The position numbers were made by a program, and so were the translations under genes. A stretch of DNA of 64,000 nucleotides, from positions 41,086-105,085 of the forward strand of contig JBAYGS010000003.1 in assembly GCA_041666545.1 (NCBI GenBank), given 5' to 3'. The notes beneath the pieces are model-generated. The model saw only the letters and a program-made list of their open reading frames with translations. It was not told where the DNA came from and searched no databases. Source of the DNA: Minisyncoccota bacterium. Lineage in GTDB: Bacteria; Patescibacteriota; Minisyncoccia; Phycocordibacterales; JBAYGS01. Shown here in pieces: positions 1 through 64,000 of this stretch (its first letter is position 1; the number at the start of each line of letters is the position of its first letter).

Positions 1-27
1 TGCGACGACCCAGCTGGTACAGTCCTA

Positions 28-699
28 ATGAATTGGTTTGTGCCTCTTTTGTTTGCAGTCATTTCATTCTCCGCTTTCATGGCCCTTCTCACCGGAGATA
101 ACAGTTTATTAAAGGAACTGACCGGGACCAGAGGCGAGTTAGCCTGGCCACTGTGCAAAATGCTTAATTCCGCGATTTATGAGGGTGAAATTTTCAAATG
201 GGCGTCTAAACAGCGTCTTTGGAATAGCTTAGGGCTCGACAGATTCTTTGCCTTCATTGATAACCAACTGGAGACCTTCTTTCATTGGCTTGAATCTAAG
301 TTCAAGGAAAAAAGCACCAACGAGAGAGAGGTCTCTTTGGACAGAATTTTGGCTATGCTCTGCACGGCCTTTCTGGGAATGGTCTTGACCACAATCGGGG
401 CATACTTATTCCTGATTCTGTCACTCTTCTTCTTGGCACTCACGGGCTTAATCGTACTCCTCGACCTACCGACGATGATCTTCGTCCGAATCGCCACTCG
501 CCCAGCCTTGGCGGCCGGCGAAGGCGCGGCGACGGCCATTTTTCTGGAAGGAATTTTCTATCGATCATTCGAGGCCGCTTCCGGCTATGATTGGTTGAGG
601 CTCATCCTGTTCTCGCTACTCGGCGCCATCCTCGGCATTTCAGCTTATGCCTTACGACAAAGGCTGATTACCGTCGGAGCCATTGTTAAAGAAACTTGA
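28..699 (+). CDS. hypothetical polytopic membrane protein
   Basis: Complete 223 aa ORF with several hydrophobic helices. Followed by a hairpin plus T-run terminator at 703-738. No recognisable family. Confidence 0.4.
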   Translation: MNWFVPLLFAVISFSAFMALLTGDNSLLKELTGTRGELAWPLCKMLNSAIYEGEIFKWASKQRLWNSLGLDRFFAFIDNQLETFFHWLESKFKEKSTNEREVSLDRILAMLCTAFLGMVLTTIGAYLFLILSLFFLALTGLIVLLDLPTMIFVRIATRPALAAGEGAATAIFLEGIFYRSFEAASGYDWLRLILFSLLGAILGISAYALRQRLITVGAIVKET

Positions 700-702
700 T
701 TC

Positions 703-738
703 CCGCCCCGCACAGGCAGCCTGTGCGGGGCATTTTTA
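703..738 (+). terminator. rho-independent terminator (GC hairpin ccgccccgcacagg/cctgtgcgggg plus T-run)
   Basis: Perfect inverted repeat followed by attttta, directly after the stop of ORF 28-699. Confidence 0.6.
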
Positions 739-851
739 TTTCCCCAGCTTTTTGCTATAGTGTCATCATTATTAAAATAAAATACTAATCCACGAATCTT
801 ATCCTAATCCACGAATTACGAATGAGGTCATTCGGATATTAGTAGATTGGC

Positions 852-3008
852 ATGAAATTTGTAGATTGGTATCAACAATCTATGAAGAAAAAAGAATTCT
901 CCACGATAGTCGGCGGCAAGACTTTGACCGCAACCTTCAGCGACTTGGCCGAAAGGGCTAACGGTTCAGTGATGTTGCGCTACGGCAACACAGTTGTGTT
1001 GGCGACCGCAGTAATGTCAAAAGAATCTCGCGATGGCGAAGATTTCTTACCGCTCACAGTTGATTATGAGGAAAAGTTTTACGCTTCCGGTCAAATTCTC
1101 GGCTCGCGATTTGTGAGAAGGGAAGGTAAGCCGTCAGACGAAGCAATCCTCTCCGGCCGAATTGTCGACCGCACCATCCGCCCGCTTTTCGATCACTGGA
1201 TTCGAAACGAAATCCAATCAATCATCACGGTGCTCTCGATTGAAGAGGACGACCCGGATATGCTCGGCATCTGGGGCGCCTCGCTCGCGATTGGAACCTC
1301 GCATATCCCTTGGAACGGGCCAGTTTCCGCAATTCGCTTGGCCAAGATGAAAGGCGATGACAACTTCATCATCAATCCCAGCTACAAAATCCGCGAAGAC
1401 AAAAATCTGGAATTTGAACTTGTGGCCTGTGGCAAAGACGGCAAAATCAACATGATCGAGCTCGGTGGCAACGAAGTCCCGGAAGAAACCGTCGCCAAAG
1501 CTTTGCAATTTGCTTCCGAAGAAATCGAAAAGGTCCAGGATTTTCAAAATAAAATCATCAAAGAAATCGGCAAAAAGAAATTGATAATTCCGAAGCCGGA
1601 AACACCGAAAGAACTGACCCCGCTTTTCAAAGAAATCGTGCTCGCTAAACTCGAGAAGCAAGTTTTTACTGGTGTGCCGGGTGACACTTCGATTGAGGCA
1701 CTCAAGAAAGAGTGGCTCACGGCGGTTGAAGAGAAATTTCCTGGCACCAATATCAACCTACCGATCGATCTCTTTGAAGATGCCACCAATGAAATCGTCC
1801 ACACCGAAGCGATTGAGAATAATCGCCGAGCTGACGGCAGGAAGATTGATGAAATCCGCCCACTCTACGCGCAAGCCGGCGGAATTTCGCCAATTCTTCA
1901 CGGTTCAGGAATTTTCTATCGAGGTCAAACCCACATTCTGACCGCGCTCACCCTGGGTGGTCCTTCCGACACCCAAATTATTGACGGAATTGAAGAAAAA
2001 AATGTACAAAAGCGTTTCATGCACCATTACAACTTCCCACCATTCTCAACCGGTGAAACCGGCCGAGCCAGTAGCACCAACCGCCGAATGATCGGCCACG
2101 GCGCTCTCGCGGAAAAAGCCCTCGTGCCAATAATTCCTGACCAAGAGCAATTTCCTTATACCATCCGTTTGGTCTCGGAAGCTCTTTCTTCCAATGGTTC
2201 GACTTCAATGGGTTCGGTCTGTGGCTCGACTCTGGCTTTGATGGACGGCGGTGTACCAATCAAGAAACCGGTGGCCGGCATCGCTTCCGGTTTAATGCTT
2301 AGCGAGGACGGTAAGAAATATAAAGTGCTCACTGACATTCAGGGACCGGAAGACCACTATGGCGATATGGATTTTAAAGTCGCGGGCACACTGGAAGGCA
2401 TCACCGCTATGCAGATGGATGTGAAAGTCGGCGGTATTCCGCTTTCCATTTTTCCGGAAGCTCTCGAGAAAGCTCGGCTAGCCCGAATTCAAATTTTGAA
2501 AGTCATCACCGAGGCCATCCTGGAACCGCGACCGGAAATCTGCGCCAAGGCGCCAAAAATCCTAATCATCAGAATCAAACCGGACCAGATTGGCGGCGTC
2601 ATCGGCTCCGGTGGCAAGACCATCAATGACATCAAGGAAAAAACTGGAGTGGAGGCCATCGACATCGAGGATGACGGCAAAATTTTCATTACCGGTAAAA
2701 ATGGTTCAGCTGAAAAAGCGAAAAAGATTATTGAGGAAATGACACACGAATACAAACGCGGTGAAAAATTCCAAGGTGAAGTGGTAAAAATCTTGGACTT
2801 TGGCGCTTTTGTGAGAATCGGCTACAACGCCGAAGGTTTGGTACACATTTCTGAAATCGCGCCCTTCCGAGTCGACCGGGTCACCGCCGTCCTGAAAGAA
2901 GGCGACAAAGTACCGGTCGTCGTTAAAGAAATCGATGAGCGAGGCCGAATCAGTCTCTCAATCAAACAAGCCGACCCGAACTTCGTGAAACAGCCGGGGA
3001 AAGTTTAG
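852..3008 (+). CDS. pnp: polynucleotide phosphorylase (PNPase)
   Basis: 718 aa. N-terminus GKTLTATFSDLAERANGSVMLRYGNTVVLATAV is classic PNPase. Two RNase PH-like regions, then KH (GSGGKTINDIKEKTGV) and S1 (GEVVKILDFGAFVRI) at the C-terminus. Confidence 0.93.
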   Translation: MKFVDWYQQSMKKKEFSTIVGGKTLTATFSDLAERANGSVMLRYGNTVVLATAVMSKESRDGEDFLPLTVDYEEKFYASGQILGSRFVRREGKPSDEAILSGRIVDRTIRPLFDHWIRNEIQSIITVLSIEEDDPDMLGIWGASLAIGTSHIPWNGPVSAIRLAKMKGDDNFIINPSYKIREDKNLEFELVACGKDGKINMIELGGNEVPEETVAKALQFASEEIEKVQDFQNKIIKEIGKKKLIIPKPETPKELTPLFKEIVLAKLEKQVFTGVPGDTSIEALKKEWLTAVEEKFPGTNINLPIDLFEDATNEIVHTEAIENNRRADGRKIDEIRPLYAQAGGISPILHGSGIFYRGQTHILTALTLGGPSDTQIIDGIEEKNVQKRFMHHYNFPPFSTGETGRASSTNRRMIGHGALAEKALVPIIPDQEQFPYTIRLVSEALSSNGSTSMGSVCGSTLALMDGGVPIKKPVAGIASGLMLSEDGKKYKVLTDIQGPEDHYGDMDFKVAGTLEGITAMQMDVKVGGIPLSIFPEALEKARLARIQILKVITEAILEPRPEICAKAPKILIIRIKPDQIGGVIGSGGKTINDIKEKTGVEAIDIEDDGKIFITGKNGSAEKAKKIIEEMTHEYKRGEKFQGEVVKILDFGAFVRIGYNAEGLVHISEIAPFRVDRVTAVLKEGDKVPVVVKEIDERGRISLSIKQADPNFVKQPGKV

Positions 3009-3040
3009 AGGTTTAGAAGTTTGGAAGTTGAAAAGTTTAA

Positions 3041-3078
3041 AACCGCCAAGCATTTACATGTAACTACTTGGCGGTTTT
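3041..3078 (+). terminator. rho-independent terminator after pnp
   Basis: Hairpin ccgccaag...cttggcgg followed by ttttcc. Confidence 0.55.
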
Positions 3079-4276
3079 CCATTCGTGTCATTCGTTTTCA
3101 TTCGTAATTTGTGTCGTGTGCCGGTCTACTTTAAAGCTTCATGTTTCAAGCTTTATATCGTATAATTTCCAAATGGATCCTGAACTTAGCCAATTTCTTG
3201 GGGGTAATTCCGCGACACCAAAGCCCGAAACCTCAGCTATCCCGCCGAAACCGCCAACACAGCCGATGCCACCACCCCCGGTGCCACCAAAACCAACAAC
3301 ACCGGAAACCCCGACATCTTTACACGGCCAAACAATCGGCCCGTTTTTTAGCGATTTAAACGGCAACCACGACAACAAAGACGCGGAGCTAAAGCCTTTG
3401 CGAACCTACGAAGGTGATGTTGCCGCTTTTATGAAATCTCACGGCACTTCAACAGTCTCAATCGCCACCGCCGAAAGTCAAAGACGAGCCGCCACCCCGA
3501 TTGAAAGAGTCTCAACTACCACCGGTGAGGAGCCGAAATCCTACACAACTCTAATCGTCACAATCATCAGTTTGATTTTAGTCGTTGGTGGAATCACGGC
3601 GATTTTCTTTGCCGTCAATTCGGTCAAACCGCCGACTACGGTCATAGTCGAGGAGATCAAAACTTTGATTCCAACCGAATCACAGAAGGGAATCGACCTA
3701 AACCTTATCGACACGGCCCGTCTGAAATTAATTTTGCAGAATGAGGTTTCCAACAGCAAAATACCACTCGGCTCATTTTTGGGCTTTTATTTCACCCAAA
3801 CCAACGCCTCGACCGGCAAACAAATTTTACCAGCCCAGCAATTCTTAAAATTATTGGTTAAAAATATCCCCGACTCGCTTTTGCGTACCATTTCCAACGA
3901 CTTTCTTTTTGGTTTGGTCTCTTATGATGGTAATCGGCCATTTTTGATTTTAAAAGTTGATTCCTTCCAGCAGGCTTACGCCTCAATGTTAGAGTGGGAA
4001 AAAGATTTAGCCTACGACTTTTCTGACCTCTTGGCCTATCCAAACGACACTTCGGTCGCCACAACCACCGCCTCCACGAACGCTTTGCTTTTCAACGACC
4101 AGCTCTTTAGTGATACGGTAATTAAAAATAAAGATGTAAGAATTTTGCGAACCGCAACCGGCCGAACCAGAATCCTTTATTCAATTTTGGACCAATCGAC
4201 AATTTTGATCACCCCAAGCGAAAACGCTTTCGGCAAAGTTTTGGAACGCCTTGCCACCGCTTCGTTGGTGAGGTAG
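3068..4276 (+). CDS. hypothetical Pro/Thr-rich protein with a single TM segment (true start probably Met at 3173, MDPELSQ)
   Basis: Long ORF. The 5' end of the tracked ORF overlaps a family-D repeat, so a later start is likely. PxxP-rich region, then a hydrophobic helix LIVTIISLILVVGGITAIFFAV, then an extracytoplasmic domain. Confidence 0.4.
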   Translation: MAVFHSCHSFSFVICVVCRSTLKLHVSSFISYNFQMDPELSQFLGGNSATPKPETSAIPPKPPTQPMPPPPVPPKPTTPETPTSLHGQTIGPFFSDLNGNHDNKDAELKPLRTYEGDVAAFMKSHGTSTVSIATAESQRRAATPIERVSTTTGEEPKSYTTLIVTIISLILVVGGITAIFFAVNSVKPPTTVIVEEIKTLIPTESQKGIDLNLIDTARLKLILQNEVSNSKIPLGSFLGFYFTQTNASTGKQILPAQQFLKLLVKNIPDSLLRTISNDFLFGLVSYDGNRPFLILKVDSFQQAYASMLEWEKDLAYDFSDLLAYPNDTSVATTTASTNALLFNDQLFSDTVIKNKDVRILRTATGRTRILYSILDQSTILITPSENAFGKVLERLATASLVR

Positions 4277-4400
4277 CGCTCGACACCGATTACAAATACC
4301 CGCGAACTCTTAACCTCTTTTATATTCGTGTGCCCTATTTGTAAGGGTTCTTAACTATTCGTGGATTTGTGTCGTGAGCTCGCTGTAGTATAATAGCGAA

Positions 4401-4757
4401 ATGATTGATACAACAAAACTCAAAACCAAATTAGAAGCTGAGCTCGCCACCCTCGAGACCGAACTTAATGGCATTGGCCAAAAAAATCCCAATAACCCGG
4501 CCGATTGGCAAGCTACACCGGGAAACATCGACGCCGATAGCGCCGACCGCAATGAAGTTGCCGACACCATTGAAGAATTTGAAGACAACACCGCCATTCT
4601 CAAAGATTTGGAGATCCGTTACAACAATGTCAAAGACGCGCTCGCCAGGATTACCGCCGGCACTTACGGAACCTGTGAAGTCTGCAAAAAAGCCATCGAC
4701 CCTAAACGATTAGAGGCCAACCCTTCTGCCACCACCTGTATTGAACACACGAAATGA
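4401..4757 (+). CDS. DksA/TraR-family zinc-finger protein (C4-type)
   Basis: 118 aa. C-terminal CEVCKKAIDPKRLEANPSATTCIEH resembles the DksA/TraR zinc finger, with a coiled-coil N-terminus. Confidence 0.5.
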   Translation: MIDTTKLKTKLEAELATLETELNGIGQKNPNNPADWQATPGNIDADSADRNEVADTIEEFEDNTAILKDLEIRYNNVKDALARITAGTYGTCEVCKKAIDPKRLEANPSATTCIEHTK

Positions 4758-4761
4758 AACA

Positions 4762-4850
4762 CCAATAACCAAGAGACAATAACCAAAATTAAGTTGGTTG
4801 GAATTTGTTTGATTATTGTTTCTTGGATTTTGTTATTTGATTACTATGTC
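4762..4850. repeat. family-B palindromic unit overlapping the comM start region
   Basis: caataaccaagagacaataaccaaaa ... ttgattattgtttcttggattttgttatttg. Confidence 0.65.
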
Positions 4851-6414
4851 TTTCTCAAGAGTTCTTTCCGCCCAGACAAATTATCTGGACGCGGCGATTA
4901 TCAAAGTTGAAACCGACTTATCAAAAGGCCTGAATTCTTTTTCGATTGTCGGCTTGCCGGACAAAGCGGTGGAAGAAGCCAGGGACCGCATTTCGGCCGC
5001 TATCAAGAACAGCGGTTTTCTTTCACCTAAACAGAAGAACCAGAGGACGGTCGTAGCGCTCGCACCGGCGGAACTCAAAAAGGAGGGTGCCAATTTTGAC
5101 CTGGCAATTGCTCTGGGTTATCTCTTAGCTACCAAACTAATTCGTTTTAACCCGGAAAAAAGACTGTTTCTTGGAGAATTATCCCTCGATGGCAAACTTC
5201 AACCGATTGCCGGCAGTTTAGCCCTAGTCTCGGAAGCCAAAAAACGCGGAATTGAGGAAGTTTATCTGCCAAAACAAAACGCCACGGAGGGTGCTTTAAT
5301 TTCTGACATAAAAATTTTTGGTGCCGACAATTTACTAGAAATTATTGCCCACCTAATCGAGAAAAGCCTCGACAAAACAGATGAGAGCCCGAGAATTTTG
5401 AAATTTGAGCTAGAAGTCACTCCACCAACCCAAGTTATTTATGAGGAGCCGGAGCGGGGTTTGGATTTATCAGATATCAAAGGTCAAGAAAGCGCCAAAA
5501 GAGGACTTTTGATTTCGGCCGCCGGTGGCCACAACTTGGCAATGTACGGCCCGCCCGGTACCGGCAAAACCATGCTGGCCCGAGCTTTTACCCATCTTTT
5601 GCCAAGCCTCTCTTTTGAAGAAGCTTTGGAGGTGACGGCCATCCATTCGGTTTCCGGAACACTTAAAGAAACCTTAGTGACTCGGCCACCACTTAGAAGT
5701 CCACATCACACCTCCTCGTATGTTGCGATTGTCGGCGGTGGTACAGTGCCGAAGCCAGGAGAAATTACTCTCGCCCACCGAGGAGTTTTGTTTTTGGACG
5801 AATTTCCGGAGTTTGAAAGACGAGTCATCGATGGTCTGCGTCAACCACTTGAAGACCGGGTGGTCAGTGTTTCCCGAATCAAAGGCACCGCCCAATTTCC
5901 GGCGCAGTTTATTTTAATCGCTGCAATGAATCCTTGTCCTTGCGGTAATTTTGGCATTTCTGGCAAACCCTGCATTTGTAGTGCCTCGAACATTGAAAGG
6001 TACAAGAGAAAAATTTCCGGACCAATTATCGATCGCATTGATTTGTGGGTTGAAGTCTCAAGCGTTGATCATGAATCACTAACCAGCCGAGAAAAAAGTG
6101 GCGCTGATACCAAGACCGTACGCAAGCAGATTGCTGAAGCCAGAGAAATTCAAGCTAAACGATTTAAGGATTCTAAGAGACCAATTAAAACCAATGGAGA
6201 AATGAGCGCCAAAGATGTAATTGAGCTGATCGACTTGGCCAAAGAAGTCAAAGATGAGTTTAACAAGTCGGCAAAAAAGTTGGACCTCTCGGCCCGGTCC
6301 TATCACCGAGTTTTAAAGTTGGCTCGCACCATTGCCGATTTAGAAAAAAGCGACGCGGTAGAGCGAGAACATATTTTCGAAGCTTTGCAGTACCGACCGA
6401 AACAGAGAATGTAA
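4816..6414 (+). CDS. comM: YifB/ComM family Mg-chelatase-like AAA+ ATPase
   Basis: 532 aa. N-terminal Lon-like ChlI domain (IVGLPDKAVEEARDRISAAIKNSGF). Walker A GPPGTGKTMLA, Walker B VLFLDEFPEF. C-terminal Mg-chelatase domain. Confidence 0.85.
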   Translation: MFLGFCYLITMSFSRVLSAQTNYLDAAIIKVETDLSKGLNSFSIVGLPDKAVEEARDRISAAIKNSGFLSPKQKNQRTVVALAPAELKKEGANFDLAIALGYLLATKLIRFNPEKRLFLGELSLDGKLQPIAGSLALVSEAKKRGIEEVYLPKQNATEGALISDIKIFGADNLLEIIAHLIEKSLDKTDESPRILKFELEVTPPTQVIYEEPERGLDLSDIKGQESAKRGLLISAAGGHNLAMYGPPGTGKTMLARAFTHLLPSLSFEEALEVTAIHSVSGTLKETLVTRPPLRSPHHTSSYVAIVGGGTVPKPGEITLAHRGVLFLDEFPEFERRVIDGLRQPLEDRVVSVSRIKGTAQFPAQFILIAAMNPCPCGNFGISGKPCICSASNIERYKRKISGPIIDRIDLWVEVSSVDHESLTSREKSGADTKTVRKQIAEAREIQAKRFKDSKRPIKTNGEMSAKDVIELIDLAKEVKDEFNKSAKKLDLSARSYHRVLKLARTIADLEKSDAVEREHIFEALQYRPKQRM

Positions 6415-6541
6415 TACCAATCTACCAATTTTATTCCAATCTACAAATATCCAGATAATTAAGAACTCACAAAAAACCGCTCACGCGGTTTTTGGATTTC
6501 TTTTTCTTCATACCATATACCTTATACTATATACCCAATAC

Positions 6542-7594
6542 CTATCTGAAAGGGTTTTGCGCGCCTCGGACTTCGAAGTGTAAGTGCGGTCCGGTTGAAC
6601 GACCGGTAGAACCGACATAGCCGATAATCTGGCCTTGCACGACATAAGAACCTTCGTAGGCAACATTGGTATCAAGGTGCCCATAAAGAGTTTGAGTACC
6701 GTTCGCGTGGGCAATAACGATATATTCGCCGTAGCCACCGTTCCAACCCGAGGAACGACTGATGATGACTTGGCCACTCGCCGCAGCCATGATTGGTGTA
6801 CCTCTTGAGGCACCGATATCAATCCCGTTATAGCCATGCAAGCCCTGGGTTTTTCTGCCACCAAGAACCGGCCAAATGTAATAGGTGCCGTAGTCTGGAC
6901 CACCTGCGCCACGGATTTTTGAGGTGCTACTGATTGTCGAAACACTGTAGCCGGCCATTTCACCATCGGGAATAATTATCGTATCACCAACTATCAAACT
7001 GGCACCTTGATCCAAACCGTTAAATTGTCTGATTTCACCCGCGTCGCCTTTGTACTTTTTGGCAATGCTCTGTAGAGTTTCACCTTTAACCACGGTGTGT
7101 TTGATACCGGAGATAGGTAGGATAATCAATTTTTGACCGACCTGAATCGGACCGGTAATGTCGTTGGCCCAAATAATCGTGTTGGCTGAAACACCAAACA
7201 TTTTAGCAATACCGGAAAGTGAATCGCCAGAATGAACAACGTAGACACTAATCTGACTTGATTTTGGATCTTCGATGTCCGCCAAGGTGCCGGCCGGGCC
7301 AGCTTCCGAAAGTAGGGCGGAGCTTGCCACGATTGTGATGTCACCACCCTTGGACAAGCTCGGGTTAGGGTTCCGGGTCGCCTGAAGCAGGGGCATATTT
7401 TGAGAATTAACTACCGACCCGTTAGTTCCGGCCTCAGCCTCATTATTGACCAAACTAGAAATAAAACTTAAAAGCCCCGCGTTTGCAGTTCGCGGAGCTA
7501 AAATCAAACTTAAAAATAGAACGGTAGCGGTAATAGTTGAGAAAACCAAAATCGGCTTCATTTTGGAAAAGCCTTGGTTGAGCCATATTTTCAT
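6542..7594 (-). CDS. LysM-domain M23 family metallopeptidase
   Basis: 350 aa. Signal/TM N-terminus, two LysM-like repeats (VHSGDSLSGIAKMFGVS; VVKGETLQSIAKKY), and a C-terminal M23 motif HGYNGIDIGA...GPHLHFEVR. Confidence 0.8.
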   Translation of the reverse strand: MKIWLNQGFSKMKPILVFSTITATVLFLSLILAPRTANAGLLSFISSLVNNEAEAGTNGSVVNSQNMPLLQATRNPNPSLSKGGDITIVASSALLSEAGPAGTLADIEDPKSSQISVYVVHSGDSLSGIAKMFGVSANTIIWANDITGPIQVGQKLIILPISGIKHTVVKGETLQSIAKKYKGDAGEIRQFNGLDQGASLIVGDTIIIPDGEMAGYSVSTISSTSKIRGAGGPDYGTYYIWPVLGGRKTQGLHGYNGIDIGASRGTPIMAAASGQVIISRSSGWNGGYGEYIVIAHANGTQTLYGHLDTNVAYEGSYVVQGQIIGYVGSTGRSTGPHLHFEVRGAQNPFR

Positions 7595-7943
7595 CTGGTT
7601 GGCCTTACAGATTGCGCCAGTTGAGCCAGAATATTTTAGAGATTTAGAGATAAGCCTAATTTATACTCTCTAAAACTTTGAAGCTTTGACCTTTCTATCT
7701 TTAGGATTTCCTAAATTACGGCTCTACATAGCCGTGCTTCGAAGTTTCCCGAGAAAGCCTGATTTACAGCCATTTCTGACATATATGGCTCAACAAAGCC
7801 ATATAAACGGCAAAACAACCCTTTCGGTATATATCCATACTAGCTTTTAAAGACTTTAAGGTCAAACCAGTTGTCCACCTTTAGGAAAATGGAACATAGA
7901 GCATGGAGCATAAGGAAAAACCAAAGACAGGCACGGCCGCGCG

Positions 7944-8522
7944 TTGCGCGCGGCCGTGCCTGTTCTTGACTTTTTAACAGAGACATGCATAATTATACAC
8001 AGACTCGTCCTAAAACAAAAAGAAAGGAAACTTGTGAAAAATGAGTTTTTGTCACTCACCGGCAGTGTTTTACTTACGATTGATTCTTGGGTTGGCCTTC
8101 TCATGTTCTACCTAGTCTATCGATCAGGTTTCGATTGTTTGATTCGTGAGCCCTTTCACAAAATCCAAGCACTTACGCGCAATTGGAATTGGCAAACCAG
8201 ATTCAGTGCGGGTTTAGTCCTGCTTGTCCTCACGGCGATAGTTTTCTATGCTCCCGGCAGGTTCTTGAGTGAAAGGTTTTCAGATAATCCGAGATACGGC
8301 CAACCGATCTCTAATGAACTGGTTTCATTCAAAAACAAGATCTTTCGACCAAGAGCTGTGATCACTGTCGATGGAAAAACCGTACTCTACAATGAGGATG
8401 GCAAGTTCTACAGTCTGGACGGTCTGATCCTTGGACAAAAGCCGGACGAACTGTTTAAGCCCGGCGCTTCTTACACTGTTTACAGCCAAAGCAACCAATT
8501 GTGGTTTGCTCGACTGAACTGA
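7944..8522 (+). CDS. hypothetical membrane protein (likely GTG start at 8034 behind an AGGA RBS)
   Basis: The tracked ORF start lies inside a strong hairpin (7927-7965). An in-frame GTG at 8034 is preceded by aaaggaaac. Two predicted TM helices. A terminator follows at 8535-8561. Confidence 0.35.
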   Translation: MRAAVPVLDFLTETCIIIHRLVLKQKERKLVKNEFLSLTGSVLLTIDSWVGLLMFYLVYRSGFDCLIREPFHKIQALTRNWNWQTRFSAGLVLLVLTAIVFYAPGRFLSERFSDNPRYGQPISNELVSFKNKIFRPRAVITVDGKTVLYNEDGKFYSLDGLILGQKPDELFKPGASYTVYSQSNQLWFARLN

Positions 8523-8534
8523 CAGATCTCTTTT

Positions 8535-8561
8535 AAGCCGTGCGCTTCGCACGGCTTTTTA
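8535..8561 (+). terminator. rho-independent terminator
   Basis: agccgtgcg-cttc-gcacggct followed by ttttt. Confidence 0.6.
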
Positions 8562-8601
8562 AATACTTTCTACTTTCTATCTTATACCTTATACTTCCCC
8601 C

Positions 8602-10551
8602 ATGTCTTCCCACTTAGAAAGTCTAAATCCTCGCCAACACGAGGCCGCTACAACCCTTGAAGGACCTTTACTAATCATCGCCGGAGCCGGAGCCGGTAAA
8701 ACCAAAACTATCGCCCATCGGATTCTTCACCTCATTAAATCTGGCGTAGCACCTCATCAAATTCTCGCCATCACCTTCACCAACAAGGCCGCCAAAGAAA
8801 TGCGGGAAAGGGTTATGGGTCTAATCAGAGGGGATTCCGAGCTCAATCTACCAATTGCCTTTTCTGAACAGCCTTTTGTGAGCACTTTTCATGCGCTCGG
8901 TGTCCACATCATCAGAGAAAATTCTTTGAAACTTGGCCTGACCAGAAATTTTACAATTTTTGACCGCAACGACTCGCTTCGCGCCGTCAAAGAAGCTGTA
9001 AAGTCTGCCGGTTTGGATCCAAAAGATTACGAACCGAAGAAATTTCTGAATGCGATCTCTTGGCAAAAAGGCGAGGGGAGGACCTTGAGCGATTTTGAGG
9101 CGGAGAGTTCGAAAAATTACTTCTCCGAGCTCGTCGCCTCCGTCTGGGCAAATTATGAAAAGGTTTTGAAAGCTGAAAAATCGCTCGATTTCGACGACTT
9201 GCTTTTAAAAGCTGCCAAATTATTGAAAACCGACGCCGAAGTTAGGGGACATTACCGAGATATCTGGAAGTATATCCACATTGATGAATATCAGGACACC
9301 AACAAGGTCCAGTACCAGATTGCCAAATTGTTAATCGGTGAAACTAATAATATTTGTGTCGTCGGCGACGAAGACCAGTTAATTTATGCTTGGCGTGGCG
9401 CCAACATTTCCCACATTTTGCATTTCGAAAAAGATTTCCCAAATACCAAAGTGGTCCTGCTGGAACAAAATTATCGCTCGACCAAAAATATCTTAAGTGT
9501 CGCCAACCAAATCATCTCTAAGAACAAAATCCGGACTGCCAAAAAACTTTTTACCGACAAAAGCGATGGGGATAAAATTGGCCTTTATGCCTCGATTAAC
9601 GAAACTGATGAAGCTCAGTTTGTTGCCCACAAAGCTCTGGAATTAATCCAAAGTGGCGCCTCGCCTAGAGAAATCGCTGTGCTCTACCGAGCCAATTTTC
9701 AGTCGCGAGTTTTGGAAGAAGCTTTTCTGCTACACAACATTCCTTACCAAGTTTTAGGCACGCGTTTTTTTGAACGAAAAGAAGTGAAGGATGTCCTGTC
9801 ATTTATTCGTGGTGCTTTAAATCCCGACAGCTCGGCCGATTTGAAAAGGATTATCAATGTTCCACCAAGGGGCATCGGCAAGGTCACTTTGATAAAAATT
9901 TTGGCCAAGCAGGAGGCAACTTTGCCACCGGCAACCCGGGCCAAGGTTGAAGATTTTAGAGAGCACTTGGCCAACATCAAAGAGGCAGTCAGCTTAAAAG
10001 TTCCTTCTGAGTTGGTGAAATTTGTTTTGCAAGAAATCGGTTTGGAAAAAGAGTTGCTAAACGGTACAGAGGAGGACCACGAGCGTCTAGAAAACTTACG
10101 AGAACTCGCCACTCTGGCAACTCGTTATGATCATTTACCACTTCCTACCGGCACAGAAAAACTTTTGGAAGACGCGGCGCTTGCGACCGACCAGGACGAG
10201 CTGGTCAAAGATGAAAAAGCTGTTAAGCTGATGACAGTCCACGCTTCCAAGGGTTTGGAATTTGATAGCGTTTTCATCACCGGCTTGGAAGACAATCTCT
10301 TCCCACACCGCCAAATCGGCGAAGCCCGTATTTCGGCGGGGGAGGAAGAAGAGGAACGCCGCCTGTTTTATGTGGCCGTCACCAGAGCGCGCAAAAAACT
10401 ATTCCTTTCCTATTCCAGCAGTCGAACCATTTTCGGTTCGTCGCAAATGAACGCACCGTCAGAATTTATCACCGATATCGATGATATTTTCCTCGAAGCC
10501 GAGGAGCGTAATTGGGATTTGCCGGCCGAGAAGATAATTTATTTTGATTAA
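8602..10551 (+). CDS. UvrD/PcrA-family ATP-dependent DNA helicase
   Basis: 649 aa. LNPRQHEAATTLEGPLLIIAGAGAGKTKTIAHRI (Walker A) and DEYQDTN (motif II), with the UvrD C-terminal domain. Confidence 0.9.
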   Translation: MSSHLESLNPRQHEAATTLEGPLLIIAGAGAGKTKTIAHRILHLIKSGVAPHQILAITFTNKAAKEMRERVMGLIRGDSELNLPIAFSEQPFVSTFHALGVHIIRENSLKLGLTRNFTIFDRNDSLRAVKEAVKSAGLDPKDYEPKKFLNAISWQKGEGRTLSDFEAESSKNYFSELVASVWANYEKVLKAEKSLDFDDLLLKAAKLLKTDAEVRGHYRDIWKYIHIDEYQDTNKVQYQIAKLLIGETNNICVVGDEDQLIYAWRGANISHILHFEKDFPNTKVVLLEQNYRSTKNILSVANQIISKNKIRTAKKLFTDKSDGDKIGLYASINETDEAQFVAHKALELIQSGASPREIAVLYRANFQSRVLEEAFLLHNIPYQVLGTRFFERKEVKDVLSFIRGALNPDSSADLKRIINVPPRGIGKVTLIKILAKQEATLPPATRAKVEDFREHLANIKEAVSLKVPSELVKFVLQEIGLEKELLNGTEEDHERLENLRELATLATRYDHLPLPTGTEKLLEDAALATDQDELVKDEKAVKLMTVHASKGLEFDSVFITGLEDNLFPHRQIGEARISAGEEEEERRLFYVAVTRARKKLFLSYSSSRTIFGSSQMNAPSEFITDIDDIFLEAEERNWDLPAEKIIYFD

Positions 10552-10556
10552 CTAAG

Positions 10557-11342
10557 ATGTACGCACGGAAATCACTGGGTCAACATTTCTTAAATTCGCC
10601 AGCCGCGATTAAGGCCATTATAGATGCTGGACAAATCAAAAAGGATGAAATTATTTTAGAAATCGGGCCCGGTCGAGGAGTCTTGACCGGAGCCTTACTT
10701 CAGAAGACCAGCCGAGTCATCGCAGTCGAAAAAGACAGCCGACTAATGCCGGTTTTGCAGCAAAAGTTCACTAAAGAAATAACTTCCGGTGAGCTGACCC
10801 TGGTGAGCGCCGACATTCTTAACTTTTCTCTGACTGACGACTCACCACTCACTACTCATTACAAACTAATCGCCAACATCCCTTATTATCTAACCGGTGC
10901 GATTTTCAGAAAGTTTTTGGAAACCGAAAATCAGCCGGAAAAAATGGTTTTGCTGGTGCAGAAAGAGGTCGCCGACCGGATTCTGGCCAGAGACAACAAG
11001 GAAAGCTTGCTCTCGCTTAGCGTCAAGGCTTTTGGCAAACCAAAATACATCAAAACTGTTAAGGCCGGTTCTTTTAACCCGCCACCGAAAGTCGACTCGG
11101 CAATTTTAGCCATTGATGAAATCTCGCGAGATTTTTTTAAAGACTGCAGTGAAAAGATTTTTTTCAAATTGATTCATCTTGGATTTGCCCATAAAAGAAA
11201 ACAGCTAGTCGCCAACTTGGCCGGCAGTTATAAGAGGGAGAAGATTACAAAAATTCTAGGGCAGTTGGAATTGTCCCCAACCATCCGAGCCGAGGACCTG
11301 AAAATCAAAGACTGGCAACAGCTGGCCAAACTAATCGCCTGA
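10557..11342 (+). CDS. rsmA: 16S rRNA (adenine1518/1519-N6)-dimethyltransferase
   Basis: 261 aa. N-terminal KSLGQHFLNSPAAIKAIIDA and the SAM-binding EIGPGRGVLT motif are typical of KsgA/RsmA. Confidence 0.9.
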   Translation: MYARKSLGQHFLNSPAAIKAIIDAGQIKKDEIILEIGPGRGVLTGALLQKTSRVIAVEKDSRLMPVLQQKFTKEITSGELTLVSADILNFSLTDDSPLTTHYKLIANIPYYLTGAIFRKFLETENQPEKMVLLVQKEVADRILARDNKESLLSLSVKAFGKPKYIKTVKAGSFNPPPKVDSAILAIDEISRDFFKDCSEKIFFKLIHLGFAHKRKQLVANLAGSYKREKITKILGQLELSPTIRAEDLKIKDWQQLAKLIA

Positions 11343-11370
11343 TACGCAAGGAAACACCGCCAACTTATCT

Positions 11371-11781
11371 TTACCTGGTTGTACCCGTGCCCGGCTTACT
11401 GCCGTAGGTGCCGTCATTTTGAAGATCGACACACGATGTATAAACCCTGATACTGCAAGCTTGGGCATTGCCTTTGCGATAAGTGCCCACTTGATAACGA
11501 CCTTCAACATTATTATTCGGATATAACTTTGAATCTCCTTGGGCATAATAAAGTTTGATAACTGAATTGGTTCTATAATCCAAAATCCAATGGGAGTTGC
11601 CACTACAAGTACAAACACTTGAACCCATTGTGAGCAGGTGCATGCCCCCAAAAGGAGTCTCGTTGCCGGCAGCCTGAGAATCGGTTGCTGACGAGATTAA
11701 TAAAACCAAAGCTAGTGCCAAAAGAGAAACCGTGAGTAATTTTTTTATTACATTTACCATAACATTTATATTATACACCAC
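11371..11781 (-). CDS. small secreted Cys-containing protein (start probably at an internal Met, MVNVIKKLL)
   Basis: Signal-peptide-like LLTVSLLALALVLLISSA, then a soluble region with several Cys. No recognisable family. Confidence 0.3.
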   Translation of the reverse strand: MVYNINVMVNVIKKLLTVSLLALALVLLISSATDSQAAGNETPFGGMHLLTMGSSVCTCSGNSHWILDYRTNSVIKLYYAQGDSKLYPNNNVEGRYQVGTYRKGNAQACSIRVYTSCVDLQNDGTYGSKPGTGTTR

Positions 11782-11833
11782 CCCTCGCTTTATCGTTTTA
11801 GGAAAACTTTAAAACGCTTGATATAATTAGCTG

Positions 11834-12811
11834 ATGAAAAACAATCGGCTCACTTTATGGGCAAGCATTGTTCTGGCACTTTTGATTGTCGGCGGAACTT
11901 GGTATTTCTCCGTTAGCAAAGACAGTCAACAAAATATCGTCTCTGATAGCAGTGGCTTGAAACAAGTGGCTAGTCTGGTGACAGAAAAAGATTCTGATCG
12001 TGATGGTTTGAAAGACTGGGAAGAGTCACTTTGGGGGACTGACCCAATGAATCCTGATACTGACGGCGATGGCACAAATGATAGTGACGAAGTCAAGGCC
12101 GGAAGAAATCCCTTGATTCAGGGACCAAACGATATCTTGCAAAAATCGGACGACATCACACAAGTCACTAACATCTCCGCAAACGAGGAACTTAGCCAGA
12201 CTGACAAATTCTCGCGCGAACTTTTTGCCCGTTATTTAGCTTTCAAGCAGGGCAGTGAGACTTTGGACCCAAAGAGTCAAGAAATCATTATCAATAGTAT
12301 GTTGGCGGAGAACCAGACGACTATTTCTGCTAAAGTTCATTCTTCAGCCGAGCTAAAGGTGAGCCAAGACAATTCGGCAGCTGCCTTAAAAAATTATGGC
12401 AACCTGCTTGGCGGGGCCATTATTTCGTCTAGTCCGAAAAACACCCGAAACGAGATTACGATTTTAAACGAAGCGGCCCAGTCCGGAGATGAGAACAAAA
12501 TCGGAGAGCTGGACCCAATAATCACCGGCTACCAAGATTTGATCAAAGCTGTTTTGACTATAGAAGTTCCAACAGGGGCCATCTCAATCCACATCGCTTT
12601 CATCAATAGTTTGGAAAAAGTCTTGGTTAATATCAAAACTTTGCGACAATTCTTTACTGACCCGATCGCCGCTTTGTCAGGAATCAATAATTACGAGGGC
12701 GCTGTCACCTCTTTGCAATCAAGCTTGACCGCTTTCAGGAGCTTTTTCCAGGTTAAGGGCATCGTTTTCGAACCGACCGCCCCAGGGAACGCGCTTGTGG
12801 GCAACTTTTAG
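11834..12811 (+). CDS. membrane-anchored protein with thrombospondin type-3-like Ca-binding repeats
   Basis: N-terminal TM helix. DSDRDGLKDWEE...DPMNPDTDGDGTNDSDE aspartate-rich repeats. First gene of the co-directional secretion-like locus. Confidence 0.4.
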   Translation: MKNNRLTLWASIVLALLIVGGTWYFSVSKDSQQNIVSDSSGLKQVASLVTEKDSDRDGLKDWEESLWGTDPMNPDTDGDGTNDSDEVKAGRNPLIQGPNDILQKSDDITQVTNISANEELSQTDKFSRELFARYLAFKQGSETLDPKSQEIIINSMLAENQTTISAKVHSSAELKVSQDNSAAALKNYGNLLGGAIISSSPKNTRNEITILNEAAQSGDENKIGELDPIITGYQDLIKAVLTIEVPTGAISIHIAFINSLEKVLVNIKTLRQFFTDPIAALSGINNYEGAVTSLQSSLTAFRSFFQVKGIVFEPTAPGNALVGNF

Positions 12812-12829
12812 CTATTTAAAAACCTTTTC

Positions 12830-14764
12830 GTGTTAAAATTTAGCCATACAGGAACAAGAATGACCCAAACATTTTGGAAAATTGGTAAAAAATTCCTTAC
12901 CGGGTTGCTTGTTTTGGCTTTTGTAATGCCAATGGTTTTCGCGACTTCGGCGAATTCTGCTAATGCCCAAGATGCAGGTGGGCTTGGTAGTGTCGTCCCT
13001 GTAGGTGACGCCAAAAACTTAGTCAAAAACACCGCCACCGCTTTCTCTACCAATGCCGAGAAAGTGAGAACTTATGTTTTAAACAACATCGCTTACACCG
13101 TAGCCAAAGGCATCGCCCGCCAACTGACAACGAGCATCGTCAACTGGATTAACTCTGGTTTTAACGGCAGTCCGGCCTTCGTCACCAATCCCACACAATT
13201 CTTAATCAATACCGCCGACCGAATTGCCGGCGACTTGATCGAAGGTTCGGAGCTTGGCTTCCTTTGCGACCCTTTCCGCCTCGACATCCGTTTGGCTTTA
13301 GGTTTAAAGTATCGACCTTTCTATGACAAAGTGACCTGTTCTTTTACCGGCGTTGTCAACAATGTGAGAAACAGCGTCTCCGGTTTTACCGATGGCAACT
13401 TTAGAAATGGTGGTTGGGGTAGTTGGCTGACTCTCACCAATCAACCGCAGAATAATGTTTTTGGCGCCTATTTGGAATCACAAAACGAATTGGAAATTCG
13501 CATCGCCGGCCAGAGAATTTTGGAGTCAAAGAAACTTGACTGGGGTGGCGGTTTTCTATCTTGGGAAACTAATTGTCGCGATGTCCCTCTGCCGGGCGAC
13601 TCCGGTTTCGTCGGCCCAACTTTGCCGGGAACAACCGCGAACGCCGTCGGCTCGGGATTTGTCGGACCGGTAAACAGCGGTGCCGGCCAGGTTAGACGCC
13701 AACAGACTTGTGACATCGCCACTCCTGGTAGCGTGATTAATGACCAACTCAAAAAAGCCTTGGGTTCCGGTATCGACCAGCTCAACTTGGCCGACGACTT
13801 CAATGAAATCGTAAATGCCTTGGTAGTCCAGATGGTTACTCAAGTGGCAGGCGGCGGGTCAAATAGACCTAACACGGTAGGTAACACAGGGGGTCTAAAA
13901 GGAGCAAGCCAAGCGTCAACAGGTGGAGGAGCACCCTTAACTTCAGACCTTGCCCGAGTCCAGGACAACGCCTCATTGAAAAATATCATGACTGGTGTGA
14001 AAGCTGAGCTTGACAATATGATTAGCAACGAAATTAGGTACATCGCCACCAAGATATCATCCTTAAACATTCTAAACACCACGGAAGATTCGGTTATTTA
14101 CTTAAGAAGATGTTATGACGAAAAAGTAAACGGCACACAAATCATTACCCAAAACCAAACCCAAACTCGCATCTACTGTTTGATTGGCAACGTACAATAT
14201 GAAGGACAATACTGCAACAACCAACAGGTCTACCAAGTCCAGAGCAACACCCTAATCAATGGCTTGACCCAAACAGAGGCTGCGACTGCCCGATCTAGGA
14301 TGACCGCCGCCGAGACGACAATCCAACAAGCAATTACCCCACTAAAAGCCCCGATTGAACTAGACATAGCCACCGCCCAAACAATTAAAACCGGTTTAAT
14401 TGCTCTTCAGACCGAAATCAACACAACCCTGGCTCAAAATGAGTTGTTTATCAATGCTGACGGCTCACTTAGAGCAGACTTGAGCCTGGCAGACGCGAAC
14501 GCCAATGTCCAGTTGTTAGGCAAAGCTCAACAACTGTCAAACCAATATCAAGCCCTGACTAGTCGAAATGATTTACACCGAGAAGACAGCTTACTTGACG
14601 CCGAATACGAACGCGACTCCGTAGTTCGTCCTCAGATGGCAACATTAATGGACGGAACACCAGGTCCACAAGGTACGCCAGGTATTTCAACAAAGATTGA
14701 AGCTTGTGCCAACTTCCCTTTTGCTGACAGACAAGCCCAAGGCGGTTGGGGAGCAACTCAATAA
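12830..14764 (+). CDS. large secreted hypothetical protein (probable start at 12860, MTQTFWKIG)
   Basis: Signal peptide LLVLAFVMPMVFATSANSANA, then a 600 aa Gly/Asn/Thr-rich extracytoplasmic protein. Sits immediately upstream of the VirB6-like gene. Confidence 0.4.
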   Translation: MLKFSHTGTRMTQTFWKIGKKFLTGLLVLAFVMPMVFATSANSANAQDAGGLGSVVPVGDAKNLVKNTATAFSTNAEKVRTYVLNNIAYTVAKGIARQLTTSIVNWINSGFNGSPAFVTNPTQFLINTADRIAGDLIEGSELGFLCDPFRLDIRLALGLKYRPFYDKVTCSFTGVVNNVRNSVSGFTDGNFRNGGWGSWLTLTNQPQNNVFGAYLESQNELEIRIAGQRILESKKLDWGGGFLSWETNCRDVPLPGDSGFVGPTLPGTTANAVGSGFVGPVNSGAGQVRRQQTCDIATPGSVINDQLKKALGSGIDQLNLADDFNEIVNALVVQMVTQVAGGGSNRPNTVGNTGGLKGASQASTGGGAPLTSDLARVQDNASLKNIMTGVKAELDNMISNEIRYIATKISSLNILNTTEDSVIYLRRCYDEKVNGTQIITQNQTQTRIYCLIGNVQYEGQYCNNQQVYQVQSNTLINGLTQTEAATARSRMTAAETTIQQAITPLKAPIELDIATAQTIKTGLIALQTEINTTLAQNELFINADGSLRADLSLADANANVQLLGKAQQLSNQYQALTSRNDLHREDSLLDAEYERDSVVRPQMATLMDGTPGPQGTPGISTKIEACANFPFADRQAQGGWGATQ

Positions 14765-14770
14765 TAAAAA

Positions 14771-16507
14771 ATGACCAGACTCAAAAAATATCTGCCATAT
14801 ATCCTGATTGCCGTAATCCTTTGCGGTTTGGCCTTTTCACCTTTACTGATAAACACCGACCATGCTTTGGCGGCTACAGCCGGAGGTTCGTCTGACACCC
14901 CGGGTGGAGAGGGTGGACTAATCAGCACAGTGGCAAGCGGAGTCTTCGATAAATTTATGTCGTCGGTCACTTACATCATCCTCTGGCTAGTCGCGAGGAT
15001 TACTTGGGTCTCCGGCGCCCTGCTCGACCTTTCTGTCTACTACAGTTTGAACTTGGCCACCCTCTTGTCGAGAACTAATATTGTCACTATCGGCTGGACA
15101 ATTTTCCGCGACCTGGCCAATGTTTTCTTCATTTTCATCCTCCTTTATTACGGTATTAGAATGATTATCAGCTTGCCGGTTGATAAAAATTTAATCACGC
15201 GATTGATTGTGGTCGCCCTGCTTATCAACTTCAGCCTCTTTATCAGTCGGGTAGTGATTGACGCTTCAAATGTGGTGGCCTTACAATTTTATAAAGCCAT
15301 TCGGCCAAACTATACTACTGATATATCTAACCCAGATTTTTATTTGGACAACATCTCGAGCCAATTTATGTATGGCTTGCAACTTTCGAGCACCTACGAC
15401 CCGGGCTCTGGCGATAAAAGTGTCCTTCGAGATACAGCCGGTATTGCTTCGAAGAAAATTATCGTGATGATAATGGGCATAATCTTGCTCTTGGTGGCGG
15501 CTTTCGTCTTCGCGGCCGCCGCGATTCTCTTTACCGTGCGAACGGTAGTTTTGATACTCCTGATGATTCTTTCACCAATCGCTTTTATCGGCTCTCTCAT
15601 ACCCAAAACCCAAAGTTATTCTGAAGAATGGTGGACCCAACTTTTCAATCAGTCATTTTTTGCTCCGGCCTACTTGGTTATGACCTATGTCGTTTTGAAG
15701 GCTCTCGGAGGTATCCAAACGATGATTCCTGTACCGGCCGGTGCCTCTTTTACCGACGCTTTCGGAGGAATGGCTTTAACCAGTGTCTCGATAATTATGA
15801 ATTATGTAATTCTGATTATCCTGATGCTTTCTTCTTTGATTATTGCCAAGAGAATGGGCGCTCACGGGGCCGATATGGCACAGAAGGCGGCCGGCAAGAT
15901 GTCGTTTGGGATGGCGGGAGCCTTCGGCAGAACAACCTTCGGCAAAGTCGCTCAATCTTTTGGCGGCAGTAAATTTGCGCAGGGTATGGCTGCCAAATCT
16001 GGGGCCGTTGGCGCCGCCAGCAGGTTAGCACTCAAAGCCACGAATGCTGTCGGCCAGTCTAGCTTTGACCTCAGGGCAACAACGATGGCCGGTGGGGGTA
16101 TAAGCAGTCTTGTTGGCGATGTTGGAAAACCAAGAACAGCAAAAGAACTAGCAAAGGAGGCCGAGGAGGATCGTAAAGTTAAAGCTCAGGCACAGGTCAA
16201 AGCTGATAACGCCAGATTGGGCCAGTCAATTTCCAATCTCGCAACAACCAATCCTGCTGCTATCCCTGGAATTGTCAGTAATTTAGACAAGGACCAGTTT
16301 AAGTCTATTGATCCAAAGATTTTTGTTAACAACTCAACCGCTGCTCAGAGCCTGGAACCAGAACAGCTTAAAAATCTACAGAACAACCCCGACATTACTC
16401 AGGCTGACCGTCGCGCAATTAGACAACACATTTTGAACCTTGGTGCTGTAGGCACACCTACCCACACCTTCATGGATAGTGGCCCTGGTAGTGTTTTGTG
16501 GGCATAA
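14771..16507 (+). CDS. VirB6/TrbL-like polytopic membrane protein
   Basis: 578 aa. Signal peptide, 6 or more TM helices, and a hydrophilic Gly/Ala-rich C-terminal tail. This architecture is typical of VirB6/TrbL/ConG-type T4SS channel proteins. Assignment is by architecture and context only. Confidence 0.45.
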   Translation: MTRLKKYLPYILIAVILCGLAFSPLLINTDHALAATAGGSSDTPGGEGGLISTVASGVFDKFMSSVTYIILWLVARITWVSGALLDLSVYYSLNLATLLSRTNIVTIGWTIFRDLANVFFIFILLYYGIRMIISLPVDKNLITRLIVVALLINFSLFISRVVIDASNVVALQFYKAIRPNYTTDISNPDFYLDNISSQFMYGLQLSSTYDPGSGDKSVLRDTAGIASKKIIVMIMGIILLLVAAFVFAAAAILFTVRTVVLILLMILSPIAFIGSLIPKTQSYSEEWWTQLFNQSFFAPAYLVMTYVVLKALGGIQTMIPVPAGASFTDAFGGMALTSVSIIMNYVILIILMLSSLIIAKRMGAHGADMAQKAAGKMSFGMAGAFGRTTFGKVAQSFGGSKFAQGMAAKSGAVGAASRLALKATNAVGQSSFDLRATTMAGGGISSLVGDVGKPRTAKELAKEAEEDRKVKAQAQVKADNARLGQSISNLATTNPAAIPGIVSNLDKDQFKSIDPKIFVNNSTAAQSLEPEQLKNLQNNPDITQADRRAIRQHILNLGAVGTPTHTFMDSGPGSVLWA

Positions 16508-16517
16508 AACCTAAAAC

Positions 16518-17276
16518 ATGAGATACGACTCAACAAAACTAAACGAAATTTATAAAACCCTGCCAAAAGATGTTCAGGAAGCGATGTTTTCGGTTGACTC
16601 CGCCAACGCTGTTCAAAAAATCGGCAAAGATAACGGCTTGATGATTGATAAAATGGGTACCCTTGGTCAAATGGTTGGTCTGGTAATGCTCGGTGTCATT
16701 AAATCCGTGAGTTTCGCCAAAGAAATCGAACACGAACTCGGAGTCAACTCAACAACCGCTCAAAAGATTGTCGCTCAAGTAAACGAGCAAATCTTTTTGC
16801 CAATCCGAGAATCGCTCCGGAAAATTCAAGAAAAAGAAATCAAGCCGGAATGGGACAGTGAATCAACCACCACCTTAAACCACGAAGATGTGTTGAAGGG
16901 GATTGAGGAACCCGGAGCAGTCACCGCCGATAAGCAAACCTTACTTAGCGAAAGCAAACCGGCGACCGCACCGGCGCCAGTCAACTTGCCGACCGGACCG
17001 ATGGGGAATGCACCGGCAGAAATCAACGCTTGGCCAAAATCACCTGAAATAACGAAAGCCCCACTCGAAACATCGGCAAAACTAAAAGTGGAAAGCATGG
17101 GAGTAAATATCCTTGAGGATAAAATGAGTAAAGTTGTCCATATCGCTAAAGAAACTAAAATCATTGAGCCAGAACCTTCAAAATTGCCGCCAGTTGCTCC
17201 GAAACCACCAACTCCACCCTCAATGCTGAAGAAGCAATATGGGACAGTTGATCCGTATAGAGAACCGGTAAGCTAG
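16518..17276 (+). CDS. hypothetical protein with a Pro-rich C-terminus
   Basis: Complete ORF inside the cluster. No recognisable motifs. Confidence 0.35.
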   Translation: MRYDSTKLNEIYKTLPKDVQEAMFSVDSANAVQKIGKDNGLMIDKMGTLGQMVGLVMLGVIKSVSFAKEIEHELGVNSTTAQKIVAQVNEQIFLPIRESLRKIQEKEIKPEWDSESTTTLNHEDVLKGIEEPGAVTADKQTLLSESKPATAPAPVNLPTGPMGNAPAEINAWPKSPEITKAPLETSAKLKVESMGVNILEDKMSKVVHIAKETKIIEPEPSKLPPVAPKPPTPPSMLKKQYGTVDPYREPVS

Positions 17277-17306
17277 TTTGTAGTGAGTAGTGGGTAGTGA
17301 GTAGTT
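17277..17306. repeat. family-A repeat (gtagtgagtagtgggtagtgagtag), left inverted copy flanking the four-helix-bundle gene
   Basis: Its exact reverse complement (aactactcactacccactactcactac) occurs at 17664-17690. Confidence 0.8.
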
Positions 17307-17309
17307 AAA

Positions 17310-17666
17310 ATGCAAGTCAAAACTTACAAAGATCTGATTGTTTGGCAAAAGTCTATGGAGCTGGCCACTTTGATTTATAATTTAACCAAAGAGTTCCCAA
17401 GAGACGAGGTCTATGGCTTGTCTTCACAAATCAAACGGGCCGTAATTGCAATCCCATCGAATATCGCCGAAGGACAACGCAGGAAGGGGACGAAAGAATT
17501 TATTCAATTTCTACACATCTCTTATGGGTCTGGAGCAGAACTGGAAACTCAGCTGGAATTAGCCAAAAGACTATCTTTCGGTAATTTGAATAGCTATACT
17601 GTCATAGAAAACCTTTTAAACGAAATCATGCGAATGTTAAATAAGTTAATTTACTCACTTCACTAA
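17310..17666 (+). CDS. four-helix-bundle protein (23S rRNA intervening-sequence protein family; Avd-like fold)
   Basis: 118 aa. DLIVWQKSMELATLIYNLTKEFPRDEVYGLSSQIKRAVIAIPSNIAEGQRRKGTKEFIQFLHISYGSGAELETQLELAKRL matches the TIGR02436 / PF05635 signature closely. Confidence 0.8.
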   Translation: MQVKTYKDLIVWQKSMELATLIYNLTKEFPRDEVYGLSSQIKRAVIAIPSNIAEGQRRKGTKEFIQFLHISYGSGAELETQLELAKRLSFGNLNSYTVIENLLNEIMRMLNKLIYSLH

Positions 17667-17698
17667 CTACTCACTACCCACTACTCACTACCAACTCC
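17652..17698. repeat. family-A repeat, right inverted copy (overlaps the stop of the four-helix-bundle gene)
   Basis: ctcacttcactaactactcactacccactactcactaccaactcc. Confidence 0.8.
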
Positions 17699-17699
17699 T

Positions 17700-18137
17700 A
17701 TGCGTTTCCAAACACCGCAATTCATAGAAATCGAGGACAAAATTTTTGGGCCTCTCACCCTGAAACAGTTCATCTACCTTTTGGGTGGCGCTGGTTTGGC
17801 TTTCATTTTTTACCGATTCCTTAATATTTTTGTGGCCGTACCCCTAATCATTGCCTCCTTGGGCTTTGGTATCGCTTTGGCTTTTTATAAGATCAACAAC
17901 AGACCATTTGCCTATATTATTGAAGTCGCGGCCAAATATTTCCTACGCAACAAACTTTACATTTGGAAGAAAAAAGATAAACCGGTAGTCCAGAAGACGG
18001 AGAGCAGTGAAGAAGACCTGGTTTCCGGGCTTTATGTCCCCAAACTTTCTGACAGCAAATTAAAAGATCTGGCCTGGAGCCTGGACATCAAAAATGTTGA
18101 GAACCCTGGGACTTCCGAGACCATGCGAGGAAAATAA
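17700..18137 (+). CDS. small membrane protein with two TM helices (possible VirB3-like component)
   Basis: 145 aa. Two hydrophobic helices near the N-terminus, then a charged tail. Positioned upstream of the VirB4-like ATPase as VirB3-like proteins often are. Context only. Confidence 0.3.
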   Translation: MRFQTPQFIEIEDKIFGPLTLKQFIYLLGGAGLAFIFYRFLNIFVAVPLIIASLGFGIALAFYKINNRPFAYIIEVAAKYFLRNKLYIWKKKDKPVVQKTESSEEDLVSGLYVPKLSDSKLKDLAWSLDIKNVENPGTSETMRGK

Positions 18138-18249
18138 TGGACCTAATCGTCATAATATTTTTTTGATTTTCCTCTGTTTTGGGATTTATTTGGAGCTTGG
18201 TGTTTGTTATTTGGTGCTTCTTTATTGGGTTTTATGATAAAATGGCTTT

Positions 18250-18885
18250 ATGGCAAAAGCGAGCAGTTCAGAAACAACTCAAGGATTTGTTCCGATTAAG
18301 GAAGTCAGAGACGGCATCGCCGTTTTGAAAAATGGCGGTTTAAGAGCAATTCTTTTGGCTTCTTCTTTGAATTTTGCGTTGAAATCGGCCGATGAACAGC
18401 AAGCTATCATTTCTCAATTCCAAAACTTTTTGAATTCATTGGACTTCTCGGTACAAATTTTCATCCAATCACGCCGACTAGATATCAGGCCATATATTGC
18501 CCTACTCGAAAGCCGGTACAAAGAACAGCTTTCGGATTTAATGAAAATCCAGACCCGAGAATATATCGAGTTCATCAAGAATTTTACCGAAAACACCAGT
18601 ATTATGAGCAAAAGCTTTTTTGTAGTCATTCCTTACACCCCATCAGTTCTCGGTTCGGGTTCAAAGGGCCTCCTGGGCCGAAAAACCGAAAAGGTGACTC
18701 CGCAGACCTCGATGGAAAACTTCGAGGAAGACAGGAGCCAGCTCGACCAAAGAATTTCTGTCGTGGCCCAAGGGCTGACTCGATCCGGCATCAGAGTGGT
18801 ACAGCTTGGCACTGAGGAAGTTATCGAGCTTTTCTACAAAATTTTTAATCCGGGTGAGAGCGAAAAACCGATCCAAGTAAAATAG
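18250..18885 (+). CDS. hypothetical soluble protein, possibly a VirB4 N-terminal-domain-like fragment
   Basis: 211 aa. VPIKEVRDGIAVLKNGGLRAILLASSLNFALKSADEQQAIISQFQNFLNSLDFSVQIFIQSRR recalls the N-terminal region of Gram-positive VirB4/TrsE-type ATPases. Unverified. Confidence 0.3.
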   Translation: MAKASSSETTQGFVPIKEVRDGIAVLKNGGLRAILLASSLNFALKSADEQQAIISQFQNFLNSLDFSVQIFIQSRRLDIRPYIALLESRYKEQLSDLMKIQTREYIEFIKNFTENTSIMSKSFFVVIPYTPSVLGSGSKGLLGRKTEKVTPQTSMENFEEDRSQLDQRISVVAQGLTRSGIRVVQLGTEEVIELFYKIFNPGESEKPIQVK

Positions 18886-18902
18886 TGGCTATTTTACTTG
18901 GA

Positions 18903-18998
18903 ATCACCAAACACCAAGAAACAAATTCCAAGCAAACTCCAATAACAGAAACCTGAAAACTTTAGTTATTGTTTCTTGGTTATTGATTATCTACATCC
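18903..18998. repeat. family-B palindromic unit (ccaagaaacaa...ttattgtttcttggttattgattat)
   Basis: Reverse-complement arm and forward arm of the gttattgtttcttggttattg motif, upstream of the second four-helix-bundle gene. Confidence 0.7.
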
Positions 18999-19358
18999 AT
19001 GATTCATAAGTTTGATTTAGAAAAGCGAACGACAGATTTTGCAAAAGAAACCATCCTACTTTGCAGGAAATTACCTAAAGACCCGATAAACAACCGCCTA
19101 ATGGGACAAATTGTCGGTTCTTCCGGCTCTATTGGAGCTAATTACCGTGAAGCTAATGACTCACTGGGTAAGAGAGACTTTATCCACCGTTTGAAAATAT
19201 CCCGCAAGGAAATCAAGGAAACACTCCATTGGTTTGATTTGATTGAGACGGCCAATCCTAATTTCAAACCAGTGATACTGCCCCTCGCTAAGGAAGCGAC
19301 TGAACTGCGAAATATCTTTTCGGCGATTATTAAGAAATGCGAGGACAAGCAAGTATAG
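18999..19358 (+). CDS. four-helix-bundle protein (23S rRNA IVS protein family), second copy
   Basis: 119 aa. ...IVGSSGSIGANYREANDSLGKRDFIHRLKISRKEIKETLHWFDL matches the same family as 17310-17666 and is divergent from it. Confidence 0.75.
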   Translation: MIHKFDLEKRTTDFAKETILLCRKLPKDPINNRLMGQIVGSSGSIGANYREANDSLGKRDFIHRLKISRKEIKETLHWFDLIETANPNFKPVILPLAKEATELRNIFSAIIKKCEDKQV

Positions 19359-19373
19359 TATAATTGTATGACT

Positions 19374-19424
19374 GGTTATTGATGTTTGTTTGGTTATTGT
19401 TTCTTGGTTATTGATTATTTACAC
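19374..19424. repeat. family-B repeat, direct copy downstream of the second four-helix-bundle gene
   Basis: ggttattgatgtttgtttggttattgtttcttggttattgattatttacac. Direct repeat of 18964-18990. Confidence 0.7.
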
Positions 19425-19426
19425 CT

Positions 19427-21235
19427 ATGAGTTTCTTAAGTAACTTATTTACCAAAAAGAAAACGGTCTCAGGTATTTCTCCAATTTTGCCACAGGAAAT
19501 TTATCAATCCGGAGTTTTGGAGTTGCAAGATATTATCGCACCTTCCGCCCTCAAAATCAGTCCCAAGGAGCTTAATTTGGGCGAAAAGATTGTCCGGTCA
19601 TTTTTTGTGATTTCTTACCCTCGTTTCCTTTCGGAATCTTGGTTTGCGCCAATCATCAACCTCGACAAAGTTTTTAATGTCTCGATTTTTGTGCACCCAA
19701 TCGACACCGTCAAAGTTCTGCGCCAATTCCAGAAGAAAGTCGCCGAGGTGCAGAGCCAGATCAGCGCCAGGGAATCAAAAGGCTTGGTGAGAGACCCGAT
19801 GCTTGATACTGCTTATCACGATTTGGAACAACTACGCGATAGCCTGCAACAAGCCCAGGAAAAACTTTTTGATGTCGGCCTCTATATCACCATTTACGGC
19901 GATAACGACAATGAGTTGGACAAAATTGAATCAGAAATTAAATCAATTCTCGAGTCTAAACTTGTGTATGTAAAACCCGCCCTTTTCCAACAAGAGCAGG
20001 GCTATATCAGTTCGCTACCGATTGCCGACGACCAACTCCAGGTTCACTCAAAGCTCAATTCCACCCCTCTTTCCAGTCTTTTCCCGTTCGTGTCTTTCGA
20101 CCTAACTTCAGATAAAGGCATCCTTTACGGCGTTAATCGCCACAATTCCAGTCTGGTGCTTTTCGACCGCTTCTCGCTTGAAAACTACAATTCGATTACC
20201 TTCGCCAAATCTGGCGCCGGAAAATCGTACGCGACTAAACTGGAAATTTTGCGAACTCTGATGTTTGACGCCGATGTCATCGTAATTGACCCGGAAAAAG
20301 AGTACGAATACATGGCCGAGGCGACCGGTGGCAAATACTTCAATATTTCCTTAACTTCCGAACATCACATTAACCCCTTCGATTTACCGACGCCGAGCGA
20401 AGACGAGTCTCCGGCCGATGTTTTGCGTTCCAACATCATCAACCTGGTCGGCTTGTTTAGAATCATGATGGGTGGGCTTACCCCGGAAGAAGACGCGATT
20501 ATTGACCGGGCCATTACCGAAACCTACGCCCTGAAAGACATCTCGCCCGATTCCAACTTTGCCAATATTGAGCCACCGCTACTTTCAGATTTCGAATTGG
20601 TCTTGGCCGGCATGGAGGGCGGGGAATCGTTGGTACAAAGAATCACCAAATACACTAAAGGCACCTGGTCCGGTTTCCTCAATCGGCCGAGTAATGTGGA
20701 AATCGACAAAAAATTTGTTGTTTTCTCTTTGCGAGACATGGAGGAGGAGCTCAAACCAGTCGCGATGTACATCGTCACTCATTATATTTGGAATGCCATC
20801 AGAAAACACCTGAAGAAACGCCTACTGGTCATTGACGAGGCTTGGTGGATGATGAAATCCGATGATACCGCCTCGTTTCTTTTGAGCCTCGCCAAACGCG
20901 GACGAAAATATTATTTAGGCCTGGCCACAATCACCCAAGATGTTGATGACTTTTTGCGTTCGCCTTACGGTTTACCGATTGTCACCAACTCCTCAATTCA
21001 AATTTTACTCAAACAATCACCGGCCGTTATAGACCGACTGAAGGAAGTCTTTAACCTAACAGATGAGGAAAAATATTTACTTCTGGAATCTGATGTCGGG
21101 GAAGGGATTTTCTTCGTCGGCCTTAAACATGTTGCCATCAAAACTATCGCTTCATACACCGAGGACCAGATTATCACTTCGGACCCATCTCAAATTCTAG
21201 CTATCAAAAAGGCTCGCGCCGAGCTTAATTCTTAA
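19427..21235 (+). CDS. VirB4/TrsE-like conjugation-type ATPase (AAA-like, CagE/TrbE/VirB family)
   Basis: 602 aa. N-domain IVRSFFVISYPRFLSESWFAPIIN. Walker A FAKSGAGKSY. Walker B LLVIDEAWWMM (the DEAW motif typical of VirB4). C-terminal ATPase region. Confidence 0.75.
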   Translation: MSFLSNLFTKKKTVSGISPILPQEIYQSGVLELQDIIAPSALKISPKELNLGEKIVRSFFVISYPRFLSESWFAPIINLDKVFNVSIFVHPIDTVKVLRQFQKKVAEVQSQISARESKGLVRDPMLDTAYHDLEQLRDSLQQAQEKLFDVGLYITIYGDNDNELDKIESEIKSILESKLVYVKPALFQQEQGYISSLPIADDQLQVHSKLNSTPLSSLFPFVSFDLTSDKGILYGVNRHNSSLVLFDRFSLENYNSITFAKSGAGKSYATKLEILRTLMFDADVIVIDPEKEYEYMAEATGGKYFNISLTSEHHINPFDLPTPSEDESPADVLRSNIINLVGLFRIMMGGLTPEEDAIIDRAITETYALKDISPDSNFANIEPPLLSDFELVLAGMEGGESLVQRITKYTKGTWSGFLNRPSNVEIDKKFVVFSLRDMEEELKPVAMYIVTHYIWNAIRKHLKKRLLVIDEAWWMMKSDDTASFLLSLAKRGRKYYLGLATITQDVDDFLRSPYGLPIVTNSSIQILLKQSPAVIDRLKEVFNLTDEEKYLLLESDVGEGIFFVGLKHVAIKTIASYTEDQIITSDPSQILAIKKARAELNS

Positions 21236-21237
21236 AC

Positions 21238-22005
21238 ATGGCTGTTAAAGAGCGTATCGACAACACTACTGCCGGCTTGATGATTGCGGCCGCCTTTTTC
21301 CTCTTTGATTTAGTTGGCGGACTAGTAAATCTTATACCTTACGCAGGACAAGTTTTAAGCGATTTGGTCTCATTGACTGGCTTTTTAGTTATGGGCTTTT
21401 GGTTTATTTTAAAGGGAGTTAAGTTTTTGGACGGTGAAAATATCGGCAAAAAGGCCGGTACGCTGGCGTTTTCAATAATAATCGAGGCAGTCCCAATATT
21501 AAATGTTTTGCCGGCCCTGACATTTTTTGTAGTCAGGACAATTATCATGGTAAAATCAGAGGATAAGGTTAATGCCTTAAAGGAATCAACTGGTGCCGTG
21601 GGCAAGTTGGCGGAACGTGGCCACTCAAAGTCCAAAGGTAAATCCGAGAAGCCGGACGAAACACCGGCAGATGAGGACGGCGAAGAATCCGAGGAGTCTG
21701 GACCAGACTCTGGTCAAAGCGATACAGATGGGACATCAGCAACTCAAGAATATAATTCTGCTCCTATCGCCCATAAGGCATTTGGTGGCGTAGATACTGG
21801 ATCAATCAAAGACAGGAGCTTACGAGGGCCAGATTCAATCGATGACACCCCAGAAGAAAAATTGGCGGAACTGCAGTCTGGTCCTGGTGGACCAGATATA
21901 GTAGAAGCCGGCAACGAACGCCGGCGAGAAAAATTCAAAGAAATGATAAAAACAGGCGACGACCTACACCAAAACTCCTCTGGAGTTTTTCCGGACAGAA
22001 GATAA
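21238..22005 (+). CDS. membrane protein with an acidic C-terminal tail
   Basis: 255 aa. 3-4 TM helices, then a D/E/S-rich tail. Confidence 0.35.
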   Translation: MAVKERIDNTTAGLMIAAAFFLFDLVGGLVNLIPYAGQVLSDLVSLTGFLVMGFWFILKGVKFLDGENIGKKAGTLAFSIIIEAVPILNVLPALTFFVVRTIIMVKSEDKVNALKESTGAVGKLAERGHSKSKGKSEKPDETPADEDGEESEESGPDSGQSDTDGTSATQEYNSAPIAHKAFGGVDTGSIKDRSLRGPDSIDDTPEEKLAELQSGPGGPDIVEAGNERRREKFKEMIKTGDDLHQNSSGVFPDRR

Positions 22006-22064
22006 GGTAATTTGACTGAAACATTACGCAGTTTTGAAAACATAATGAGACTTTGATGATATAA

Positions 22065-23087
22065 TTGAAAGTGTTAATTATGAAAAAGCTAATCCTTGTT
22101 GCTCTCACGATGTTTCTGTTGGTGAATGGAGCTCTCTCCTCCGCCCAGACCATCGATTTGACCCAAAATCTCTCGGTCACTCAAAATCCAGAACGACCAA
22201 GAGCTTACGATACTGTTTCGATTTCAGTTGAAAGTTATTTGGTAGACTTAAATTCAGCTTCAATTACTTGGTCAGTAAACGGCAAGCTCTCGGAAAAGGG
22301 GACCGGCAACAAAACTTTCAAAATTAAACTCGGGGCGGTTGGCTCTTTAACCACGGTTGGCCTAAGCATCAAAGCCAGAACCGGCGAATCAATCGACAAA
22401 GTCTTTGCTTTACGCCCATCTGAAGTGGACCTTTTGTGGGAAGCCCAAACCTATACCCCGCCTTTTTATAAAGGCAAGGCCCTTTTCTCCAACCAGGGCC
22501 GTTTGAGGATTATTGCGGTGCCAAATTTTAAAGATTCGAGTGGCAAAACTATTTCAGCCGGCAATTTAATCTATACCTGGAAACAAGACGACCAGGTTTT
22601 GGGCAATCTTTCCGGTTATGGCAAATCCACTTTAATTGTTGACGGCCCGCTCTTGCCAATTCTAACCACCATAAGTGTCCAAGCGATGACCGCCGACAGT
22701 CAACTAGTCGCAGAAAGTCGTCTCTCATTAAGGTCTCTGACTCCTAGTATTTTATTTTATGAGAACAACCCGCTCTACGGCATTATGTATCATCAAGCCA
22801 TGGGCTCTGCCTTTACTTTACGCGGTTCAGAAATTACTTTAGCCGCTGAACCATATTTCTTCTCTGGTCACGAAAAAACGACTCTGGAAACCACCTACGA
22901 CTGGCAACTCAACGGTGTTATTGTAGGAGATAACGAGAACGGCGAGGTCACCTTAAGAAATGATAAGGCCCAAACTGGCCAGTCGATTTTGAGCCTGGAA
23001 ATAACCAACAGCCAAAAAATTTATCAATCGGCCCGACAAACCTTGACCTTGAATTTCTCTAGCGAAGGTGCTAACCCAACCTTCTAA
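22065..23087 (+). CDS. secreted hypothetical protein
   Basis: Signal peptide LILVALTMFLLVNGALSSAQT, then a beta-rich 300 aa domain. Confidence 0.35.
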   Translation: MKVLIMKKLILVALTMFLLVNGALSSAQTIDLTQNLSVTQNPERPRAYDTVSISVESYLVDLNSASITWSVNGKLSEKGTGNKTFKIKLGAVGSLTTVGLSIKARTGESIDKVFALRPSEVDLLWEAQTYTPPFYKGKALFSNQGRLRIIAVPNFKDSSGKTISAGNLIYTWKQDDQVLGNLSGYGKSTLIVDGPLLPILTTISVQAMTADSQLVAESRLSLRSLTPSILFYENNPLYGIMYHQAMGSAFTLRGSEITLAAEPYFFSGHEKTTLETTYDWQLNGVIVGDNENGEVTLRNDKAQTGQSILSLEITNSQKIYQSARQTLTLNFSSEGANPTF

Positions 23088-23917
23088 TGAAAAAAATGTC
23101 TAAAAATTTACGGCAGACTTTTTTAATAATTTATGTGGTTTTTCTTTTCAGTTCTTCAGTCATTACTGCTCAAGCCGCTGAACCTGTCAATTATATCCCT
23201 TTGGAGCCGTCTTTTTTAGGGCTTCCTACTGGCAGCACCGGTGGTATCACTTTTGGTGAATATCTCACTAGGTTTTTCTCCACTGTAATCGGTCTAGCGA
23301 TTATCTTGGCCGTCTTAATGATTGTTTGGGGCGGCTTTCAATATCTCTCAACCGACGCAATCACCGACAAACAAGAAGGGAAAGAGAAGTGGACTCAAGC
23401 GATTTATGGTCTAGTTTTGGTCCTAGCATCCTACCTCATCCTCCAGACAATCAACAAACAAATTATCACCATCCCTAATACTATTTTAAACCCTGGGAAC
23501 ATAACTTCTCATAGGGTGGAACCGATTGGTAGTGACGCAGCGATGAATGAAGCCGACCGCCTGGCCAACGCTCAAGCCAACCGACAAATCTCGGACATTA
23601 ACGCCAAAATTGAAGTAGCCCAAACTGAGGAAGAGGCAATTGATTTATTAAACCAAGCCGAGCAAGTTAAGCAGACCAGACTAGACGAACAAAAAACCGC
23701 CCATATCGCCGACACTCAAAGTTTTTTCGCGACTGAATTCCCAAAACTTCAGGAGAACTTTTCAAACGGACTTAAAAATCAGGTCGCAACTAACCGTGTG
23801 GCAATTCTGGAGAAACTCAAGGAGTTGACAACTTTTCTGGACAGAAACGGTTATGGAGCCGACGCGGACCGAATTCACCAGGAAACCGTCGCCAGACTTA
23901 ACCAATATCCAAACTAA
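23087..23917 (+). CDS. pilin-like protein with signal peptide and two TM helices (TrbC/VirB2-like architecture) plus a C-terminal coiled coil
   Basis: Signal peptide ending AQA, then two hydrophobic helices (VIGLAIILAVLMIVWGGFQYL; AIYGLVLVLASYLILQTI), as in VirB2/TrbC pilins. Assignment by architecture only. Confidence 0.3.
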   Translation: MKKMSKNLRQTFLIIYVVFLFSSSVITAQAAEPVNYIPLEPSFLGLPTGSTGGITFGEYLTRFFSTVIGLAIILAVLMIVWGGFQYLSTDAITDKQEGKEKWTQAIYGLVLVLASYLILQTINKQIITIPNTILNPGNITSHRVEPIGSDAAMNEADRLANAQANRQISDINAKIEVAQTEEEAIDLLNQAEQVKQTRLDEQKTAHIADTQSFFATEFPKLQENFSNGLKNQVATNRVAILEKLKELTTFLDRNGYGADADRIHQETVARLNQYPN

Positions 23918-23922
23918 TTAAA

Positions 23923-25146
23923 ATGTCAAAAAAAGTTATTTGGGTTCTTATAATAATATTAATCTTAATAATAGCCATCGCTATCTTCGGCTACTTCTTT
24001 TTGCAAACTCCGACTGGCCAGAAATTTGTGCAAGACAACGGGCTTTCCATCTTTATGCCTTTCGGCAATCAGGACCTACCACCGATAACTGGCGGGACTG
24101 GTGGCGGATTAGGGGTCAGTACTACCACCTTGCCTTCGACCGAACTGCCCTCGACCGAACCTTTGCCTAAATTGAGGAAAATCTGGGCCTCACCGACAGC
24201 GGGAGCAATCATTTTCTCTAAAAACAATACTAGTGACATCCGCTTTACCGACCGAAGTACCGGCCACATTTATGAGATGCTCGCCACCGACCGAGAGCCG
24301 GAGCGAATTTCTAACACGACAATTCCTAAGGTTTATGAGGCCGTTTGGAGCCCCGACGGCAACACTGTATATGCCAGATACTTAAAAGGAGAGACTAGCC
24401 CGAGCATTGAAACCTATGAAATAAAACTGGCTTCAACTACCGGTCAGGATTTTATTGGAACTTTCCTGCCAAAAAACATCTCAAGCCTGGCAACGAACCC
24501 CGCCGGCGATAAGGCTTTCTACTTGTCGCGAGAGACCGCCGGTGCCACCGGTTATGTTTGGCAAAAGAGTGGTAAGAGCCGAATCAACATTTTCTCTTCA
24601 CTTTTATCGGAATGGTTGGCCTCTTGGCCAAACGACACTTTTATCCTGCTTACAAATAAACCGAGCGGTACTTCACCGGGTTTTGCCTACCTGCTAAACT
24701 CAAAAACCAGCGAGATTAAAAAAATTGCGGAAGGTTTTAAAGGGCTCACTGCCTTAGCGAACGCAAAAGCCGATCTGGCCCTTATTGGTGGCAACGGACT
24801 AACAATCGGCACATGGAGACAGAAGGACAACAGTCTAAACAGCCTACCAATCAGCACTTTGCCAGAAAAATGTGTTTGGAAGGATGACCAGGCTGTCTAC
24901 TGTGCTGTGCCGGACTCTATCCCCGAAGGGGTCTATCCTGACAGTTGGTACCGGGGTGCTGTCTCTTTCAGGGATTCGCTTTGGGAAGTGAATACCGCCA
25001 CATTAACCACCAATCTCACAATATCCCTTAGTCTCACGGCAGGGGAAGATTTTGATGTCATTTCACCAGTGCTAAGCCCAGACAAAAAGAGTCTAATTTT
25101 CATCAACAAAAAAGACTTGAGTCTCTGGCTTTTGGAACTGCAATGA
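23923..25146 (+). CDS. membrane-anchored beta-propeller-like (TolB/PD40-like) protein
   Basis: N-terminal TM helix, Gly-rich linker, and WSPDGNTVYARY-type repeats. Confidence 0.4.
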   Translation: MSKKVIWVLIIILILIIAIAIFGYFFLQTPTGQKFVQDNGLSIFMPFGNQDLPPITGGTGGGLGVSTTTLPSTELPSTEPLPKLRKIWASPTAGAIIFSKNNTSDIRFTDRSTGHIYEMLATDREPERISNTTIPKVYEAVWSPDGNTVYARYLKGETSPSIETYEIKLASTTGQDFIGTFLPKNISSLATNPAGDKAFYLSRETAGATGYVWQKSGKSRINIFSSLLSEWLASWPNDTFILLTNKPSGTSPGFAYLLNSKTSEIKKIAEGFKGLTALANAKADLALIGGNGLTIGTWRQKDNSLNSLPISTLPEKCVWKDDQAVYCAVPDSIPEGVYPDSWYRGAVSFRDSLWEVNTATLTTNLTISLSLTAGEDFDVISPVLSPDKKSLIFINKKDLSLWLLELQ

Positions 25147-25174
25147 GACTCACAACTTACAGTTAGAGAATAAA

Positions 25175-25203
25175 CAAAAAAGAGGCGAGTGCCTCTTTTT
25201 TAA
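25175..25203. terminator. bidirectional terminator between convergent genes
   Basis: aaaaaagaggc-gagt-gcctcttttt, with an A-run and a T-run on either side. Confidence 0.6.
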
Positions 25204-25688
25204 AACTCCTGCGCCAACTCGGCCGGCTCTTTGTTTTCAATATATTTGATGACCACCCTTCGACCCTGACCCATTCCAGTTGATTCGGTGACAACATTCG
25301 GTTCAGATTCCAACAGTGTGTGAACCAACATCCTCTCAAACGAGGTCATTGGGTCCATCTCGATACTACTTTTGAAGGAGACGGCACGGTCTGCCATGAT
25401 TTTTGCTTTAGCGCGCAAACGATTGAGCATCGACTCTTGATAATCATTAACATCAACCGAAAATTCAGTCTCGTCCTCACCCAGCTGTTTGCCGGCCAAT
25501 TTTCTCACCAGGTGATTGAAAGCGGTAAAGTGTTCACCTCCTTGTCCGATTAAAAGACCTGACTCTTTGCTGCGAACCACAAAAATCGGCCTTTTTAGAA
25601 TTTGATGATTTACAAGTTCAATGCTTTCAGTCTCAATCGAAAGTTTCTTAAGCAGTTCCTCAATGATTGTTTTAACTTTCGGTTCCAT
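25200..25688 (-). CDS. jag: RNA-binding protein Jag/KhpB (KH + R3H domains)
   Basis: 162 aa. KH-like GLLIGQGGEHFTAFNHLVRK and R3H-like MTSFERMLVHTLL. Located downstream of yidC in the conserved rpmH-rnpA-yidC-jag operon. Confidence 0.8.
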   Translation of the reverse strand: MEPKVKTIIEELLKKLSIETESIELVNHQILKRPIFVVRSKESGLLIGQGGEHFTAFNHLVRKLAGKQLGEDETEFSVDVNDYQESMLNRLRAKAKIMADRAVSFKSSIEMDPMTSFERMLVHTLLESEPNVVTESTGMGQGRRVVIKYIENKEPAELAQEF

Positions 25689-25703
25689 AGCTTATTTCTA
25701 CGC

Positions 25704-26438
25704 CTAGGCGGGCTTTTGGTCAAGTCGATAACGCCGTCGCACCACGATTTCCTGGCCAATTGCAAAGAGATTGCTAGTCACCCAGTAAAATCCGACCACG
25801 GCCGGCAGTTGGTAGGCAATGATGATAATGAAAACCGGCATTACGTACTTCATCTGCATGCTCATGCTCCGAGCCAAGTCATCTTTGAAGGAAGGTTTGT
25901 CGGATTTGGCCGGAGTGGCCGGCAAGGCATAACGCATTTGGAAAAACTGACTGACACCGGCCAAAAGGGCAACGAAAATACTTTTCTGCGAGATGTCTAA
26001 AAGTCCAAAAAAATTCATGCTGATTAAATCCGGCACTGGAACAAAGTTGTAAAGCAAGCCAGCATTAACCTGTGGCAAACCGCCATTTAAAAAGACCCAG
26101 TAAAGAGCGAGAATGATTGGAATCTGAATTATGACCAAAAATATTCCGGCAAGCGGATTAAGCTTTTTCTCTTTATAGAGAGCCATCATCGCGCGAGCCT
26201 GCTCCTCGCGGTTATCTTTATGTTTATTTTTTAAAGCGTCGAGCTCTGGTTGGATTTTTTTCATAATCATCTGAGTCTCGACTGACTTCTTGGAAAGAGG
26301 GAAAAGGATTAGTTTTACCAAGACAGTAAACAAAATCACAATTAAACCGGCATCTGCCCATGGGAGAACATGGAATAAAAAAATTAACCCGTTGTATAGC
26401 GGTTTGTAAAAAATGGCTTGAAACAAGGTCGAAATCAT
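25704..26438 (-). CDS. yidC: membrane protein insertase YidC (short form)
   Basis: 244 aa. PLSKKSVETQMIMKKIQPELDALKNK...QIPIILALYWVF is the YidC/Oxa1 signature. Operon context matches. Confidence 0.85.
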   Translation of the reverse strand: MISTLFQAIFYKPLYNGLIFLFHVLPWADAGLIVILFTVLVKLILFPLSKKSVETQMIMKKIQPELDALKNKHKDNREEQARAMMALYKEKKLNPLAGIFLVIIQIPIILALYWVFLNGGLPQVNAGLLYNFVPVPDLISMNFFGLLDISQKSIFVALLAGVSQFFQMRYALPATPAKSDKPSFKDDLARSMSMQMKYVMPVFIIIIAYQLPAVVGFYWVTSNLFAIGQEIVVRRRYRLDQKPA

Positions 26439-26474
26439 CGACCTATCTTAGCTTATTTTGGGAGTTTTTTCAAA

Positions 26475-26813
26475 CTAAGCCACCCGCAGTCCGGCTGAGG
26501 CTAAAATATCCTCGATTTCTTTCTTCATCCCTTTAAAATTAAGTTTTCCGACACCTGGCTTTAAAAAAAATACCGCCGAGAAATTTTCCCTTAGGTTGGG
26601 AAGAAGTTTCCGAACAATTGAATACCCGCGCCTCTTCAGTAAATTCCTTTTCACTGCGGAATCGGCAACTTTTTTAGCAACAACAAAACTTACCTTTCTA
26701 CCCTCGAAGCTTTGCAACAAGCGTAGGGAAAGGTTGGGGGAGTGGAAGTTTCTGCCAGATTTAAGAATTTCCCCGAAAAGTTGTTTGGAGACTTTTTGAC
26801 TTCGGGCCAACAT
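26475..26813 (-). CDS. rnpA: RNase P protein component
   Basis: 112 aa basic protein (VVAKKVADSAVKRNLLKRRGYSIVRK) immediately downstream of rpmH. Confidence 0.85.
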   Translation of the reverse strand: MLARSQKVSKQLFGEILKSGRNFHSPNLSLRLLQSFEGRKVSFVVAKKVADSAVKRNLLKRRGYSIVRKLLPNLRENFSAVFFLKPGVGKLNFKGMKKEIEDILASAGLRVA

Positions 26814-26831
26814 AAAATCGGGTGACGAAAT

Positions 26832-26966
26832 TTAGACCGAGATTTTCTTTCGTCCTTTTTGGCGGCGTTGTTTGAGAACTTTCCGGCCACCGGTCGACTT
26901 GGAGCGTACCAAAAATCCGTGAGACTTGGCGCGTTTTCGTTTTTTGGGATTATAAGTGAAAGACAT
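26832..26966 (-). CDS. rpmH: 50S ribosomal protein L34
   Basis: Not in the ORF track because it is under 60 aa. Hand translation of the minus strand gives [44 protein letters not shown]. The KRxxxHGF...G.kvL..RR.KGRk motif is canonical L34. Confidence 0.85.
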
Positions 26967-27085
26967 TTTTTTAAAAATTAAGTCTTAACCCTACCTGTTG
27001 GCAGAGAAAAACTCAAATAAATTATTAACAGCTTATACACATATTATTAACATAATTTAACCTTGTCCACAAGTGTTATAATCGC
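26967..27085. promoter_or_regulatory. rpmH-dnaA divergent intergenic region: candidate oriC part 1 and dnaA promoter
   Basis: AT-rich 120 bp between divergently transcribed rpmH and dnaA. DnaA-box-like TTGTCCACA at 27062-27070, followed by tgttataat. Confidence 0.5.
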
Positions 27086-28486
27086 TTGGATAGATATATA
27101 CTTTACCCACTAAAATCCTTTATGCCTCCAATTATGTTCGACAACAAGTCACTCTGGGATCGAGTTTTGATAGAAGTGGAACTTTCGGTTTCAAAAGCCA
27201 ACTTCACAACTTGGTTTAAGGACACTTTTATCGACAAAGTAGACGAGGGTGCGGCCTATTTAGGGGTTCCGAACGCTTTTGTTAAGGACTGGCTCTCAAA
27301 AAAGTATCACCAATTGATTTTAAAGTCTTTAAGAGGTCTTGATGAGCGCATCCGCTCTTTGGAGTATGTAGTGGCCAAGAGTGACGGCCGGAGAGGGCAA
27401 GCTGACGCGCCACAGGCCTTGCCAAGAATGGCCCCCGGCAACGAATTACCCCTTCAAGACTTCTACATCAACAAAGACGACAACTTGAACCCTCGTTACA
27501 CCTTTTCAACTTTCGTGGTCGGTCCGTTCAACGAATTCGCTCACGCCGCCTCCCAGGCAATTTTAAAGAAGCCTTTGGCTTACAACCCGCTTTTTATTTA
27601 TGGTTCGACTGGCCACGGCAAAACTCACCTAATTCAGGCCATCGGCAACCACATTAAGACCACTTTGGAAGGGAAGAAGATTTTTTATCTGACCTCAGAG
27701 AGGTTTGCGGTAGATTTTGTTAACTCCCTAAACACCGGAAAAGCCAATGTTTTCAAGGAAAAATACCGAAAATATGATGTTTTAATTATGGATGATGTCC
27801 AATTCATCTCCAACAAAGACAAAACCCAGGAGGAGCTCTTCCATTTGTTCAACACTCTTTACGATAACAATAAGCAGATTATTTTCTCGGCTGACAAACA
27901 CCCGAACTTGATGCTCGACCTGCAAGATCGCCTGCGGTCCAGATTTAACGCCGGCATGATTGTTGAAATTTACCCGCCCGACTTTGAATCGCGACTCCAA
28001 ATTTTGAAAACCAAATCCGGTTTGATGAATTTTTCCCTCGCCCCAGACATTATTGAGTTTTTAGCCACTACAGTGGAAGGCAACATTCGGGAATTAGAAG
28101 GGGTTTTGAACTTGATTATCTGCCAAACCCAATTAAGAGGGAAGGATCTTTCAATCTTAGAGATTAAAAACTTAATTAAAAACAACAGCCGGCCCAAAAA
28201 ATCTGTTTCAGTTAAAGATGTAATTAAGACGATTGCCGACTTTTATAATGTGGAGGAGGGTAGCATCTACGAGAAGACCCGTAGAAAGGAGGTGGTTAAG
28301 CCACGCCAGGTGATTATGTATTTTTTGAGAGAAGAGCTAAACATTTCTTACCCTTCGATTGGTGAAAAAATGGGTGGTCGCGACCACACCACAGTTATCC
28401 ACTCATGCGAAAAGATTAAGAACGAATTACGCGACAACAACATTTTGGCCCAGGAAATCAACCAGTTAAAAGCGATGATAGGGTGA
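27086..28486 (+). CDS. dnaA: chromosomal replication initiator DnaA
   Basis: 466 aa. AAA+ NPLFIYGSTGHGKTHLIQAIGN. DnaA signature helix-turn-helix domain IV at the C-terminus (VKPRQVIMYFLREELNISYPSIGEKMGGRDHTTVIHS). Confidence 0.93.
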   Translation: MDRYILYPLKSFMPPIMFDNKSLWDRVLIEVELSVSKANFTTWFKDTFIDKVDEGAAYLGVPNAFVKDWLSKKYHQLILKSLRGLDERIRSLEYVVAKSDGRRGQADAPQALPRMAPGNELPLQDFYINKDDNLNPRYTFSTFVVGPFNEFAHAASQAILKKPLAYNPLFIYGSTGHGKTHLIQAIGNHIKTTLEGKKIFYLTSERFAVDFVNSLNTGKANVFKEKYRKYDVLIMDDVQFISNKDKTQEELFHLFNTLYDNNKQIIFSADKHPNLMLDLQDRLRSRFNAGMIVEIYPPDFESRLQILKTKSGLMNFSLAPDIIEFLATTVEGNIRELEGVLNLIICQTQLRGKDLSILEIKNLIKNNSRPKKSVSVKDVIKTIADFYNVEEGSIYEKTRRKEVVKPRQVIMYFLREELNISYPSIGEKMGGRDHTTVIHSCEKIKNELRDNNILAQEINQLKAMIG

Positions 28487-28709
28487 GGATAAGTTCTGGA
28501 TAACCCATCTAATAAGTTGTTAGTAGCCACTTCATTGTTTGTTGGTAAGAGGTAGAGAAAAAGAAGAAACTTTTTCCTCTCACCAAACCCCACAAAGAGT
28601 TAGTTTCAAAAAAGGACAAGAAAAATCAAAAACTGGCTCAACGAAGAGGTTTAAAAAATTATCAACATATCCCCAGAGCTAATCATAATAAAAGATTATA
28701 TTACTAAAT
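28487..28709. promoter_or_regulatory. dnaA-dnaN intergenic region: candidate oriC part 2 (DnaA-box cluster plus AT-rich stretch)
   Basis: 8/9 matches to the TTATCCACA consensus: TGAGGATAA (rc TTATCCTCA) at 28490, TGGATAAC (rc GTTATCCA) at 28505, TTATCAACA at 28650. An AT-rich tract aatcataataaaagattatattactaaat lies just before dnaN. Confidence 0.5.
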
Positions 28710-29810
28710 ATGAAAGCAGACTGTTCAAAAGATTTGTTGGCGGAAGTTTTAAACAAACTGGAGAAGATCGCAGGCAAGCACCAAACTCTGCCGGTTCTTT
28801 CTGGAATTTTAATTGAAGCGGAAAAAGGCAGTCTGGTTTTAAAAGCCACTAACCTTGATGTCGCAGCCGAGTTTGTTTTGCCGGCCAAAGTTGAGGAGGC
28901 CGGCCGGACAGTTGTACCGGCCGCCGCTCTGGCCTCGTTTGCCACCAATTTGTCTGGGGGCAAAAACATCCGTTTAGAACTTAGCCAGAACAACCTAAAA
29001 CTGGTGGCACCAAACAACACCGCCCTGATTAAGACTCTGCCTGTTGAGGAGTTCCCTTCTTTGCCGGAAGTTGTTAGCGGTCAAATTTTTACTTTGATGG
29101 CCAAGGATTTGGTTAAAGGACTAGTTTCAGTTGCCTACAGCTCGGCCGGGCACAGTTTGAAGCCGGAATTGGCCAGCGTTTCTTTGCGGGGTGACGGTGA
29201 GTCTCTGGTTTTTGCCGCTACCGACTCCTTCCGTCTGGCTGAAAAGAAAATCAAAATCAAAAAAGACTTAGACTTTAACCCTATTTTGGTCCCAGTTAAA
29301 AACGCCAACGAGATTGTCAGACTCCTCGAGAAAATTAATGGGGAAGTTGAAATTAAAATCGACAAAAATCAAATGGCGGTTTCAGCCGAAGGTTTAACTA
29401 TCATCACCCGCCTTGTCGACGGTTTGTTTCCGGATTATCAACAAATCATTCCTAAAGAAAAACAAACCGAAGCGACAGTTTTAAAACAAGACTTATTAAA
29501 CGCACTTAAACTCTCAAATATTTTTTCCGGAAAGTTCAACCAAATTAATTTCTCAATCAAACCAACAAGTAAAACTTTTAAAATTAGCTCAAAGACTGCG
29601 GAGTTGGGGGAGAACGAGCAGAATCTCGACGCCGCTCTTTCTGGAGAAGAGGTTGATGTAAATTTTAACTACCGCTACATCTCTGACTCCTTCCAGTCGA
29701 TTGACTCCGATAGCATAAATCTCTCTTTTAGCGGTCAAAATCGAGCCATGGTGATCACTGCAGTGGGCGATCGCTCCTTTCTCTACTTGGTGATGCCAAT
29801 GAACAAATAA
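28710..29810 (+). CDS. dnaN: DNA polymerase III beta sliding clamp
   Basis: 366 aa, three-domain beta-clamp-like, directly downstream of dnaA. Confidence 0.9.
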   Translation: MKADCSKDLLAEVLNKLEKIAGKHQTLPVLSGILIEAEKGSLVLKATNLDVAAEFVLPAKVEEAGRTVVPAAALASFATNLSGGKNIRLELSQNNLKLVAPNNTALIKTLPVEEFPSLPEVVSGQIFTLMAKDLVKGLVSVAYSSAGHSLKPELASVSLRGDGESLVFAATDSFRLAEKKIKIKKDLDFNPILVPVKNANEIVRLLEKINGEVEIKIDKNQMAVSAEGLTIITRLVDGLFPDYQQIIPKEKQTEATVLKQDLLNALKLSNIFSGKFNQINFSIKPTSKTFKISSKTAELGENEQNLDAALSGEEVDVNFNYRYISDSFQSIDSDSINLSFSGQNRAMVITAVGDRSFLYLVMPMNK

Positions 29811-30067
29811 TGTTCAATATCTCCAACTTTCTAAGCAAATTCGCCAAACTCGGTCATGGCGAGCAAGCGATTATTGAAGAGACTAAAGTCGCGGTTCAAG
29901 AGGTGCTGCATTTTAGTTTGGAGGGCAAAGCAATCCGTTTTGCGAACGGTGTTGTAAACATTTCCGCCCCGGCGGTGGCGAAGAGCGAAATCTTTCTTCA
30001 TAAGGAGGAAATTTTGGAAAAACTCAGACAAAAAATTCAGAAACCAAAAATTTTGGATATCAAGTAA
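29810..30067 (+). CDS. DUF721/DciA-like small protein
   Basis: 85 aa. ...LEGKAIRFANGVVNISAPAVAKSEIFLHKEEILEKLRQKI resembles the DUF721 (DciA) pattern L.NGvL.v.v.ssaw..EL...k.eiLekl. Sits downstream of dnaN, where DUF721 genes typically occur. Confidence 0.45.
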   Translation: MFNISNFLSKFAKLGHGEQAIIEETKVAVQEVLHFSLEGKAIRFANGVVNISAPAVAKSEIFLHKEEILEKLRQKIQKPKILDIK

Positions 30068-30079
30068 AATTTCTTTAAA

Positions 30080-32602
30080 CTATTTTTGAATTAAGAAGTT
30101 GCTGGAGACTTCACCGCGATTCAAAACCGCGTCATAAACCACCACCCTTAAAGTGTTAAAGTCACTGACACTGTCGATTTCATTAGGGACAAAAGAGAAA
30201 CTAAAAGGCGTCCGGGTGGCCGAACCGGCAAAGGAACCATTAATAAAGTAGTCGGCTTTGGTGAGATTAAATCTGGACTTAGCCGAAATCGAGATGGTGA
30301 CTCGGGTGTCAGCTCGCAAAACCGCCCCGTTTTGTGGCGAAAGTACGCTAATCTGCGGGGCGTACTCCGGTTTGTGAATATCATCAAGCTGGGTAGGGAT
30401 AATTGATAGATCCTTCTCTTTGATTTGTTGATCCGCGACCCATTTTCGCACCGGCACCTCCCACAGGTTAAATTGTGGGTCTGTTGTCGGGTCGGCAGGC
30501 GCGCTGCCTAGAGGGCTGTTTCTATCTACCCAGTAAAGTAGTGAATGTACATCTGGCACAACTTTCTCCTCGCGCAGTTCAGCTGGGGTGTATTCGGTCG
30601 CCAGTTTACCAGATAACTTATCAACAAAATAATTTTGGGTACCCTGCCAAAAACCACGAAGTGGCGGTTTTAGGTTGGAGTCGATTGGATTCGGTTTAGT
30701 AAATTGTTCGTCGGGAAGCTGTGGTAAAACAGCTTGCATAAACTCTCGCCAAAGAGGGGTGATAATAAAACCAGCCACCTTCTTTTCCATCGGGCTGTTG
30801 TTGTTGTTACCTGCCCATGCGCCAACTGCTAAATTTGGTGTGTAGCCGATTACCCAAGCGTCTCGGTAGTCATTGGTAGTGCCCGTCTTGGCGGCGACCG
30901 CCTGACCCGAAAAATCGATGTAAGGTCGAGTCTTGGCGGTGTTGTCAGAAAGGATGTCACTAATTTCTCTCGCAATATCTTGAGGAATAGTTTGGAACGG
31001 ACTTCTTTTCGGTTCGTAAACAACCTGTCCATTAGGGTCCTCGACCCGTAGAATGCTGATTGGCGCGTTTCTTACACCATCATTGGCAAAAACACTGTAG
31101 CCAGAGGTCAGCTCTAAAAGAGAAACCTCGCCACCACCCAAAACTAAGGTCAAACCATACTGGTCGGCGTTACCAAGGCTTGAAATTCCCATGTCTTTGG
31201 CGACTTTCAGCGAGTCTCTGATACCTGCCAAATAGAGGACCTTAATTGAAGGAATATTCAGTGATTCAATAAGCGCGGTTCGTAGCGAAACCGGACCGCG
31301 GAATTTGCCGTCATAATTTTCTGGCATATAACATTCCGACTCGTGCTCCGCAATAATCGGCGTGCCGTCAGGGTTGCAGGTAGTTTGGAATTCTGTCTGC
31401 AAATCAAAAACAGTAGTGGCCGGCGTATAGCCTTTCATAAAAGCTGTGGCATAGACGAAAGGTTTAAAAGCCGAGCCGGGTTGGCGGTGGGCTAAAGTCA
31501 CATTGAAATTACCGTCAATTTCTTTATCAAAATAGTCCCGAGATCCAACCATCGCCAAAACCTCGCCGGTTTTCGGGTCAATTGCCACCAAGGCGGCGTT
31601 TTCGGCGTTGAAGGTGGTTTTATTTTGGAGTGCGTGTCGCTTCACGATTTCTTCGGCTTTGGCTTCCATGCCGTAGTCGAGAGTAGTGATTACCTTGTAA
31701 CCGTTTTGTTCCAAGGCGCGTTTACCAAGCAACTCTTCAAGCTGTTGTTTAACATAGAGTGAGAAGTGTGGAGCCTTAATCCCTGTATCAGATTGAAGTG
31801 CAAAGGTGACTTTTTCTTGGCTCGCCGAATCAAAGTCAGTTTGGCTGATAAACTTATTCTCCAACATTTTGGCCAGGACCAGATTTTTTCTGGAGTCCAA
31901 ATCTTTACGGTGAGAGCCGTAAGGAGAGTAATAACTCGGGGCTTGAGGCATCGCGGCGAGATAAGCGGCCTGGGCCAGGCTCAAATTTTGGGAAGAAATT
32001 CCAAAATAAGTTTTGCTGGCCTCCTCTACGCCGTAAATGCTACCCCCGTAAGGCGCGCCATTTAAATACAAAGCCAAGATCTGATCTTTGTTTAGTTGTT
32101 GCTCAAGTTTCCAGGCCAAAACCCACTCTTTGAGTTTTCTGGAAATGGTTTTGTCGGTAGTTAAAATAGAATTCTTAACAACCTGTTGGGTAATCGTTGA
32201 ACCACCTTGGGAAAAGCCACCACCGAGGATGTTTGCCAAAATGGCGCGAGCAATAGAGGTGAATTTAATGCCACGGTGCTGGTAAAACTCATTATCCTCA
32301 ATCGCAACCGTTGCGTTCTTAACGTTTCGCGAGATTTCCTCGTATGGGATGATGGTTCGCCTGGTGTTGGCGAAAACATCATAAAGCAAGACTTCACCAG
32401 TCCGGTCGTAAATTTTAGTTGATTCGGCTATTTTGTTACTTTCAAAAAAATGCAAATCCGGCACAGTGAAGGTGGAAATCCAAAAAATAAAAAGTCCTGC
32501 CAAGACCAAAACGGCCGCTCCTGCGAAGTGCCAGAAAGCTTTTTTTCTGAAGGTTTTCTCGAAACGCTTAAAGGTTAACCTCATGCTCGTCCATAGTATC
32601 AT
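30080..32602 (-). CDS. class A penicillin-binding protein (PBP1A family, transglycosylase + transpeptidase)
   Basis: 840 aa. N-terminal TM. Glycosyltransferase-51 motifs (EDNEFYQHRGI; GGSTITQQ). Transpeptidase SxxK/SxN-type region. C-terminal extension. Confidence 0.9.
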   Translation of the reverse strand: MILWTSMRLTFKRFEKTFRKKAFWHFAGAAVLVLAGLFIFWISTFTVPDLHFFESNKIAESTKIYDRTGEVLLYDVFANTRRTIIPYEEISRNVKNATVAIEDNEFYQHRGIKFTSIARAILANILGGGFSQGGSTITQQVVKNSILTTDKTISRKLKEWVLAWKLEQQLNKDQILALYLNGAPYGGSIYGVEEASKTYFGISSQNLSLAQAAYLAAMPQAPSYYSPYGSHRKDLDSRKNLVLAKMLENKFISQTDFDSASQEKVTFALQSDTGIKAPHFSLYVKQQLEELLGKRALEQNGYKVITTLDYGMEAKAEEIVKRHALQNKTTFNAENAALVAIDPKTGEVLAMVGSRDYFDKEIDGNFNVTLAHRQPGSAFKPFVYATAFMKGYTPATTVFDLQTEFQTTCNPDGTPIIAEHESECYMPENYDGKFRGPVSLRTALIESLNIPSIKVLYLAGIRDSLKVAKDMGISSLGNADQYGLTLVLGGGEVSLLELTSGYSVFANDGVRNAPISILRVEDPNGQVVYEPKRSPFQTIPQDIAREISDILSDNTAKTRPYIDFSGQAVAAKTGTTNDYRDAWVIGYTPNLAVGAWAGNNNNSPMEKKVAGFIITPLWREFMQAVLPQLPDEQFTKPNPIDSNLKPPLRGFWQGTQNYFVDKLSGKLATEYTPAELREEKVVPDVHSLLYWVDRNSPLGSAPADPTTDPQFNLWEVPVRKWVADQQIKEKDLSIIPTQLDDIHKPEYAPQISVLSPQNGAVLRADTRVTISISAKSRFNLTKADYFINGSFAGSATRTPFSFSFVPNEIDSVSDFNTLRVVVYDAVLNRGEVSSNFLIQK

Positions 32603-32628
32603 ATTTTGTTTTGTGATAAATTAGGGTT

Positions 32629-33861
32629 ATGTTCAGATGGTTTAAAGGAGTGCCGACTTTGTCGCGTGACCCAAATAAGATCGAGGAGCTTTTGACTCGC
32701 GGCGTCGAGCGAATTTTTCCTTCCCCGGAATTCCTTAAAAAGGCCTTGCTAAGTGGGCGCCAACTAAAAATTTATCTCGGTATCGATCCGACCGGGCCGA
32801 CCCTGCATCTGGGGCATGCCATCCCGATTATGAAGCTCGCTGAATTTCAAGCTTTAGGCCACCAAGTTATTCTTTTAATCGGGGACCAAACCGCCATGAT
32901 TGGCGACCCGACCGACAAAAGTGCCACTCGGCAAAAACTGACTCGGGCGGAAGTGTTGAAAAACTGCCGAAATTACAAAAAACAAGCCTCAAAAATTCTG
33001 AAATTTACCGGCACCAACAAGGCCGAACTTCGTTACAATTCGAAATGGCTCAACAAACTTTCCTTAACCAGTCTATTGGAGCTGGCCTCAAACCTGACTT
33101 ACGCTCAAACCATTAAACGTGATATGTTCCAGCAAAGGATCAGTGAGGGTCGAGACCTTTATTTGCATGAGTTTCTGTATCCTTTGATGCAGGGCTACGA
33201 TTCCGTGGCGATGGATGTTGACGGGGAAGTTGGTGGCAACGATCAAACCTTTAACATGTTGGTTGGTCGCGATTTGCTCAAAAAAATCAAAAACAAAGAA
33301 AAGTTTGTAATCACCAGCAAACTGCTGGAAGACACCTCTGGCAAGAAAATGGGGAAGACCGAAGGCAACATGGTGACTTTAAGTGATGCGCCGAACGAAA
33401 TGTTTGGAAAAATTATGAGCTGGCCGGACACCCTGATCCCAATCGGTTTGGAGCTCCTAACTTTTCTGCCGATGAATGAAGTTAAAAATCTCGTGAGCAG
33501 CCTGACTAAAGGAGTTAACCCTAAGGAGGTTAAAAGTCGGCTGGCTTTTGAGGTGGTGAAAATTTACCACAACGCTAAGGCGGCTGAAGGGGCCGTGAAA
33601 AATTTCAATGCAACGTTTAAAGCCGGAGCGATTCCCGAAAATGTTTTGACGGTAAAAACTGCTCCGGATTTGCTTTCCGAAGTTTTACTCAAAGCGAAGA
33701 TGGTGGAATCAAAAACCGAATTTCGTCGTCTGGTTTCCGAAGGAGCGATCGAGGATTTGGATGGTAAAACTAGAATTAGTAATCCAACTGCGAAGGTGGA
33801 AAAAACCACTAATCTGAAAATTGGGAAAAAAAGATTTATTAAAATCGAGGTTGAAAAGTAA
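32629..33861 (+). CDS. tyrS: tyrosine--tRNA ligase
   Basis: 410 aa. HLGHAIPIMK (HIGH motif), KMGKTEGN (KMSKS variant), and a C-terminal S4-like domain. Confidence 0.9.
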   Translation: MFRWFKGVPTLSRDPNKIEELLTRGVERIFPSPEFLKKALLSGRQLKIYLGIDPTGPTLHLGHAIPIMKLAEFQALGHQVILLIGDQTAMIGDPTDKSATRQKLTRAEVLKNCRNYKKQASKILKFTGTNKAELRYNSKWLNKLSLTSLLELASNLTYAQTIKRDMFQQRISEGRDLYLHEFLYPLMQGYDSVAMDVDGEVGGNDQTFNMLVGRDLLKKIKNKEKFVITSKLLEDTSGKKMGKTEGNMVTLSDAPNEMFGKIMSWPDTLIPIGLELLTFLPMNEVKNLVSSLTKGVNPKEVKSRLAFEVVKIYHNAKAAEGAVKNFNATFKAGAIPENVLTVKTAPDLLSEVLLKAKMVESKTEFRRLVSEGAIEDLDGKTRISNPTAKVEKTTNLKIGKKRFIKIEVEK

Positions 33862-33899
33862 GGAAAAAACAGTTATCCACAGGGAGCTGTTTTTTTCTA
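33862..33899 (+). terminator. AT-rich hairpin terminator after tyrS carrying a perfect DnaA box in its loop
   Basis: aaaaaacag-ttatccacagggag-ctgttttttt. TTATCCACA at 33876-33884. Confidence 0.35.
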
Positions 33900-33976
33900 G
33901 TTTGCAAAAAATATTAGATTTGGTAAAAAGTAGGCATATCAGGCCGTGAAGCGGCAAATTAAAATTTAAACTAGGT

Positions 33977-34126
33977 ATGAATGACGAATTTGATCCAAAA
34001 GATTTAAGCCGAGACGATGACACTGTTGTCAGTGATGATCTAACAAGCGACACCATCAGTCTTGAAGATGCGATTGATGAGGAAGATGTTGAGGAGGACG
34101 ACTATACTGGTGAGACCTACGAATAG
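33977..34126 (+). CDS. possible 49 aa extremely acidic small protein
   Basis: Hand-translated: MNDEFDPKDLSRDDDTVVSDDLTSDTISLEDAIDEEDVEEDDYTGETYE, followed by a strong terminator. Weak RBS. Could be a chance ORF in a GA-rich sequence. Confidence 0.2.
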   Translation: MNDEFDPKDLSRDDDTVVSDDLTSDTISLEDAIDEEDVEEDDYTGETYE

Positions 34127-34135
34127 TAAAAATGA

Positions 34136-34176
34136 AAACCCCGGCGCCGATAACGGCGCCGGGGTTTTCTTGTGGA
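34136..34176. terminator. bidirectional rho-independent terminator (convergent with ruvC)
   Basis: aaaaccccggcgccg-ataa-cggcgccggggtttt, a 15 bp GC stem flanked by an A-run and a T-run. Confidence 0.75.
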
Positions 34177-34195
34177 TTAGCTGTGGAGAAGCTGT

Positions 34196-34684
34196 TTACT
34201 CCTTGTGGAGATCGTGTTCGCTCGCCAAACAAGTTATCCCCAAGGCCACCGCGTCAAGTTCGTCATCTTGTTGTTTTTTGTCAGTCAGAACAATCAATTT
34301 TGGCAGCATCGCCATTACTTGCCGTTTGTCGCTTTTACCGTAGCCGGTGACAGCAATTTTTACCTGAAGCGGGGTGTATTCAAAAATTTTCAGACCAGCC
34401 GCTGAGGCTTCGTAAATAATAACCCCGCGTGCCTCGGCGACTCCCATCGCGGTTTTCTGATTGGTTTCGAAATAAAGTTTCTCAATCGCCAAAGCTTTCG
34501 GCTCATATTTAGAAATGACTGATTTAACCTCCCGGCCAATTTCTAAAATTCTTTCCGCCAAAGGTTTTTTGGCTGAAGTCTTGAAACACTCAGAATAAAC
34601 CACGATTTCTTTTCGTTTTGGCAGTTTTTCCAAAACGGCAACGCCAACGCGCTCATATCCGGGATCAATCGCGAGGATTCTCAT
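34196..34684 (-). CDS. ruvC: crossover junction endodeoxyribonuclease RuvC
   Basis: 162 aa. MRILAIDPGYERVGVAVLE, with the RNase H-like fold catalytic Asp in place. Confidence 0.9.
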   Translation of the reverse strand: MRILAIDPGYERVGVAVLEKLPKRKEIVVYSECFKTSAKKPLAERILEIGREVKSVISKYEPKALAIEKLYFETNQKTAMGVAEARGVIIYEASAAGLKIFEYTPLQVKIAVTGYGKSDKRQVMAMLPKLIVLTDKKQQDDELDAVALGITCLASEHDLHKE

Positions 34685-34767
34685 AGGAGTTTGGATGTTT
34701 TGAGGTTAGGAAGTTGGGAAGTTAAACTTCTGAACTTCTAAACTTCAAGCGAAGCGAAACTAAAAAC

Positions 34768-35298
34768 TTACTCAGCGTTGGTAAAAATCTCTTGGACCTC
34801 ATCATTTTCCTCTAAAGCCTCAATCAAAGCCTCAAGCTTGGCGCCATCTTCCTCGGAAATCGGGGCCATGGTTTTCGGCATCCAGCCTTCGTGGGTTTTC
34901 TCGAAGGCCCAACTGGCGCTCCCGGGCGCGGCGAGGGCAGAACCGTGCTCCGAAAGAATAAATTTGATTTCCTGGGCGGCCTTATTGCGATTGTCGGTCA
35001 AAGCGTCAATGATGAGAGCTACTCCGCCTGGGCCATAGGCCTCATAGACAATTACCTCCATATTTTGCGAGCCGGCCTCGGTAGCCTTTTTCACGGCACG
35101 ATCAATGTTATCACTCGGCATGTTAGCGGCGCGAGCTTTTTCAATGATGCTCTTTAAGCCAGGCGAAGAAGTGTTGCCGTTAGCTTTTTTAGCTTCCAAA
35201 GTGATTAAACGGGAATATTTGGAAAAGATTTTGCTTTTCTTGGCATCCGAAACTGCCTTCTTATTTTTTACTTTTGACCATTTGTTGTGACCGGACAT
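34768..35298 (-). CDS. yebC: YebC/PmpR family DNA-binding regulator (short form)
   Basis: 176 aa. MSGHNKWSKVKNKKAVSDAKKSKIFSKYSRLITLEAKK is the canonical YebC N-terminus. Adjacent to ruvC as in many bacteria. Confidence 0.8.
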   Translation of the reverse strand: MSGHNKWSKVKNKKAVSDAKKSKIFSKYSRLITLEAKKANGNTSSPGLKSIIEKARAANMPSDNIDRAVKKATEAGSQNMEVIVYEAYGPGGVALIIDALTDNRNKAAQEIKFILSEHGSALAAPGSASWAFEKTHEGWMPKTMAPISEEDGAKLEALIEALEENDEVQEIFTNAE

Positions 35299-35508
35299 GG
35301 GAAGTGAGTAGTTAGTAGTGGGTAGTGAGTAGTAAAAGAAAGACCACTATACTTTATACCTAATATTTACCCCAGGCTACTTGACTAGTCGATTGGTTTA
35401 AGATATTACAGGAGTAGACAGAATTACAGCTCGAGCTGTTTTCGACTGTTCTTAACAAATAATCCTAAAGCATTTTAAAATGCTCCGGTAAATCAACGAG
35501 GAACCTGT

Positions 35509-36261
35509 ATGAATACAGAACCCGCAAATGTTGAAAAGACCCCTCAAATCAGAAAAACCACCTACGACCTTGGTCTTAAGATAATGGCGAATTTGCCTAA
35601 AGTTGCGCTGACCGAAGAACAAGAGCGATTTTTCCTTCAGCATCCGGGGCTTCTGGTGCCGGCCCTTCAACACGGCTTTAGCGAGCCGGAGATATTTGCC
35701 TTGGAGCCGGAGACTATCAATTGGATCAAAGGTTGGGAGAGTTTTTATGACTTGGTTTTCGGTATCAAAACCCAGTTGCTTTGGAAGGTCAAAATTCCTT
35801 TCCGTCGTGCGAAATTCAATCGCTTCATCATAGTGGTCCAAGGACTGTCAATGACTCATGTCTATAACGCCTGTGCTGGGCATTTTCCGTGCCAGTGCTA
35901 CGCTAACAACTTGGACATCTCGGTGACCGAGAATGAGCGTCACCCCACCGAACCCTATGCCATTTGGGTTAAGGATAGCGTAGAGGCCGACGAGAATCTC
36001 AAAAGTCTCTCAGCCAATCAGCTCAAAGGACAAGGTATTTGTGGCGAGACCATGCTTGAGCGAATGCTCCACGAGGTCAAACATTTCAGGGAAACCGGCA
36101 AGCATCTGGATACGGCTACGGCCACGATTTGTTCAGGTTCGCGCTATTCCGATGGTGGTGTTCCTGGCGCACGCTGGTATAACGGCGAGTTTCAGGTCGG
36201 TTGGTATGATGCGGGCCGTGTCTCTCCACGCTTACGGGCTCGCGAGGTGATAACCATCTAG
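35509..36261 (+). CDS. hypothetical Cys-rich soluble protein
   Basis: 250 aa. CAGHFPCQCY and other Cys/His residues. No family recognised. Preceded by a plausible sigma70 promoter (ttgact-17-tattac). Lies in an insertion between yebC and ruvB. Confidence 0.35.
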   Translation: MNTEPANVEKTPQIRKTTYDLGLKIMANLPKVALTEEQERFFLQHPGLLVPALQHGFSEPEIFALEPETINWIKGWESFYDLVFGIKTQLLWKVKIPFRRAKFNRFIIVVQGLSMTHVYNACAGHFPCQCYANNLDISVTENERHPTEPYAIWVKDSVEADENLKSLSANQLKGQGICGETMLERMLHEVKHFRETGKHLDTATATICSGSRYSDGGVPGARWYNGEFQVGWYDAGRVSPRLRAREVITI

Positions 36262-36508
36262 ATTTTCTACCGTGCTTCTTGGCCGGAAACGCATCTGCGT
36301 TTCCGGCCTTTTAAATATTCGTACTGGTGCTATACTTTTAAAAACAGTTCATTTAAATGAAAGGTAAAGTATGAAGCCAAAATGGCCAGCATTTATGTTG
36401 AGGCATTGGGGACCGCTACTTAATGGAAAAGGTGCCGGTCTCGCCTTTGTTTTTGCCGCTTGGGTTGCGATAACGGTGACGACACTTAGTCGACTTTTCC
36501 CATAGCCG

Positions 36509-36769
36509 ATGAGTCGGGTCAGTACCATCCTGGCCTTTTCTCTGAGTGCTATAATAATGGAAAGTTCTTTAAATGAAAGGCTTATTGTGAAATGTTTAAG
36601 CAAGGCTTATCTTGACCAGTTTTTCGCCGAGAAGTGGGAAACATTTTGTTCCAAGTTTCCACCATTCTACCGGAAGAAGTTCGATACCGGGTATTGGCTC
36701 GCACTCGCAGCTAGCCTGTTCGCCTTTTCCTTGGCAGTGGACTACTTGATACAAATGCTTCGCCAGTGA
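36509..36769 (+). CDS. small hypothetical protein with a C-terminal TM helix
   Basis: 86 aa. Preceded by the duplicated leader motif tttaaatgaaagg. Followed by a terminator. Confidence 0.25.
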   Translation: MSRVSTILAFSLSAIIMESSLNERLIVKCLSKAYLDQFFAEKWETFCSKFPPFYRKKFDTGYWLALAASLFAFSLAVDYLIQMLRQ

Positions 36770-36778
36770 GGTAAAAAC

Positions 36779-36802
36779 AAAACGCGGCTGTCCGCGTTTT
36801 TT
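36779..36802 (+). terminator. rho-independent terminator
   Basis: aaaacgcgg-ctgt-ccgcgtttttt. Confidence 0.6.
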
Positions 36803-36857
36803 CATTCTTGAATCTTGAATCTAAATTCGTGAATCTATTTTTTTCTTGAATCTATTT

Positions 36858-37877
36858 TCACAGCAGTTTCCCGGAACCTTTCAGCTTCAAGTGATTATAG
36901 GCTTTCGTGGTCGCGGTTCGGCCACGCGGAGTCCGTTCGAGAAAACCGAGTTGCAATAAATACGGTTCGTGGACTTCTTCAATCGTGGCTTCCTCTTCTG
37001 AAAGAGCGGCCGACAGAGTATTTAAACCGACCGGCCCTCCGCCAAATTTTTCAATCAAAGTTATCAGCAAATTTCGGTCGGCGCCATTTAAGCCGGCTTC
37101 ATCTACTCCCAAAAGACTTAAAGCTTCAAGCGCGCTCTTTTCATTGAGTTCGCCCTTTTTAACTTGAGCAAAATCTCGACAGCGCTTCAAGAGGTAGTTG
37201 GCAGTTCGTGGCGTAAAGCGGCTTCGTTTGGCGATTTCAAAAATTGCCTGGTCGCTGATTTCAACTCCCAAAATTTTGGCCGATCTTTTAATAATCTCGG
37301 CAATCTCTTTGTCAGTGTAAAAATCCAAACGAAAAGTTCCGCCGGAGAATCGGGAGCGGAGGGGAGAGGAGAGCATGGCCACACGAGTTGTGGCGGCGAC
37401 TAAAGTGAAAGGCGGCAGCTCCAGTTGGATAGTTCTTGCCGAAGGTCCTTTGCCTATGATAATATCCAAACTTCCTGATTCCATCGCCGGATAGAGAATT
37501 TCCTCGATGGAGCGATTTAGGCGATGGATTTCGTCTATGAAAAGAATATCCCCGGCCGACAAGTTGGTGATGATTGATGCTAAATCACCGACTTTTTCGA
37601 TTGCCGGTCCGGAGGTGACTTTCATTTGGGTATTGAGCTCTTTGGCAATTAGGTGAGCAAGGGTGGTCTTCCCCAAGCCTGGTGGCCCGTAAAAAAGGAT
37701 ATGCTCCGGCGGGTGATTGCGCTCTTTAGCGGCCGTGAGGAGAATTTTCAGGTTTTCTTTGACCGAATTTTGGCCAATATATTCCTGCCAACGACTTGGA
37801 CGCAGGGTCTGGTCTAAAAATGCTTCCTCGGCCGGTTCCTTGGCTATTTTGTTGGCTTTTTCATTCAGGCTTGACAT
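36858..37877 (-). CDS. ruvB: Holliday junction branch-migration helicase RuvB
   Basis: 339 aa. [12 protein letters not shown]...[16 protein letters not shown] (Walker A), FIDEIHRL (Walker B), and a C-terminal winged helix. Confidence 0.93.
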
Positions 37878-38284
37878 ATAAATTGTTTTATGCTAGACTA
37901 CCACTGTTATTTGAAAGAGGCGAGACGCGGTCATTATGGGCTCCAGAAATAGGGGTCATGAGATTTTAAGCTGGGCAATCCAGAATTTAAATCTCTAAGT
38001 AATGGATTTCACGGTCTTTAAATTCTTTTAGAGGACGTCTTGGTTTCGTATCTTCGGATATTAGGCTGATACTATCCTTGTAAAAGCGGTTTAGCTTTTG
38101 GCGTCATGCTAAAAGTATTACTTAGAGATTTAACATCTGGATTTGGGGCCCCGGTTAGAACATTTCGTTTTAACCGGGGCCTTTCGTTTTCTATCTCTCA
38201 TTATTCACGGCTTTAGCCCTCTGGCAACTGGGGATAGCGACTGCAACACCAAAAACTTTTTCTTGCAAGGAACTGTGGACAGTC

Positions 38285-39955
38285 TTACATTTCTGCTTCC
38301 AAATCAATCACTCGTTTGACCTCCTCAAGTGAAGTCAATCCGGCCAAAATTTTCATAATTCCGTCTTGTCGCATGTCGGGAATATTTTGCGCCACCGAAG
38401 CTTTTTTAATCTCTCGCTCGCTTGGGCTGGCTTCGACCACTTTTTCGATCGCCTGATCGGTAATGATGGCCTCATAAACTCCGGCGCGGCCCTTGTAGCC
38501 GGTATTGTTGCAGACAGCACAGCCGACCGGCACAAACATTTTCTCGATTGGTGGGAGCGGATCCTTAAGCTCACTTAGGATTTTCTTGAACAATTCTTGG
38601 TCGGCCGGTTCGATCGGCGCCTCCTTCTTGCAAGCCTGACAAAGTTTACGAACTAAACGTTGGGCCATCGCTAAACTCAAAGCTGAAGTGATAATTTTTG
38701 GGTTGACCTTAAGATCAATCAGTCGGGTGAAGGTCCCGGCGGCATTATTGGTGTGCAAAGTTGAGAAGACCAAGTGGCCGGTGAGTGCCGAGTTGATGGC
38801 CACACTCGCGGTTTCGCTGTCTCGGATTTCACCAACCATGATGACATCCGGATCTTGTCGCAAAGCGCTCCTTAGGCCAGAAAGGAAAGTGTAGCCCTTT
38901 TCGCTGTCGGTTTGAGTTTGCACGATTCCCGGTAAATGGTATTCGATCGGGTCTTCAATGGTGATTATCTTAATGCTTGGATCGTGGAGTTTCCGAAGCA
39001 GGGCATAGAGCGTGGTGGTTTTACCGGAACCGGTTGGGCCGGTGGTGAGCAACATGCCGTTGGGCTTGCTAATGGTTTTATTGACCAATTCCAAAAGTTT
39101 TTCACTCATCCCGAGTTGTTCGAGTGGCACCGAGATTGATTTCGGATTCAAAACGCGCATCACGATTGATTCAGCGTAGGCACCGGGCAGAACCGAAGTT
39201 CGAATTTCGATATCGGCGTCGCTCACCCCTACACTAAAACGACCGTCCTGGGCTTCTGAACCGACATTGAGCTTTAGGCCGGAGATTAATTTAATACGCG
39301 AAAGCAGTAAGCGGTAAGTTTGGCGGTCAAATTTAATTACATCGGTTAGAACACCGTCCAAACGAAAGCGAATTCGGACATACTCTTCTTCCGGTTCGAT
39401 GTGGATGTCGGAAGCGTTGATAGCCAAAGCTCCGGCCAAAATTACCTCTAAAATTTTTGAAATTTTAAAACCCTTGGTGCCCTTTAACAGTTCATAGATT
39501 TTTGAAGTGATGTCGTTTAAATTTTTAACATCTTTCATAACCGAAGCGACTTCCTCGGCGGAAATATCAAGAGCGCCGGCTTTGGATTCGCTGGCGTAAG
39601 AAAGAGTGGCATAAAGCGACCAGGCTTTTTCCAGGCTTGTGGCTGAAACCATGAAAAGGGTTAGTGCATAGCCGGCTGTTTCGAGTTTTTTCAAAACCAA
39701 CAGAGTTTTGTCGAATTGAGGGGAGAGGACCGCTACCTTTAATTTTTTTCCGGAAATGTCAAAGACTGCCATTTTAGCTTCTCGTGCTTCCGCCTCCGGC
39801 ACAAGTCGGAGGGCGTCGCTGTTAACCGGGGCGGTCAAAAGATTACCGTAGGCGATGCCATACTTACCTGACAGCAATTCGGCGGAATCTTCCGCCTCTT
39901 TCCTTAAAAGAGTTTTGATTCGTTCCTCCTGTTTGTCGTCATTAAAATCAATCAT
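38285..39955 (-). CDS. pilB: type IV pilus assembly / type II secretion ATPase (PilB/GspE family)
   Basis: 556 aa. Walker A LLTTGPTGSGKTTTLYA, Asp box, His box, and the C-terminal tetracysteine CQACKK...CAVCNNTGYKGRAGVYE typical of GspE/PilB. Confidence 0.9.
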   Translation of the reverse strand: MIDFNDDKQEERIKTLLRKEAEDSAELLSGKYGIAYGNLLTAPVNSDALRLVPEAEAREAKMAVFDISGKKLKVAVLSPQFDKTLLVLKKLETAGYALTLFMVSATSLEKAWSLYATLSYASESKAGALDISAEEVASVMKDVKNLNDITSKIYELLKGTKGFKISKILEVILAGALAINASDIHIEPEEEYVRIRFRLDGVLTDVIKFDRQTYRLLLSRIKLISGLKLNVGSEAQDGRFSVGVSDADIEIRTSVLPGAYAESIVMRVLNPKSISVPLEQLGMSEKLLELVNKTISKPNGMLLTTGPTGSGKTTTLYALLRKLHDPSIKIITIEDPIEYHLPGIVQTQTDSEKGYTFLSGLRSALRQDPDVIMVGEIRDSETASVAINSALTGHLVFSTLHTNNAAGTFTRLIDLKVNPKIITSALSLAMAQRLVRKLCQACKKEAPIEPADQELFKKILSELKDPLPPIEKMFVPVGCAVCNNTGYKGRAGVYEAIITDQAIEKVVEASPSEREIKKASVAQNIPDMRQDGIMKILAGLTSLEEVKRVIDLEAEM

Positions 39956-40102
39956 ACGGCTAATTTTAGCTTTTTTTAGACGGGCTTACAACGCAAGAAA
40001 AAGGGGGAGGGAAAGCCCCGCCGGCCGAGGACGTCCGGCGGGGCTTGACAACTTTTTGTTTTGTGATAGGGTGGCGGGAGAACCTTCAACCAAAGGTGTT
40101 CA

Positions 40103-40597
40103 ATGAAAATCGTTAACTATGTCGCAGTTCTTTGTTTGAGTCTGGTGTTTGTTGGTTGCAAGTCCCCGCTCTCCCAGGGCCAAAAGCCGGTTCCGGTCGT
40201 GAACAACTATTATTACAATACCCCGCCTCCGGCCCCGGTGGTCGCCAAACCGGCCCCAGCTCCAGCGAAAGCGAAACCCGCTCCGGCCCCGGCCAAAACG
40301 GCGGTAACGGCGCAGAAGCCCGCTCCGCCCAAGGTCGCGCCGGTCCCAGTGTTGAAATCCGGGCGCCCGGACTACAGCGTCTTGTTTATCAACCGGACCA
40401 AAGAGGTCGTGGCCATTGCCCTCAATAACGGGCGGCTGAAATTCAGTCTGAAGCCGGGCGAAGAGAAGGAGGTTCCGGCGGAGGCCTCGAACAACCAAAT
40501 TCCTTACGAGGCGAAAATCGGCAACACTGCCTACGCCGACGGGACCATCAAGGTTGACCCCGGCTCGGTCTTTTACCGGATTACGATTCGACAGTGA
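40103..40597 (+). CDS. lipoprotein with a Pro/Ala-rich linker (high-GC gene)
   Basis: Signal peptide with lipobox LVFVGC, (P-A-P-A-K)n low-complexity region, then a 90 aa beta domain. Local GC is well above the window average. Confidence 0.4.
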   Translation: MKIVNYVAVLCLSLVFVGCKSPLSQGQKPVPVVNNYYYNTPPPAPVVAKPAPAPAKAKPAPAPAKTAVTAQKPAPPKVAPVPVLKSGRPDYSVLFINRTKEVVAIALNNGRLKFSLKPGEEKEVPAEASNNQIPYEAKIGNTAYADGTIKVDPGSVFYRITIRQ

Positions 40598-40619
40598 GTC
40601 GGTCCGGCACCAAACCACC

Positions 40620-40658
40620 CCCCCACCCCTTTGCGGGTGAGGGGTTTTTTTATTATAT
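40620..40658 (+). terminator. G/C-rich hairpin plus T7 terminator
   Basis: cccacccctttgcgggtgagggg followed by tttttttatt. Confidence 0.5.
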
Positions 40659-40723
40659 TCGCATGCCTTATTCGTAAAGGTTCTCAACAGTTTTTAATGC
40701 TCAACTAAGCCGTATCTTTGCTA

Positions 40724-40845
40724 TTGACCCCGTTAGAGATAGGTCATCAGAGATGACCGTAGCTATATGCTAGTAGCAGCATTCTATTTTATGGCTTTGA
40801 ATAAGGTTTTTTAGAGCATTCTAAACAGAGGATCTCTAACGGGGT
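40724..40845. repeat. small element with 14-17 bp terminal inverted repeats (accccgttagagat / atctctaacggggt) and an internal palindrome ggtcatcagagatgacc
   Basis: Seen directly in the sequence. The arms are about 90 bp apart in the intergenic region between a lipoprotein gene and a secreted-protein gene. Confidence 0.5.
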
Positions 40846-40944
40846 TGACTTTAGTCTTAAAATTTGATATACTATAGGTAGGAATACAGAAACCTAAACC
40901 ATGTTTGTGCCGACTTTTAGTAGTCGGCACAAGGAAAGGACCAG

Positions 40945-41835
40945 ATGAAAAATCTCATGTTCGTTGTAATGTTGCTCGTGTCAGCTCTGGCTCACGGCGC
41001 CGAAGTGAATCAGGAAATCGTCATGAAGCCGGTGGAACCGAAAGCGGTTCACCAAACTCCGGCGAGGCCGAAAATCGTGCCGCAAAAAGAGCTCACGGTT
41101 AAGGAGCTCTTCGAGCGTGAGCAAGTTCGGCGCCAAGAAAAAGAAATGGCTGCGAAGATTGCGACCGGAGAGCAAATCATTCCGGCAGCCGGACTCACAT
41201 CCACGCAGTCTGGAACGGTGCCAGTTGTTCAGGCTCCGACGCGAGTCGGCAGCAGATCAGCCCACCGGTATCCCAATCAGCGCTCATTCGGAGGGCATCG
41301 GAGCTTCGGTGGTAGCCGCCCGTTTGGAGGCAATCAAGCTCCGAATGGGTACATCACCACTGCTCCGGCGGCGACGGTGCCGGCCAATGTGCAGGTCTAT
41401 GTCGGGTCACCGGCCGTATCGCAACAGCCCGCTCCTGCCAAAAGCGGGTTCTGGCGAAAAGTTGGCCAAGCCACCGGGTTTGGTCCACTCTTCACCGAGT
41501 ACCGGCCTCAAATCGCCGAGTATGCCGCGACCCACGGAGCGGTCGGCGCCTCCCAGTTCAGTGGGGTGCCTTACCAGACTACGGAGTCGGTGAGCGCATC
41601 CACTTGGGACAACTCCTACCAACCTTACGGTTGGGGCTCGAGGCCAAACACTTCGAAAGGCTCCTACTACGGCTACAGCCGAGTGAGTCAGCCGACCTAC
41701 GGGGCTTATGTCCCGGACGGCGCGGCTCCGACCTCGTATGTCCGGTTCGAGTCGGTAAGCCAAAGGCTCGGACCGCAGGACTACGGAGTCCCGGGTGGGA
41801 GCACGAAGGTGTTCCGGCTCTTCGGTCGGGACTAG
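40945..41835 (+). CDS. secreted low-complexity protein (high-GC gene)
   Basis: Signal peptide MFVVMLLVSALAHGA, then a Gly/Ser/Tyr/Pro-rich sequence with repeats (RSFGGHRSFGGSRPFGG). Confidence 0.35.
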   Translation: MKNLMFVVMLLVSALAHGAEVNQEIVMKPVEPKAVHQTPARPKIVPQKELTVKELFEREQVRRQEKEMAAKIATGEQIIPAAGLTSTQSGTVPVVQAPTRVGSRSAHRYPNQRSFGGHRSFGGSRPFGGNQAPNGYITTAPAATVPANVQVYVGSPAVSQQPAPAKSGFWRKVGQATGFGPLFTEYRPQIAEYAATHGAVGASQFSGVPYQTTESVSASTWDNSYQPYGWGSRPNTSKGSYYGYSRVSQPTYGAYVPDGAAPTSYVRFESVSQRLGPQDYGVPGGSTKVFRLFGRD

Positions 41836-41907
41836 GCCACTCAGTTCTTCACAAAGCGCGTCGCAAGATGCGCTTTTCTTTTTGTTCAATTTAGCTACAA
41901 TCACTGG

Positions 41908-42375
41908 ATGAGAATTATAAGCAAAAGTTTGGCCGAAACCGAAAAATTCGCCCAAGATTTTTTAAATAAAATTAAACCAAAAGAAAACGACGCGACGGTC
42001 GTCGGTCTACATGGTGATTTAGGATCTGGAAAAACCGCTTTTGTTAAACTGATTGCGAAAAATTTAGGCATTACTGAAAACATCACCAGCCCCACTTTTG
42101 TCATTATGAAAAACTACCCACTTATTCTTCAAAACTTCCCAACTTCAAAACTTCCCAACTTCAAAACTCTCACACATATTGACGCCTACCGTCTCGACCG
42201 TGGCAGTGATCTTGCCAAGCTTGGTTTTGCTGATTTACTAAATAATCAAGAAAATCTGATTCTGCTTGAGTGGCCGGAAAAAGTGGCCGATGTTCTACCG
42301 AAAGACTATGTAAGGATTGATTTTAAATTTATTGACGAAAACACCAGAGAAATTTCTACTGATTTTTGGCTTTAA
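41908..42375 (+). CDS. tsaE: tRNA threonylcarbamoyladenosine biosynthesis protein TsaE (YjeE ATPase)
   Basis: 155 aa. VGLHGDLGSGKTAFVK (Walker A) ...TSPTF...HIDAYRL core, with an in-frame 16 aa insertion encoded by a family-E repeat. Confidence 0.8.
   Translation: MRIISKSLAETEKFAQDFLNKIKPKENDATVVGLHGDLGSGKTAFVKLIAKNLGITENITSPTFVIMKNYPLILQNFPTSKLPNFKTLTHIDAYRLDRGSDLAKLGFADLLNNQENLILLEWPEKVADVLPKDYVRIDFKFIDENTREISTDFWL
42127..42168. repeat. family-E repeat (aaaacttcccaacttc x2) inside the tsaE coding sequence, in frame
   Basis: Encodes LILQNFPTSKLPNFKT between conserved TsaE segments. Confidence 0.75.
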
Positions 42376-42497
42376 TTCCGGCTCGGTTTGAGGTAATCTT
42401 GAGGAGGAAGGTAAACCCAAAACCCTAAGGCAATAACAATTGCTCGGGTGACCCTAAAACAGGCTATGCCTGTTCGGTAAACAAGAAAGGAATACCA

Positions 42498-43271
42498 GTG
42501 AAAAATGCCAAACGAGCCTTTGATTTGATGTGCAAAGACCTGTTGGTTATCGAGCCGATGGGTATCGCTTACGCCGCTCTGGCGGAAGACGGGCTATTCT
42601 CGGCCAAAATTGTGAATGTGGAAAAGGCTATTCATCGGCTGGCCGACAAAAACGGTCCGGACGCTATGGGCTCTCTGCCTTTCAAACGAGTTTTGACCAT
42701 TCGAAGCATTGTGGCAATGGTGATGCTCGGCTATCCGGCGGAAGCCATCGATTGGCTAAAGAGTCTTGGCGCGAACTATCAAGGGTCGGCGACCAGCGAT
42801 GAGGCGATTTTCTCTCACGGGTGCACGATCGGTATGATTTTTGGTCTTAACGAACTCTCCGAGGCCGGTGAGCCGATTAGTCCCGGTTTGGAAGAAGCAG
42901 TAGCACAAAGCCTTACTACTTTTCTTCAGATTGGGAAAGAAAAAGGTCTGAACGAGTATCTCAAAGATCAAAATTTGGCGTTGCTCTTTCGAAGGTTCAT
43001 CACTCCAGCCAATTCTGGCAAAGATGGTGAGTGGGGCCGGGCGGAGACAATCAACTTTGTCCTCACAGTGATCAAGGCCGATCGCAAGAAGTTTGGTTTG
43101 ATGGGCGAGGAGCTTGGTCGGATGCTCTGCGAGAGTCTGCTCGGCAATTTGGAGTGGCACTCGGCATGGCAGACTGTTCATTTTGCCCTCGGGCTGATGA
43201 TGCGGCACCGAGCCGGACCAAAGCCCAATTTGCCGGTTGGTGGCGAACTATTGAAGAAAAAGAAAAAGTGA
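42498..43271 (+). CDS. hypothetical all-alpha protein
   Basis: 257 aa, no recognisable motif. Moderately high GC. Ends with a poly-Lys tail. Confidence 0.35.
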   Translation: MKNAKRAFDLMCKDLLVIEPMGIAYAALAEDGLFSAKIVNVEKAIHRLADKNGPDAMGSLPFKRVLTIRSIVAMVMLGYPAEAIDWLKSLGANYQGSATSDEAIFSHGCTIGMIFGLNELSEAGEPISPGLEEAVAQSLTTFLQIGKEKGLNEYLKDQNLALLFRRFITPANSGKDGEWGRAETINFVLTVIKADRKKFGLMGEELGRMLCESLLGNLEWHSAWQTVHFALGLMMRHRAGPKPNLPVGGELLKKKKK

Positions 43272-43498
43272 AAATTCGCCCCGCGTTTGCTGCAAACGCG
43301 GGGCTTTTAATCTCCCCAAACTCCTTGACTTTACCCAACAAAACTGTAGGGTAGTAAAGGACCTGGCTAATTGGCCAAAGTTCATTGTCAGTCAACCGCC
43401 GAGGCTTTTGTTCTGAAAAGGCAAAAGATTAGGCAAAATTGTTCAGAAACCAAGTCTTGAAAAGGATTTGGTGGAGAACATAACCTGAAAAGGTTCGT

Positions 43499-44293
43499 AT
43501 GAAGATGGATACCGCGTCAATTGTTGGTGCCTTATTCGCCGAGCAAGAAAAAAGTCCTCTCACTAAAGCTTTGGAGATTATCTCCTCAGATCAGTCAGAT
43601 GACCAAAAAACTGGAGCTCTGGCCTCGTTGCTACTCTGCGAAAGTGGAGGATGTTCCTTTGAGCACATTCGAAGAGTGACGCTTATCGCCGTGGCCGCCG
43701 GCCCGGATTTCTTGGCTGCATTCGTTAAAAATTTCGAGTACACCTTCCTCAACTTCATGACTCTTGCCACGGTAAAAGACATGGAGTTCAAGATTCACGC
43801 CGTTCTGGTCGGCTTACTTGAGGGGGAAATCAGACTTGACCCGAAACGCAAGAATCCGACTATGCATGTCAGCCCGACAATCATATTGCCCTTGGCTTAC
43901 ATGAAAGCATTGCCACTCGACAGAATGAGCCCGGATGTCGCGAGTCGGTTTTCGAGCGCAGTCGCGGAATATTTAAAGGAGGGCCATCTCTGTGAATCTC
44001 TAACAACACACGCTAAGGAGCAGAAGTTGCGTTGTGTGGAGTACCGAGCCTTTTTTGGAACGGTCGCGGAACTTTTACCGGCAGCATCTGGTCGGCAAAA
44101 CCGACTCTTGTGGCAGGTGGTCGAAGAGTTTGTTCACAAAATCAAGCCAGTTCTTACCGAGCCAGCAATGATCACCCACTACACGGCCGGCATTGCTCAC
44201 GCATTCAGTCTGCCACTTGAGCCGGCTGATCCCGAAAGTGAACGGATGAAACAGAAAATCATGAAGGCGGTCCGCGGAGACCTGTTCAGTTAG
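43499..44293 (+). CDS. hypothetical all-alpha protein
   Basis: 264 aa, no recognisable motif. Upstream region has three copies of ytgaaaagg. Followed by terminator 44312-44350. Confidence 0.35.
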   Translation: MKMDTASIVGALFAEQEKSPLTKALEIISSDQSDDQKTGALASLLLCESGGCSFEHIRRVTLIAVAAGPDFLAAFVKNFEYTFLNFMTLATVKDMEFKIHAVLVGLLEGEIRLDPKRKNPTMHVSPTIILPLAYMKALPLDRMSPDVASRFSSAVAEYLKEGHLCESLTTHAKEQKLRCVEYRAFFGTVAELLPAASGRQNRLLWQVVEEFVHKIKPVLTEPAMITHYTAGIAHAFSLPLEPADPESERMKQKIMKAVRGDLFS

Positions 44294-44311
44294 TTGTTGT
44301 GTTTTATGCCA

Positions 44312-44350
44312 CCCCCCCGCACCAATCAGTGCGGGGGCTTTTATTTTTCT
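44312..44350 (+). terminator. rho-independent terminator
   Basis: cccccgcac-caatca-gtgcggggg followed by cttttattttt. Confidence 0.65.
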
Positions 44351-44391
44351 AAATGCTAGAATGTAGCTATATTTTTCATAATTCCTAATTC

Positions 44392-46842
44392 GTGAATCCT
44401 AAATCTACCCCAAAAAGACTGGTTTTACTCGACGCTCACGCGATACTGCACCGCGCTTACCATGCCTTGCCGGAATTTTCTTCAAGCAAAGGGGAACCGA
44501 CCGGGGCACTTTACGGGCTTTCAGCGATGCTCATCAAGATTATTGCTGATTTGAAGCCCGACTATTTGATTGCCGCTTACGATTTACCCAAGCCGACCTA
44601 TCGCCACGAAGCTTTCAAAGACTACAAAGCCGGCCGAGCCAAGGCCGACCCGGAACTGGTGTCGCAAATGAGGCGCTCGCGTGACGTTTTCACCGCTTTT
44701 AATATTCCAATTTATGACAAGGAAGGTTTTGAAGCGGATGACATAATCGGCACAATTGTCGAAAAGCTAACAGCTAAAAGCCAAAAGCTAAAAGCTGATG
44801 TAGACATAGTGATTGCCTCGGGCGACATGGACACCTTGCAGTTGGTTTCGGACGACAAGGTTCGAGTTTATACTCTGAAAAAAGGTATTAAAGACACGAT
44901 TATCTATAACGAAAAAGGTGTTATTGAACGGTTTGGTTTTGGGCCGGAACTTTTGCCGGATTACAAAGGTTTGCGCGGGGACCCGTCGGATAATATTCCG
45001 GGGATAAAAGGAATTGGTGAGAAGACCGCCACGATTTTGATTACCAATTTCGGTTCGGTTGAACAGATTTATAAACAAATTAAAAAAGACGAAAAGCCAT
45101 TACTTAAGGCAGGGATTACGCCCCGAATTGTTGAGCTTCTGAAAACCAACGAAGAAGAGGCGCAATTTTCCAAAATGCTTGGCACAATTCGTAGAGACGC
45201 GCCGATTGACTTCAGATTGCCGGAGCAGACCTGGAAGGAAAGTTTGGACGTTACAAAAACCGAGGAATTGTTCAGCGAACTGGAATTTCGAGCGCTCGGG
45301 ACACGCTTTAAGGAAACTTTAAATAAAGAAGCGCCAAATTCAAAAACCCAGGTTCCAAATAAATCTCAAATCATAAAGTCAGAAAATTCAGAAACTACAC
45401 ACTACTCACTACCCACTACTCACTTACCATCCGACTTCTTCGAAACCTCGCTTGCCCTCTGGGTCGTCAATTCTAACCTGACCAATCCGACCATGGAGGA
45501 TGTTTTGAATTTTGGCCGGACGGATGATTATGAAAAAGCCAAGAAGTTGATTTTTGAAACACTCAGGCAAAGAAAAAGCGAGAGAGTGTATGAGGAAATC
45601 GAGAAACCTTTGATTCCTGTCGTAAAAGCGATGGATGAGCGGGGAGTGAAGATTGATACGGAACTTCTCAAGAAACTTTCGGTTGAATATCATAAGAAAC
45701 TGGATGGCTTGGAAAAAGAAATTCACCAATTGGCCGGTGAGGAATTTAATGTGGCTTCCCCGAAACAATTGGGAGAAATTTTGTTCGTTAAGATGGGCTT
45801 GGCTGGCAAAAGGCAAAAAAAGACTGCAACTGGGGCGTTTTCTACCAAGGAAAGCGAACTTGAAAAATTGCGAGAGTCGCATCCGATTATAAGTTTGATT
45901 TTGGAGTATCGCGAATTTGCCAAATTGCTTTCCACATATATCGACACGATTCCGACTCTGGTGGACAAGAATAACCGGCTACACACGCATTTTTTGCAAG
46001 CCGGCGCCGCGACTGGGCGAATGGCCTCGGAAAATCCGGGTTTGCAAAATATTCCCAACAAAACTGAATTGGGCCGAGCTATTAGACAAGCTTTCGTTGC
46101 CGAAAAAGGTTTTAAACTTTTGGCGCTCGATTATTCGCAGATTGAACTCCGGATTGCCGCGTTTTTGTCGGGCGATAAAAAGTTGATTGAGATTTTTAAG
46201 AACGGCGAAGATGTTCATACAGCGGTGGCGGCGGAAGTTTTCGGTGTGCCGGGCGACAAAGTCCACAAAGATATGCGTCGCAAAGCCAAAGTGATTAATT
46301 TCGGCGTGATGTACGGGATGGGGGTGAATGCGCTTCGGACTAATCTGGGCGCCGGCACAACTCGTGAGGAAGCGCAGAAATTTTACAACGACTATTTTGA
46401 AAAGTTTTCAGGTTTGGCCAAATATTTAGATAAGGTGAAAGCTGAAACCGCGAGACAAGGTTACACCGAAACTTTTTTTGGCCGAAGGCGATATTTTGAA
46501 GGAATTAATTCTAAATTACCGTTTATTCGTGCCGCTGCTGAACGAATGGCGATTAACGCGCCGATTCAAGGCACCGAGGCCGACATTGTGAAGCTCGCGA
46601 TGATTAAAATTTGCGAATACATCAAATCGGAAAAACTTGAGGAACAAGTTTTTCCGATTCTCCAAGTCCATGACGAATTGGTTTATGAAGTTCGCGAGGA
46701 TTTAATTTCCAAAATCGCTCCAGCTATCAAAAAAATTATGGAATCAGTTATTCCACCCGAAAAAGTTGCCGGCATCGTCTGTGTCGCCGAAGCGTCCGAG
46801 GGGGAGAGGTGGGGGGAGATGAAGAAGGTAGAAGGTATATAG
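44392..46842 (+). CDS. polA: DNA polymerase I (5'-3' exonuclease + polymerase domains)
   Basis: 816 aa. N-terminal 5'-3' exo (LVLLDAHAILHRAYHALP; GIGEKTA). C-terminal pol motifs (LALDYSQIELRIAA; YGMGVNAL; QVHDELVYEV). The linker carries in-frame repeat-derived insertions. Confidence 0.93.
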   Translation: MNPKSTPKRLVLLDAHAILHRAYHALPEFSSSKGEPTGALYGLSAMLIKIIADLKPDYLIAAYDLPKPTYRHEAFKDYKAGRAKADPELVSQMRRSRDVFTAFNIPIYDKEGFEADDIIGTIVEKLTAKSQKLKADVDIVIASGDMDTLQLVSDDKVRVYTLKKGIKDTIIYNEKGVIERFGFGPELLPDYKGLRGDPSDNIPGIKGIGEKTATILITNFGSVEQIYKQIKKDEKPLLKAGITPRIVELLKTNEEEAQFSKMLGTIRRDAPIDFRLPEQTWKESLDVTKTEELFSELEFRALGTRFKETLNKEAPNSKTQVPNKSQIIKSENSETTHYSLPTTHLPSDFFETSLALWVVNSNLTNPTMEDVLNFGRTDDYEKAKKLIFETLRQRKSERVYEEIEKPLIPVVKAMDERGVKIDTELLKKLSVEYHKKLDGLEKEIHQLAGEEFNVASPKQLGEILFVKMGLAGKRQKKTATGAFSTKESELEKLRESHPIISLILEYREFAKLLSTYIDTIPTLVDKNNRLHTHFLQAGAATGRMASENPGLQNIPNKTELGRAIRQAFVAEKGFKLLALDYSQIELRIAAFLSGDKKLIEIFKNGEDVHTAVAAEVFGVPGDKVHKDMRRKAKVINFGVMYGMGVNALRTNLGAGTTREEAQKFYNDYFEKFSGLAKYLDKVKAETARQGYTETFFGRRRYFEGINSKLPFIRAAAERMAINAPIQGTEADIVKLAMIKICEYIKSEKLEEQVFPILQVHDELVYEVREDLISKIAPAIKKIMESVIPPEKVAGIVCVAEASEGERWGEMKKVEGI
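45395..45428. repeat. family-A repeat inside the polA coding sequence, in frame
   Basis: actacacactactcactacccactactcacttacc encodes TTHYSLPTTHLP in the exo-pol linker. Confidence 0.75.
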
Positions 46843-46865
46843 TATTAAGTATATGGTATAAAAAA

Positions 46866-46890
46866 CCGAAGCGGGTAGCGCTTCGGGGGT
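46866..46890 (-). terminator. rho-independent terminator for the minus-strand gene 46895-47158
   Basis: On the minus strand ccgaagcgctacccgcttcgg is followed by tttttt. Confidence 0.5.
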
Positions 46891-46894
46891 GTTG

Positions 46895-47158
46895 CTAAGA
46901 TAATCGGCGTGCTTTTCGGACAAGGCGAAAAGTTCCAACTGGTGCAGTGCAGAGACCAAACGGCACATTTGCTAAATTTGAGCTTCTTGTTTTATCACTC
47001 AAAATTCTGGCGAGATTTGCCAGACACAAGTCCGCTTCTTTGGCGTTGGGATTCTGTTTCAAGTCTGCTTCAATCGCAATTCTTAACTCCTTTGCGATTC
47101 CGGGGCTGTATTTCTTGGCGATTTCCGCTATATATCTTTTTGCTTTTTTACTAATCAT
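46895..47158 (-). CDS. small hypothetical basic protein
   Basis: 87 aa complete ORF with a terminator downstream on the minus strand. Confidence 0.3.
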   Translation of the reverse strand: MISKKAKRYIAEIAKKYSPGIAKELRIAIEADLKQNPNAKEADLCLANLARILSDKTRSSNLANVPFGLCTAPVGTFRLVRKARRLS

Positions 47159-47308
47159 AGAACCTCCAGGTTGGGCCTGAATTTAGCTTAACACCTTAAA
47201 TATTTTAAGCAACGGCTCGCAAGGACTGGCTCGTAGGAGCGGTTCTTGCGGTAGAAAATAAAAGCCGTCCGAAGCGGACGGCGCGATGAGAGCGACTTGG
47301 TTGTTGGG

Positions 47309-47716
47309 CTATCGAAGCAAAAGAAAGGCGGCGAGACCAGCACACAAATAGCCGATTAATCTTTTGGGACTGAGGTCGCCGGACATGACTGTTTGGTATG
47401 TGGCGATCACGGCGATCTGTACCATGACGGTGGCCATAAACAAAGTACCCGCCTCTTTCAGGGTTGCTTGCGTTATTACACTGTTGAAAGCCATGACTCC
47501 TACGGCACCAAATATTCCGCCGGCCAAAATCATCAGCCACTTAGCTTTAGTCAGGTCCTCAAGTTGGTTTATGGCTGGTAGTGAGACGATTGCAAGAACC
47601 ACGGCGGTGAAGATCCCTGTGGCGATATTGCTCCGTAGACCGCTACGATTCATAAAGAGGGGCCAGATAGCGAAGCAAAATCCTGCCACGGCAACTTTCA
47701 AAGCTACATTACGCAT
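47309..47716 (-). CDS. small 4-TM membrane protein (EamA/DMT-like half-transporter?)
   Basis: 135 aa, four hydrophobic helices. Family assignment tentative. Confidence 0.3.
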   Translation of the reverse strand: MRNVALKVAVAGFCFAIWPLFMNRSGLRSNIATGIFTAVVLAIVSLPAINQLEDLTKAKWLMILAGGIFGAVGVMAFNSVITQATLKEAGTLFMATVMVQIAVIATYQTVMSGDLSPKRLIGYLCAGLAAFLLLR

Positions 47717-47881
47717 GTTTCCTTTTCAGTGTGGTTTTTCTATTTTCAGATTAGTCTTAAACTCAGCACCTGTCAACAAAAGCTCCTGACTTATAGTAGG
47801 CACACGCAAGAACGGTTCTCGCGGTAGGCAATGAAAAACCGCCCGAGGGTTGCCGGGGCGGCTTAAGGGTTTTTAAATTGC

Positions 47882-48091
47882 TCACTCTCGGCCTAACAGT
47901 TTGTTGGTGACTGTGACTGCGAGTTTCCAAATTAGACAGAGGGCGCCACCAATAGTTAGCATTGTCGTGATTACTGTGGCTGCAATTTTTGCCCATTCAG
48001 TGTCCGGAGAAAAATCACCGAAAAAAGGGAAGGCAATTAGAATTAAGACGAAAATGACACCGAAGCCCGCGATGAATCCAAAAAGCTTCAT
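47882..48091 (-). CDS. small 2-TM membrane protein
   Basis: 69 aa with two hydrophobic helices. Confidence 0.25.
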   Translation of the reverse strand: MKLFGFIAGFGVIFVLILIAFPFFGDFSPDTEWAKIAATVITTMLTIGGALCLIWKLAVTVTNKLLGRE

Positions 48092-48240
48092 ATTTTATAT
48101 GTCGGAAGAACTGTTTCCGGGACAAGTCTAACGAAATTGTTGTAATTGGCAAGGTGTAAGACTGGACAGGTGGGTATGGTTGACATTTTTAATATTAAAT
48201 GTAGGCTGAAAGAGGAAACCTTAAAGAAAGTGAGTTAAAA

Positions 48241-48564
48241 ATGACCGCAACAATCCCCGAGAGTTTGTGTGACCACATGTTTAGTTGTTTAGGGGGCAAG
48301 CTTAATGCCTCTCCGGCGAATAATCCCTGTGGCCACTCCCGCGACGCCTATTTTACCATTGTTCCTGAGGCTCCGGTCTCGGGCGCCACCATTACAGAGA
48401 AGTTGATTGGTTATTATCGTGGCGTCGGCGCTAATGTGGAGATTTGTACCAGCTTTTGTTTTGAAGTCACTTTGAGAGACGGGACCAAGCTTTGGGTTTC
48501 GGTCTCGAATTACTCCGACGACGGGAGGGGCAAGATCATTTTTAGCGTCGAGGTTATGAGGTGA
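48241..48564 (+). CDS. hypothetical protein
   Basis: 107 aa ORF followed by a strong terminator at 48573-48608. Confidence 0.3.
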   Translation: MTATIPESLCDHMFSCLGGKLNASPANNPCGHSRDAYFTIVPEAPVSGATITEKLIGYYRGVGANVEICTSFCFEVTLRDGTKLWVSVSNYSDDGRGKIIFSVEVMR

Positions 48565-48572
48565 ATTTTATA

Positions 48573-48608
48573 AAACCGACAGTGGCAAATTGTCGGTTTT
48601 TTTCTTTT
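48573..48608 (+). terminator. rho-independent terminator
   Basis: aaaaccgacag-tggcaaat-tgtcggttttttt. Confidence 0.7.
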
Positions 48609-48658
48609 CACTATTTTTTATACTATATACCTAATACTTTATACTATATACTTTACCT

Positions 48659-49348
48659 ATGCTTCTTTTCCTCTACGGCGAAAATAAGGACAAAGCGCGA
48701 GAGAAAGCTCGTGAGTTAATGGAAAGTTTGGCTAAGAAGCGCCCGGAGGCGTCGCTTTTTAAACTGGAAACTGATGGTTTTGATTTGGCCAAACTTGAGG
48801 AGCTGGTTCTAGGGCAAGGACTTTTCTCGAATAAGTACATTGTTTTTCTCGACTCACTTTTTGAAGATGCTGAAATCAAAGAGCAAGTTCTAAAATTTTA
48901 TAAAGAAATCGGCGCTTCCGAAAATGCTTTCATCTGGCTGGAAGGGAAAGTCGACAAGGCGACTCTAACTAAACTCGAAAAAGTTGCTGAGAAGGTTCAG
49001 AAATTTGAAAGTGGTGAAGGGAAGGCGAGAAAATTCGGCCTGGGTGGCGGTCAAGCAGTTTCCCTTAATGATTTTAATATCTTTGATTTGGCTAGTGTTT
49101 TGGCTAGGCGTGATCGACGACAACTTTGGCTCCTGTACCGCGAGGCAATTTCGAAAGACTTTCCACCGGAAGAAATTTGTGGAATTTTGTTTTGGAAACT
49201 AAAAGATTTACTCACCAAAGGGAATAGCAGTTTTGAAAAGGCCGAAATTAAAAAAATGGCTGAAAAATTGGTTTCAATCTATCACGACGCTCATCGAGGT
49301 AAGCTGGACTTTGAAATTTCCCTCGAGAAGTTTGTTTTAACGGTTTAA
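48659..49348 (+). CDS. holA: DNA polymerase III delta subunit-like (HolA-like, short)
   Basis: 229 aa. MLLFLYGENKDKAREKARELMESL...LFSNKYIVFLDSLFEDA resembles the HolA N-terminus (lyGee..l, L..~r~vv~~). Short for holA. Confidence 0.5.
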   Translation: MLLFLYGENKDKAREKARELMESLAKKRPEASLFKLETDGFDLAKLEELVLGQGLFSNKYIVFLDSLFEDAEIKEQVLKFYKEIGASENAFIWLEGKVDKATLTKLEKVAEKVQKFESGEGKARKFGLGGGQAVSLNDFNIFDLASVLARRDRRQLWLLYREAISKDFPPEEICGILFWKLKDLLTKGNSSFEKAEIKKMAEKLVSIYHDAHRGKLDFEISLEKFVLTV

Positions 49349-49473
49349 ACTGGTTAGTTTTTGTTGCCGCTGTACCAAAGCGGTTTTTTGTTCTTTAAAA
49401 ATATTTAGGTAACTAACTGCCTCAAACGAGGTTAAAGCTAGTAGACAGTTCCTAATCTCAAACCGAAAAAATT

Positions 49474-50469
49474 ATGAATCAAACCGAACTCAATCAAATT
49501 GCGGAAATTTATGGCCTAGGCCGAATTCAGTCGGCTGTGAAAAATGAAAAAGGCCTGGTGAATGATACCTACTATCTCAAGACGGACCGGGGTCATTTTA
49601 TGGCGCAAAAGTTAAATCCGATTTTCACCGAAGCAGTGGTCGAGGATCACGATGTCGTGGCTAGGCACCTTCTACTCAACGACTTTCTGGCCCCCAAGAT
49701 TGTGGAAGTCAGAGACAATGTGCTGTCGGCTAGAATCAGCGGCGCCCTTTGGAAAGTGTGCTACTACATCCCACATGATGAAGATGTAAAGGTGAGTGAC
49801 AAGACTGTGGTTGAGGCGGCCGCCGCACTCGGTAGATTCCACGGGATAATGGGCTGTTGCCCGCTTCAGCCGAAGTTTAAAATCCCAAATTTCCACGAGA
49901 CTCGGAAGATAATCGAGAAGCTCTCCCGCGTTTTCTTAAGTGAGGAGTATGCCGAGAAGGCGATGTGGGTGACGGAAATTTATCACGATATTGTTGGCTC
50001 AATCACGAAGCATTATTTGCCGACCGATTTGTCTCCGACTCTAATTCACGGCGATCCAAAGTTCGACAATTTTCTTTTTCGTGATGGGGAAGTAGTTGGG
50101 ATGTTTGATCTTGATACCGTGATGCTTGGTCACGAGCTTCTGGATCTGGGCGATGCCTTTCGCAGTTGGTGTCGTGAAAGCAAAACCGAGTTTAACCTGA
50201 ATCGGTTTAACTTAGCTCTTAAAGCTTATCGATCGAAACATAACTTGTGGTGGCGAGGAGGAAAGCTTATCGGGGATGATCTGGTTAAAGATGCGGTGGC
50301 ACTGATTACCCTTGAACTGGCGGCCCGCTACCTCATCGACTACTTCGAAGAAACCTACTTCGATTGGAAAAAATATAAGTATCGCTCGCGAGCCGAGCAA
50401 AATCTCAGTCGCACCAAACGCTATTTGGCCTATTACCACAATATGCAGAAAGCGTTTGGGATGGAGTAG
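49474..50469 (+). CDS. phosphotransferase family protein (APH/choline-kinase-like)
   Basis: 331 aa. Brenner/catalytic motif HGDPKFDNFLF...GMFDLDTVMLGHELLDLGDAF is typical of aminoglycoside phosphotransferase / homoserine kinase II-like kinases. Confidence 0.7.
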   Translation: MNQTELNQIAEIYGLGRIQSAVKNEKGLVNDTYYLKTDRGHFMAQKLNPIFTEAVVEDHDVVARHLLLNDFLAPKIVEVRDNVLSARISGALWKVCYYIPHDEDVKVSDKTVVEAAAALGRFHGIMGCCPLQPKFKIPNFHETRKIIEKLSRVFLSEEYAEKAMWVTEIYHDIVGSITKHYLPTDLSPTLIHGDPKFDNFLFRDGEVVGMFDLDTVMLGHELLDLGDAFRSWCRESKTEFNLNRFNLALKAYRSKHNLWWRGGKLIGDDLVKDAVALITLELAARYLIDYFEETYFDWKKYKYRSRAEQNLSRTKRYLAYYHNMQKAFGME

Positions 50470-50479
50470 GGAAAACAAA

Positions 50480-50990
50480 ACTCGTCTTGGGAAAGATGGG
50501 TTTTTTAAATCCAAAAGCCGAGATCTAATCTTGTCGGCCACAACTCTCGCTTTGCCGTCGCAAAGCTCGGTCGCAGCCCCCGCCTCGCGGCCTCGCCTGC
50601 TGGCTCGGCATCGCACCGCAAGGGTACTTCCAATTTCTAACTCGCATAGCTCGAAGAAATTTAGGTCGCTCCGGCTCGGACAAGTATCGAAATCGGACTT
50701 GTCGTCACAAATATTTTGTTCGCCGTCGCTCACAAAATTTTCTGACCACGCCTCGGCTGTTTTGCTTGCTCACAAAACATGCCTCCGGCTCGGACAAGTA
50801 TCGAAAAAAGCGGAGCAGTCCGCTTTTTTCTATCTTGTCCGCCCGGTAGGAAGTTCGACCCTTACAGGGTCAGTGCCCTGTTTGGATTTTTCTTGCGCGT
50901 GAGAAAGCTTAGAAAAATGCTCAAACAGGCTTCGATTCCTACACGGAGACATAACATGTCTCCTCGGGCGGACCATTCCGCTTCGCTACA
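50480..50990. repeat. tRNA-Lys 3' flank: mosaic of conserved hairpins (loop tcgccgtcgc), a duplicated ctccggctcggacaagtatcgaaa motif, and a partial tRNA-Lys 3'-end copy
   Basis: gtccgcccggtaggaagttcgaccc at 50838-50862 resembles the tRNA 3' end gtccgcccggtaggaatcgaacc at 50994-51016. The repeat ctccggctcggacaagtatcgaaa occurs at 50661 and 50783. Confidence 0.55.
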
Positions 50991-50993
50991 TAG

Positions 50994-51066
50994 TCCGCCC
51001 GGTAGGAATCGAACCTACGACCTTCTCCTTAAAAGGGAGCCGCTCTACCAACTGAGCTACGGGCGG
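50994..51066 (-). tRNA. tRNA-Lys (anticodon UUU)
   Basis: Hand-folded from the minus strand: GCCCGUAGCUCAGUUGGUAGAGCGGCUCCCUUUUAAGGAG...GGUUCGAUUCCUACCGGGCGG. Acceptor stem pairs. Anticodon loop CUUUUAA. CCA not encoded. Confidence 0.8.
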
Positions 51067-51146
51067 ATAAAAAAGTAGAAGAACTATATCAAAAAATAGT
51101 TCTTTGTCCAATTACTATAAACTATAAACTAGCTGCTACCAGTCGA

Positions 51147-51578
51147 CTAAAGCGGCAAATCAAAGGCGAGAAAACCCGGGCCGCTAACTAAAAGTGAAAG
51201 CAAGATTACGATGAGTAGTAAGTAAACCCGCTTATTGTAAACAATTGCACCGGCCCATCTCGGAGTTTTGGATTTCAATGCTTGAATTAGCAAAATCAAA
51301 ATCAAAACTAAGGCAACTGGTTGGGTGAATAATCCGATAACCAAAAAAATTCCGCCCAAAACCTCTAAGAGGGCAATTATTCTGGCCAGAATTGATTTTG
51401 GGGCCGAGAGACTCCTGTAAAGCTGGTAACCGGAATAAATAATAATCAAACCGGCCACGATCCGAAGAAGCGTCGGTCCGGCGAGTCCGTAGGTCAATAA
51501 ATTTGGAAAAATACTTAACATGGCATTATGATAGCATAATGAATAATCAATAACCAAGAAACAATAACCAAGAAACAA
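51147..51578 (-). CDS. DoxX family membrane protein (likely start at internal Met, MLSIFPN)
   Basis: 4 TM helices. LLRIVAGLIIIYSGYQL...GGIFLVIGLFTQ is DoxX-like. Confidence 0.55.
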   Translation of the reverse strand: MFLGYCFLVIDYSLCYHNAMLSIFPNLLTYGLAGPTLLRIVAGLIIIYSGYQLYRSLSAPKSILARIIALLEVLGGIFLVIGLFTQPVALVLILILLIQALKSKTPRWAGAIVYNKRVYLLLIVILLSLLVSGPGFLAFDLPL

Positions 51579-51655
51579 TAACCAAGGTAAGTAGACGCTA
51601 CCGAGTATTGTTAATCGGAATTTGTTCGGTTATTGTTTCTTGGTCATTGGTGATT
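51546..51655. repeat. family-B palindromic unit (3x caataaccaagaaa, then ttattgtttcttggtcattg)
   Basis: Long imperfect inverted repeat in the divergent intergenic region between the DoxX and SpoU genes. Confidence 0.7.
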
Positions 51656-52161
51656 GTGGAGTGATTTTATATTTAATTATGTCAAAACAAAAAAAAGAAG
51701 TTTGTCTCGTGCTAGACAATATCCGAAGTGTCTATAATGTTGGCGCGATTTTTCGGACTGCCGACGCTTTGGCTGTTGATAAAATCTATTTAGTCGGTGT
51801 GACACCTGCGCCGATTGATCGTTTTGGCCGATTTCGCAAAGATTTGGCTAAATCTGCTTTGGGTGCGGAGAAGAGTGTGGCTTGGGAATCGGTTTCGACC
51901 CTGACTGTTGTCTTAAAAAAACTAAAAAAAGCTGATTATCAATTGATTGCGGTCGAACAAGGCAACGGTTCAGTTGATTATAAAAAGGTAAAGATTAAAG
52001 CAAAAGTTGCTTTTGTCGTGGGTGAAGAAACCAAGGGAATCACTAAAAAATCTTTAGCTCTTTGCGATTTAGTAGCCGAAATCCCGATGCGTGGCCAAAA
52101 AGAGTCGCTCAATGTTTCCGTGGCGACCGGAGTGGCGCTTTTTAGAATTCTGAATCAGTAG
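51622..52161 (+). CDS. SpoU/TrmH family RNA 2'-O-methyltransferase
   Basis: DNIRSVYNVGAIFRTADALAVDKIYLVG and the C-terminal LNVSVATGVALF are SPOUT class motifs. Probable start at MSKQKK (51679). Confidence 0.8.
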   Translation: MFGYCFLVIGDCGVILYLIMSKQKKEVCLVLDNIRSVYNVGAIFRTADALAVDKIYLVGVTPAPIDRFGRFRKDLAKSALGAEKSVAWESVSTLTVVLKKLKKADYQLIAVEQGNGSVDYKKVKIKAKVAFVVGEETKGITKKSLALCDLVAEIPMRGQKESLNVSVATGVALFRILNQ

Positions 52162-53159
52162 CTTGAGATATCGACCGTGTTGCCGGCCGAGTCAATAAGT
52201 TTAATGATTTCTCGTTTGCTTTTCCAAATTTCGTCGGTGCGATTTAAGAAAACCCGCCATTCGGAGGTCGAGTAAAAATCGGTGTCGTTTAGGTGATCGT
52301 CGACACAACCGTTGTAATTAAAGTGAGCCGTGATGAAGTCTTGGCAGGTGTTGCCGGCTTTGAACGGAAAAATCTCAGTTGGCATCTGACAGAGACTGAT
52401 TCTGTCAATGTAGTCGCGACAAGTGTCATTGAAGCTTTGCGGGTCAAGCGGGATGTTGGCGTCTCTGGCGGCCGGACATTGATAGTTGATTATTGGGGTG
52501 AAGGTCTGGAATTGGTTAAGGTAGCCTGAACATTTGTTCCCACGGAAAGAATAGCCGACCGGCGACCGACCGGTTGAGATGATCGCTCGTTCACCCGGTG
52601 TAAGGACAATAGCGCCTTCAGAGTTTAATTGGCCGGAACGAAAGATTTGGGTGCCACCGCCAATAGGATAACCGTTACCGGTTGCGCCACTGGCAATTTT
52701 CCACCCGGTAATATTAACCCCTTTGGCATTATTGCTGGCGGCCCTGATTGTGATGTATTCCTGTTGCGGGTTAGAGGCAATAGCGCCATAGGTGCTATCT
52801 ATTAAGACCAAATCGGCGTAAACCGAAATACCTTTGTCTGGCAAAATGTCCGCTACAGCCGAAGCTGGCCCGGTAGGAGTTTGGGGTGCTTGATTATTGT
52901 TGGTTTGGCCGGTGTTCGAATCGGTCGGGCCGGTACCGCCACTACCGACTAGACCTTCCAAAGGTTTGGGTAGACTGCCATAGCCGGTGCTGTTTTCGCC
53001 AATAGTTGTGGGTGGGATGAGATACGGTCCTTGAGTGGCAATTGGTCGGTTATAGCCACCGGTCCAAACCCAGGCGATGATGATGAGAATCATGATGGCC
53101 ACCAAAGACATAAAGTCTTTGCCGGCGCTTTGAGTTGGTTTAGTTTTTTTATCGGCCAT
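52155..53159 (-). CDS. membrane-anchored lamin-tail-domain (LTD)-like protein
   Basis: N-terminal TM, Gly/Thr-rich linker, then EYITIRAASNNAKGVNITGWKIASGATGNGYPIGGG, which resembles LTD sequences. Confidence 0.45.
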   Translation of the reverse strand: MADKKTKPTQSAGKDFMSLVAIMILIIIAWVWTGGYNRPIATQGPYLIPPTTIGENSTGYGSLPKPLEGLVGSGGTGPTDSNTGQTNNNQAPQTPTGPASAVADILPDKGISVYADLVLIDSTYGAIASNPQQEYITIRAASNNAKGVNITGWKIASGATGNGYPIGGGTQIFRSGQLNSEGAIVLTPGERAIISTGRSPVGYSFRGNKCSGYLNQFQTFTPIINYQCPAARDANIPLDPQSFNDTCRDYIDRISLCQMPTEIFPFKAGNTCQDFITAHFNYNGCVDDHLNDTDFYSTSEWRVFLNRTDEIWKSKREIIKLIDSAGNTVDISSY

Positions 53160-53212
53160 CGAAATAGTATTAGGTATATAGTATTAAGTATATAGTATGG
53201 GGAAAGAAAAAT

Positions 53213-54190
53213 CTAAGAGTAAAGAATTTGATGCTTGGGGCAGAAGTGAGCGCTGCGACCGCCGAGTTTGAGTTTGGTGATGATACCGGAGCATCTTTTC
53301 TTGCCACATTTTCCGCTAGTCTTTTGATAAGCCTGATGGTGATACTGGAAATTGCCCTTGGTGCCGAGTGGAGTGCGATAATCCGAAGTTGAATCACCGC
53401 CAAATTGGATGCCTTTTCTCAAAATCAGCTTCATTGAGTCGAACATCTTTTTTAGCTTTAGTGCAGGAATTTTAGAGACAATCGAGAGGGGATGGATGCC
53501 AGAGTCCCAAAGAATTTCGTCAGAATAAATATTGCCAATGCCGGATACAACTTTTGGGTCCATGAGAACCTGTTTGATTCTGCTTTTGGGCCAAGTGAAT
53601 AGACGGCCTTGGAATTTTTTGAAATCAAAACTTTTTTCGAGGGGTTCTGGGCCAATGTCGGCCAAATGCCCAGTTTCGTGAGCGGTTTTGGTTGGTAGGA
53701 GAGTGACTTTAGCGAACTTTCTCACATCGGAGAGAGCCAAATGTTTGCCATTTGTAAACGAAATAACTAAATGAACGAATCGGCTGTAGGGGTCTTTAAG
53801 CGCCTCGGGCGCAATCGCGATCCAAGGGGAAGCTGTTAGCTGTTGGCCTTTAGCTTTTAGTTTTTCGGATTTACTTGAAACTTTTAACTTGGAACTTGGA
53901 ACTCGCCTGTACGTTCCGTACAGGAGTTGGCCGGTCATTTTCATGTGAACCAGAATTGTCTGACCGTTTGAGAGGTTTATCAAAACATTTTTACCGCGCC
54001 TTTCGACATTTTTAATTTTCGCGCCAATTACGCTGACCCGAAATTTTCGGAAAAATTTCGGGTCCTTAATATTATCTTTTCCCTCATGAATTTTTCCGCC
54101 ATAATCGGTCCAAGCATCAGAAATAGTAAGGCCGGAAATCAGCCGGTCTAGCATTGTTGCGGTAGTGTGGACTTCGGGAAGTTCGGGCAT
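53213..54190 (-). CDS. mutM: formamidopyrimidine-DNA glycosylase (Fpg/MutM/Nei family)
   Basis: 325 aa. N-terminal MPELPEV (catalytic Pro2/Glu3), H2TH region, and a C-terminal zinc finger CGKKRCSGIITKLKLGGRSAHFCPKHQ. Carries an in-frame repeat-derived insertion. Confidence 0.85.
   Translation of the reverse strand: MPELPEVHTTATMLDRLISGLTISDAWTDYGGKIHEGKDNIKDPKFFRKFRVSVIGAKIKNVERRGKNVLINLSNGQTILVHMKMTGQLLYGTYRRVPSSKLKVSSKSEKLKAKGQQLTASPWIAIAPEALKDPYSRFVHLVISFTNGKHLALSDVRKFAKVTLLPTKTAHETGHLADIGPEPLEKSFDFKKFQGRLFTWPKSRIKQVLMDPKVVSGIGNIYSDEILWDSGIHPLSIVSKIPALKLKKMFDSMKLILRKGIQFGGDSTSDYRTPLGTKGNFQYHHQAYQKTSGKCGKKRCSGIITKLKLGGRSAHFCPKHQILYS
53848..53906. repeat. family-E-like repeat inside the fpg coding sequence (minus strand), in frame
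   Basis: The minus-strand sequence encodes VPSSKLKVSSKSEKLKAKGQ, inserted in Fpg. Confidence 0.7.
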
Positions 54191-54378
54191 GATTATAAGG
54201 GTATAGCTCCGACGGTTGTTTTACAAGGTCGGGACCCCGTCTAAAGCGTCGGGGCGTAAGGCGTCTAAGGAAGAATGACTTGACAAACAAATGAATTTTA
54301 ATATAGTCTGATTTCAGAAAGGGGTTGGTTTTATAAATCAATCTAAGTGCGGTTAACTCAAAGTGAAAGGATTGGAGT

Positions 54379-54858
54379 ATGAGCGCAAAAAAGCCGGAGG
54401 TCAGCTTGGATTACCTTCTTAATGCCCTGGTTGATATGGGGTTTCTCAAGCAAGCGCAGGTGGATGAAGTTCGGGCCCAAACTCTTCGCAAGGGCGGGGT
54501 GGTCGAATGGCTCATGAAACACGGACGGCTGACTGAGTGGCAGGTCACCAAGGCCAGGGCGGCCCAGTTCGGCGCCGAGGTCATCGAGGACGACAAGGTC
54601 GTCGTCGCTAAGAACTGGAGAAGGCGTTTACCCAGAAGTGTTGGCGCCAAGTTCTTCAAGGAACGCCAGGTGGTTCCGGTCCAAATCAGTGCTGGTGGTA
54701 CCCGGGGTGTCTGCAAGGTGGCGCTGAACGATCCGTCGGACCTCGACACGATTGACTTCCTTTATCACCTGACCCGCATGGACATTGTGGTCAGGGTTGC
54801 TTCGAGGCCAGCTATCAAGAATGCCCTGTCGAAAATGCGCGACCGGGTGGGGCGATAG
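54379..54858 (+). CDS. stand-alone GspE/PilB N-terminal-domain (T2SSE_N / MshEN-like) protein
   Basis: 159 aa. Two helical-hairpin repeats (LLNALVDMGFLKQAQVDEVRAQ; VEWLMKHGRLTEWQVTKARAAQFGAEVI) followed by the beta segment VALNDPSDLDTIDFLYHLT, as in GspE N1 domains. High GC. Confidence 0.5.
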   Translation: MSAKKPEVSLDYLLNALVDMGFLKQAQVDEVRAQTLRKGGVVEWLMKHGRLTEWQVTKARAAQFGAEVIEDDKVVVAKNWRRRLPRSVGAKFFKERQVVPVQISAGGTRGVCKVALNDPSDLDTIDFLYHLTRMDIVVRVASRPAIKNALSKMRDRVGR

Positions 54859-54921
54859 TCAGGGTTTATTGTTTTGCATAACACCAAGATTAGTTCTTGG
54901 TGTTTTTCTATTATTTTTTCT

Positions 54922-56187
54922 CTAGCAGTTTTTTAATTCCTCTCTAGCAACAGTCGCATCATCCCAAGGGATTTTGGTGCCGTTTGGCCCGCAGATACAG
55001 GGGTCGGTGCCTTTGCCAGTAATTAAAACCGTATCGCCAGTTTGGGCGAGTTTCAAAGCCTCGCGAATCGCTTCGCGGCGGTCCATAATAATTTTATATT
55101 GTCCGTCGGCGATTCCTTTAGCCACTTCCTCAACGATTGCTCTCGGGTCCTCATCGTAAGGGTCTTCATTGGTAAGAATTATTTCATCGCAATATTGATC
55201 GGCAACTTTCCCCATGGCCGGTCTTTTCCATTTGTCTCGGCCGCCACCGGTGTTTCCCAAGACGCAGATTTTTCGCGAATCTTGGAAAACCTGATAAAGC
55301 TTTTCTAGGGAATCGGCGGTATGGGCGTAGTCAACAATTACCTCAAACTTCTGATTGTCAGAAATCTTTACATTTTCCACTCGACCGCGGATCCCTTTGA
55401 ATCTTTCCAGGGCGGATTTTATAACCGAAATTCCGATACTTTGCGATTTGGCATAAGTAATGGCCGCGAGCATATTGTAAACATTAAAAAGACCGGAAAG
55501 GTGAGAGGTGATCAAGGTCTTGTCGATTGTAATATCGGTGTCATGAAGGTGTAGTTCATACGGTTCAGCATCTTTGACCGAGAACTTGATTTTCTCCGCA
55601 ATATTTAGAGCGAGAAATAGAGCTAATTCTTTATCGTCGCCATTTACCACCAAAACTCTTCGCTTCTTTTTGGATTTGGCCAGAGCCCGACCGATTGAGA
55701 GTTTGGCGTCTTTATATTTTTCAAATGAGCCATGAGCCTCAATGTGTTCCGGAGAAATGTTGGTGACGATCAGTCCGTCAAAGTTTATCAGGCGGTGGCG
55801 AGAAAATTGGGCGCCTTGGGAGGTGACTTCAAGGATGGCGTACTGGCAACCCGCCTTCACGGCTCGGCGAAGAAACTTCTGCATGAAAAATCGTCCCGGC
55901 ATCGACATCTTAAATTTATTGTCTTCAGAGTTCTGGTCAATTTTAAAGCGCACTGTGTTTTGTAGAGCAGTTTTAAATCCGGCCTCTTCTAAAATCGCAT
56001 TTAAGATTTCGGTAGTCGAACTTTTTCCTTTGGTGCCGGTGACACCAACGACGATCAGTTTACGAGAAGGGAAGCGGTAAATAATCGCGCCCAAAAGCGA
56101 CATCAGGTAGTGATAGGCCGGCTGAAAAAAGTTGTAAGCCTTAGCCGGAATTATTTTCTCAATTTGTCTTAGAATTTTTTCTTTCAT
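54922..56187 (-). CDS. Mur ligase family protein (MurE-like UDP-N-acetylmuramoyl-tripeptide synthetase)
   Basis: 421 aa. VVGVTGTKGKSSTTEIL (P-loop), the Mur ligase middle and C-terminal domains, and a DNPR-like motif. Confidence 0.7.
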   Translation of the reverse strand: MKEKILRQIEKIIPAKAYNFFQPAYHYLMSLLGAIIYRFPSRKLIVVGVTGTKGKSSTTEILNAILEEAGFKTALQNTVRFKIDQNSEDNKFKMSMPGRFFMQKFLRRAVKAGCQYAILEVTSQGAQFSRHRLINFDGLIVTNISPEHIEAHGSFEKYKDAKLSIGRALAKSKKKRRVLVVNGDDKELALFLALNIAEKIKFSVKDAEPYELHLHDTDITIDKTLITSHLSGLFNVYNMLAAITYAKSQSIGISVIKSALERFKGIRGRVENVKISDNQKFEVIVDYAHTADSLEKLYQVFQDSRKICVLGNTGGGRDKWKRPAMGKVADQYCDEIILTNEDPYDEDPRAIVEEVAKGIADGQYKIIMDRREAIREALKLAQTGDTVLITGKGTDPCICGPNGTKIPWDDATVAREELKNC

Positions 56188-56757
56188 TTATTTACCTAAA
56201 ACTTTTAATGCAGCTTTTATTCTTTCGCCGGTATCAGCAATTTTTAGATCGACTTCTTTTAGCGCTTCACGGGCTTCTTGGTGCTTATAGCCAAGAGCCT
56301 TCAGGGCTTCAAGTGCATCAATTTCGTCACGCAAACTCATTTCATCAGCTTCTGTATCGACACCGAGTTTGCCTTTGAGTTCCAAAACAATTTTGTCGGC
56401 CATTTTTTTGCCAATGCCGGAAACTTTGGTGAGGTGGGCAGTCTCGCCGGAGATAATCGCTTTTCGTAAAGAGGGGACAGTTGTCACATTCAAAATTCCC
56501 AGAGCGGTTTTCGGACCGATGCCAGAGACCGTAATCAAAAGTTCAAAAAAAGAAAGCTCCTCTTTGTTTAAAAAACCATAAAGGTCCAGGGCGTTTTCTC
56601 GGACGGCTAAATGAGTCCAAAGTGAGATAACTTCACTCTTTTGGCTTTTGGCGATAGTTTCGGCGGTAGCGAAGACCTTGTATCCCACTCCACCAACGGA
56701 AATTACCAAATATCGCTCAGTGGTGTCGGCTACGGTACCGCTTAGGTGGGAAATCAT
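56188..56757 (-). CDS. ruvA: Holliday junction DNA helicase RuvA
   Basis: 189 aa. MISHLSGTVADTTERYLVISVGGVGYKV, with helix-hairpin-helix GIGPKTALGIL and the C-terminal domain III. Confidence 0.9.
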   Translation of the reverse strand: MISHLSGTVADTTERYLVISVGGVGYKVFATAETIAKSQKSEVISLWTHLAVRENALDLYGFLNKEELSFFELLITVSGIGPKTALGILNVTTVPSLRKAIISGETAHLTKVSGIGKKMADKIVLELKGKLGVDTEADEMSLRDEIDALEALKALGYKHQEAREALKEVDLKIADTGERIKAALKVLGK

Positions 56758-56918
56758 GAAGTTAAGTATATAGTATAAGGTATATAGTATAAAGTATCAG
56801 ATAATTCCACAGGAATGGATAAATTTGCATTTTTTGAAAGTCTCTGTTAGTATTGCCCTTGTTCGTTTTTCTGATGTCTTTAACTACAAACTACTCACTA
56901 CCAACTACTAACTAACTT

Positions 56919-57182
56919 ATGCCTATCACATCTTCAGCCAAAAAAGCTCTCCGCGCTTCCAAGAGAAAGCGAGTTTTCAACTTACGACGACAAAAAGCTT
57001 CCGATGAGTTGGTAAAGCAGATTCGCAAACTGGTGGCCCAAAAGAAAGTCTCCGAAGCCAAGGCCTTGCTTCCTAAAGCCTATCAAGCTCTGGATAAATC
57101 GGCCAAGATGAAGACTATCAAGAAAAATACCGCTTCCAGAAAGAAATCTCGGTTGGCCAAGCTTCTCAAGAAGAACTCTTAG
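56919..57182 (+). CDS. rpsT: 30S ribosomal protein S20
   Basis: 87 aa. MPITSSAKKALRASKRKRVFNLRRQKA...KSRLAKLLKK is the canonical S20. Confidence 0.9.
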   Translation: MPITSSAKKALRASKRKRVFNLRRQKASDELVKQIRKLVAQKKVSEAKALLPKAYQALDKSAKMKTIKKNTASRKKSRLAKLLKKNS

Positions 57183-57185
57183 TCA

Positions 57186-57218
57186 AAAATTCCGCCCAAA
57201 GCGGAATTTTTGTTTCGG
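57186..57218 (+). terminator. rho-independent terminator after rpsT
   Basis: aaaattccgc-ccaaa-gcggaatttttgtttc. Confidence 0.65.
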
Positions 57219-57355
57219 GTGGTCAGGAATATTTTGCTCGCCGTCGCTTGCAAAATTTCACGACCCTGCCCCGCCGGTTTTGCCTGCTAGCAAAACAGGG
57301 CGCTGGCCAGCATATGTATCAAAAAACCTGAAGCAGTTCATGTTTTTCTATCATG

Positions 57356-57427
57356 TGCTCTTGGCCAGAATCGAACTGGCATCGTTCCCTTCGGAGGGGA
57401 ACATCCTATCCATTGAACGACAAGAGC
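57356..57427 (-). tRNA. tRNA-Arg (anticodon CCG)
   Basis: Hand-folded: GCUCUUG-UC-GUUC-AAUGGAUA-GGAU-G-UUCCC-CUCCGAA-GGGAA-CGAUG-CCAGUUCGAUUCUGG-CAAGAGC-A. All stems pair. Anticodon loop CUCCGAA. Confidence 0.7.
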
Positions 57428-57604
57428 AGGATGAAGAGTTGGTAGGAGCGGCAGGAAATTCGAAACTTACAGTTTCAGTACCCCGTTGAGCTTATTTTTG
57501 TCGTCCGCCGAGGACGCAAAAATAAGCTCAACGGGGCTTCGATTCCTGACGCAAGCAAAATCGTTTGCTTGCTCCGAGAGCACAAACCTCGCGGACTCGC
57601 TTTG

Positions 57605-57676
57605 TGCTCTCGGCAGGAATCGAACCTGCATTTCTCCCTTCGCAGGGGAGTGTCCTATCCATTGAACGACGGGAGC
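57605..57676 (-). tRNA. tRNA-Arg-like (anticodon reads GCG)
   Basis: Hand-folded: GCUCCCG-UC-GUUC-AAUGGAUA-GGAC-A-CUCCC-CUGCGAA-GGGAG-AAAUG-CAGGUUCGAUUCCUG-CCGAGAGC. One acceptor-stem mismatch (C5-A68). The D-arm is identical to the neighbouring tRNA-Arg. Confidence 0.6.
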
Positions 57677-57775
57677 ATATATTGAATTTGCTTACTTTAG
57701 CTTAAAAACCAAAGAATATCAAAACCAATCTTCTAATTAAGCTAGTGAAGCTAATGAAGCTAGCACAGCTAGTCT

Positions 57776-58234
57776 CTAAAATCCCAAAAATCCCATCACT
57801 TGTTCGGAGAAGGGAACTCGCAGGGGCTCTTCTTTGATGTAGTCGTTGAGATAGTCTTTGACCACAATTATGTCGACTTCTCCTAAAGGTAGAGTGATAA
57901 TCGGCAAAAAACCGCTCTGTGCTTTCAAGATCAATTTCGGCCCCGACTCATCACCATCAATTCCGAAAGCTAAAAGATTGCCAAATGGATAGAAAATCTC
58001 CCCGGAAAGGATGCCCTCCTGATTAATTTCAAAAGTAATCAATTTTGGCGGGCGTCGGGTGTGCATAAAAAGGGTGGCGGCAGCAATGACAATGAGGACG
58101 GCAAAAAGGGCGTTGCCAAAAATAATGGCACTGACGACCAGCGAGGCAATAATAATAACCGTGGCGACATACCAGTCGGAAGTTCTAGTTTTGACTGGAT
58201 ATTCCAGAGCTTGCCACTGTAAAGACTTTCTCAT
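57776..58234 (-). CDS. hypothetical membrane protein (start taken at internal Met MRKSLQW)
   Basis: One central TM pair. The tracked ORF start overlaps the upstream VKOR gene, so the in-frame Met at 58234 is more plausible. Confidence 0.3.
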   Translation of the reverse strand: MRKSLQWQALEYPVKTRTSDWYVATVIIIASLVVSAIIFGNALFAVLIVIAAATLFMHTRRPPKLITFEINQEGILSGEIFYPFGNLLAFGIDGDESGPKLILKAQSGFLPIITLPLGEVDIIVVKDYLNDYIKEEPLRVPFSEQVMGFLGF

Positions 58235-58236
58235 GA

Positions 58237-58650
58237 CTAAAGATTTATAAACATTAGGATGAAAATCGCGGTTGTAATGAAAGCCGACACCAAACACCAA
58301 GTGCAATACTGTTTGATGATGAAGGTTTGGACCAAAGACAGGCTAAATGACATTAAAAATCCTCCCGCGCTAATCAGAAATAAAAGTAAAGCGACTGTCG
58401 GCGAATTAGCTGACGGCAGAAAAACAAAATAGGTATAACATAGAGCGATAAGTCCATAATAGGCCATACCCGCCACTTCCAGTCTGACACCCATCAGGGA
58501 GCCAAACCTGCTCCTAACCACGGCATCACAATCGAAACCGACCGGACAGACGATTGGGGTCGGCTTCTGCTTTTCGGTGTAAATAAAATGGGAAACGGCG
58601 AAGCCACAGAAACCTAGAACTGCGATGATAATGAAAATAGCTAACGGCAT
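58237..58650 (-). CDS. vitamin K epoxide reductase (VKOR) family protein
   Basis: 137 aa. 4 TM. Cys pairs CPVGFDC and CTWC in the positions expected for VKOR. Confidence 0.55.
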   Translation of the reverse strand: MPLAIFIIIAVLGFCGFAVSHFIYTEKQKPTPIVCPVGFDCDAVVRSRFGSLMGVRLEVAGMAYYGLIALCYTYFVFLPSANSPTVALLLFLISAGGFLMSFSLSLVQTFIIKQYCTWCLVSAFITTAIFILMFINL

Positions 58651-58734
58651 ATTTAAACTATTGTAGCATAACTTTAGTGAGCTCGAGCAGTTGATTGGCT
58701 TTGCTTCGGGTCAGTCTTTTGGTATCATTGTCGT

Positions 58735-58950
58735 ATGCCAACTGATCCACAAATTTTCTGGTTTTTGATTCTGAGTATCGTCTGGGTTTTGCCTTGGAAA
58801 GGTTATGCCTTGTGGATGGCGGCCAAGCGAAATGATACCAAATGGTTTGTTGCAATTTTGATTTTAAACACACTCGCAATTTTGGAAATAATTTATATTT
58901 TCTTTGTTGTGAGGCGTGATAAAAATAAAAGCGAGGAGGCGGAGTCATAA
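58735..58950 (+). CDS. small 2-TM membrane protein
   Basis: 71 aa with two hydrophobic helices. Confidence 0.25.
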   Translation: MPTDPQIFWFLILSIVWVLPWKGYALWMAAKRNDTKWFVAILILNTLAILEIIYIFFVVRRDKNKSEEAES

Positions 58951-59237
58951 AATTTTAATTTCAAACACCCCGAGTTTCAATAACTCGGGGTGTTTCGTTT
59001 TGGCGGAGGGAGTGAGACCACGAGTACGTTTTTTGAAACTTACAGTTTCAGGCAGCTTTTCCGAAAACTGCACTTGGATTTTAATAGTCGCTTTGCTTCT
59101 TTAAGATCTCGGCGTACCCCGATTGGTTCGCGAAGCGCTCGGCTCAATCGGGCTTCGAATCTCACACGCAGTGCTCCCCAGCACTGCTCTCCTCCGCTTA
59201 ACAAAAAATGGCACTTGCGTGCACATTTTTGTAAAAG

Positions 59238-59324
59238 CGGAGGAGGTGAGATTCGAACTCACGGCCCCCTTACGAGGGCTCCGGTTTTCAAGACCGGTGC
59301 ATTCGACCACTCTGCCACTCCTCC
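59238..59324 (-). tRNA. tRNA-Ser (anticodon UGA)
   Basis: Hand-folded: GGAGGAG-UG-GCAGAGUGGUCGAAUGC-ACCGG-UCUUGAAA(ACCGG)-long variable arm GCCCUCGUAAGGGGGC-GUGAGUUCGAAUCUCAC-CUCCUCC-G. Confidence 0.8.
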
Positions 59325-59406
59325 CGGAAGAACTAGGCCATAATAGCAAAAAAGGTTGGTTTTGCAATTTAATGCCAGCGCGACCAGTTTAGTGTAATAT
59401 ACAAAG

Positions 59407-59808
59407 ATGCGTTTTTTGGGGATTGATTATGGTGAAAAGCGGGTAGGGCTGGCGATTTCCGACGAGAGTGGAAAAATGGCTTTTCCTGACCAAACTTTAC
59501 CAAATAATAAGAATTTAATTGGTGAAATCGCCTCTATCTGTGAGAAGAAGGAGATTGAGAGGGTTATAATTGGTGAGTCGCGAGATTATTCCGGTAAACC
59601 AAACGCCATAATGAAAGAGGCCGAAGAGTTTAGTGTGTCTTTGGCTAAAGCGACCGGTCTTAATGTCATCAATGAGCCAGAATTTCTGACCTCGCACCAA
59701 GCTTCTAAGATTCAAGGCGGGAGTAATCAGATTGACGCGTCAGCAGCAACAATTATCTTGCAATCACATCTTGATAAATTAAATTTGAAAAATCAAAATG
59801 GAAAATGA
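59407..59808 (+). CDS. ruvX: putative pre-16S rRNA nuclease / Holliday-junction resolvase-like YqgF (RuvX)
   Basis: 133 aa. MRFLGIDYGEKRVGLAISDE is the canonical YqgF N-terminus. Confidence 0.85.
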   Translation: MRFLGIDYGEKRVGLAISDESGKMAFPDQTLPNNKNLIGEIASICEKKEIERVIIGESRDYSGKPNAIMKEAEEFSVSLAKATGLNVINEPEFLTSHQASKIQGGSNQIDASAATIILQSHLDKLNLKNQNGK

Positions 59809-60226
59809 CAATTTAAAATTAAAAAAGGAAGAAATCTTAGCAGAAAAGATCGGGTATGACGATTTTGTGAAAGTTGAAATGAAAGCCGGGCAAATTTTGA
59901 GCGCGGAAAAAGTTCCTGAAACCGATAAGCTGGTAAAGTTATCGGTGGATTTTGGCTCCTTCAAAACCGAAGTTAAAAAAGAAGATGGCACGGTGGAAAT
60001 TCAGGAGGCTAAAGATGTCAGGCAGATTATTTCAGGAATCTCGCTCTATTTTCCGGACGCTTCGGTTTTGGTGGGGAAGAAGTGCATGTTTGTCACCAAC
60101 CTAGAGCCGCGAAAAATCAAAGGTCTGGAGAGTAATGGGATGATTTTGGCTTTGTCGACTGAAGATGGCAAGTTTTCTTTGCTTGAACCATCGGCCGAGA
60201 TACCTATAGGGACAAAAGCGAAGTAA
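59798..60226 (+). CDS. tRNA-binding domain protein (CsaA/Trbp111/MetRS-C-like)
   Basis: 142 aa. VGKKCMFVTNLEPRKIKGLESNGMILA is the OB-fold tRNA-binding signature. Confidence 0.7.
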   Translation: MENDNLKLKKEEILAEKIGYDDFVKVEMKAGQILSAEKVPETDKLVKLSVDFGSFKTEVKKEDGTVEIQEAKDVRQIISGISLYFPDASVLVGKKCMFVTNLEPRKIKGLESNGMILALSTEDGKFSLLEPSAEIPIGTKAK

Positions 60227-60297
60227 AAGCACCAAGCACCGAATAAATTTTTCTTTTTTTGCAGATTGAGATTTATTTGGAACTTGTAATTTGAAAT

Positions 60298-60930
60298 TTG
60301 TTATTTTATCTTTCTTACATTATGTTAGATTATCTCGACCCGCTATTTTTAATCAAAGCTCTCGGACTTATCGGAGTTTTGCTCATAATTTTTGCCGAAT
60401 CGGGGTTATTTTTTGGGTTTTTCTTGCCTGGTGATTCGCTCCTATTCACTGCCGGACTTTTGGCCTCGCAGGGTTATCTGAATATTTATTACCTCTTACC
60501 CGGGGTATTTTTGATGGCAGTTCTGGGAGATACCTTCGGCTACACCTTTGGTCGGAAAATCGGCCCCAAAATTTTTACGCGCGAAGATTCGTTATTTTTT
60601 CACAAAAAACACGTTGAGCGCGCCAAAAACTTCTATGAAAAGTATGGTAACAAAACCATTGTTTTGGCGCGGTTTATTCCGATTGTCAGGACTTTTGCTC
60701 CGATTGTGGCTGGGGTTGGGCAGATGGATTATCGGAAATTTTTGACCTATAATATTTTTGGCGGTCTGGCTTGGACGGTTTTGCTTGCCGGAGGCGGTTA
60801 TTTTCTTGGCGAGATTGTGCCCGGGATTGAAAAGTATGTCACTTTGATTTTGGTTCTGATTATTTTAACCTCATTTTTGCCGGCTATCTCGGAAATCTGG
60901 CAGGTTTGGCGCCAAAAGCACAGCGCTTAG
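60298..60930 (+). CDS. DedA family membrane protein
   Basis: 210 aa. GFFLPGDSLLFTAGLLA and ARFIPIVRTFAPIVAGVGQM are DedA/VTT motifs. Confidence 0.8.
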   Translation: MLFYLSYIMLDYLDPLFLIKALGLIGVLLIIFAESGLFFGFFLPGDSLLFTAGLLASQGYLNIYYLLPGVFLMAVLGDTFGYTFGRKIGPKIFTREDSLFFHKKHVERAKNFYEKYGNKTIVLARFIPIVRTFAPIVAGVGQMDYRKFLTYNIFGGLAWTVLLAGGGYFLGEIVPGIEKYVTLILVLIILTSFLPAISEIWQVWRQKHSA

Positions 60931-60972
60931 TTCTCCTTTGAAGAAAGACAAGTTATAATAGAGGCATATTAT

Positions 60973-62067
60973 ATGGCGTCTTTTGTAAAATCTTTTCTGC
61001 GTTTTTTCCCAACCCCGCAATTTTTGGCAATGCCGGCGGTCGGTCTAGATGTTTCTGATCGGGCAATCCGGTTTGTTGAGTTTGGCCGCCGTTCCGGTCT
61101 GCCGGTCCTGAAAAATTTTGGCGAAATTATTCTCCCAGAGGGATTAGTGGTTGGCGGGGAGATTAAAAAGCCCAAGGAATTATCAGAGATTTTGACACAG
61201 GTCAAAGCGAGAACCGGTCTCAAATTTGCTAGAGTTGCTCTGCCGGAAGAAAAAGCTTATTTATTTAGAACCGTAATTCCCAAAGTCGAAGCCAAAGAGG
61301 TGCGTAGTCTTTTGGAATTCAAGTTGGAAGAAAATGTGCCCTTGTCGCCGGCCGAAGTAATTTTTGATTACGAAATTATTCCAAGTCGCGGGCCTAAATC
61401 TGGAAATGAGCTGGAAATCAGTGTCTCGGCTATCCCTCGCCAGTTTGTTGTGGATTTTTCCAATGTTTTGGGATTGGCGGGGCTGACTCCGATTTCTTTT
61501 GAAGTGGAGGCCAGGGCTTTTGTGCGGACTTTGCTAAAAAAGAATGATTCACGGGCCACGATTATCGTCTTTTTCAAAGAAACCAAAACCGTTTTAGCTG
61601 TGGCTATCGGCAACTTAATCTATTTTACTTCAACCCTAAGTATTAGCGGTGAAATGCTTACTAAAACTCTGGCGAACACTCTTAAAATTGCACCGGAAGT
61701 AGCGCGTCGTTTAAAAGCGGAGAAAGGTTTGGCCGGCTATAAAGAAAATCTTGATGTTTTCGCTTCGCTCACTACTGTTTTGGCGGCTCTCAAGGATGAG
61801 ATTAGTCGGATTATGATTTATTGGAATTCACACGAGAAAATTCATAACCGTGTCGAGCAGGATATCAGTCGAGTGGTATTTTGTGGCCAGGATTCGGCCA
61901 TTCCTGGTTTTGATGTCTACATGCGCGCCGCGCTTGGGGTTGAGGTGGCGGTCGGTAATGTTTGGCTCAACGCTTTTGATTTCGATGATTGTATTCCGGA
62001 TATTAGCCAGAGCGAATCGCTCAATTATGCGACCGCTATCGGGCTGGCTTTACCGAAAGAGTTATAG
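60973..62067 (+). CDS. pilM: type IV pilus assembly protein PilM (actin-like ATPase; probable start MPAVGLDV at 61030)
   Basis: VGLDVSDRAIRFVEF N-terminus and a C-terminal GG..IPGF...LG motif. Followed by pilN- and pilO-like genes. Confidence 0.7.
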   Translation: MASFVKSFLRFFPTPQFLAMPAVGLDVSDRAIRFVEFGRRSGLPVLKNFGEIILPEGLVVGGEIKKPKELSEILTQVKARTGLKFARVALPEEKAYLFRTVIPKVEAKEVRSLLEFKLEENVPLSPAEVIFDYEIIPSRGPKSGNELEISVSAIPRQFVVDFSNVLGLAGLTPISFEVEARAFVRTLLKKNDSRATIIVFFKETKTVLAVAIGNLIYFTSTLSISGEMLTKTLANTLKIAPEVARRLKAEKGLAGYKENLDVFASLTTVLAALKDEISRIMIYWNSHEKIHNRVEQDISRVVFCGQDSAIPGFDVYMRAALGVEVAVGNVWLNAFDFDDCIPDISQSESLNYATAIGLALPKEL

Positions 62068-62082
62068 CTGAAATTTAAAAAT

Positions 62083-62625
62083 ATGTTCAAGCTTTTACCA
62101 GAAGAACAGGCGAAAATTATTAAGAGGGAGTACTATTTTCGGATTACCACCACTTCCTTGTTTTTGCTTTTCTTGGCGACCTTACTGGCCTTAGCTTTTC
62201 TTTATCCGATTGACATTCTTTCTTCGTACAAAGTGAATAGTGCTCAGGCGACTTTGAAATCGGAACATGCCGATGAAATCTCAAGCGGAACAAGCAGTTT
62301 GGGTCCAGTTTTGGCAAGAGCGAAAACTGAGCTAGATTTGCTTGGTCAGTTCCGGTCGCCAGTCTCTTGGTATATGCTTCTGGGACGATTGATAAATGTC
62401 AAACCAAAAGGGGTAGTTATCAATTCCTTGAATTTAGGGAAAGGTGCTAAGGACAATGAGTTGTCTATTGGATTTGGCGGGGTAGCGGATGATCGCTTTA
62501 CTCTGCTCGAGCTTGCCAAAAATCTTGAAAAACAAAGTATATTTTCCAAGGTCGTTCTGCCGGTTTCAGAATTGGCCAAAAATAAAGATCTCAACTTTTC
62601 GCTTAGCACGACCGCAACTTTTTAA
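62083..62625 (+). CDS. pilN: PilN-like inner-membrane pilus assembly protein
   Basis: 180 aa. N-terminal cytoplasmic segment, single TM, periplasmic domain. Position after pilM. Confidence 0.45.
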   Translation: MFKLLPEEQAKIIKREYYFRITTTSLFLLFLATLLALAFLYPIDILSSYKVNSAQATLKSEHADEISSGTSSLGPVLARAKTELDLLGQFRSPVSWYMLLGRLINVKPKGVVINSLNLGKGAKDNELSIGFGGVADDRFTLLELAKNLEKQSIFSKVVLPVSELAKNKDLNFSLSTTATF

Positions 62626-62628
62626 AAT

Positions 62629-63174
62629 ATGAAACCGAAAAATACTACAACTAAAACTCTTCTGGCGCTCGCTGTCTGCTTGGCTTTGGGCGGACTCGTT
62701 GGCTACTATTTTTATTTCAATCATATTAAGGGCGACGGGGAAGCTGCTTCGAGCCTGCAAAATGAAATTGATCTCCTGGCGGAAAAAGCGACAAGACTAG
62801 ATTCAATCAAATCAATTTTGGCCGATACTTCTTCTGATCGGGCCAAATTGGCGAAGGCGGTGGTGGCAGCCGATGGGGTGGCCAATTTTGCGAGCGAGCT
62901 GGAGGCGTTGGGGGTAAGCCTTGGCACGACGGTGGCAATCGGCTCGCTTGATGTGAAGAGTCTGTCCGGTTTAGGCTCTGATACTTTGGAAATTTTGGCA
63001 GTCCGGCTTTCGGCTAGCGGTTCTTGGCGACAAGTTACAAGATTGTTTAGTGCTTTGGAGAACTTACCTTATGGCCTGCGTTTCGAGCAGGTCTCTCTCA
63101 ATAAATCAGTCGACTCCAAAACTGGCGTCAGTTGGCAGGTGGCCTTTTCACTGGAAGTCCTAAAAAGAAAATAA
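62629..63174 (+). CDS. pilO: PilO-like pilus assembly protein
   Basis: 181 aa. Single TM, coiled coil (QNEIDLLAEKATRLDSI), C-terminal domain. Position after pilN. Confidence 0.4.
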   Translation: MKPKNTTTKTLLALAVCLALGGLVGYYFYFNHIKGDGEAASSLQNEIDLLAEKATRLDSIKSILADTSSDRAKLAKAVVAADGVANFASELEALGVSLGTTVAIGSLDVKSLSGLGSDTLEILAVRLSASGSWRQVTRLFSALENLPYGLRFEQVSLNKSVDSKTGVSWQVAFSLEVLKRK

Positions 63175-63524
63175 ATTCTATGGATCTAAAAAATATTAAT
63201 CAATTGGTCAAGGCGGTAGGGGCAGATTCCAAAGGGGTTGGAGCCTGGTTTGTCCAAGCCAAACGCGACCCGAACCGTGCCTGGGAAATAATTTTCGGTA
63301 GCTTTCTGGTGGTGGCTTTATTACTCTTGGCTTTTTCCGGCTATTTATTTGTAAAGATTAATCGTGGAGAAATTTTTACTGTCAGTAAACCGGCCACCGA
63401 AAATCTGGGAACGATCGACCGCGAGAAAGTAAAGCAGGCTCTAGACGCAATGGACCGCAAGGCCTTGAAACTTAAGGAAATCAAAAATGGCGGCACAATT
63501 TATGTTGACCCCTCCTTGCAGTGA
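63132..63524 (+). CDS. small single-TM protein downstream of pilO (probable start MDLKNIN at 63180)
   Basis: The tracked ORF overlaps pilO, so an in-frame later start is likely. One TM helix FGSFLVVALLLLAF. Confidence 0.3.
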   Translation: MAGGLFTGSPKKKINSMDLKNINQLVKAVGADSKGVGAWFVQAKRDPNRAWEIIFGSFLVVALLLLAFSGYLFVKINRGEIFTVSKPATENLGTIDREKVKQALDAMDRKALKLKEIKNGGTIYVDPSLQ

Positions 63525-63578
63525 AAGATTTGAATCGATAGATTAAAAATCAATCCTTTGCTATATTTGCAGACGATT

Positions 63579-63650
63579 GCCCCTGTAGTTTAATGGATAG
63601 AACTGTGGACTTCTAAGCCACTAATGGGTGTTCGATTCACCCCGGGGGCA
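63579..63650 (+). tRNA. tRNA-Arg (anticodon UCU)
   Basis: Hand-folded: GCCCCUG-UA-GUUU-AAUGGAUA-GAAC-U-GUGGA-CUUCUAA-GCCAC-UAAUG-GGUGUUCGAUUCACC-CCGGGGGC-A. One U-G pair in the acceptor stem and one A-G at the base of the anticodon stem. Confidence 0.7.
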
Positions 63651-63676
63651 CAGAATTAGCTGTATATAAATTAAGT

Positions 63677-64000
63677 ATGTTTACAGGTCGTGTTGGTCAA
63701 AATGAAAATGTCCCGACTCCGGAAAAACCACCTTTTTTGTATCATGGTTCTGCACATAAGCATATTGAGGAATTAGAGCCAAGAAATGAAAGTGTAAGAG
63801 ATCCGGGAGAAGGTCCTGTTGTTTTTGCTACCCAAGAATTAGCACTAGCGACCATTTTTATGGCCGCGGGTGTTGTGGAAAGTGGTAAGTCTGGTGATGT
63901 ACCCTACGCGGTTATTGTTGGCACCAAAGAAATATTTAAACGAGATGATAATGGTGGCCATGTTTACATTCTGCCGAGTGCCAGTTTCGAAAAGGACCCC
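63677..64000 (+). CDS. hypothetical protein, 5' partial at window edge (ORF open to the end of the window)
   Basis: ATG at 63677, then 108 sense codons with no stop to position 64000: MFTGRVGQNENVPTPEKPPFLYHGSAHKHIEELEP... Confidence 0.3.
   Translation, partial: MFTGRVGQNENVPTPEKPPFLYHGSAHKHIEELEPRNESVRDPGEGPVVFATQELALATIFMAAGVVESGKSGDVPYAVIVGTKEIFKRDDNGGHVYILPSASFEKDP

Follow-up and report, generated by a model that had tools for sequence, protein, structure and literature searches.

Why does a gene for a small four-helix-bundle protein stand between the two parts of virB4, and what are the repeats on either side of it? The 64-kb window analysed here—the whole stretch of DNA, part of a metagenome contig, 178.5 kb long, from a Paceibacteria-like (CPR) bacterium—contains a Gram-positive-type T4SS-like operon at 14771-23917, with rnpA, yidC and dnaA nearby. 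Its genes follow the order TrbL/VirB6-like gene, 252-aa gene, ORF1, PrgI, 211-aa VirB4-N-like gene, ORF2 and VirB4 P-loop ATPase; more operon genes, one of which encodes a T4SS pilin, lie further downstream. A previous, sequence-only reading took ORF2 to be an inserted gene bracketed by a target-site-like direct repeat, and the locus to be either a hotspot for such insertions or one that co-opts the encoded proteins. The features relevant to this question are as follows, in coordinates of the window.

17275-17696, plus strand: sister cassette of 422 nt, made up of arm A-left (17275-17307), ORF1 (17310-17666) and arm A-right (17664-17696)
18179-18220, plus strand: solo TTG-heptad arm, family-B-like, in the gap between PrgI and the VirB4-N gene; 71% complementary to 18901-18942
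18250-18885, plus strand: VirB4 N-terminal-domain-like gene, 211 aa, PF26593 (TraC-like); upstream host gene of the junction
18872-18902, no strand assigned: perfect 14-bp palindrome, formed by the 14 nt that end the upstream gene, stop codon included, a 3-nt loop and the exact reverse complement
18886-19426, plus strand: ORF2 cassette of 541 nt, filling the stop-to-start junction between the virB4 halves
18902-18946, plus strand: left arm, family B (CAA-type heptads), pairing with 19375-19419; of lags 4-10, lag 7 has the highest self-identity
18961-19002, plus strand: proximal right-arm copy (TTG-type heptads) with the ORF2 leader and ATGA; first copy of the direct repeat
18999-19358, plus strand: ORF2, four-helix-bundle protein of 119 aa, PF05635 / TIGR02436; cargo of the cassette
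19375-19419, plus strand: distal right arm, family B, inverted-repeat partner of 18902-18946
19389-19430, plus strand: second copy of the direct repeat, comprising the 3' part of the right arm and, from the VirB4 ATPase gene, leader and ATGA
19427-21235, plus strand: VirB4/TraG-type P-loop ATPase, 602 aa, PF19044 and PF12846; downstream host gene
4755-4846, plus strand: ORF-less family-B hairpin filling a stop-to-start junction; fold z -2.8
51541-51660, no strand assigned: family-B hairpin without an ORF, located between divergently oriented genes and containing the exact 24-mer core; fold z -5.5

Insertion of a four-helix-bundle gene into the stop-to-start junction of virB4

Pfam and NCBIfam matches agree with the sequence-only reading on the neighbours of ORF2, a VirB4-N-like gene upstream and a VirB4-like ATPase downstream. 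Residues 4-127 of the upstream product correspond to positions 98-233 of the 894 in the NCBIfam VirB4 models, and its C-terminus, EKPIQVK before the stop, is homologous to the C-terminus in relatives. The comparison set comprised 80 orthologous loci of ~15 kb from different species, with VirB4 ATPases that are 80-88% identical (80 genomes). In 61 of the 77 Paceibacteria loci that possess both genes, the VirB4-N stop and the VirB4 start are at most 30 nt apart, as compared to 541 nt in the window; the typical orthologous junction reads TAA, 1-10 nt, ATG, and has no Shine-Dalgarno (SD) site. These loci bear out the insertion: split virB4 received the cassette at 18886-19426 exactly between the stop of one part and the start of the other. 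The gap between PrgI and the VirB4-N gene measures 112 nt, versus at most 20 nt in most relatives, and houses the solo arm of family-B type. SD-like motifs were found for only 7 of 62 genes, characterizing the genome of the window as SD-poor. A second contig with ORF2 (L082) matches the window at 100% identity along 3.5 kb and hence adds no information on polymorphism.

ORF2 was rightly identified as a four-helix-bundle gene. Its product scores 51.3 bits against PF05635 (cut-off 33.8), which is its sole Pfam match, and 71.3 bits against TIGR02436, ‘four helix bundle protein’ (cut-off 24), and it matches PDB 2RLD (E = 1.2e-9). ORF1 is the stronger family member, with 132.9 bits for PF05635 and 124.4 bits for TIGR02436. 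The proposal that ORF2 is a divergent paralog of ORF1 held in part: both belong to the same Pfam and TIGR families, but recent paralogy was rejected, as BLASTP gave no alignment between them and their identity in the family alignment is ~20%. Judged by their sequences, the two are family-level homologues from different subfamilies and not recent duplicates. The family profile matches 2GSC as well as 2RLD, each a structure with five chains, suggesting—together with the homology of ORF2 to 2RLD—that the protein would adopt a four-helix-bundle fold and form a homopentamer. PF05635 is a large orphan family, known chiefly as the ORF of rRNA intervening sequences (IVSs) and as a homologue of Avd from diversity-generating retroelements (DGRs).

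When a family HMM was run on the 80 loci, it returned 16 four-helix-bundle genes, all 16 on the operon strand. Of these, 13 by automatic assignment and 14-15 by inspection fell within three junctions (252-aa gene to PrgI, PrgI to VirB4-N and VirB4-N to VirB4; P ~1e-6 against 849 gene junctions), in support of the notion of a hotspot. The inserted genes differ in subfamily and in arms, implying independent insertions. The two genes of the window do not occupy consecutive gaps, as had been stated, but gaps 1 and 3, separated by PrgI and the VirB4-N gene. In other genomes, the same junctions hold a GxxExxY (TIGR04256) gene (L036), a toxin-antitoxin-like pair (L071) or ORF-less heptad hairpins (two junctions of L012, as well as L028, L029, L030, L032, L036, L050, L077 and L080). 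The GxxExxY/PD-(D/E)XK-like cargo of L036 resides inside the same kind of hairpin, and in L028, L029, L032, L036, L050 and L080 the ORF-less hairpins of neighbouring junctions are of the resident cassette's own arm family.

The palindrome at the upstream stop codon (-17.3 kcal/mol, z -5.6) recurs in related loci. Including the window, five of seven expanded (at least 150 nt) VirB4-N to VirB4 junctions carry one, in which an exact reverse complement comes after the final 10-26 nt of upstream coding sequence, stop codon included (14 bp in the window, 10 in L024, 18 in L028, 24 in L032 and 21 in L076), while a perfect stem of at least 10 bp was present in only 2 of 169 short gaps. Since the left half is ancestral coding sequence, ending in EKPIxxx before the stop, the right half was copied from the target. 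The palindrome may reflect a fold-back step during insertion or repair, or a hairpin under selection at the 3' end that the upstream message has newly acquired; none was seen at the downstream ATG. It is no general feature of the cassettes (3 of 57 metagenomic cases versus 3 of 230 controls). An intrinsic terminator at 18872-18902 was considered and rejected, as the plus strand has no T-run and only the minus strand fits a simple terminator pattern.

Heptad arrays around the genes and elsewhere in the window

Alignment of the two flanks confirmed the direct repeat around ORF2, which proved to be longer than claimed and shifted by 1-2 nt. Its copies, 18961-19002 and 19389-19430, are identical at 38 of 42 positions, share an exact core of 26 nt (18965-18990 and 19393-19418) and extend into an ATG(A), the first into that of ORF2 and the second into that of the VirB4 ATPase gene. 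In addition, ORF2 is enclosed by an inverted repeat: 18902-18946 and 19375-19419 are 78% complementary over 45 nt and pair in the MFE fold of 18860-19440, closing the gene in a hairpin (z -4.8). The two direct-repeat copies are thus more alike than the inverted arms are complementary. The arms of ORF1 measure 33 nt, are 97% complementary, have a lag-7 identity of 0.81 and form a stem of ~28 bp that is kept in the centroid fold (z -3.6), so that terminal complementary arms forming a long stem around the ORF are present for ORF1 and ORF2 alike. Both inverted repeats had been missed by the sequence-only reading.

Each arm is an array built from degenerate 7-nt units, with the pattern (NNNNCAA)n for the left arm and (TTGNNNN)n for the right one. 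Lag 7 gave the top self-identity among lags 4-10 in 10 out of 10 arms (P <0.0005 to 0.07 versus shuffles), with an identity of 0.70 for 18961-19002 (P = 0.003 versus shuffles) and of 0.62 for 19375-19419 (P = 0.002). The units are imperfect copies of TAGTGAG/TAGTGGG in family A and of TTGGTTA/TTGTTTC in family B. The direct repeat consists of two copies of the right-arm array—a partial one before ORF2 and a full one after it—and not of duplicated target DNA. The resulting layout of left arm, partial right-arm copy, gene and full right arm is atypical; close relatives of ORF2 have a CAA-type left arm immediately 5' of the ATG. It is best read as a duplication of right arm and leader, or as a gene that landed beside a pre-existing hairpin.

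Palindromic intergenic repeats of the same family as the gene flanks are dispersed in the genome. With up to three mismatches allowed, the window has six occurrences of the 24-mer core and 100 dinucleotide shuffles have none; an exact copy lies ~32 kb away at 51545-51568, and diverged ones at 4760-4783 and 51629-51652. Inspection of family-B units elsewhere for enclosed small ORFs showed those at 4755-4846 and 51541-51660 to be ORF-less palindromic hairpins, an outcome that the sequence-only reading had itself named as refuting it and that tells against a target-site duplication. Family-A units lie at 35308, 45395 and 56891; solo copies of this family include those at 35308 and 56891, the latter immediately before an ATG, and even one in frame within polA. 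Nothing resembling the direct repeat was present in the 61 empty orthologous VirB4-N/VirB4 junctions, and strong direct flanks were confined to a handful of the 87 cassettes scored.

Relatives in metagenomes and on plasmids

To call complementary flanks, we used the 95th percentile of 838 control ORFs as a threshold. This was exceeded by 13 of 18 four-helix-bundle genes from the window and related loci, with lag-7 identities of the arms ranging from 0.6 to 0.9. A metagenome scan with the ORF2 subfamily as query returned 80 loci (39-70% identity); 57 of the 71 relatives with usable flanks reached the threshold, and they did so in unrelated contexts. Their left arms read (NNNNCAA)n and their right arms (TTGNNNN)n, which is the family-B type, and at least four in-phase TTG heptads follow the stop codon in 41 of 72 cassettes versus 11 of 232 control windows. 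Given that L085, with a protein identity of 67% and in a different context, retains tttgtttggttattgtttcttg almost unchanged, arm type follows protein subfamily, with the ORF2 clade keeping its CAA/TTG heptads across 39-70% identity. The metagenomic relatives were co-oriented with both neighbours in 35 cases and opposed in 4, and the gaps flanking them—30-100 nt on each side—are filled by arms. Viral contigs yielded only six distant relatives.

The plasmid set comprised 13 annotated examples from cultured organisms (Cyanobacteria, Bacteroidota and one Alphaproteobacterium), ten of which have heptamer repeats on both flanks, nine inverted and one direct. Inverted cases include Nostoc edaphicum with (TAGGGAG)n / (CTCCCTA)n, Nostoc C052 with (GGGAACA)n / (TGTTCCC)n and Anabaena 90 with (GGTGACA)n, as well as Geminocystis, Riemerella and Azospirillum. 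In the direct case, a Pseudanabaena gene lies inside (AAAAGCT)n / (AAAAGCC)n arrays. Nostoc PCC 7120 harbours two copies with repeats on one side only, beside a transposase, and the Calothrix case, one of the 13 inspected, showed no heptamer repeats on either flank. Again, the genes occupy operon junctions, namely those of cas6 with cas4 and of cas10 with cmr3, a position amid ribonucleotide reductase genes and, in Nostoc, one beside a gene with a TraM-recognition domain. The cassette of a four-helix-bundle gene and heptad arms is thus broadly distributed, and the window presents one instance of it.

Origin, mode of action and significance of the cassette

ORF2 is probably the cargo of a small, selfish hairpin cassette that resembles an IVS and is lodged between protein genes instead of within rRNA. 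Its insertion between stop and start, the complementary arms with heptad periodicity, the dispersed ORF-less arms, the co-orientation with the operon and the correspondence of arms and protein subfamily are all directly visible in the loci compared. The 23S rRNA IVSs of Coxiella burnetii and Leptospira, too, carry a PF05635 ORF within complementary ends, with a ~28-bp stem and a total length of ~420-540 nt. The Coxiella element spans 428-444 nt, with a 28-bp terminal stem that RNase III cuts in its middle and an S23p ORF, and IVSs are considered selfish and horizontally spread (PMC4990558). The ORF1 cassette (422 nt, ~28-bp stem) comes close to it in anatomy, and 23S_rRNA_IVP ORFs have been reported in CPR rRNA insertions (PMC11270868). 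Unlike rRNA IVSs, however, the cassette has a stop-start junction of operon protein genes as its host rather than an rRNA helix, its arms are 7-nt periodic, and ORF-less copies of these arms are dispersed in the genome. No rRNA was found in the window, and the location inside rRNA that defines an IVS is thus lacking.

Because the anatomy matches that of the characterised Coxiella IVS, we propose that the cassette is transcribed with the operon, that its arms pair and that RNase III processes the product. With no evident promoter of its own, the cassette would ride on the operon transcript, and its arms would pair into a stem of ~40 bp, bringing together the upstream stop and the downstream start. 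RNase III may then cut this stem as it does in rRNA IVSs, freeing the mRNA of the small gene and leaving a short leader on the downstream ATPase gene. Such a leader would matter given that SD sites are few in this genome and internal cistrons otherwise need tight stop-start coupling. The gene would spread among sites by recombination or gene conversion through shared arms rather than by transposition, which the exact 24-26-nt copies at several sites render plausible, and the encoded protein—putatively pentameric and Avd-like—may bind its own heptad arms. Mobility and RNase III processing are what we infer for the cassette, the latter by analogy only. Mismatches within the arms gave no strand-specific RNA signal (78 of G·U type versus 75 of A·C type), and RNA-level selection on the stems was rejected on the basis of this neutral count; it may therefore be at the DNA level that complementarity is maintained, or the complementarity may simply reflect the way in which arms are made. 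An RNase III signature was not found within the 64-kb window, which is uninformative for the whole genome. No mobility enzyme was identified for the cassette. That the L036 hairpin, which is of this kind, holds a different cargo weakens the case for recognition of the arms by the four-helix protein itself.

Alternatively, the heptad hairpins could be primary, and the gene could have been inserted by homing or gene conversion into a family-B hairpin that already stood before virB4, with the right-arm array being split or partly duplicated and the direct repeat representing a duplicated target that is itself a repeat element. We regard this as possible yet rather unlikely. It would account for the ORF-less hairpins at the same junctions in L012 (two junctions), L028, L029, L030, L036 and L077, for the Pseudanabaena gene within direct arrays, for direct-repeat copies (38/42) that match more closely than the inverted arms (78%) and for the second type of cargo in L036. 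However, arm sequence co-varies with protein subfamily across large distances and unrelated contexts, which is explained by arms that travel with their gene no less well than by target specificity; the N-terminus of ORF2 is native, its relatives aligning from residue 1, which means that virB4 did not supply the ATG inside the repeat; and we know of no nuclease or recombinase in PF05635. Host function, with the repeats acting as sites that regulate the secretion operon and the four-helix proteins recruited to it as accessory factors, is highly improbable. Insertions do recur in this operon, the right arm provides ORF2 and virB4 with near-identical leaders, and one Nostoc plasmid example adjoins the gene with a TraM-recognition domain. 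Yet co-option by the secretion locus is not supported, given the rarity of T4SS genes around metagenomic ORF2 relatives (3 of 80 loci), the lack of the gene in most orthologous operons and the different subfamilies of those inserted, and it sits poorly with the unrelated contexts of the relatives (cas6/cas4, cas10/cmr3, between ribonucleotide reductase genes) and with the toxin-antitoxin-like pair and GxxExxY gene found at the same junctions elsewhere.

Very little speaks for classical transposition as envisaged by the sequence-only reading, whereby a mobile element duplicated 25-42 nt of host target DNA, and we give it hardly any weight. A direct repeat around a single small gene, at a site that is empty in most relatives, is what suggested it. 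Target-site duplication is rejected, though, because the 24-mer repeat belongs to a dispersed family with an exact copy 32 kb away, exists as ORF-less palindromes and is absent from the empty junctions; moreover, relatives' flanks are usually inverted rather than direct, and 42 nt is far longer than target-site duplications usually are. The called genes of the locus include no transposase, the enclosed ORF belongs to PF05635, and the repeat is not unique target DNA, all of which led us to reject a transposon or insertion sequence (IS) with target-site duplication. With MITEs and small IS elements the cassette shares inverted terminal sequences, short ORF-less derivatives and an intergenic position, but it has no transposase and no detected target-site duplication, and its arms end in fuzzy tandem arrays rather than in defined terminal inverted repeats. 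It likewise resembles REP/REPIN elements and their RAYT genes in its dispersed palindromic intergenic repeats, in the single gene between inverted copies and in a repeat family specific to the gene subfamily. RAYT, however, is a HUH/Y1 (IS200/IS605-like) transposase, whereas the gene flanked here encodes a 119-aa four-helix bundle of PF05635 without known catalytic activity, and REP stems are G+C-rich whereas the cassette repeats are heptad arrays. A remnant DGR, with the four-helix-bundle gene as its Avd accessory protein, is barely credible. The cassette protein shares a homologous four-helix-bundle fold with Avd, PF05635 and Avd being homologous (PMC10053308), and ORF1 scores weakly on the bAvd (27.6 bits) and DivGenRetAVD (34.3 bits) models; these scores are below the respective cut-offs of 40 and 80, ORF2 matches neither model, the genes called up to 6 kb to each side include no reverse transcriptase, and the cassette has no template/variable repeats nearby.

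The preferred reading of an IVS-like hairpin cassette also bears on heptameric simple repeats. These are known as the cyanobacterial STRR, as GGGAATC in Xanthomonas with 70-75 convergent pairs and as GGGGA(T/C)T in Nostoc (PMC4692102), and as TAACTGA, which precedes SD-less start codons, in Beggiatoaceae, Cyanobacteria and Bacteroidetes (PMC4679880). Like the arms, they consist of 7-nt units and are intergenic, and they often lie just 5' of SD-less starts or in convergent pairs; neither report mentions an associated gene or mobile element (PMC4692102; PMC4679880). Here, by contrast, the arrays bracket a four-helix-bundle gene, as they do on plasmids of Nostoc, Anabaena, Geminocystis, Riemerella and Azospirillum, and the arms in the window are degenerate rather than perfect. 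A description of four-helix-bundle genes bracketed by heptad repeats did not turn up in the searchable literature, which covers few subscription journals, so that an earlier mention is possible.

This locus and its relatives physically join the PF05635 family and heptameric intergenic repeats. The package of four-helix-bundle gene and heptad repeats exists in several bacterial phyla and links an orphan protein family to unexplained repeats. Tentatively, PF05635/TIGR02436 proteins and heptamer arrays might form a single two-part system, spread over CPR, Cyanobacteria, Bacteroidota and Proteobacteria and comparable to RAYT and REP, in which the pentamer would bind ~4-6 subfamily-specific 7-nt units and thereby promote the maintenance or spread of the arrays, the gene or both. 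If true, this would explain the function of S23p/IVS proteins, the origin of rRNA IVSs and the excess of intergenic heptamers in bacteria (STRR, GGGAATC, TAACTGA). Within operons, the cassette lands precisely between the stop of one gene and the start of the next; T4SS, CRISPR-cas and ribonucleotide reductase loci are among those affected. For the annotation of streamlined CPR genomes, this means that cassettes splitting operons are to be treated as insertions and not as members of the operon.

Inverted duplications at the edge of the inserted DNA

Perfect palindromes of 10–24 bp stand at the left boundary of the insertion; in each, the final stretch of the upstream gene's coding sequence, stop codon included, is joined to its exact reverse complement. 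They were found at the following places:

Window, 18872-18902: at the VirB4-N to VirB4 junction
Related T4SS loci L024, L028, L032 and L076: at the VirB4-N to VirB4 junction, as in the window
Compared locus L068: at the stop of the 252-aa gene

By comparison, a perfect stem of at least 10 bp occurs in only 2 of 169 short gaps. The stop-codon palindrome is an inverted duplication derived from the target. At the VirB4-N to VirB4 junction of L076, the gene of the ORF2 type (the four-helix-bundle gene at 18999-19358 in the window) appears degenerate (6566-6932; partial HMM match of 86 aa, E = 1e-5), and both the heptad-repeat arms and the stop-codon palindrome around it are intact.

Heptad repeats in and beyond the operon junctions

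The gap between PrgI and VirB4-N (18138-18249) measures 112 nt in the window; in most relatives it does not exceed 20 nt. A solo TTG-heptad arm (18179-18220) fills most of this gap and shows 71% complementarity to the left arm that follows the VirB4-N gene. Heptad-repeat DNA is therefore present in each of the operon's three junctions. In the family-A left arm preceding ORF1, the four-helix-bundle gene of the other subfamily, TAG recurs every 7 nt between 17281 and 17304 (at 17281, 17288, 17295 and 17302), a spacing that places stops in all three frames just before the gene. Heptads phased on TAG are likewise present in several other subfamily-1 cassettes (L033, L067, L080).

Heptad repeats were also located away from the cassettes:

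44765-44796 and 45392-45424: heptad-periodic repeats, in frame within polA (44392-46842)
56885-56915: solo family-A arm, just ahead of the ATG at 56920
35300-35335: solo family-A arm, adjoining the start of gene 34768-35298 on the minus strand

One polA repeat belongs to family A and the other to a third family (agctaaa/agccaaa), and what they occupy looks like inter-domain linker sequence. Both solo family-A arms directly adjoin start codons; the gene starting at 56920 is read as a putative ribosomal protein S20-like gene.

Other cargo and other hosts

In other species, different small cargo of selfish type is found in the corresponding operon junctions:

L036, 5718-6125: TIGR04256 GxxExxY (PD-(D/E)XK-like) gene within an 'atacgaa'-family heptad hairpin
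L071, 5349-5882: RelE-like/antitoxin-like pair, as judged from sequence only

Both neighbouring junctions of L036 hold ORF-less hairpins of the 'atacgaa' family. On cyanobacterial plasmids, four-helix-bundle genes flanked by heptamer repeats (L175, Anabaena sp. 90; L176, Pseudanabaena; L180, Picosynechococcus; L172, Nostoc edaphicum) are inserted between cas6 and cas4, between cas10/cmr2 and cmr3, and between genes for ribonucleotide reductase subunits.

Start signals and a possible outward promoter

Across the whole window, a Shine-Dalgarno-like motif precedes only 7 of the 62 called genes, and TATAAT-like sequences lie ~7–12 nt before many start codons, suggesting that leaderless or very-short-leader mRNAs are frequent. 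A perfect TATAAT (19359-19364) immediately follows the ORF2 stop and lies 63 nt before the virB4 start codon, and a promoter scan returned a promoter-like site at 19330-19359. The ORF2 cassette may carry an outward promoter for the downstream virB4 gene.

Follow-up and report, generated by a model that had tools for sequence, protein, structure and literature searches.

An in-frame octanucleotide repeat array in tsaE and related repeat arrays in intergenic and coding DNA of Patescibacteria

In the 64,000-nt stretch of DNA that was analysed in this study (the window), the gene tsaE (41908..42375, plus strand) contains an in-frame tandem repeat of 42 nt (42127..42168, plus strand), in which the octamers CTTCAAAA and CTTCCCAA alternate and which encodes residues 74-87 of the protein. 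Probably, this array is one case of non-triplet repeats that occur genome-wide and turn over in the permissive tip of a β-hairpin of TsaE. As judged from the sequence comparisons, the loop looks like a tolerated sink for repeat DNA rather than a new function.

The 155-aa product was assigned by Pfam, PDB sequence matches, AlphaFold2 and Foldseek. The ORF matched the Pfam family PF02367 (TsaE) with 110.7 bits (cut-off 26.6; E 5.9e-32) over profile positions 2-128 of 128. The motifs whose roles have been described for TsaE (PMC6009658) are all intact: Walker A (GxxGxGKT; G36-T43), SPT(F/Y) (S61PTF), HxDxYR (H90IDAYRL) and EW with the switch tryptophan (E121W122). Likewise, all columns of the alignment that are invariant in 32 homologs, including every motif, are kept. 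The AlphaFold2 model (pLDDT 90.9) gave TsaE, YdiB or YjeE at Foldseek ranks 1-9 (TM-score 0.72-0.78), and TsaE, YdiB and YjeE were also obtained as PDB sequence matches of the ORF. The fold and all motifs of the TsaE/YjeE/YdiB ATPase of the bacterial t6A TsaBDE complex (PDB 6N9A, 6S84, 5NP9, 1HTW) are retained, whereas the spacing between SPTF and HxDxYR differs. It comprises 25 residues in the window, 17 residues are usual in Patescibacteria, and 13-14 residues were found in the solved proteins of T. maritima and B. subtilis, the only two in which it was directly readable. The loop is 9-12 aa longer than in solved TsaE structures.

Tandem Repeats Finder (TRF) detected the array with a period of 16, 2.6 copies, 100% matches and a score of 84, which is the top score of the window; the same span was also called as period 8 with 5.2 copies. 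The exact 16-mer AAAACTTCCCAACTTC is present in two tandem copies at 42131 and 42147, and with up to two mismatches it yielded four matches in the window (0.09 expected). The array begins exactly at codon 74, ends at codon 87 and encodes the peptide LQNFPTSKLPNFKT between S61PTF and H90IDAYRL. It is free of G, and all three plus-strand frames are open across it. As the original prediction had stated, a DNA tandem repeat thus codes for additional peptide inside tsaE, and the reading frame stays open in a single ORF. With at least two head-to-tail copies, an open ORF and its absence from the nearest orthologs, the array is an in-frame coding tandem repeat. The best inverted match was only 71% and lay 518 nt away, and no inverse partner was found; as RNA, the region is predicted to be unpaired (fold z = -1.13). 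None of the Rfam 15 families matched the array at the gathering score, the matches in the window being five tRNAs, none of them near tsaE. The sole promoter or terminator consensus match that overlaps the array is a promoter-like site on the minus strand (42132-42103); in the window, promoter-like sites are as frequent as expected from shuffles, and the number of terminator-like sites lies within about 1.5 sd of the shuffle expectation.

An ordinary lineage loop, which diverged by point substitution and resembles a repeat by coincidence, would be in line with the loops of distant relatives, which hold unrelated segments of many lengths. An assembly artefact is the second trivial explanation. 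Both have next to no chance of being correct. Only 0.1 period-16 arrays occurred in shuffles of the window, compared with 42 nt of complete periodicity in tsaE, and selection on a peptide repeat would result in a period of 21 or 24 nt only, never of 7 or 8 nt. Furthermore, the tsaE DNA was identical in four separately assembled records, one of which represents a strain that is just 99.64% identical over 3.8 kb and carries the same array; the array is therefore not an artefact of assembly. Periodicity and independent assemblies refute both explanations.

The same records showed no difference in copy number, and a variable presence of the array among strains, which had been considered, was not observed. 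In the protein database no tsaE allele between 73% and 99% identity was present (next match 72%), and near-identical or truncated variants of TsaE were absent. The closest match in the genome-contig collection was 55% identical, and the protein scan of the metagenome-contig collection revealed relatives only (≤59% identity); an exact 22-mer from the DNA preceding the array had no match in the latter collection. It is scarcely credible that the array is a phase-variation (contingency) switch, in which frame shifts would turn TsaE off and on whenever one 8- or 16-nt unit is gained or lost. Like the phase-variable loci of Haemophilus, Neisseria and Mycoplasma, the array has a non-triplet unit within an ORF, where a change by one unit shifts the frame; it also lies in the middle of the ORF, and some bacteria with reduced genomes can do without TsaE (PMC6009658). 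However, the tract is short, with just 2.6 copies of the 16-nt unit (5.2 octamers if these are counted as imperfect copies), and had one length in all four assemblies, without length polymorphism in the protein database. Moreover, the orthologous arrays are all in frame, and the gene encodes a housekeeping t6A ATPase and not a surface or restriction-modification protein.

The nearest orthologs, four in number, share 65-72% identity with the TsaE of the window, and in L006 the locus is also syntenic. Their DNA was obtained solely via exact-protein look-ups of database matches and was compared with the window in codon and protein alignments. Eight codons (I73-S80; 42124..42147, plus strand) have no counterpart in these orthologs. 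The net gain amounts to 24 nt, corresponding to three octamers or 8 aa, with an arbitrary placement within the repeat, and the size of 16 aa given in the original prediction has to be corrected accordingly. The loops of these orthologs are themselves period-7 arrays (TRF scores 45-60) with the lineage-specific units ACTACCC, ACTATAA and AGTTACA, and all of them keep both the frame and the conserved length of the loop (17 aa). The earlier view is supported in that the nearest orthologs lack the extra residues, but not as a clean insertion of an intergenic element into a previously ordinary loop, as sister lineages without a change in length already possess a repeat-coded loop. In the window, the decamer ACTACCCACT (42113..42122, plus strand), a remnant of 1.4 units of an ACTACCC heptamer array, precedes the octamers; the array in the tsaE loop of the ortholog P0002 begins with the same ten bases. 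About 16 nt of the older heptamer array were exchanged for about 40 nt of octamer array in the window lineage. In P0002, the loop natively carries AAACTTC (Lys-Leu codons) at its 3' edge. The ACTACCC family is also present elsewhere in the window.

Among all relatives, the loop length ranges from 10 to 50 aa. More distant relatives hold unrelated segments at the same place, a finding that had been named beforehand as evidence against a repeat insertion. This objection applies only by half, because the unrelated segments do occur, yet about 40% of them are visibly coded by repeats or palindromes.

In the AlphaFold2 model, strands comprising residues 67-71 and 87-92 flank the hairpin, and the block of ten residues 71-80 has a pLDDT of 69 in comparison to 90-97 for most other residues. 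The insertion encoded by the repeat is thus predicted, with low confidence, to sit in the hairpin between two strands, in agreement with the surface loop that had been expected. The published contacts within TsaBDE are formed by the SPTF motif, helix α3 and the β5-β6 connection, a list from which the hairpin tip is absent (PMC6009658). From the topology and this list of contacts, it is likely that the tip of the β3-β4 hairpin faces away from the ATP/TsaD/TsaB interface. For TsaE, the result is probably a surface hairpin that is longer and flexible but hardly affects function, so that the insertion would be close to neutral.

The word family of the array is not restricted to tsaE. With up to one mismatch, AACTTCNNAACTTC was found 12 times in the window (0.65 expected), clustering at 3008-3037 (minus strand), 34702-34746 (both strands) and 42133-42162, which corroborates the earlier claim of intergenic relatives. 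The first cluster belongs to an intergenic array of the AACTTCNN octamer family with about 4.9 units (3001..3039, minus strand), which overlaps the stop codon of a PNPase-like gene (852..3008). The second consists of two inverted arrays of the AACTTCNN family between ruvC and yebC (34700..34748), which form a hairpin with 24-nt arms. The exact 14-nt string AACTTCCCAACTTC is common to the tsaE array and to 34710-34723, where it has the same sense as the ruvC mRNA leader.

The two arrays at 34700-34748 are separated by only 1 nt and resemble an empty element. The arrays could be footprints or half-sites of a small mobile element with terminal inverted repeats made of heptamers or octamers, for which the tsaE loop would be a target. 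A 23S-rRNA-IVS-protein gene (17310..17666) is bracketed exactly by 33-nt inverted heptamer arrays of 97% complementarity, the tsaE loop of L045 contains the inverted arrays CGAAATC ... GATTTCG, and identical multi-unit strings occur in unrelated genes. We nevertheless regard such an element as very improbable, as neither a transposase nor a target-site duplication was seen and the array in tsaE of the window is a single direct array. The IVS-protein gene was the only one in 1.34 Mb of related DNA, so that a link of the arrays with such genes was rejected. Perfect palindromes are present in the TsaE hairpin of many other Patescibacteria lineages, but the stem arms of these inserts have no further copies within their own 2-12-kb loci, which also argues against dispersed families like the palindromic elements of Rickettsia.

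Beside tsaE, the gene polA of the window carries two in-frame heptamer arrays. The ACTACYC array at residues ~334-345 (45394..45424, plus strand) contains the 15-mer CTACCCACTACTCAC, which was also detected in intergenic arrays of the window and in the tsaE loop of P0002. The second array, with the unit AAAAGCT, encodes residues ~124-135 (44762..44796, plus strand). Its orthologous site bears repeats in L006 and L009 as well, there in the form of an ACTATAA-family string that is also part of the tsaE loop of L006. The 25-mer AAACTATCAACTATAAACTATAAAC is common to both genes: L006 and L007/L008 have it in the tsaE loop, and L006 and L009 have it in polA. Identical strings of 15-25 nt composed of heptamer units thus recur in polA loops and intergenic arrays. 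The polA genes of L006 and L009 share an identical stretch of 47 nt including the array, whereas third-codon positions elsewhere are only 53% identical; this is the one identity run that stands out. For the tsaE arrays themselves, nucleotide-level conservation was rejected, because the 29-nt identity between L006 and L007 is unexceptional in comparison to P-loop regions, which give runs of 29-33 nt.

Period-7 arrays were strongly enriched in the Patescibacteria loci (38 versus 0.1 expected), as were period-14 arrays (31 versus 5). The null model was a second-order Markov model, which yields 0.1 period-7 arrays with a score ≥40 per 940 kb. Many arrays lie 3-6 nt from start codons. A universal heptamer motif was not found, and with 61 canonical units among 95 arrays a common one is ruled out. 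Across about 140 Patescibacteria tsaE loci, short tandem repeats numbered 2.41 per kb of tsaE loop, compared with 0.48 per kb of intergenic DNA and 0.064 per kb of coding DNA outside the loop. A loop that is five times as dense in repeats as intergenic DNA is not expected under neutral tolerance alone, although the excess may be due in part to non-independence of the lineages and to the trapping of non-triplet arrays. The 47-nt identity in polA and an 11-bp hairpin in the tsaE loop of four other lineages are both hints that such sites are constrained at the nucleotide level or still undergo conversion.

A tentative reading of these data, which is possible but rather doubtful, assumes a copy-and-paste population of 7- and 8-nt cassettes in Paceibacterota. 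The cassettes would be traded between intergenic leaders and docking loops of core enzymes (the TsaE β3-β4 hairpin, two PolA sites and Fpg) via ectopic template switching or gene conversion, and the sites would persist for long while their content is replaced wholesale. Unrelated proteins would thus be encoded in part by one and the same DNA string, translated in three frames. An RNA-level function may maintain the arrays even within genes, for which an unstructured, G-poor platform for SD-independent initiation or for an RNA-binding protein would be a candidate.

An unlikely alternative is a functional nucleic-acid element within tsaE, to which the hairpins and repeats of the other lineages would also belong and of which the peptide would be a tolerated by-product. 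Candidates are a C/A/U-rich, unstructured stretch to which an RNA-binding protein attaches, a place of RNA processing or pausing, and a site that acts as DNA. The repeat density of the loop, which exceeds even that of intergenic DNA, and the 47-nt block over the polA array would be consistent with such an element. Perfect stems ≥7 bp or perfect tandem runs ≥12 nt were found in 42% of the expanded loops in comparison to 12% of random segments, and three pairs of the 11-bp hairpin mentioned above have changed in a compensatory manner, the hairpin being retained at a cost to the peptide. In addition, the tsaE array shares its G-free polarity with arrays located 3-6 nt upstream of start codons, including the ruvC leader with the same 14-mer, and for heptamers before start codons in Beggiatoaceae a role as sites of a post-transcriptional regulator has been proposed (PMC4679880). 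On the other hand, the units and structures at the site are unrelated across lineages and have no common motif. The array of the window lacks a predicted structure, an inverse partner and a match to an Rfam family, and the nearest orthologs manage without this array. Moreover, template-switch correction can preserve perfect palindromes in the absence of selection.

According to the explanation favoured here, the turnover of genome-wide repeats at a permissive hairpin tip, heptamer and octamer repeats would arise throughout the genome in this Paceibacterota (Patescibacteria) group and would be retained in spacers between genes and in a few protein loops whose structure permits it. The 42-nt array would then be a short tandem repeat that is specific to the lineage, belongs to the AACTTCNN family of this genome and sits at the tip of the β3-β4 hairpin. 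This hairpin may be permissive because its strands have a 7-residue pseudo-symmetry (K-x-Y-x-L ... [FY]-K-x-L), because its A-rich flanks (AAA AAC TAY at the 5' side, AAA CTY CTC at the 3' side) resemble common units, and because its tip would point off the interface. The A-rich flanking codons could seed slippage or template switching. An ancestor common to P0002 would have borne the ACTACCC heptamer array, most of which would have been taken over by the octamer array in the window lineage. The octamers could have been produced locally, by slippage that began at the native AAACTTC, or they could be an ectopic copy of another AACTTCNN array; a local and an intergenic source are equally plausible, and slippage or ectopic template switching is the probable mechanism. 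As the unit length is indivisible by three, the frame is maintained only by net steps of 24 nt (three units or 8 aa), which would lock the array in once it is established.

Rickettsia palindromic elements are reportedly dispersed palindromes of 100-150 bp that occur in frame in protein genes. Like these, the insert in tsaE is intergenic-type repeat DNA that is tolerated in frame as a passenger peptide at the surface of a conserved or essential protein. It is, however, a direct tandem array of 42 nt and not a palindrome, with neither an inverted partner nor a predicted structure. Palindromic inserts do exist in the same loop of other Patescibacteria, but they are unrepeated within their own loci.

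Heptanucleotide repeats are known from other bacteria, namely the STRR-type repeats of cyanobacteria and TAACTGA of Beggiatoaceae, Cyanobacteria and Bacteroidetes (MacGregor 2015, PMC4679880), and long simple sequence repeats were described by Mrazek et al. 2007 (as cited in PMC4679880). The genome-wide arrays are of this type: they consist of short head-to-tail units of mostly 7 nt, are enriched in intergenic DNA, lie in many cases within a few nt of start codons, and show a lineage-specific distribution and indels in steps of one unit. The tsaE array is an atypical member due to its period of 8 or 16 nt and its intragenic position. In contrast to TAACTGA, the clade studied here possesses many unit families instead of one, and its arrays also occur in frame in the housekeeping proteins TsaE, PolA and Fpg, at orthologous positions with units that differ per lineage. 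In the TAACTGA study, sets within ORFs were rare and were not analysed as coding insertions (PMC4679880).

The repeats of Borgs are likewise genome-wide, A-rich, perfect tandem repeats with a fast turnover, which are located in intergenic DNA and ORFs, originated independently in related genomes and add flexible or disordered segments to ORFs without breaking the frame (Schoelmerich et al. 2023, PMC9879509). The unit lengths of Borg repeats within ORFs are all divisible by three, whereas the units in TsaE comprise 8 or 16 nt in the window and 7 nt in the orthologs, so that the arrays are not amino-acid repeats of the Borg type; one unit is read in three frames and only steps of three units are viable. 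Furthermore, the arrays described here are short (2.6 to ~5 units) and reside in a bacterial chromosome, while Borgs are archaeal extrachromosomal elements, and the targets include core enzymes instead of mostly extracellular proteins.

For TsaE itself, the significance of these results is modest: the tip of the β3-β4 hairpin is a very permissive site in Patescibacteria, accommodating 10 to 50 residues, and this knowledge is useful for annotation, alignment and engineering. In such genomes, gene callers and assemblers should be prepared for arrays of this kind. The wider pattern is of more interest, since non-triplet repeats code for segments of housekeeping proteins at conserved positions in an uncultivated phylum with reduced genomes, with units that are swapped between sister lineages and identical strings that are common to unrelated genes and intergenic leaders. 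If this pattern holds, it would provide a tractable natural system to study how repeat-generating mutation makes protein sequence, and would allow asking why the 7-nt period dominates in bacteria. It would also bear on an RNA-level role of repeats in organisms that largely lack Shine-Dalgarno sequences.

The tsaE gene, which encodes the ATPase of the t6A TsaBDE complex, is an ORF of 155 amino acids on the forward strand of the window (41908..42375). Its product covers the whole Pfam TsaE profile (110.7 bits, E 5.9e-32) and matches the solved structures of TsaE, YdiB and YjeE in a sequence search. Between S61PTF and H90IDAYRL, Tandem Repeats Finder (TRF) detected an array at 42127..42168 (+; period 16, 2.6 copies, 100% matches), whose score of 84 is the highest in the 64-kb window, where 64 TRF rows were obtained and periods 7 and 14 dominate. 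The exact 16-mer occurs in tandem at 42131 and 42147, and with up to two mismatches it was found four times in the window (0.09 expected). The array can also be read as five alternating octamers, CTTCAAAA / CTTCCCAA; it corresponds exactly to codons 74-87, encoding LQNFPTSKLPNFKT. It is free of G and of stop codons in all three forward frames, whereas its reverse strand has TGA, and coding is therefore possible in the present orientation only. The original prediction of a repeat inside tsaE, between these motifs and with the frame kept open, was thus confirmed. The ORF upstream of tsaE (40945..41835) lacks a Pfam match, and its product shows peptide repeats of the SFGG type; the GC content in this region is 57% (41001-42000) versus about 45% elsewhere, and the called length of the ORF is 292, 296 or 316 aa in assemblies of the same organism.

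A search of the window for AACTTCNNAACTTC with at most one mismatch gave 12 matches (0.65 expected) in three clusters. Beside the tsaE array itself (+), these are an array at 3008-3037 (-), which overlaps the stop codon of a PNPase-like gene, and two inverted arrays between ruvC and yebC (34702-34746), which form a hairpin with 24-nt arms. The exact 14-nt string AACTTCCCAACTTC is common to tsaE and 34710-34723. The same words had been predicted in intergenic copies near 3004 and 34690, in agreement with these clusters. The octamer family was absent from all 144 loci of relatives searched.

The window comes from an uncultivated bacterium of the Patescibacteria (Paceibacterota/Parcubacteria), whose best relatives among the reference genomes show only 55% identity. 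The nearest TsaE orthologs (P0002-P0005) are 65-72% identical, and at locus L006 the gene lies in a syntenic order of RuvB, T2SS ATPase, two hypothetical genes, TsaE, two hypothetical genes and PolA. In the alignment, each of the four orthologs is exactly 8 codons shorter than the window TsaE at the position of the array, so that the net gain amounts to 24 nt, i.e. three octamers, and not to the 16 residues proposed before; gaps relative to the solved TsaE proteins comprise 9-12 residues in the sequence alignment. With 17 residues, the loop of these orthologs, i.e. the segment between SPTF and HxDxYR, is as long as usual in Patescibacteria; it is itself encoded by period-7 tandem repeats, the unit of which differs from lineage to lineage (ACTACCC x 3.7 in P0002; ACTATAA x 4.4-4.7 in P0003 and P0004; AGTTACA x 5.3 in P0005; TRF scores 45-60). 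Selection for a peptide repeat would give a 21-nt period; the 7-nt period cannot stem from it, and in these arrays it is the DNA that repeats, with all three frames being read. The ACTATAA arrays contain one ACTATCA unit, which is the change needed to escape an in-frame TAA.

In the window, ACTACCCACT is retained at 42113-42122 and is identical to the beginning of the P0002 array, and the native 3' flank of the latter (AAA CTT CTC) includes the octamer core, AAACTTC. Both features argue for a replacement rather than an insertion into a naive loop. Judged from the compared sequences, the event in this lineage is best described as the probable replacement of a heptamer array of about 16 nt by an octamer array of about 40 nt. 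Of the earlier interpretation, the repeat-coded, in-frame nature of the segment therefore stands, while its size and the insertion into a naive loop do not. Equivalent segments of unrelated sequence, as expected for a lineage loop, were found in more distant relatives, but about 40% of these are themselves encoded by visible repeats or palindromes.

Four records from separate assemblies (SRR6484324; ERZ27249449, a 178-kb contig; JGI 3300037810; SRR18595301) encode the identical TsaE protein. The tsaE DNA is 100% identical in all of them, and one (L003) belongs to another strain, with 99.64% identity across 3.8 kb. As explanations, an ordinary loop and an assembly artefact are both refuted. The four records were retrieved by exact protein identity and are thus unable to show variants; in the homology search the next TsaE allele was at most 72% identical, and the 90% cluster consists of this one protein. 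Polymorphism of array length was visible neither in these records nor in the protein homology search, and a difference between strains in the presence of the repeat, for which a check had been suggested, was not seen there. Phase variation by the tsaE array is very improbable, since the tract is short and no variants were seen.

In an AlphaFold2 model based on 32 homologs (mean pLDDT 90.9), segment 72-86 lies between strands 67-71 and 87-92, in keeping with the loop position that had been expected. Foldseek ranks 1-9 were TsaE, YdiB or YjeE (TM-scores 0.72-0.78). Residues 71-80 form a 10-residue block with a pLDDT of 69, compared to 90-97 for most other residues. In the HxDxYR region, Tyr82 stacks on TsaD (PMC6009658). 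Since strand beta3 departs from the interface at SPTF and beta4 comes back at HxDxYR, we infer from the topology that the hairpin tip is located at the end distant from the interface. The hairpin strands show a 7-residue pseudo-symmetry (K-x-Y-x-L ... [FY]-K-x-L), which fits the 21-nt super-period and helps to explain why heptamer arrays are tolerated at unchanged length.

A census of 0.94 Mb of Patescibacteria loci (TRF score at least 40; second-order Markov null) yielded 38 arrays of period 7 (null 0.1), 31 of period 14 (5.1) and 7 of period 8 (0.1). When arrays of period 7, 8, 14, 16 or 21 were counted on a crude gene map, their density was 0.48 per kb in intergenic DNA, 0.064 in coding DNA and 2.41 in the TsaE SPTF-HxDxYR segment (12 arrays in 4.98 kb, 84 loci); 5 of these 12 came from one clade, yet their units were of four kinds. 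The loop is filled by independent heptamer arrays in L010 (AATCTAC), L030 (AATTACG), L042 (GAAATCC and TTCAAAA), L043, L055, L057, L085, L088, L092, L101 and L112 (ACTACTC again). Other lineages have perfect palindromes there with stems of up to 20 bp. Of the 67 distinct loops that exceed 17 aa, 42% contain a perfect stem of at least 7 bp or a perfect tandem run of at least 12 nt (random segments 12%), and all perfect tandem runs have period 7. In the 120 closest proteins the loop comprises 17-50 residues. The TsaE loop is a phylum-wide hot spot.

Loop lengths cluster at 10 (L074, L077, L081, L086, L131, L147) and 17 residues (most other loci), a 7-residue difference that equals three heptamers, and the 17-residue loops of L096, L104 and L109 resemble decayed heptamer arrays. 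The usual 17-residue loop may itself be the product of an old expansion by three units. A 38-residue version, conserved at the protein level (e.g. LLNDSQKLSENPLRLTRTNRSEEIPKAFGRLI), occurs in P0026, P0031, P0076-P0078, P0089, P0091 and P0094; here an insertion apparently turned into a stable structured element in that lineage of the Patescibacteria.

That the repeat density is higher in the loop than in intergenic DNA also speaks for the main rival explanation, namely a separate function of the DNA or RNA at this site. In four Paceibacterota lineages, the loop coding DNA contains an 11-bp perfect hairpin (AACTTGGAnnn-loop-nnnTCCAAGTT; L024 1056-1112, L031 6190-6246, L034 6178-6234, L025 6193-6258) in which 97.7% of the cells are paired and changes on both sides affect three base pairs. 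The encoded peptide varies (GSEAS, GSSTS, GHPMS, GGPTS), and the preservation of the hairpin at the cost of the peptide points in the same direction. Tandem heptamer arrays (TATACTA, ACTACYC and TACTTTC families) end upstream of predicted start codons, within about 20 nt and mostly 3-6 nt away (8602, 17700, 34684(-), 35298(-), 48659, 53159(-), 56757(-)); the TATACT-type arrays resemble reiterated -10 boxes. On the mRNA strand the leaders are poor in G and lack a Shine-Dalgarno sequence, and many terminate in CTCCT, TTCCC or TACCT. The G-free sense of the tsaE array is that of the arrays 3-6 nt upstream of start codons, and the ruvC leader among them has the same 14-mer, which likewise favours an own function. 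On the other hand, a motif common to the lineages is absent (61 canonical units in 95 arrays), and the tsaE array has neither a predicted structure, nor an inverse partner, nor an Rfam match, so that this explanation appears rather unlikely, although phase variation, a mobile-element footprint and an ordinary loop or artefact are each less likely still. A 14-nt repeat family, CAATAACCAAGAAA, forms an array at 51542-51586 and occurs upstream of 4816; its inverse orientation, GGTTATTGTTTCTTGGTTATTGAT, lies directly upstream of the starts 18999 and 19427.

A gene for a 23S-rRNA-intervening-sequence (IVS) protein (17310..17666; 118 aa; PF05635, E 6e-39; weak bAvd-like match) is bracketed exactly by a 33-nt inverted repeat (17275-17307 and 17664-17696; 97% complementary). 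The repeat consists of GTAGTGA/ACTACYC heptamer arrays, and its arms abut the start and stop codons, an arrangement reminiscent of a small cassette or of the processing stem of an rRNA IVS. These flanking arrays would fit a mobile-element footprint; however, the gene is the sole one of its kind, with no further copy in 1.34 Mb of related DNA, and such an origin of the tsaE array is improbable.

Repeat-coded segments were also found in polA at two conserved positions (residues ~125-135 and ~334-345), in frame in the window gene (44392..46842) at 44762-44796 (AAAAGCT) and 45394-45424 (ACTACYC), in L006 at 7868-7900 and 8477-8507 (ACTATAA at both) and in L009 at 3821-3853 (AAACTAT) and 4385-4410 (CGAAATC). 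Across the first site, a 47-nt block is identical between L006 and L009 while third-codon positions are only 53% identical, a further point for a function of the nucleic acid itself. In fpg (formamidopyrimidine-DNA glycosylase; 53213..54190, -), two adjacent in-frame heptamer arrays (53831-53865 and 53873-53903; AAAAGCT/AACAGCT and ACTTGRA families) encode SSKLKVSSKSEKLKAKGQQLTAS, and the N-terminal domain comprises 162 residues versus 117 positions of the Pfam model (45 longer). In several core enzymes, the repeat-coded segments thus keep to fixed, permissive positions while their content turns over.

The 25-mer AAACTATCAACTATAAACTATAAAC, including the stop-avoiding TCA unit, is present in the tsaE loop of L006 and L007/L008 and in polA of L006 and L009 (residues ~125-135). 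The 15-mer CTACCCACTACTCAC of the P0002 loop occurs exactly in the window at 17283 (-), 17674 (+) and 45409 (+), the last being polA residues ~339-343. Such multi-unit strings common to several sites point, beyond local slippage, to ectopic copying, putatively by template switching or gene conversion; alternatively, similar native codons (AAA AAC TAY; GAA AAA CTA) may have seeded them convergently.

Repeat turnover in a permissive TsaE hairpin is the favoured and the likely reading. The array would be made by slippage or ectopic template switching and seeded at A-rich native codons; with a unit that is not a multiple of three, only three-unit steps would be allowed, so that the array would be hard to lose, and its effect on TsaE would be nearly neutral. 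Rickettsia palindromic elements are selfish DNA tolerated in frame, and the tsaE array recalls this tolerance. The location inside an ORF has a parallel in the amino-acid tandem repeats of Borgs; in contrast to those, whose in-ORF units are all divisible by three (PMC9879509), none of the units here is. The genome-wide arrays resemble the heptamer repeats of other bacteria, among them the TAACTGA repeats of Beggiatoaceae, Cyanobacteria and Bacteroidetes, which are located a short way upstream of start codons (PMC4679880), and the start-adjacent arrays of the window resemble the case of Beggiatoaceae in particular; heptamers are the commonest long simple repeats according to Mrazek et al. 2007, as cited there. 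A full-text literature search revealed nothing tying simple sequence or tandem repeats to Patescibacteria or the Candidate Phyla Radiation. The weight of the finding lies chiefly in the clade-wide pattern and not in the single tsaE insertion.

Follow-up and report, generated by a model that had tools for sequence, protein, structure and literature searches.

The two repeat segments that lie in frame within polA are, in the explanation to which we give a little more than even weight, members of a genome-wide population of heptanucleotide tandem arrays, which would have grown by slippage, been homogenised within the genome and survived at permissive sites. They appear to be the tolerated side product of a repeat-making process peculiar to this lineage, and no new function. 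The window (the whole stretch of DNA analysed, 64,000 nt in length) has an uncultured, Taylorbacteria-like host, and a subclade of Candidatus Taylorbacteria (Parcubacteria) has heptamer arrays in its intergenic spacers and 5' leaders. Heptanucleotide repeat excess is known in cyanobacteria and xanthomonads; what is new is a third, unrelated group, with orthologous arrays that can be compared.

The polA ORF is intact (816 aa, ORF list). Pfam domains are 5_3_exonuc_N (9-182), 5_3_exonuc (185-283) and DNA_pol_A (424-809), that is, an architecture of 5'-nuclease plus family-A polymerase without a recognisable 3'-5' exonuclease domain. The catalytic motifs fall in invariant columns of alignment A1, and PolA is 100% identical to P0001 and 84% identical to P0002. 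The gene and its arrays, some of them compared with the relative L081 (PolA 84% identical), are as follows.

44392..46842, + strand: polA (ORF, Pfam, identity to P0001 and P0002, invariant catalytic columns)
44373..44407, + strand: degenerate (NNAATTC)5 array across the polA GTG start (by eye, tentative; no TRF call in the window)
44762..44796, + strand: site-1 array AAAAGCT AACAGCT AAAAGCC AAAAGCT AAAAGCT, 35 nt, five units (TRF period 7, 5.0 copies)
45394..45428, + strand: site-2 family-A array ACTACAC ACTACTC ACTACCC ACTACTC ACTTACC, 35 nt, (ACTACNN)5 (TRF)
46823..46860, + strand: array over the polA stop, (AGAAGGT)2 then (GTATATA)3.7 (TRF; comparison with L081)

At site 1, the codons AAG CTA ACA GCT AAA AGC CAA AAG CTA AAA GCT (44764-44796, residues 125-135) encode KLTAKSQKLKA, as the first-pass annotation had read them. 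That annotation described the repeat as (aaagc)n-type; its unit is instead the heptamer AAAAGCT, in five copies (TRF), and it sits within the 5'-nuclease N-terminal domain, outside the linker. Precisely, in the AF2 secondary structure it covers the end of helix 115-127 and the loop 128-136 ahead of strand 137-142, with pLDDT dipping to 71-80, and comparison with the solved PolA structures 6vde and Taq gives a 6-residue gap. Lineage-specificity is borne out by the PolA alignment, in which the segment has 21 residues in the window vs 16 in roughly 60% of the PolA genes of relatives (about 140 in all). The 35-nt array brings a net gain of only 15 nt and overlies conserved E-K-L-K codons. Its GCC variant unit abolishes the in-frame TAA of an ideal AAAAGCT array, and the folding energy of the array is only -5.4 kcal/mol.

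Heptamer arrays occupy site 1 in nine lineages, and each unit matches the lineage's own E-K/Q-L/I/V-K codons (AAAAGCT in the window; AAAAACT in L003 and L082; AAACTAT in L081; GGTCAAA or AAGTCNA in L010, L008 and L087; AAATCAT or AAAATCG in L086 and L155). Since the unit tracks the local codons, these arrays point to growth in place. Other Parcubacteria have palindromic, truly RPE-like in-frame inserts at the same PolA loop.

At site 2, the codons ACT ACA CAC TAC TCA CTA CCC ACT ACT CAC TTA CCA (45394-45429, residues 335-346) encode TTHYSLPTTHLP. The family-A repeat proposed here is present, one base longer at each end than the interval 45395-45428 first given, and it does lie between the 5'-exonuclease and polymerase domains, in a disordered segment. 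The 35-nt array accounts for the peptide TTHYSLPTTHL(P) at the C-terminal end of the interdomain linker, where pLDDT stays <50 from residue 313 to 343 and AF2 gives residues 312-348 no secondary structure; the TRF call has period 7 and 4.4 copies (45394-45424). All three sense frames of the array are open and all three antisense frames hold stops, and its folding energy is 0 kcal/mol on both strands. Among 109 PolA linkers, heptamer arrays occur only in the window, L081, L082 and L010; these lineages are the same ones that have site-1 arrays, and the linker positions differ between them. The units of the polA arrays are imperfect (85-87% matches, TRF). A placement in linkers thus holds for site 2 and not for site 1, which is a loop of the 5'-nuclease domain; on the predicted structures, both sites are permissive.

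The two ends of polA also lie within arrays. The one at the start sits downstream of a conserved TGCTAGAAT, an extended -10-like box, and is weak in the window and clear in L081 (9983-10014, TRF period 7, 4.6 copies). The 3'-end array (46823..46860) provides the final six codons KKVEGI plus the TAG stop; at the polA end of L081, a (TAGCGTN) array provides GTG TAG, as seen by sequence comparison.

Period 7 stands out in the window as a whole. In a lag scan, lag 7 gave 18 arrays and lag 14 gave 10, with no more than three for each remaining period between 4 and 15 and none in shuffles; TRF gave 23 period-7 rows with 2-6.3 copies. In 1.06 Mb of related loci period 7 ranked first as well (38 and 28 arrays), with the arrays gathered in a few lineages. 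A typical array has 4-6 units and about 30-40 nt, and several unrelated unit families (AAAAGCT, ACTACNN, GTATANN and others) coexist within one genome. About one third of the arrays are inside ORFs; others fill spacers or abut the start or stop of yebC, holA, ruvA, rpsT, polA and the four-helix-bundle gene. The coding arrays whose consensus unit contains TAA are mutated, in 5 of 5 cases, exactly where the ideal array gives an in-frame stop. The arrays of the window outside polA to which the argument refers are these.

17272..17310, - strand: family-A array that takes up the spacer ahead of the four-helix-bundle gene (the G-less strand is the minus strand)
17660..17700, + strand: family-A array that takes up the spacer behind the same gene, in inverted orientation to 17272-17310
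35298..35336, - strand: family-A array just before the start of yebC; the strand in the sense of yebC has no G here
42127..42168, + strand: in-frame array within tsaE, CTTCAAAACTTCCCAA x2.6 with a period of 8/16, behind units resembling family A (TRF)
53831..53865, - strand: fpg AAAAGCT-family array, sense AAAAACT AAAAGCT AAAGGCC AACAGCT AACAGCT; EKLKAKGQQLTA
53872..53907, - strand: second fpg array, sense AGTTCCA AGTTCCA AGTTAAA AGTTTCA AGT (TRF, lag scan)
56881..56914, + strand: family-A array directly upstream of the rpsT start (TRF, lag scan, copy alignment)

The proposal that the polA words are those flanking the four-helix-bundle gene (17310..17666, TIGR02436/Avd-like) proved correct: the 20-mer ACTACTCACTACCCACTACT is exact at 17286(-) and 17666(+), and also at 35314(-) and 45401(+), with 0 expected by chance and near copies at 17680 and 56890. 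Allowing at most one mismatch, CACTACTCAC has 19 matches vs 1.29 expected. When six family-A copies were aligned, the likeness ended at the 35-nt array, and no common flanks, terminal inverted repeats or target-site duplications were found. Within the unit, the five positions ACTAC carry 1.3-2.0 bits vs 0.69 bits for the other two. The suggested resemblance of the upstream polA repeat to the fpg insertion is likewise real, the fpg sense strand at 53831-53865 having AAAAGCT-family units, and parallel cases do exist, in fpg and also in tsaE, in addition to the arrays over the polA start and stop. The Fapy_DNA_glyco domain of Fpg spans 162 residues vs a 117-position profile (Pfam).

L081 has five-unit, 35-nt arrays at both polA sites, in the same places as the window, with other units: AAACTAT at site 1 and ACTATAA at site 2. 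The differences are concerted, with the same G/A change in 5 of 5 units at site 1 (P = 8.5e-5) and 9 of 10 differences in unit positions 5-7 at site 2 (P = 0.003). Both genomes also have arrays, with units that differ, in fpg and tsaE and in the spacers ahead of yebC, holA, ruvA and rpsT; at the tsaE loop L081 has (ACTATAA)4-5. The family-A-type unit is ACTAC+NN in the window and ACTAT+AA/CA in L081. The nearest ortholog has a related site-2 peptide, TINHKLPTINLP, and a heptamer array encodes it there too; this is not the case that the first-pass annotation named as refuting its view, orthologs with the same peptide over non-repetitive DNA. Most relatives have no arrays at either polA site; the window and L081 probably inherited the arrays of both sites from their common ancestor, with re-patterning later.

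Independent assemblies speak for the stability of the arrays. Contig L162 comes from a different sample; its identity is 99.97% across 6305 nt and its arrays are the same, and three more assemblies are 100% identical over neighbouring genome parts, which excludes the assembly artefact raised by the first-pass annotation. No copy-number variation was seen among these 4-5 independent assemblies of near-identical strains from four samples, which speaks against a high instability of the arrays over short times. The strains returned by exact-protein look-ups came from four samples, were all near-identical and showed no polymorphism of the arrays, and a metagenome scan with PolA gave no match above about 77% identity.

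In the favoured explanation, arrays would start out from proto-repeats present locally, whose units of 7 nt or 14 nt are multiplied by slipped-strand or tandem duplication. Arrays with similar units would then be homogenised within the genome, most simply via ectopic gene conversion among dispersed arrays, and such homogenisation would give each genome its own unit. An array inside a gene would survive only if the net length change is a multiple of 3, the orientation has an open frame, units giving an in-frame TAA are mutated, and the site is a surface loop or a disordered linker. For PolA, the effect would be a helix-to-strand loop of the 5'-nuclease longer by about 5-6 residues and the supply of 12 linker residues. 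The arrays most likely have no function of their own in PolA, and the consequence for the protein itself is probably nil; slippage, gene conversion and this neutrality are what we infer from the patterns above. The idea of repeat units fixed as in-frame coding insertions therefore survives in part: repeats of non-coding type are read in frame, and an insertion of ready-made units is only partly supported, given the 15 nt net at site 1, the overlaid codons and the lack of flanks, duplications or hairpins.

Some observations sit poorly with the favoured explanation. The site-1 net gains among lineages (+3, +5, +6 and +10 residues) never equal the +7 of three clean unit duplications, so that extra indels or the replacement of older sequence must be assumed. 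The array length is narrow (about five units, with the polA arrays exactly 35 nt in both genomes), which also fits a discrete element or a length constraint. The ACTAC core is far more conserved than the other two positions, which pure slippage does not predict, and no donor and recipient tracts of gene conversion were seen.

Proteins of Patescibacteria (candidate phyla radiation) are known for lineage-specific insertions of unclear origin. Here the origin can be read from the DNA, with intergenic-type heptamer arrays growing into loops and linkers of the essential proteins PolA, Fpg and TsaE, edited by selection within genes (stop codons removed) and re-patterned in concert per genome. This offers a concrete and testable way in which unstable simple repeats can give rise to new disordered segments of proteins where genomes are very small.

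The uniform size of about five units, the exact 20-mer at four unlinked loci and the inverted array pairs that bracket variable cargo (the four-helix-bundle gene; the polA-holA spacer, whose cargo differs between the window and L081) would also suit discrete miniature mobile elements of about 35 nt, copied by a trans-acting transposase or recombinase, with the polA copies as true insertions. A RAYT-like Y1 transposase directly after polA in L081, between inverted heptamer arrays of the polA-holA spacer, and the palindromic in-frame inserts of other Parcubacteria at the site-1 loop point the same way. We nevertheless consider such elements unlikely: conserved flanks, terminal inverted repeats and target-site duplications are all absent from the six copies, the family-A strand cannot fold (0 kcal/mol), and in nine lineages the site-1 unit matches the codons around it, the array lying over codons that already existed and adding only 9-18 nt net. 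REPs are hairpins, and a RAYT gene is flanked by its own REPs. The RAYT-like gene of L081 is flanked by its own hairpins, AACGGTGTCAGGAACCGTT, unrelated to the heptamer arrays, and neither the gene nor these hairpins were found within the window; RAYT/REP was dropped as the array driver on these grounds.

With a similarly low probability, the arrays could be functional cis-elements, either binding arrays of a 5-nt core at 7-nt spacing or unstructured G-less 5' leaders or promoter parts, in which the core co-evolves with a factor (ACTAC vs ACTAT) and the coding copies are collateral or internal regulatory sites. This reading fits the conserved core with its variable dinucleotide, the genome-wide core switch, the stability among strains, and the arrays abutting the starts of yebC, holA, ruvA, rpsT and polA in both genomes. 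The sense strand is also mostly G-poor, with G < C in 14 of 20 arrays upstream of starts and not in the other 6, a trend based on crude gene calls. Several unrelated unit families in one genome are harder to reconcile with it, as are the mixed orientation (ahead of the four-helix-bundle gene, the sense strand of the array lacks C), the lack of an Rfam match (an Rfam search of the window gave tRNAs only) and the absence of any hint that such a site is needed inside polA, fpg or tsaE. Units recur across lineages little more than by composition, with a similarity of 0.089 vs a composition-matched null of 0.058.

Conserved unit families across lineages were rejected as a sign of function, that similarity being only slightly above the null, and an orientation bias upstream of start codons, a trend of 14 G-poor arrays vs 6, was dropped. 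HutP-like UAG-N4 binding arrays and G-quadruplexes were among the possibilities weighed. We rejected the former because the sense transcripts carry CUA and not UAG, and the latter because the arrays have no G runs. A -10-like TATACT lies inside the array upstream of holA, which favours the cis-element reading.

Rather improbable, in our judgement, is a genome-specific trans-acting system that writes or maintains five-unit heptamer arrays and whose core co-evolves (ACTAC here, ACTAT in L081). Such a system could consist of a factor that recognises a 5-nt core with a 7-nt register, or of a templated activity that adds or repairs repeats. If true, it would explain the conserved core beside a variable dinucleotide, the fixed length of about 35 nt, the genome-wide unit switch and the exact dispersed copies, and the arrays in polA, fpg and tsaE would be collateral products at permissive sites.

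Selection of the peptides at the protein level, for instance for a more extended basic end of the helix in the 5'-nuclease and for a linker rich in Thr and Pro, with the DNA periodicity then secondary, has little to recommend it. The relative does show a similar pattern (TTHYSLPTTHLP vs TINHKLPTINLP) and equal length, and x-K-L/I/V-K recurs at site 1 in many lineages. However, the same DNA words fill non-coding spacers, the likeness of the peptides is a direct outcome of units in rotating frames, the segments are absent from most relatives and disorder is predicted for the region. Low-complexity sequence arisen by chance or an artefact of metagenome assembly, for which solely the general misassembly risk of repeats speaks, can practically be discarded, with a 20-mer seen 4-6 times vs 0 expected, other samples whose independent assemblies are identical, an independent relative, L081, that has arrays where the window has them, and an intact polA ORF.

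Compared with known systems, our heptamer arrays differ from phase-variable SSRs (contingency loci), in which a changing copy number of a perfect repeat turns the reading frame on and off, in having imperfect units (85-87%), identical in 4-5 assemblies, within essential housekeeping genes. They resemble REP/REPIN-RAYT systems in being short repeats, scattered over gene boundaries and frequently paired in inverted orientation, and in the RAYT-like gene of the L081 polA-holA spacer, and differ in forming no hairpin; the window has no RAYT, and no cognate hairpins flanking one.

Rickettsia palindromic elements (RPE) occur in frame within protein-coding genes (Ogata et al. 2000, via PMC10969869); they are palindromic, about 100-150 bp long, regarded as mobile and encode a conserved peptide. 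The likeness lies in non-coding-type repeats tolerated in frame in unrelated housekeeping ORFs at fold-compatible positions, many per genome; our arrays are instead 35 nt and non-palindromic, without element boundaries, overlie local codons and give a peptide that differs per frame. Against RPE/MITE features, the polA arrays have the housekeeping ORF and the fold-compatible site, and neither palindrome or terminal inverted repeats nor boundaries or target duplication. The in-gene repeats of Borgs are reportedly near-perfect, with unit lengths divisible by three, unlike the short imperfect arrays of a 7-nt unit found here; with such a unit the reading frame rotates through it, and stop-avoiding variants are therefore needed. 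Borg tandem repeats create intrinsically disordered protein regions (Schoelmerich et al. 2023, PMC9879509), and the two are alike as fast-evolving, independently arising tandem repeats that add disordered segments.

A literature search found no paper linking Patescibacteria with heptameric repeats. The consensus units of cyanobacterial STRR1-3 are CCCCAGT, TTGGTCA and CAACAGT. The present arrays are of STRR type in their head-to-tail 7-nt units and their dispersed, period-7-specific excess in intergenic positions near ORF ends, and they are not STRR1-3 proper, with different units and a Taylorbacteria-like host. In Xanthomonas and Nostoc, an excess of heptameric simple repeats near ORF ends has been described (GGGNATC type; Rehm et al. 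2015, PMC4692102). Our arrays share with these and with the STRRs the tandem 7-nt units in short arrays, the genome-wide dispersal, several unit families per genome, an excess specific to period 7 and a concentration within about 50 nt of ORF starts or stops, some over stop codons. The preferred copy number is four there and about five here (PMC4692102); unlike them, the arrays occur in a Patescibacteria host and have A/T/C-rich units without G-quadruplex potential. Beyond the Xanthomonas and Nostoc case, orthologous arrays can be compared here, and a concerted replacement of units is seen.

The polA gene of the window is a plus-strand ORF (44392..46842) for an intact DNA polymerase I of 816 residues, whose top matches belong to Candidatus Taylorbacteria and other Parcubacteria (P0001, 100% identity; P0002, 84%; remaining matches <=70%). 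Both repeat-like segments that the first-pass annotation had reported in it are present, each one base away from the position it gave. The upstream one, there called an (aaagc)n-type repeat, was assigned a period of 7 by Tandem Repeats Finder and is therefore an AAAAGCT heptamer array, like the downstream array of family A (ACTAC+NN).

PolA residues 9-182: 5_3_exonuc_N (Pfam).
PolA residues 185-283: 5_3_exonuc (Pfam).
PolA residues 424-809: DNA_pol_A (Pfam).
44762-44796: site-1 array, AAAAGCT x5.0 (Tandem Repeats Finder, period 7).
44764-44796, plus strand: site-1 coding stretch AAG CTA ACA GCT AAA AGC CAA AAG CTA AAA GCT, encoding KLTAKSQKLKA, residues 125-135.
45394-45424: site-2 array, ACTACTC x4.4 (Tandem Repeats Finder, period 7).
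45394-45429, plus strand: site-2 coding stretch ACT ACA CAC TAC TCA CTA CCC ACT ACT CAC TTA CCA, encoding TTHYSLPTTHLP, residues 335-346.

The last six codons of polA and its TAG also come from a heptamer array (46823-46860). A degenerate, tentatively assigned (NNAATTC)5 array (44373-44407) spans the GTG start, and in the closest relative, locus L081, start and stop likewise lie in arrays of other units (9979-10018 and 12419-12446). Directly upstream of the 5' array, an extended -10-like TGCTAGAAT (window 44354-44362) is conserved in both genomes.

The polA arrays exceed chance and are not an assembly artefact. Exact copies of the 20-mer ACTACTCACTACCCACTACT lie at 17286(-), 17666(+), 35314(-) and 45401(+), with 0 expected by chance, and close variants of it at 17680 and 56890. 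As for assembly, the arrays were reproduced from other samples: contig L162 matches at 99.97% identity across 6305 nt, its two SNPs lying outside the arrays, which are identical; two further sequencing runs and one ENA assembly match at 100% over neighbouring regions that contain arrays. Two differences, a 70-nt absence from a DedA/VTT-domain gene in one sample's assembly (L164; window 60369-60438) and a 1-nt deletion splitting a class-I tRNA synthetase gene (L168; window ~33062), are strain variants or assembly errors with no relation to the arrays.

The wider occurrence of both families was also as first described. The AAAAGCT family recurs at 53831-53865 (minus strand), in sense orientation in fpg, and inverted family-A copies at ~17.3 and ~17.7 kb fill both spacers adjoining the four-helix-bundle gene (17310..17666):

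17272-17310, minus strand: family-A array, whole of one spacer.
17660-17700, plus strand: family-A array, whole of the other spacer.

This gene is TIGR02436/Avd-like, the Avd likeness being weak, and between its inverted arrays it has the look of a gene cassette.

In a lag scan of the window, period 7 accounted for 18 arrays and period 14 for 10; each other period from 4 to 15 gave <=3, and shuffles gave 0. Arrays have 2-6.3 copies (4-5 in most) and fall into the families ACTAC+NN, GTATA+NN and AAAAGCT, a period-8/16 family (AACTTCNN) and a 14-mer family (GGTTATTGTTTCTT). Many occupy intergenic spacers, adjoining starts or stops of yebC, holA, ruvA, rpsT and the four-helix-bundle gene; others lie within polA (two clear), fpg (two) and tsaE, and possibly within ksgA and the N-terminus of a DoxX protein. 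Related loci totalling 1.06 Mb likewise showed more arrays of period 7 than of any other, with a minority of lineages contributing most of them. The ksgA/rsmA (10557..11342) stretch, family-A-like GACTCAC CACTCAC TACTCAT TACAAAC at 10830-10868 encoding LTDDSPLTTHYKL, makes no net insertion against the RrnaAD profile of Pfam; either the likeness is due to chance or an array was written over existing codons. A 14-mer family, TTGGTTATTGTTTCTTGGTTATTG, has seven copies (0 expected) at 4763(-), 4809(+), 18962(+), 19390(+), 51548(-), 51562(-) and 51626(+), all of them in sense orientation at ORF 5' ends, where the encoded peptide would be LVIVSWLL; the family may supply hydrophobic N-termini, as in the DoxX protein (51147..51578), or be a leader element.

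L081 is syntenic with the window over ~22 kb and its PolA is 84% identical. Its polA carries five-unit, 35-nt arrays exactly at sites 1 and 2, of a different unit, ACTAT+AA/CA, which is that of its own intergenic family:

L081, site 1: AAAAACT ATCAACT ATAAACT ATAAACC ACAAACT.
L081, site 2: ACTATAA ACCATAA ACTACCA ACTATAA ACTTACC.

The two genomes differ in a concerted way: 5/5 site-1 units show one and the same G/A difference (P = 8.5e-5, simulation), and at site 2, unit positions 5-7 hold nine of the 10 differences (P = 0.003). Arrays are also co-located in fpg, tsaE and the spacers upstream of yebC, holA, ruvA and rpsT, again with differing units and sometimes lengths. The first-pass annotation would have been contradicted by an ortholog with the same peptide from non-repetitive DNA; since the related L081 peptide, TINHKLPTINLP, is array-encoded, this was not the case. 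In both genomes an inverted array pair stands at the two ends of the polA-holA spacer (window 46835-46860 / 48617-48655; L081 12419-12446 / 13697-13729), enclosing two small ORFs in the window and, in L081, a 100-aa ORF and a RAYT-like Y1 transposase accompanied by REP hairpins of its own; such pairs may indicate a hot spot for recombination or insertion. (AAACCCC/AAACCCT)-type heptamers in L081 (fpg insert, 17592-17621; nearby spacer, 18107-18136) are the complement of TTTAGGG-like units, a match that is probably coincidental.

Among ~140 related genes, the site-1 segment, bounded by the conserved motifs GT and SGD, has 16 residues in ~60%, and 21 in the window. Heptamer arrays occur here in nine lineages, and the unit tracks the local codons for E-K/Q-L/I/V-K: AAAAACT (L003, L082), AAACTAT (L081), AAAAGCT (window), GGTCAAA or AAGTCNA (L010, L008, L087) and AAATCAT or AAAATCG (L086, L155). 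Because the unexpanded sequence already holds ~1.7 copies of AAAAACT (such as GAG AAA CTA AAA AAA GAC in L032), the comparison points to an array born in place from a proto-repeat, not imported as a foreign element. The net gain of the 35-nt array is only 15 nt, so the array covers codons that were already there. At this same loop, other Parcubacteria have palindromic, GC-rich inserts in frame (L049, L078, L132, L133 and L142, locus coordinates ~3343-3444 or 2843-2944; L050, L128, L064), which are RPE-like insertions, and the loop is therefore generally permissive. Their carriers are Nomurabacteria- and Vogelbacteria-like; one example is CCCGTTAGAAGTCGCGAGGGCTCGCAGCGACCCTCTACTTCTAACGGG, encoding NPVRSREGSQRPSTSNG. 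Heptamer arrays in the linker were found in 4/109 PolA only (window, L081, L082, L010), at differing linker positions and always with an array at site 1 too; they are a lineage effect, not a site effect.

In an AlphaFold2 model built on an alignment of 53 sequences (mean pLDDT 85), residues 335-346 form the C-terminal end of a stretch without secondary structure (312-348; pLDDT <50 across 313-343). The linker placement first proposed thus suits the family-A array and not the upstream one, which sits in the 5'-nuclease domain: residues 125-135 comprise the end of helix 115-127 and loop 128-136, ahead of strand 137-142, with pLDDT dropping locally to 71-80. Aligned with the solved structures of M. 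smegmatis Pol I (6vde) and Taq (1taq), site 1 shows a 6-residue gap.

As 7 is not divisible by 3, ideal (AAAAGCT)n and (ACTATAA)n contain an in-frame TAA every third unit. All five coding arrays of this type (window polA site 1 and fpg; L081 polA sites 1 and 2 and tsaE) are altered exactly at the unit of the would-be stop, to CAA, TCA or CCA. Family A (ACTACTC) has 3/3 sense frames open and 3/3 antisense frames closed, so coding is possible only in the observed orientation. Together these patterns indicate that the peptides are a read-out of DNA arrays edited to remain open, not the reverse.

The data agree with heptanucleotide simple-repeat arrays, of the same kind as cyanobacterial STRR and xanthomonad heptanucleotide arrays (PMC4692102). 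In-frame Rickettsia palindromic elements (PMC10969869) and Borg tandem repeats forming disordered regions are similar in effect to the present arrays and differ in sequence type. Arrays would arise by slippage at proto-repeats, become homogenised within each genome, and survive within proteins only if frame, absence of stops and structure permit. Of the original proposal of repeat units fixed as in-frame coding insertions, repeat-derived DNA in frame holds; growth and re-patterning in place is more likely than ready-made insertion.

Simple slippage does not account for the narrow length spread (~5 units; in each of the two genomes, exactly 35 nt at either polA site), the family-A unit's 5-nt core, strongly conserved beside a variable dinucleotide, the net gains (in no case 7 residues) or the absence of polymorphism between strains. 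Two other readings therefore keep some room, a discrete mobile element and a functional or trans-templated element, both of which we consider equally unlikely. The array copies compared have no shared flanks or target duplications. Family A does not fold (0 kcal/mol for either strand), the AAAAGCT array gives a weak stem only, and there was no match in Rfam. A genome-specific system that writes or reads the arrays is slightly more doubtful still. The RAYT-like transposase beside L081 polA was rejected as a source, having its own REP hairpins and no counterpart in the window. Nor do the arrays behave as phase-variable tracts, since their units are imperfect and they are identical among independent assemblies.
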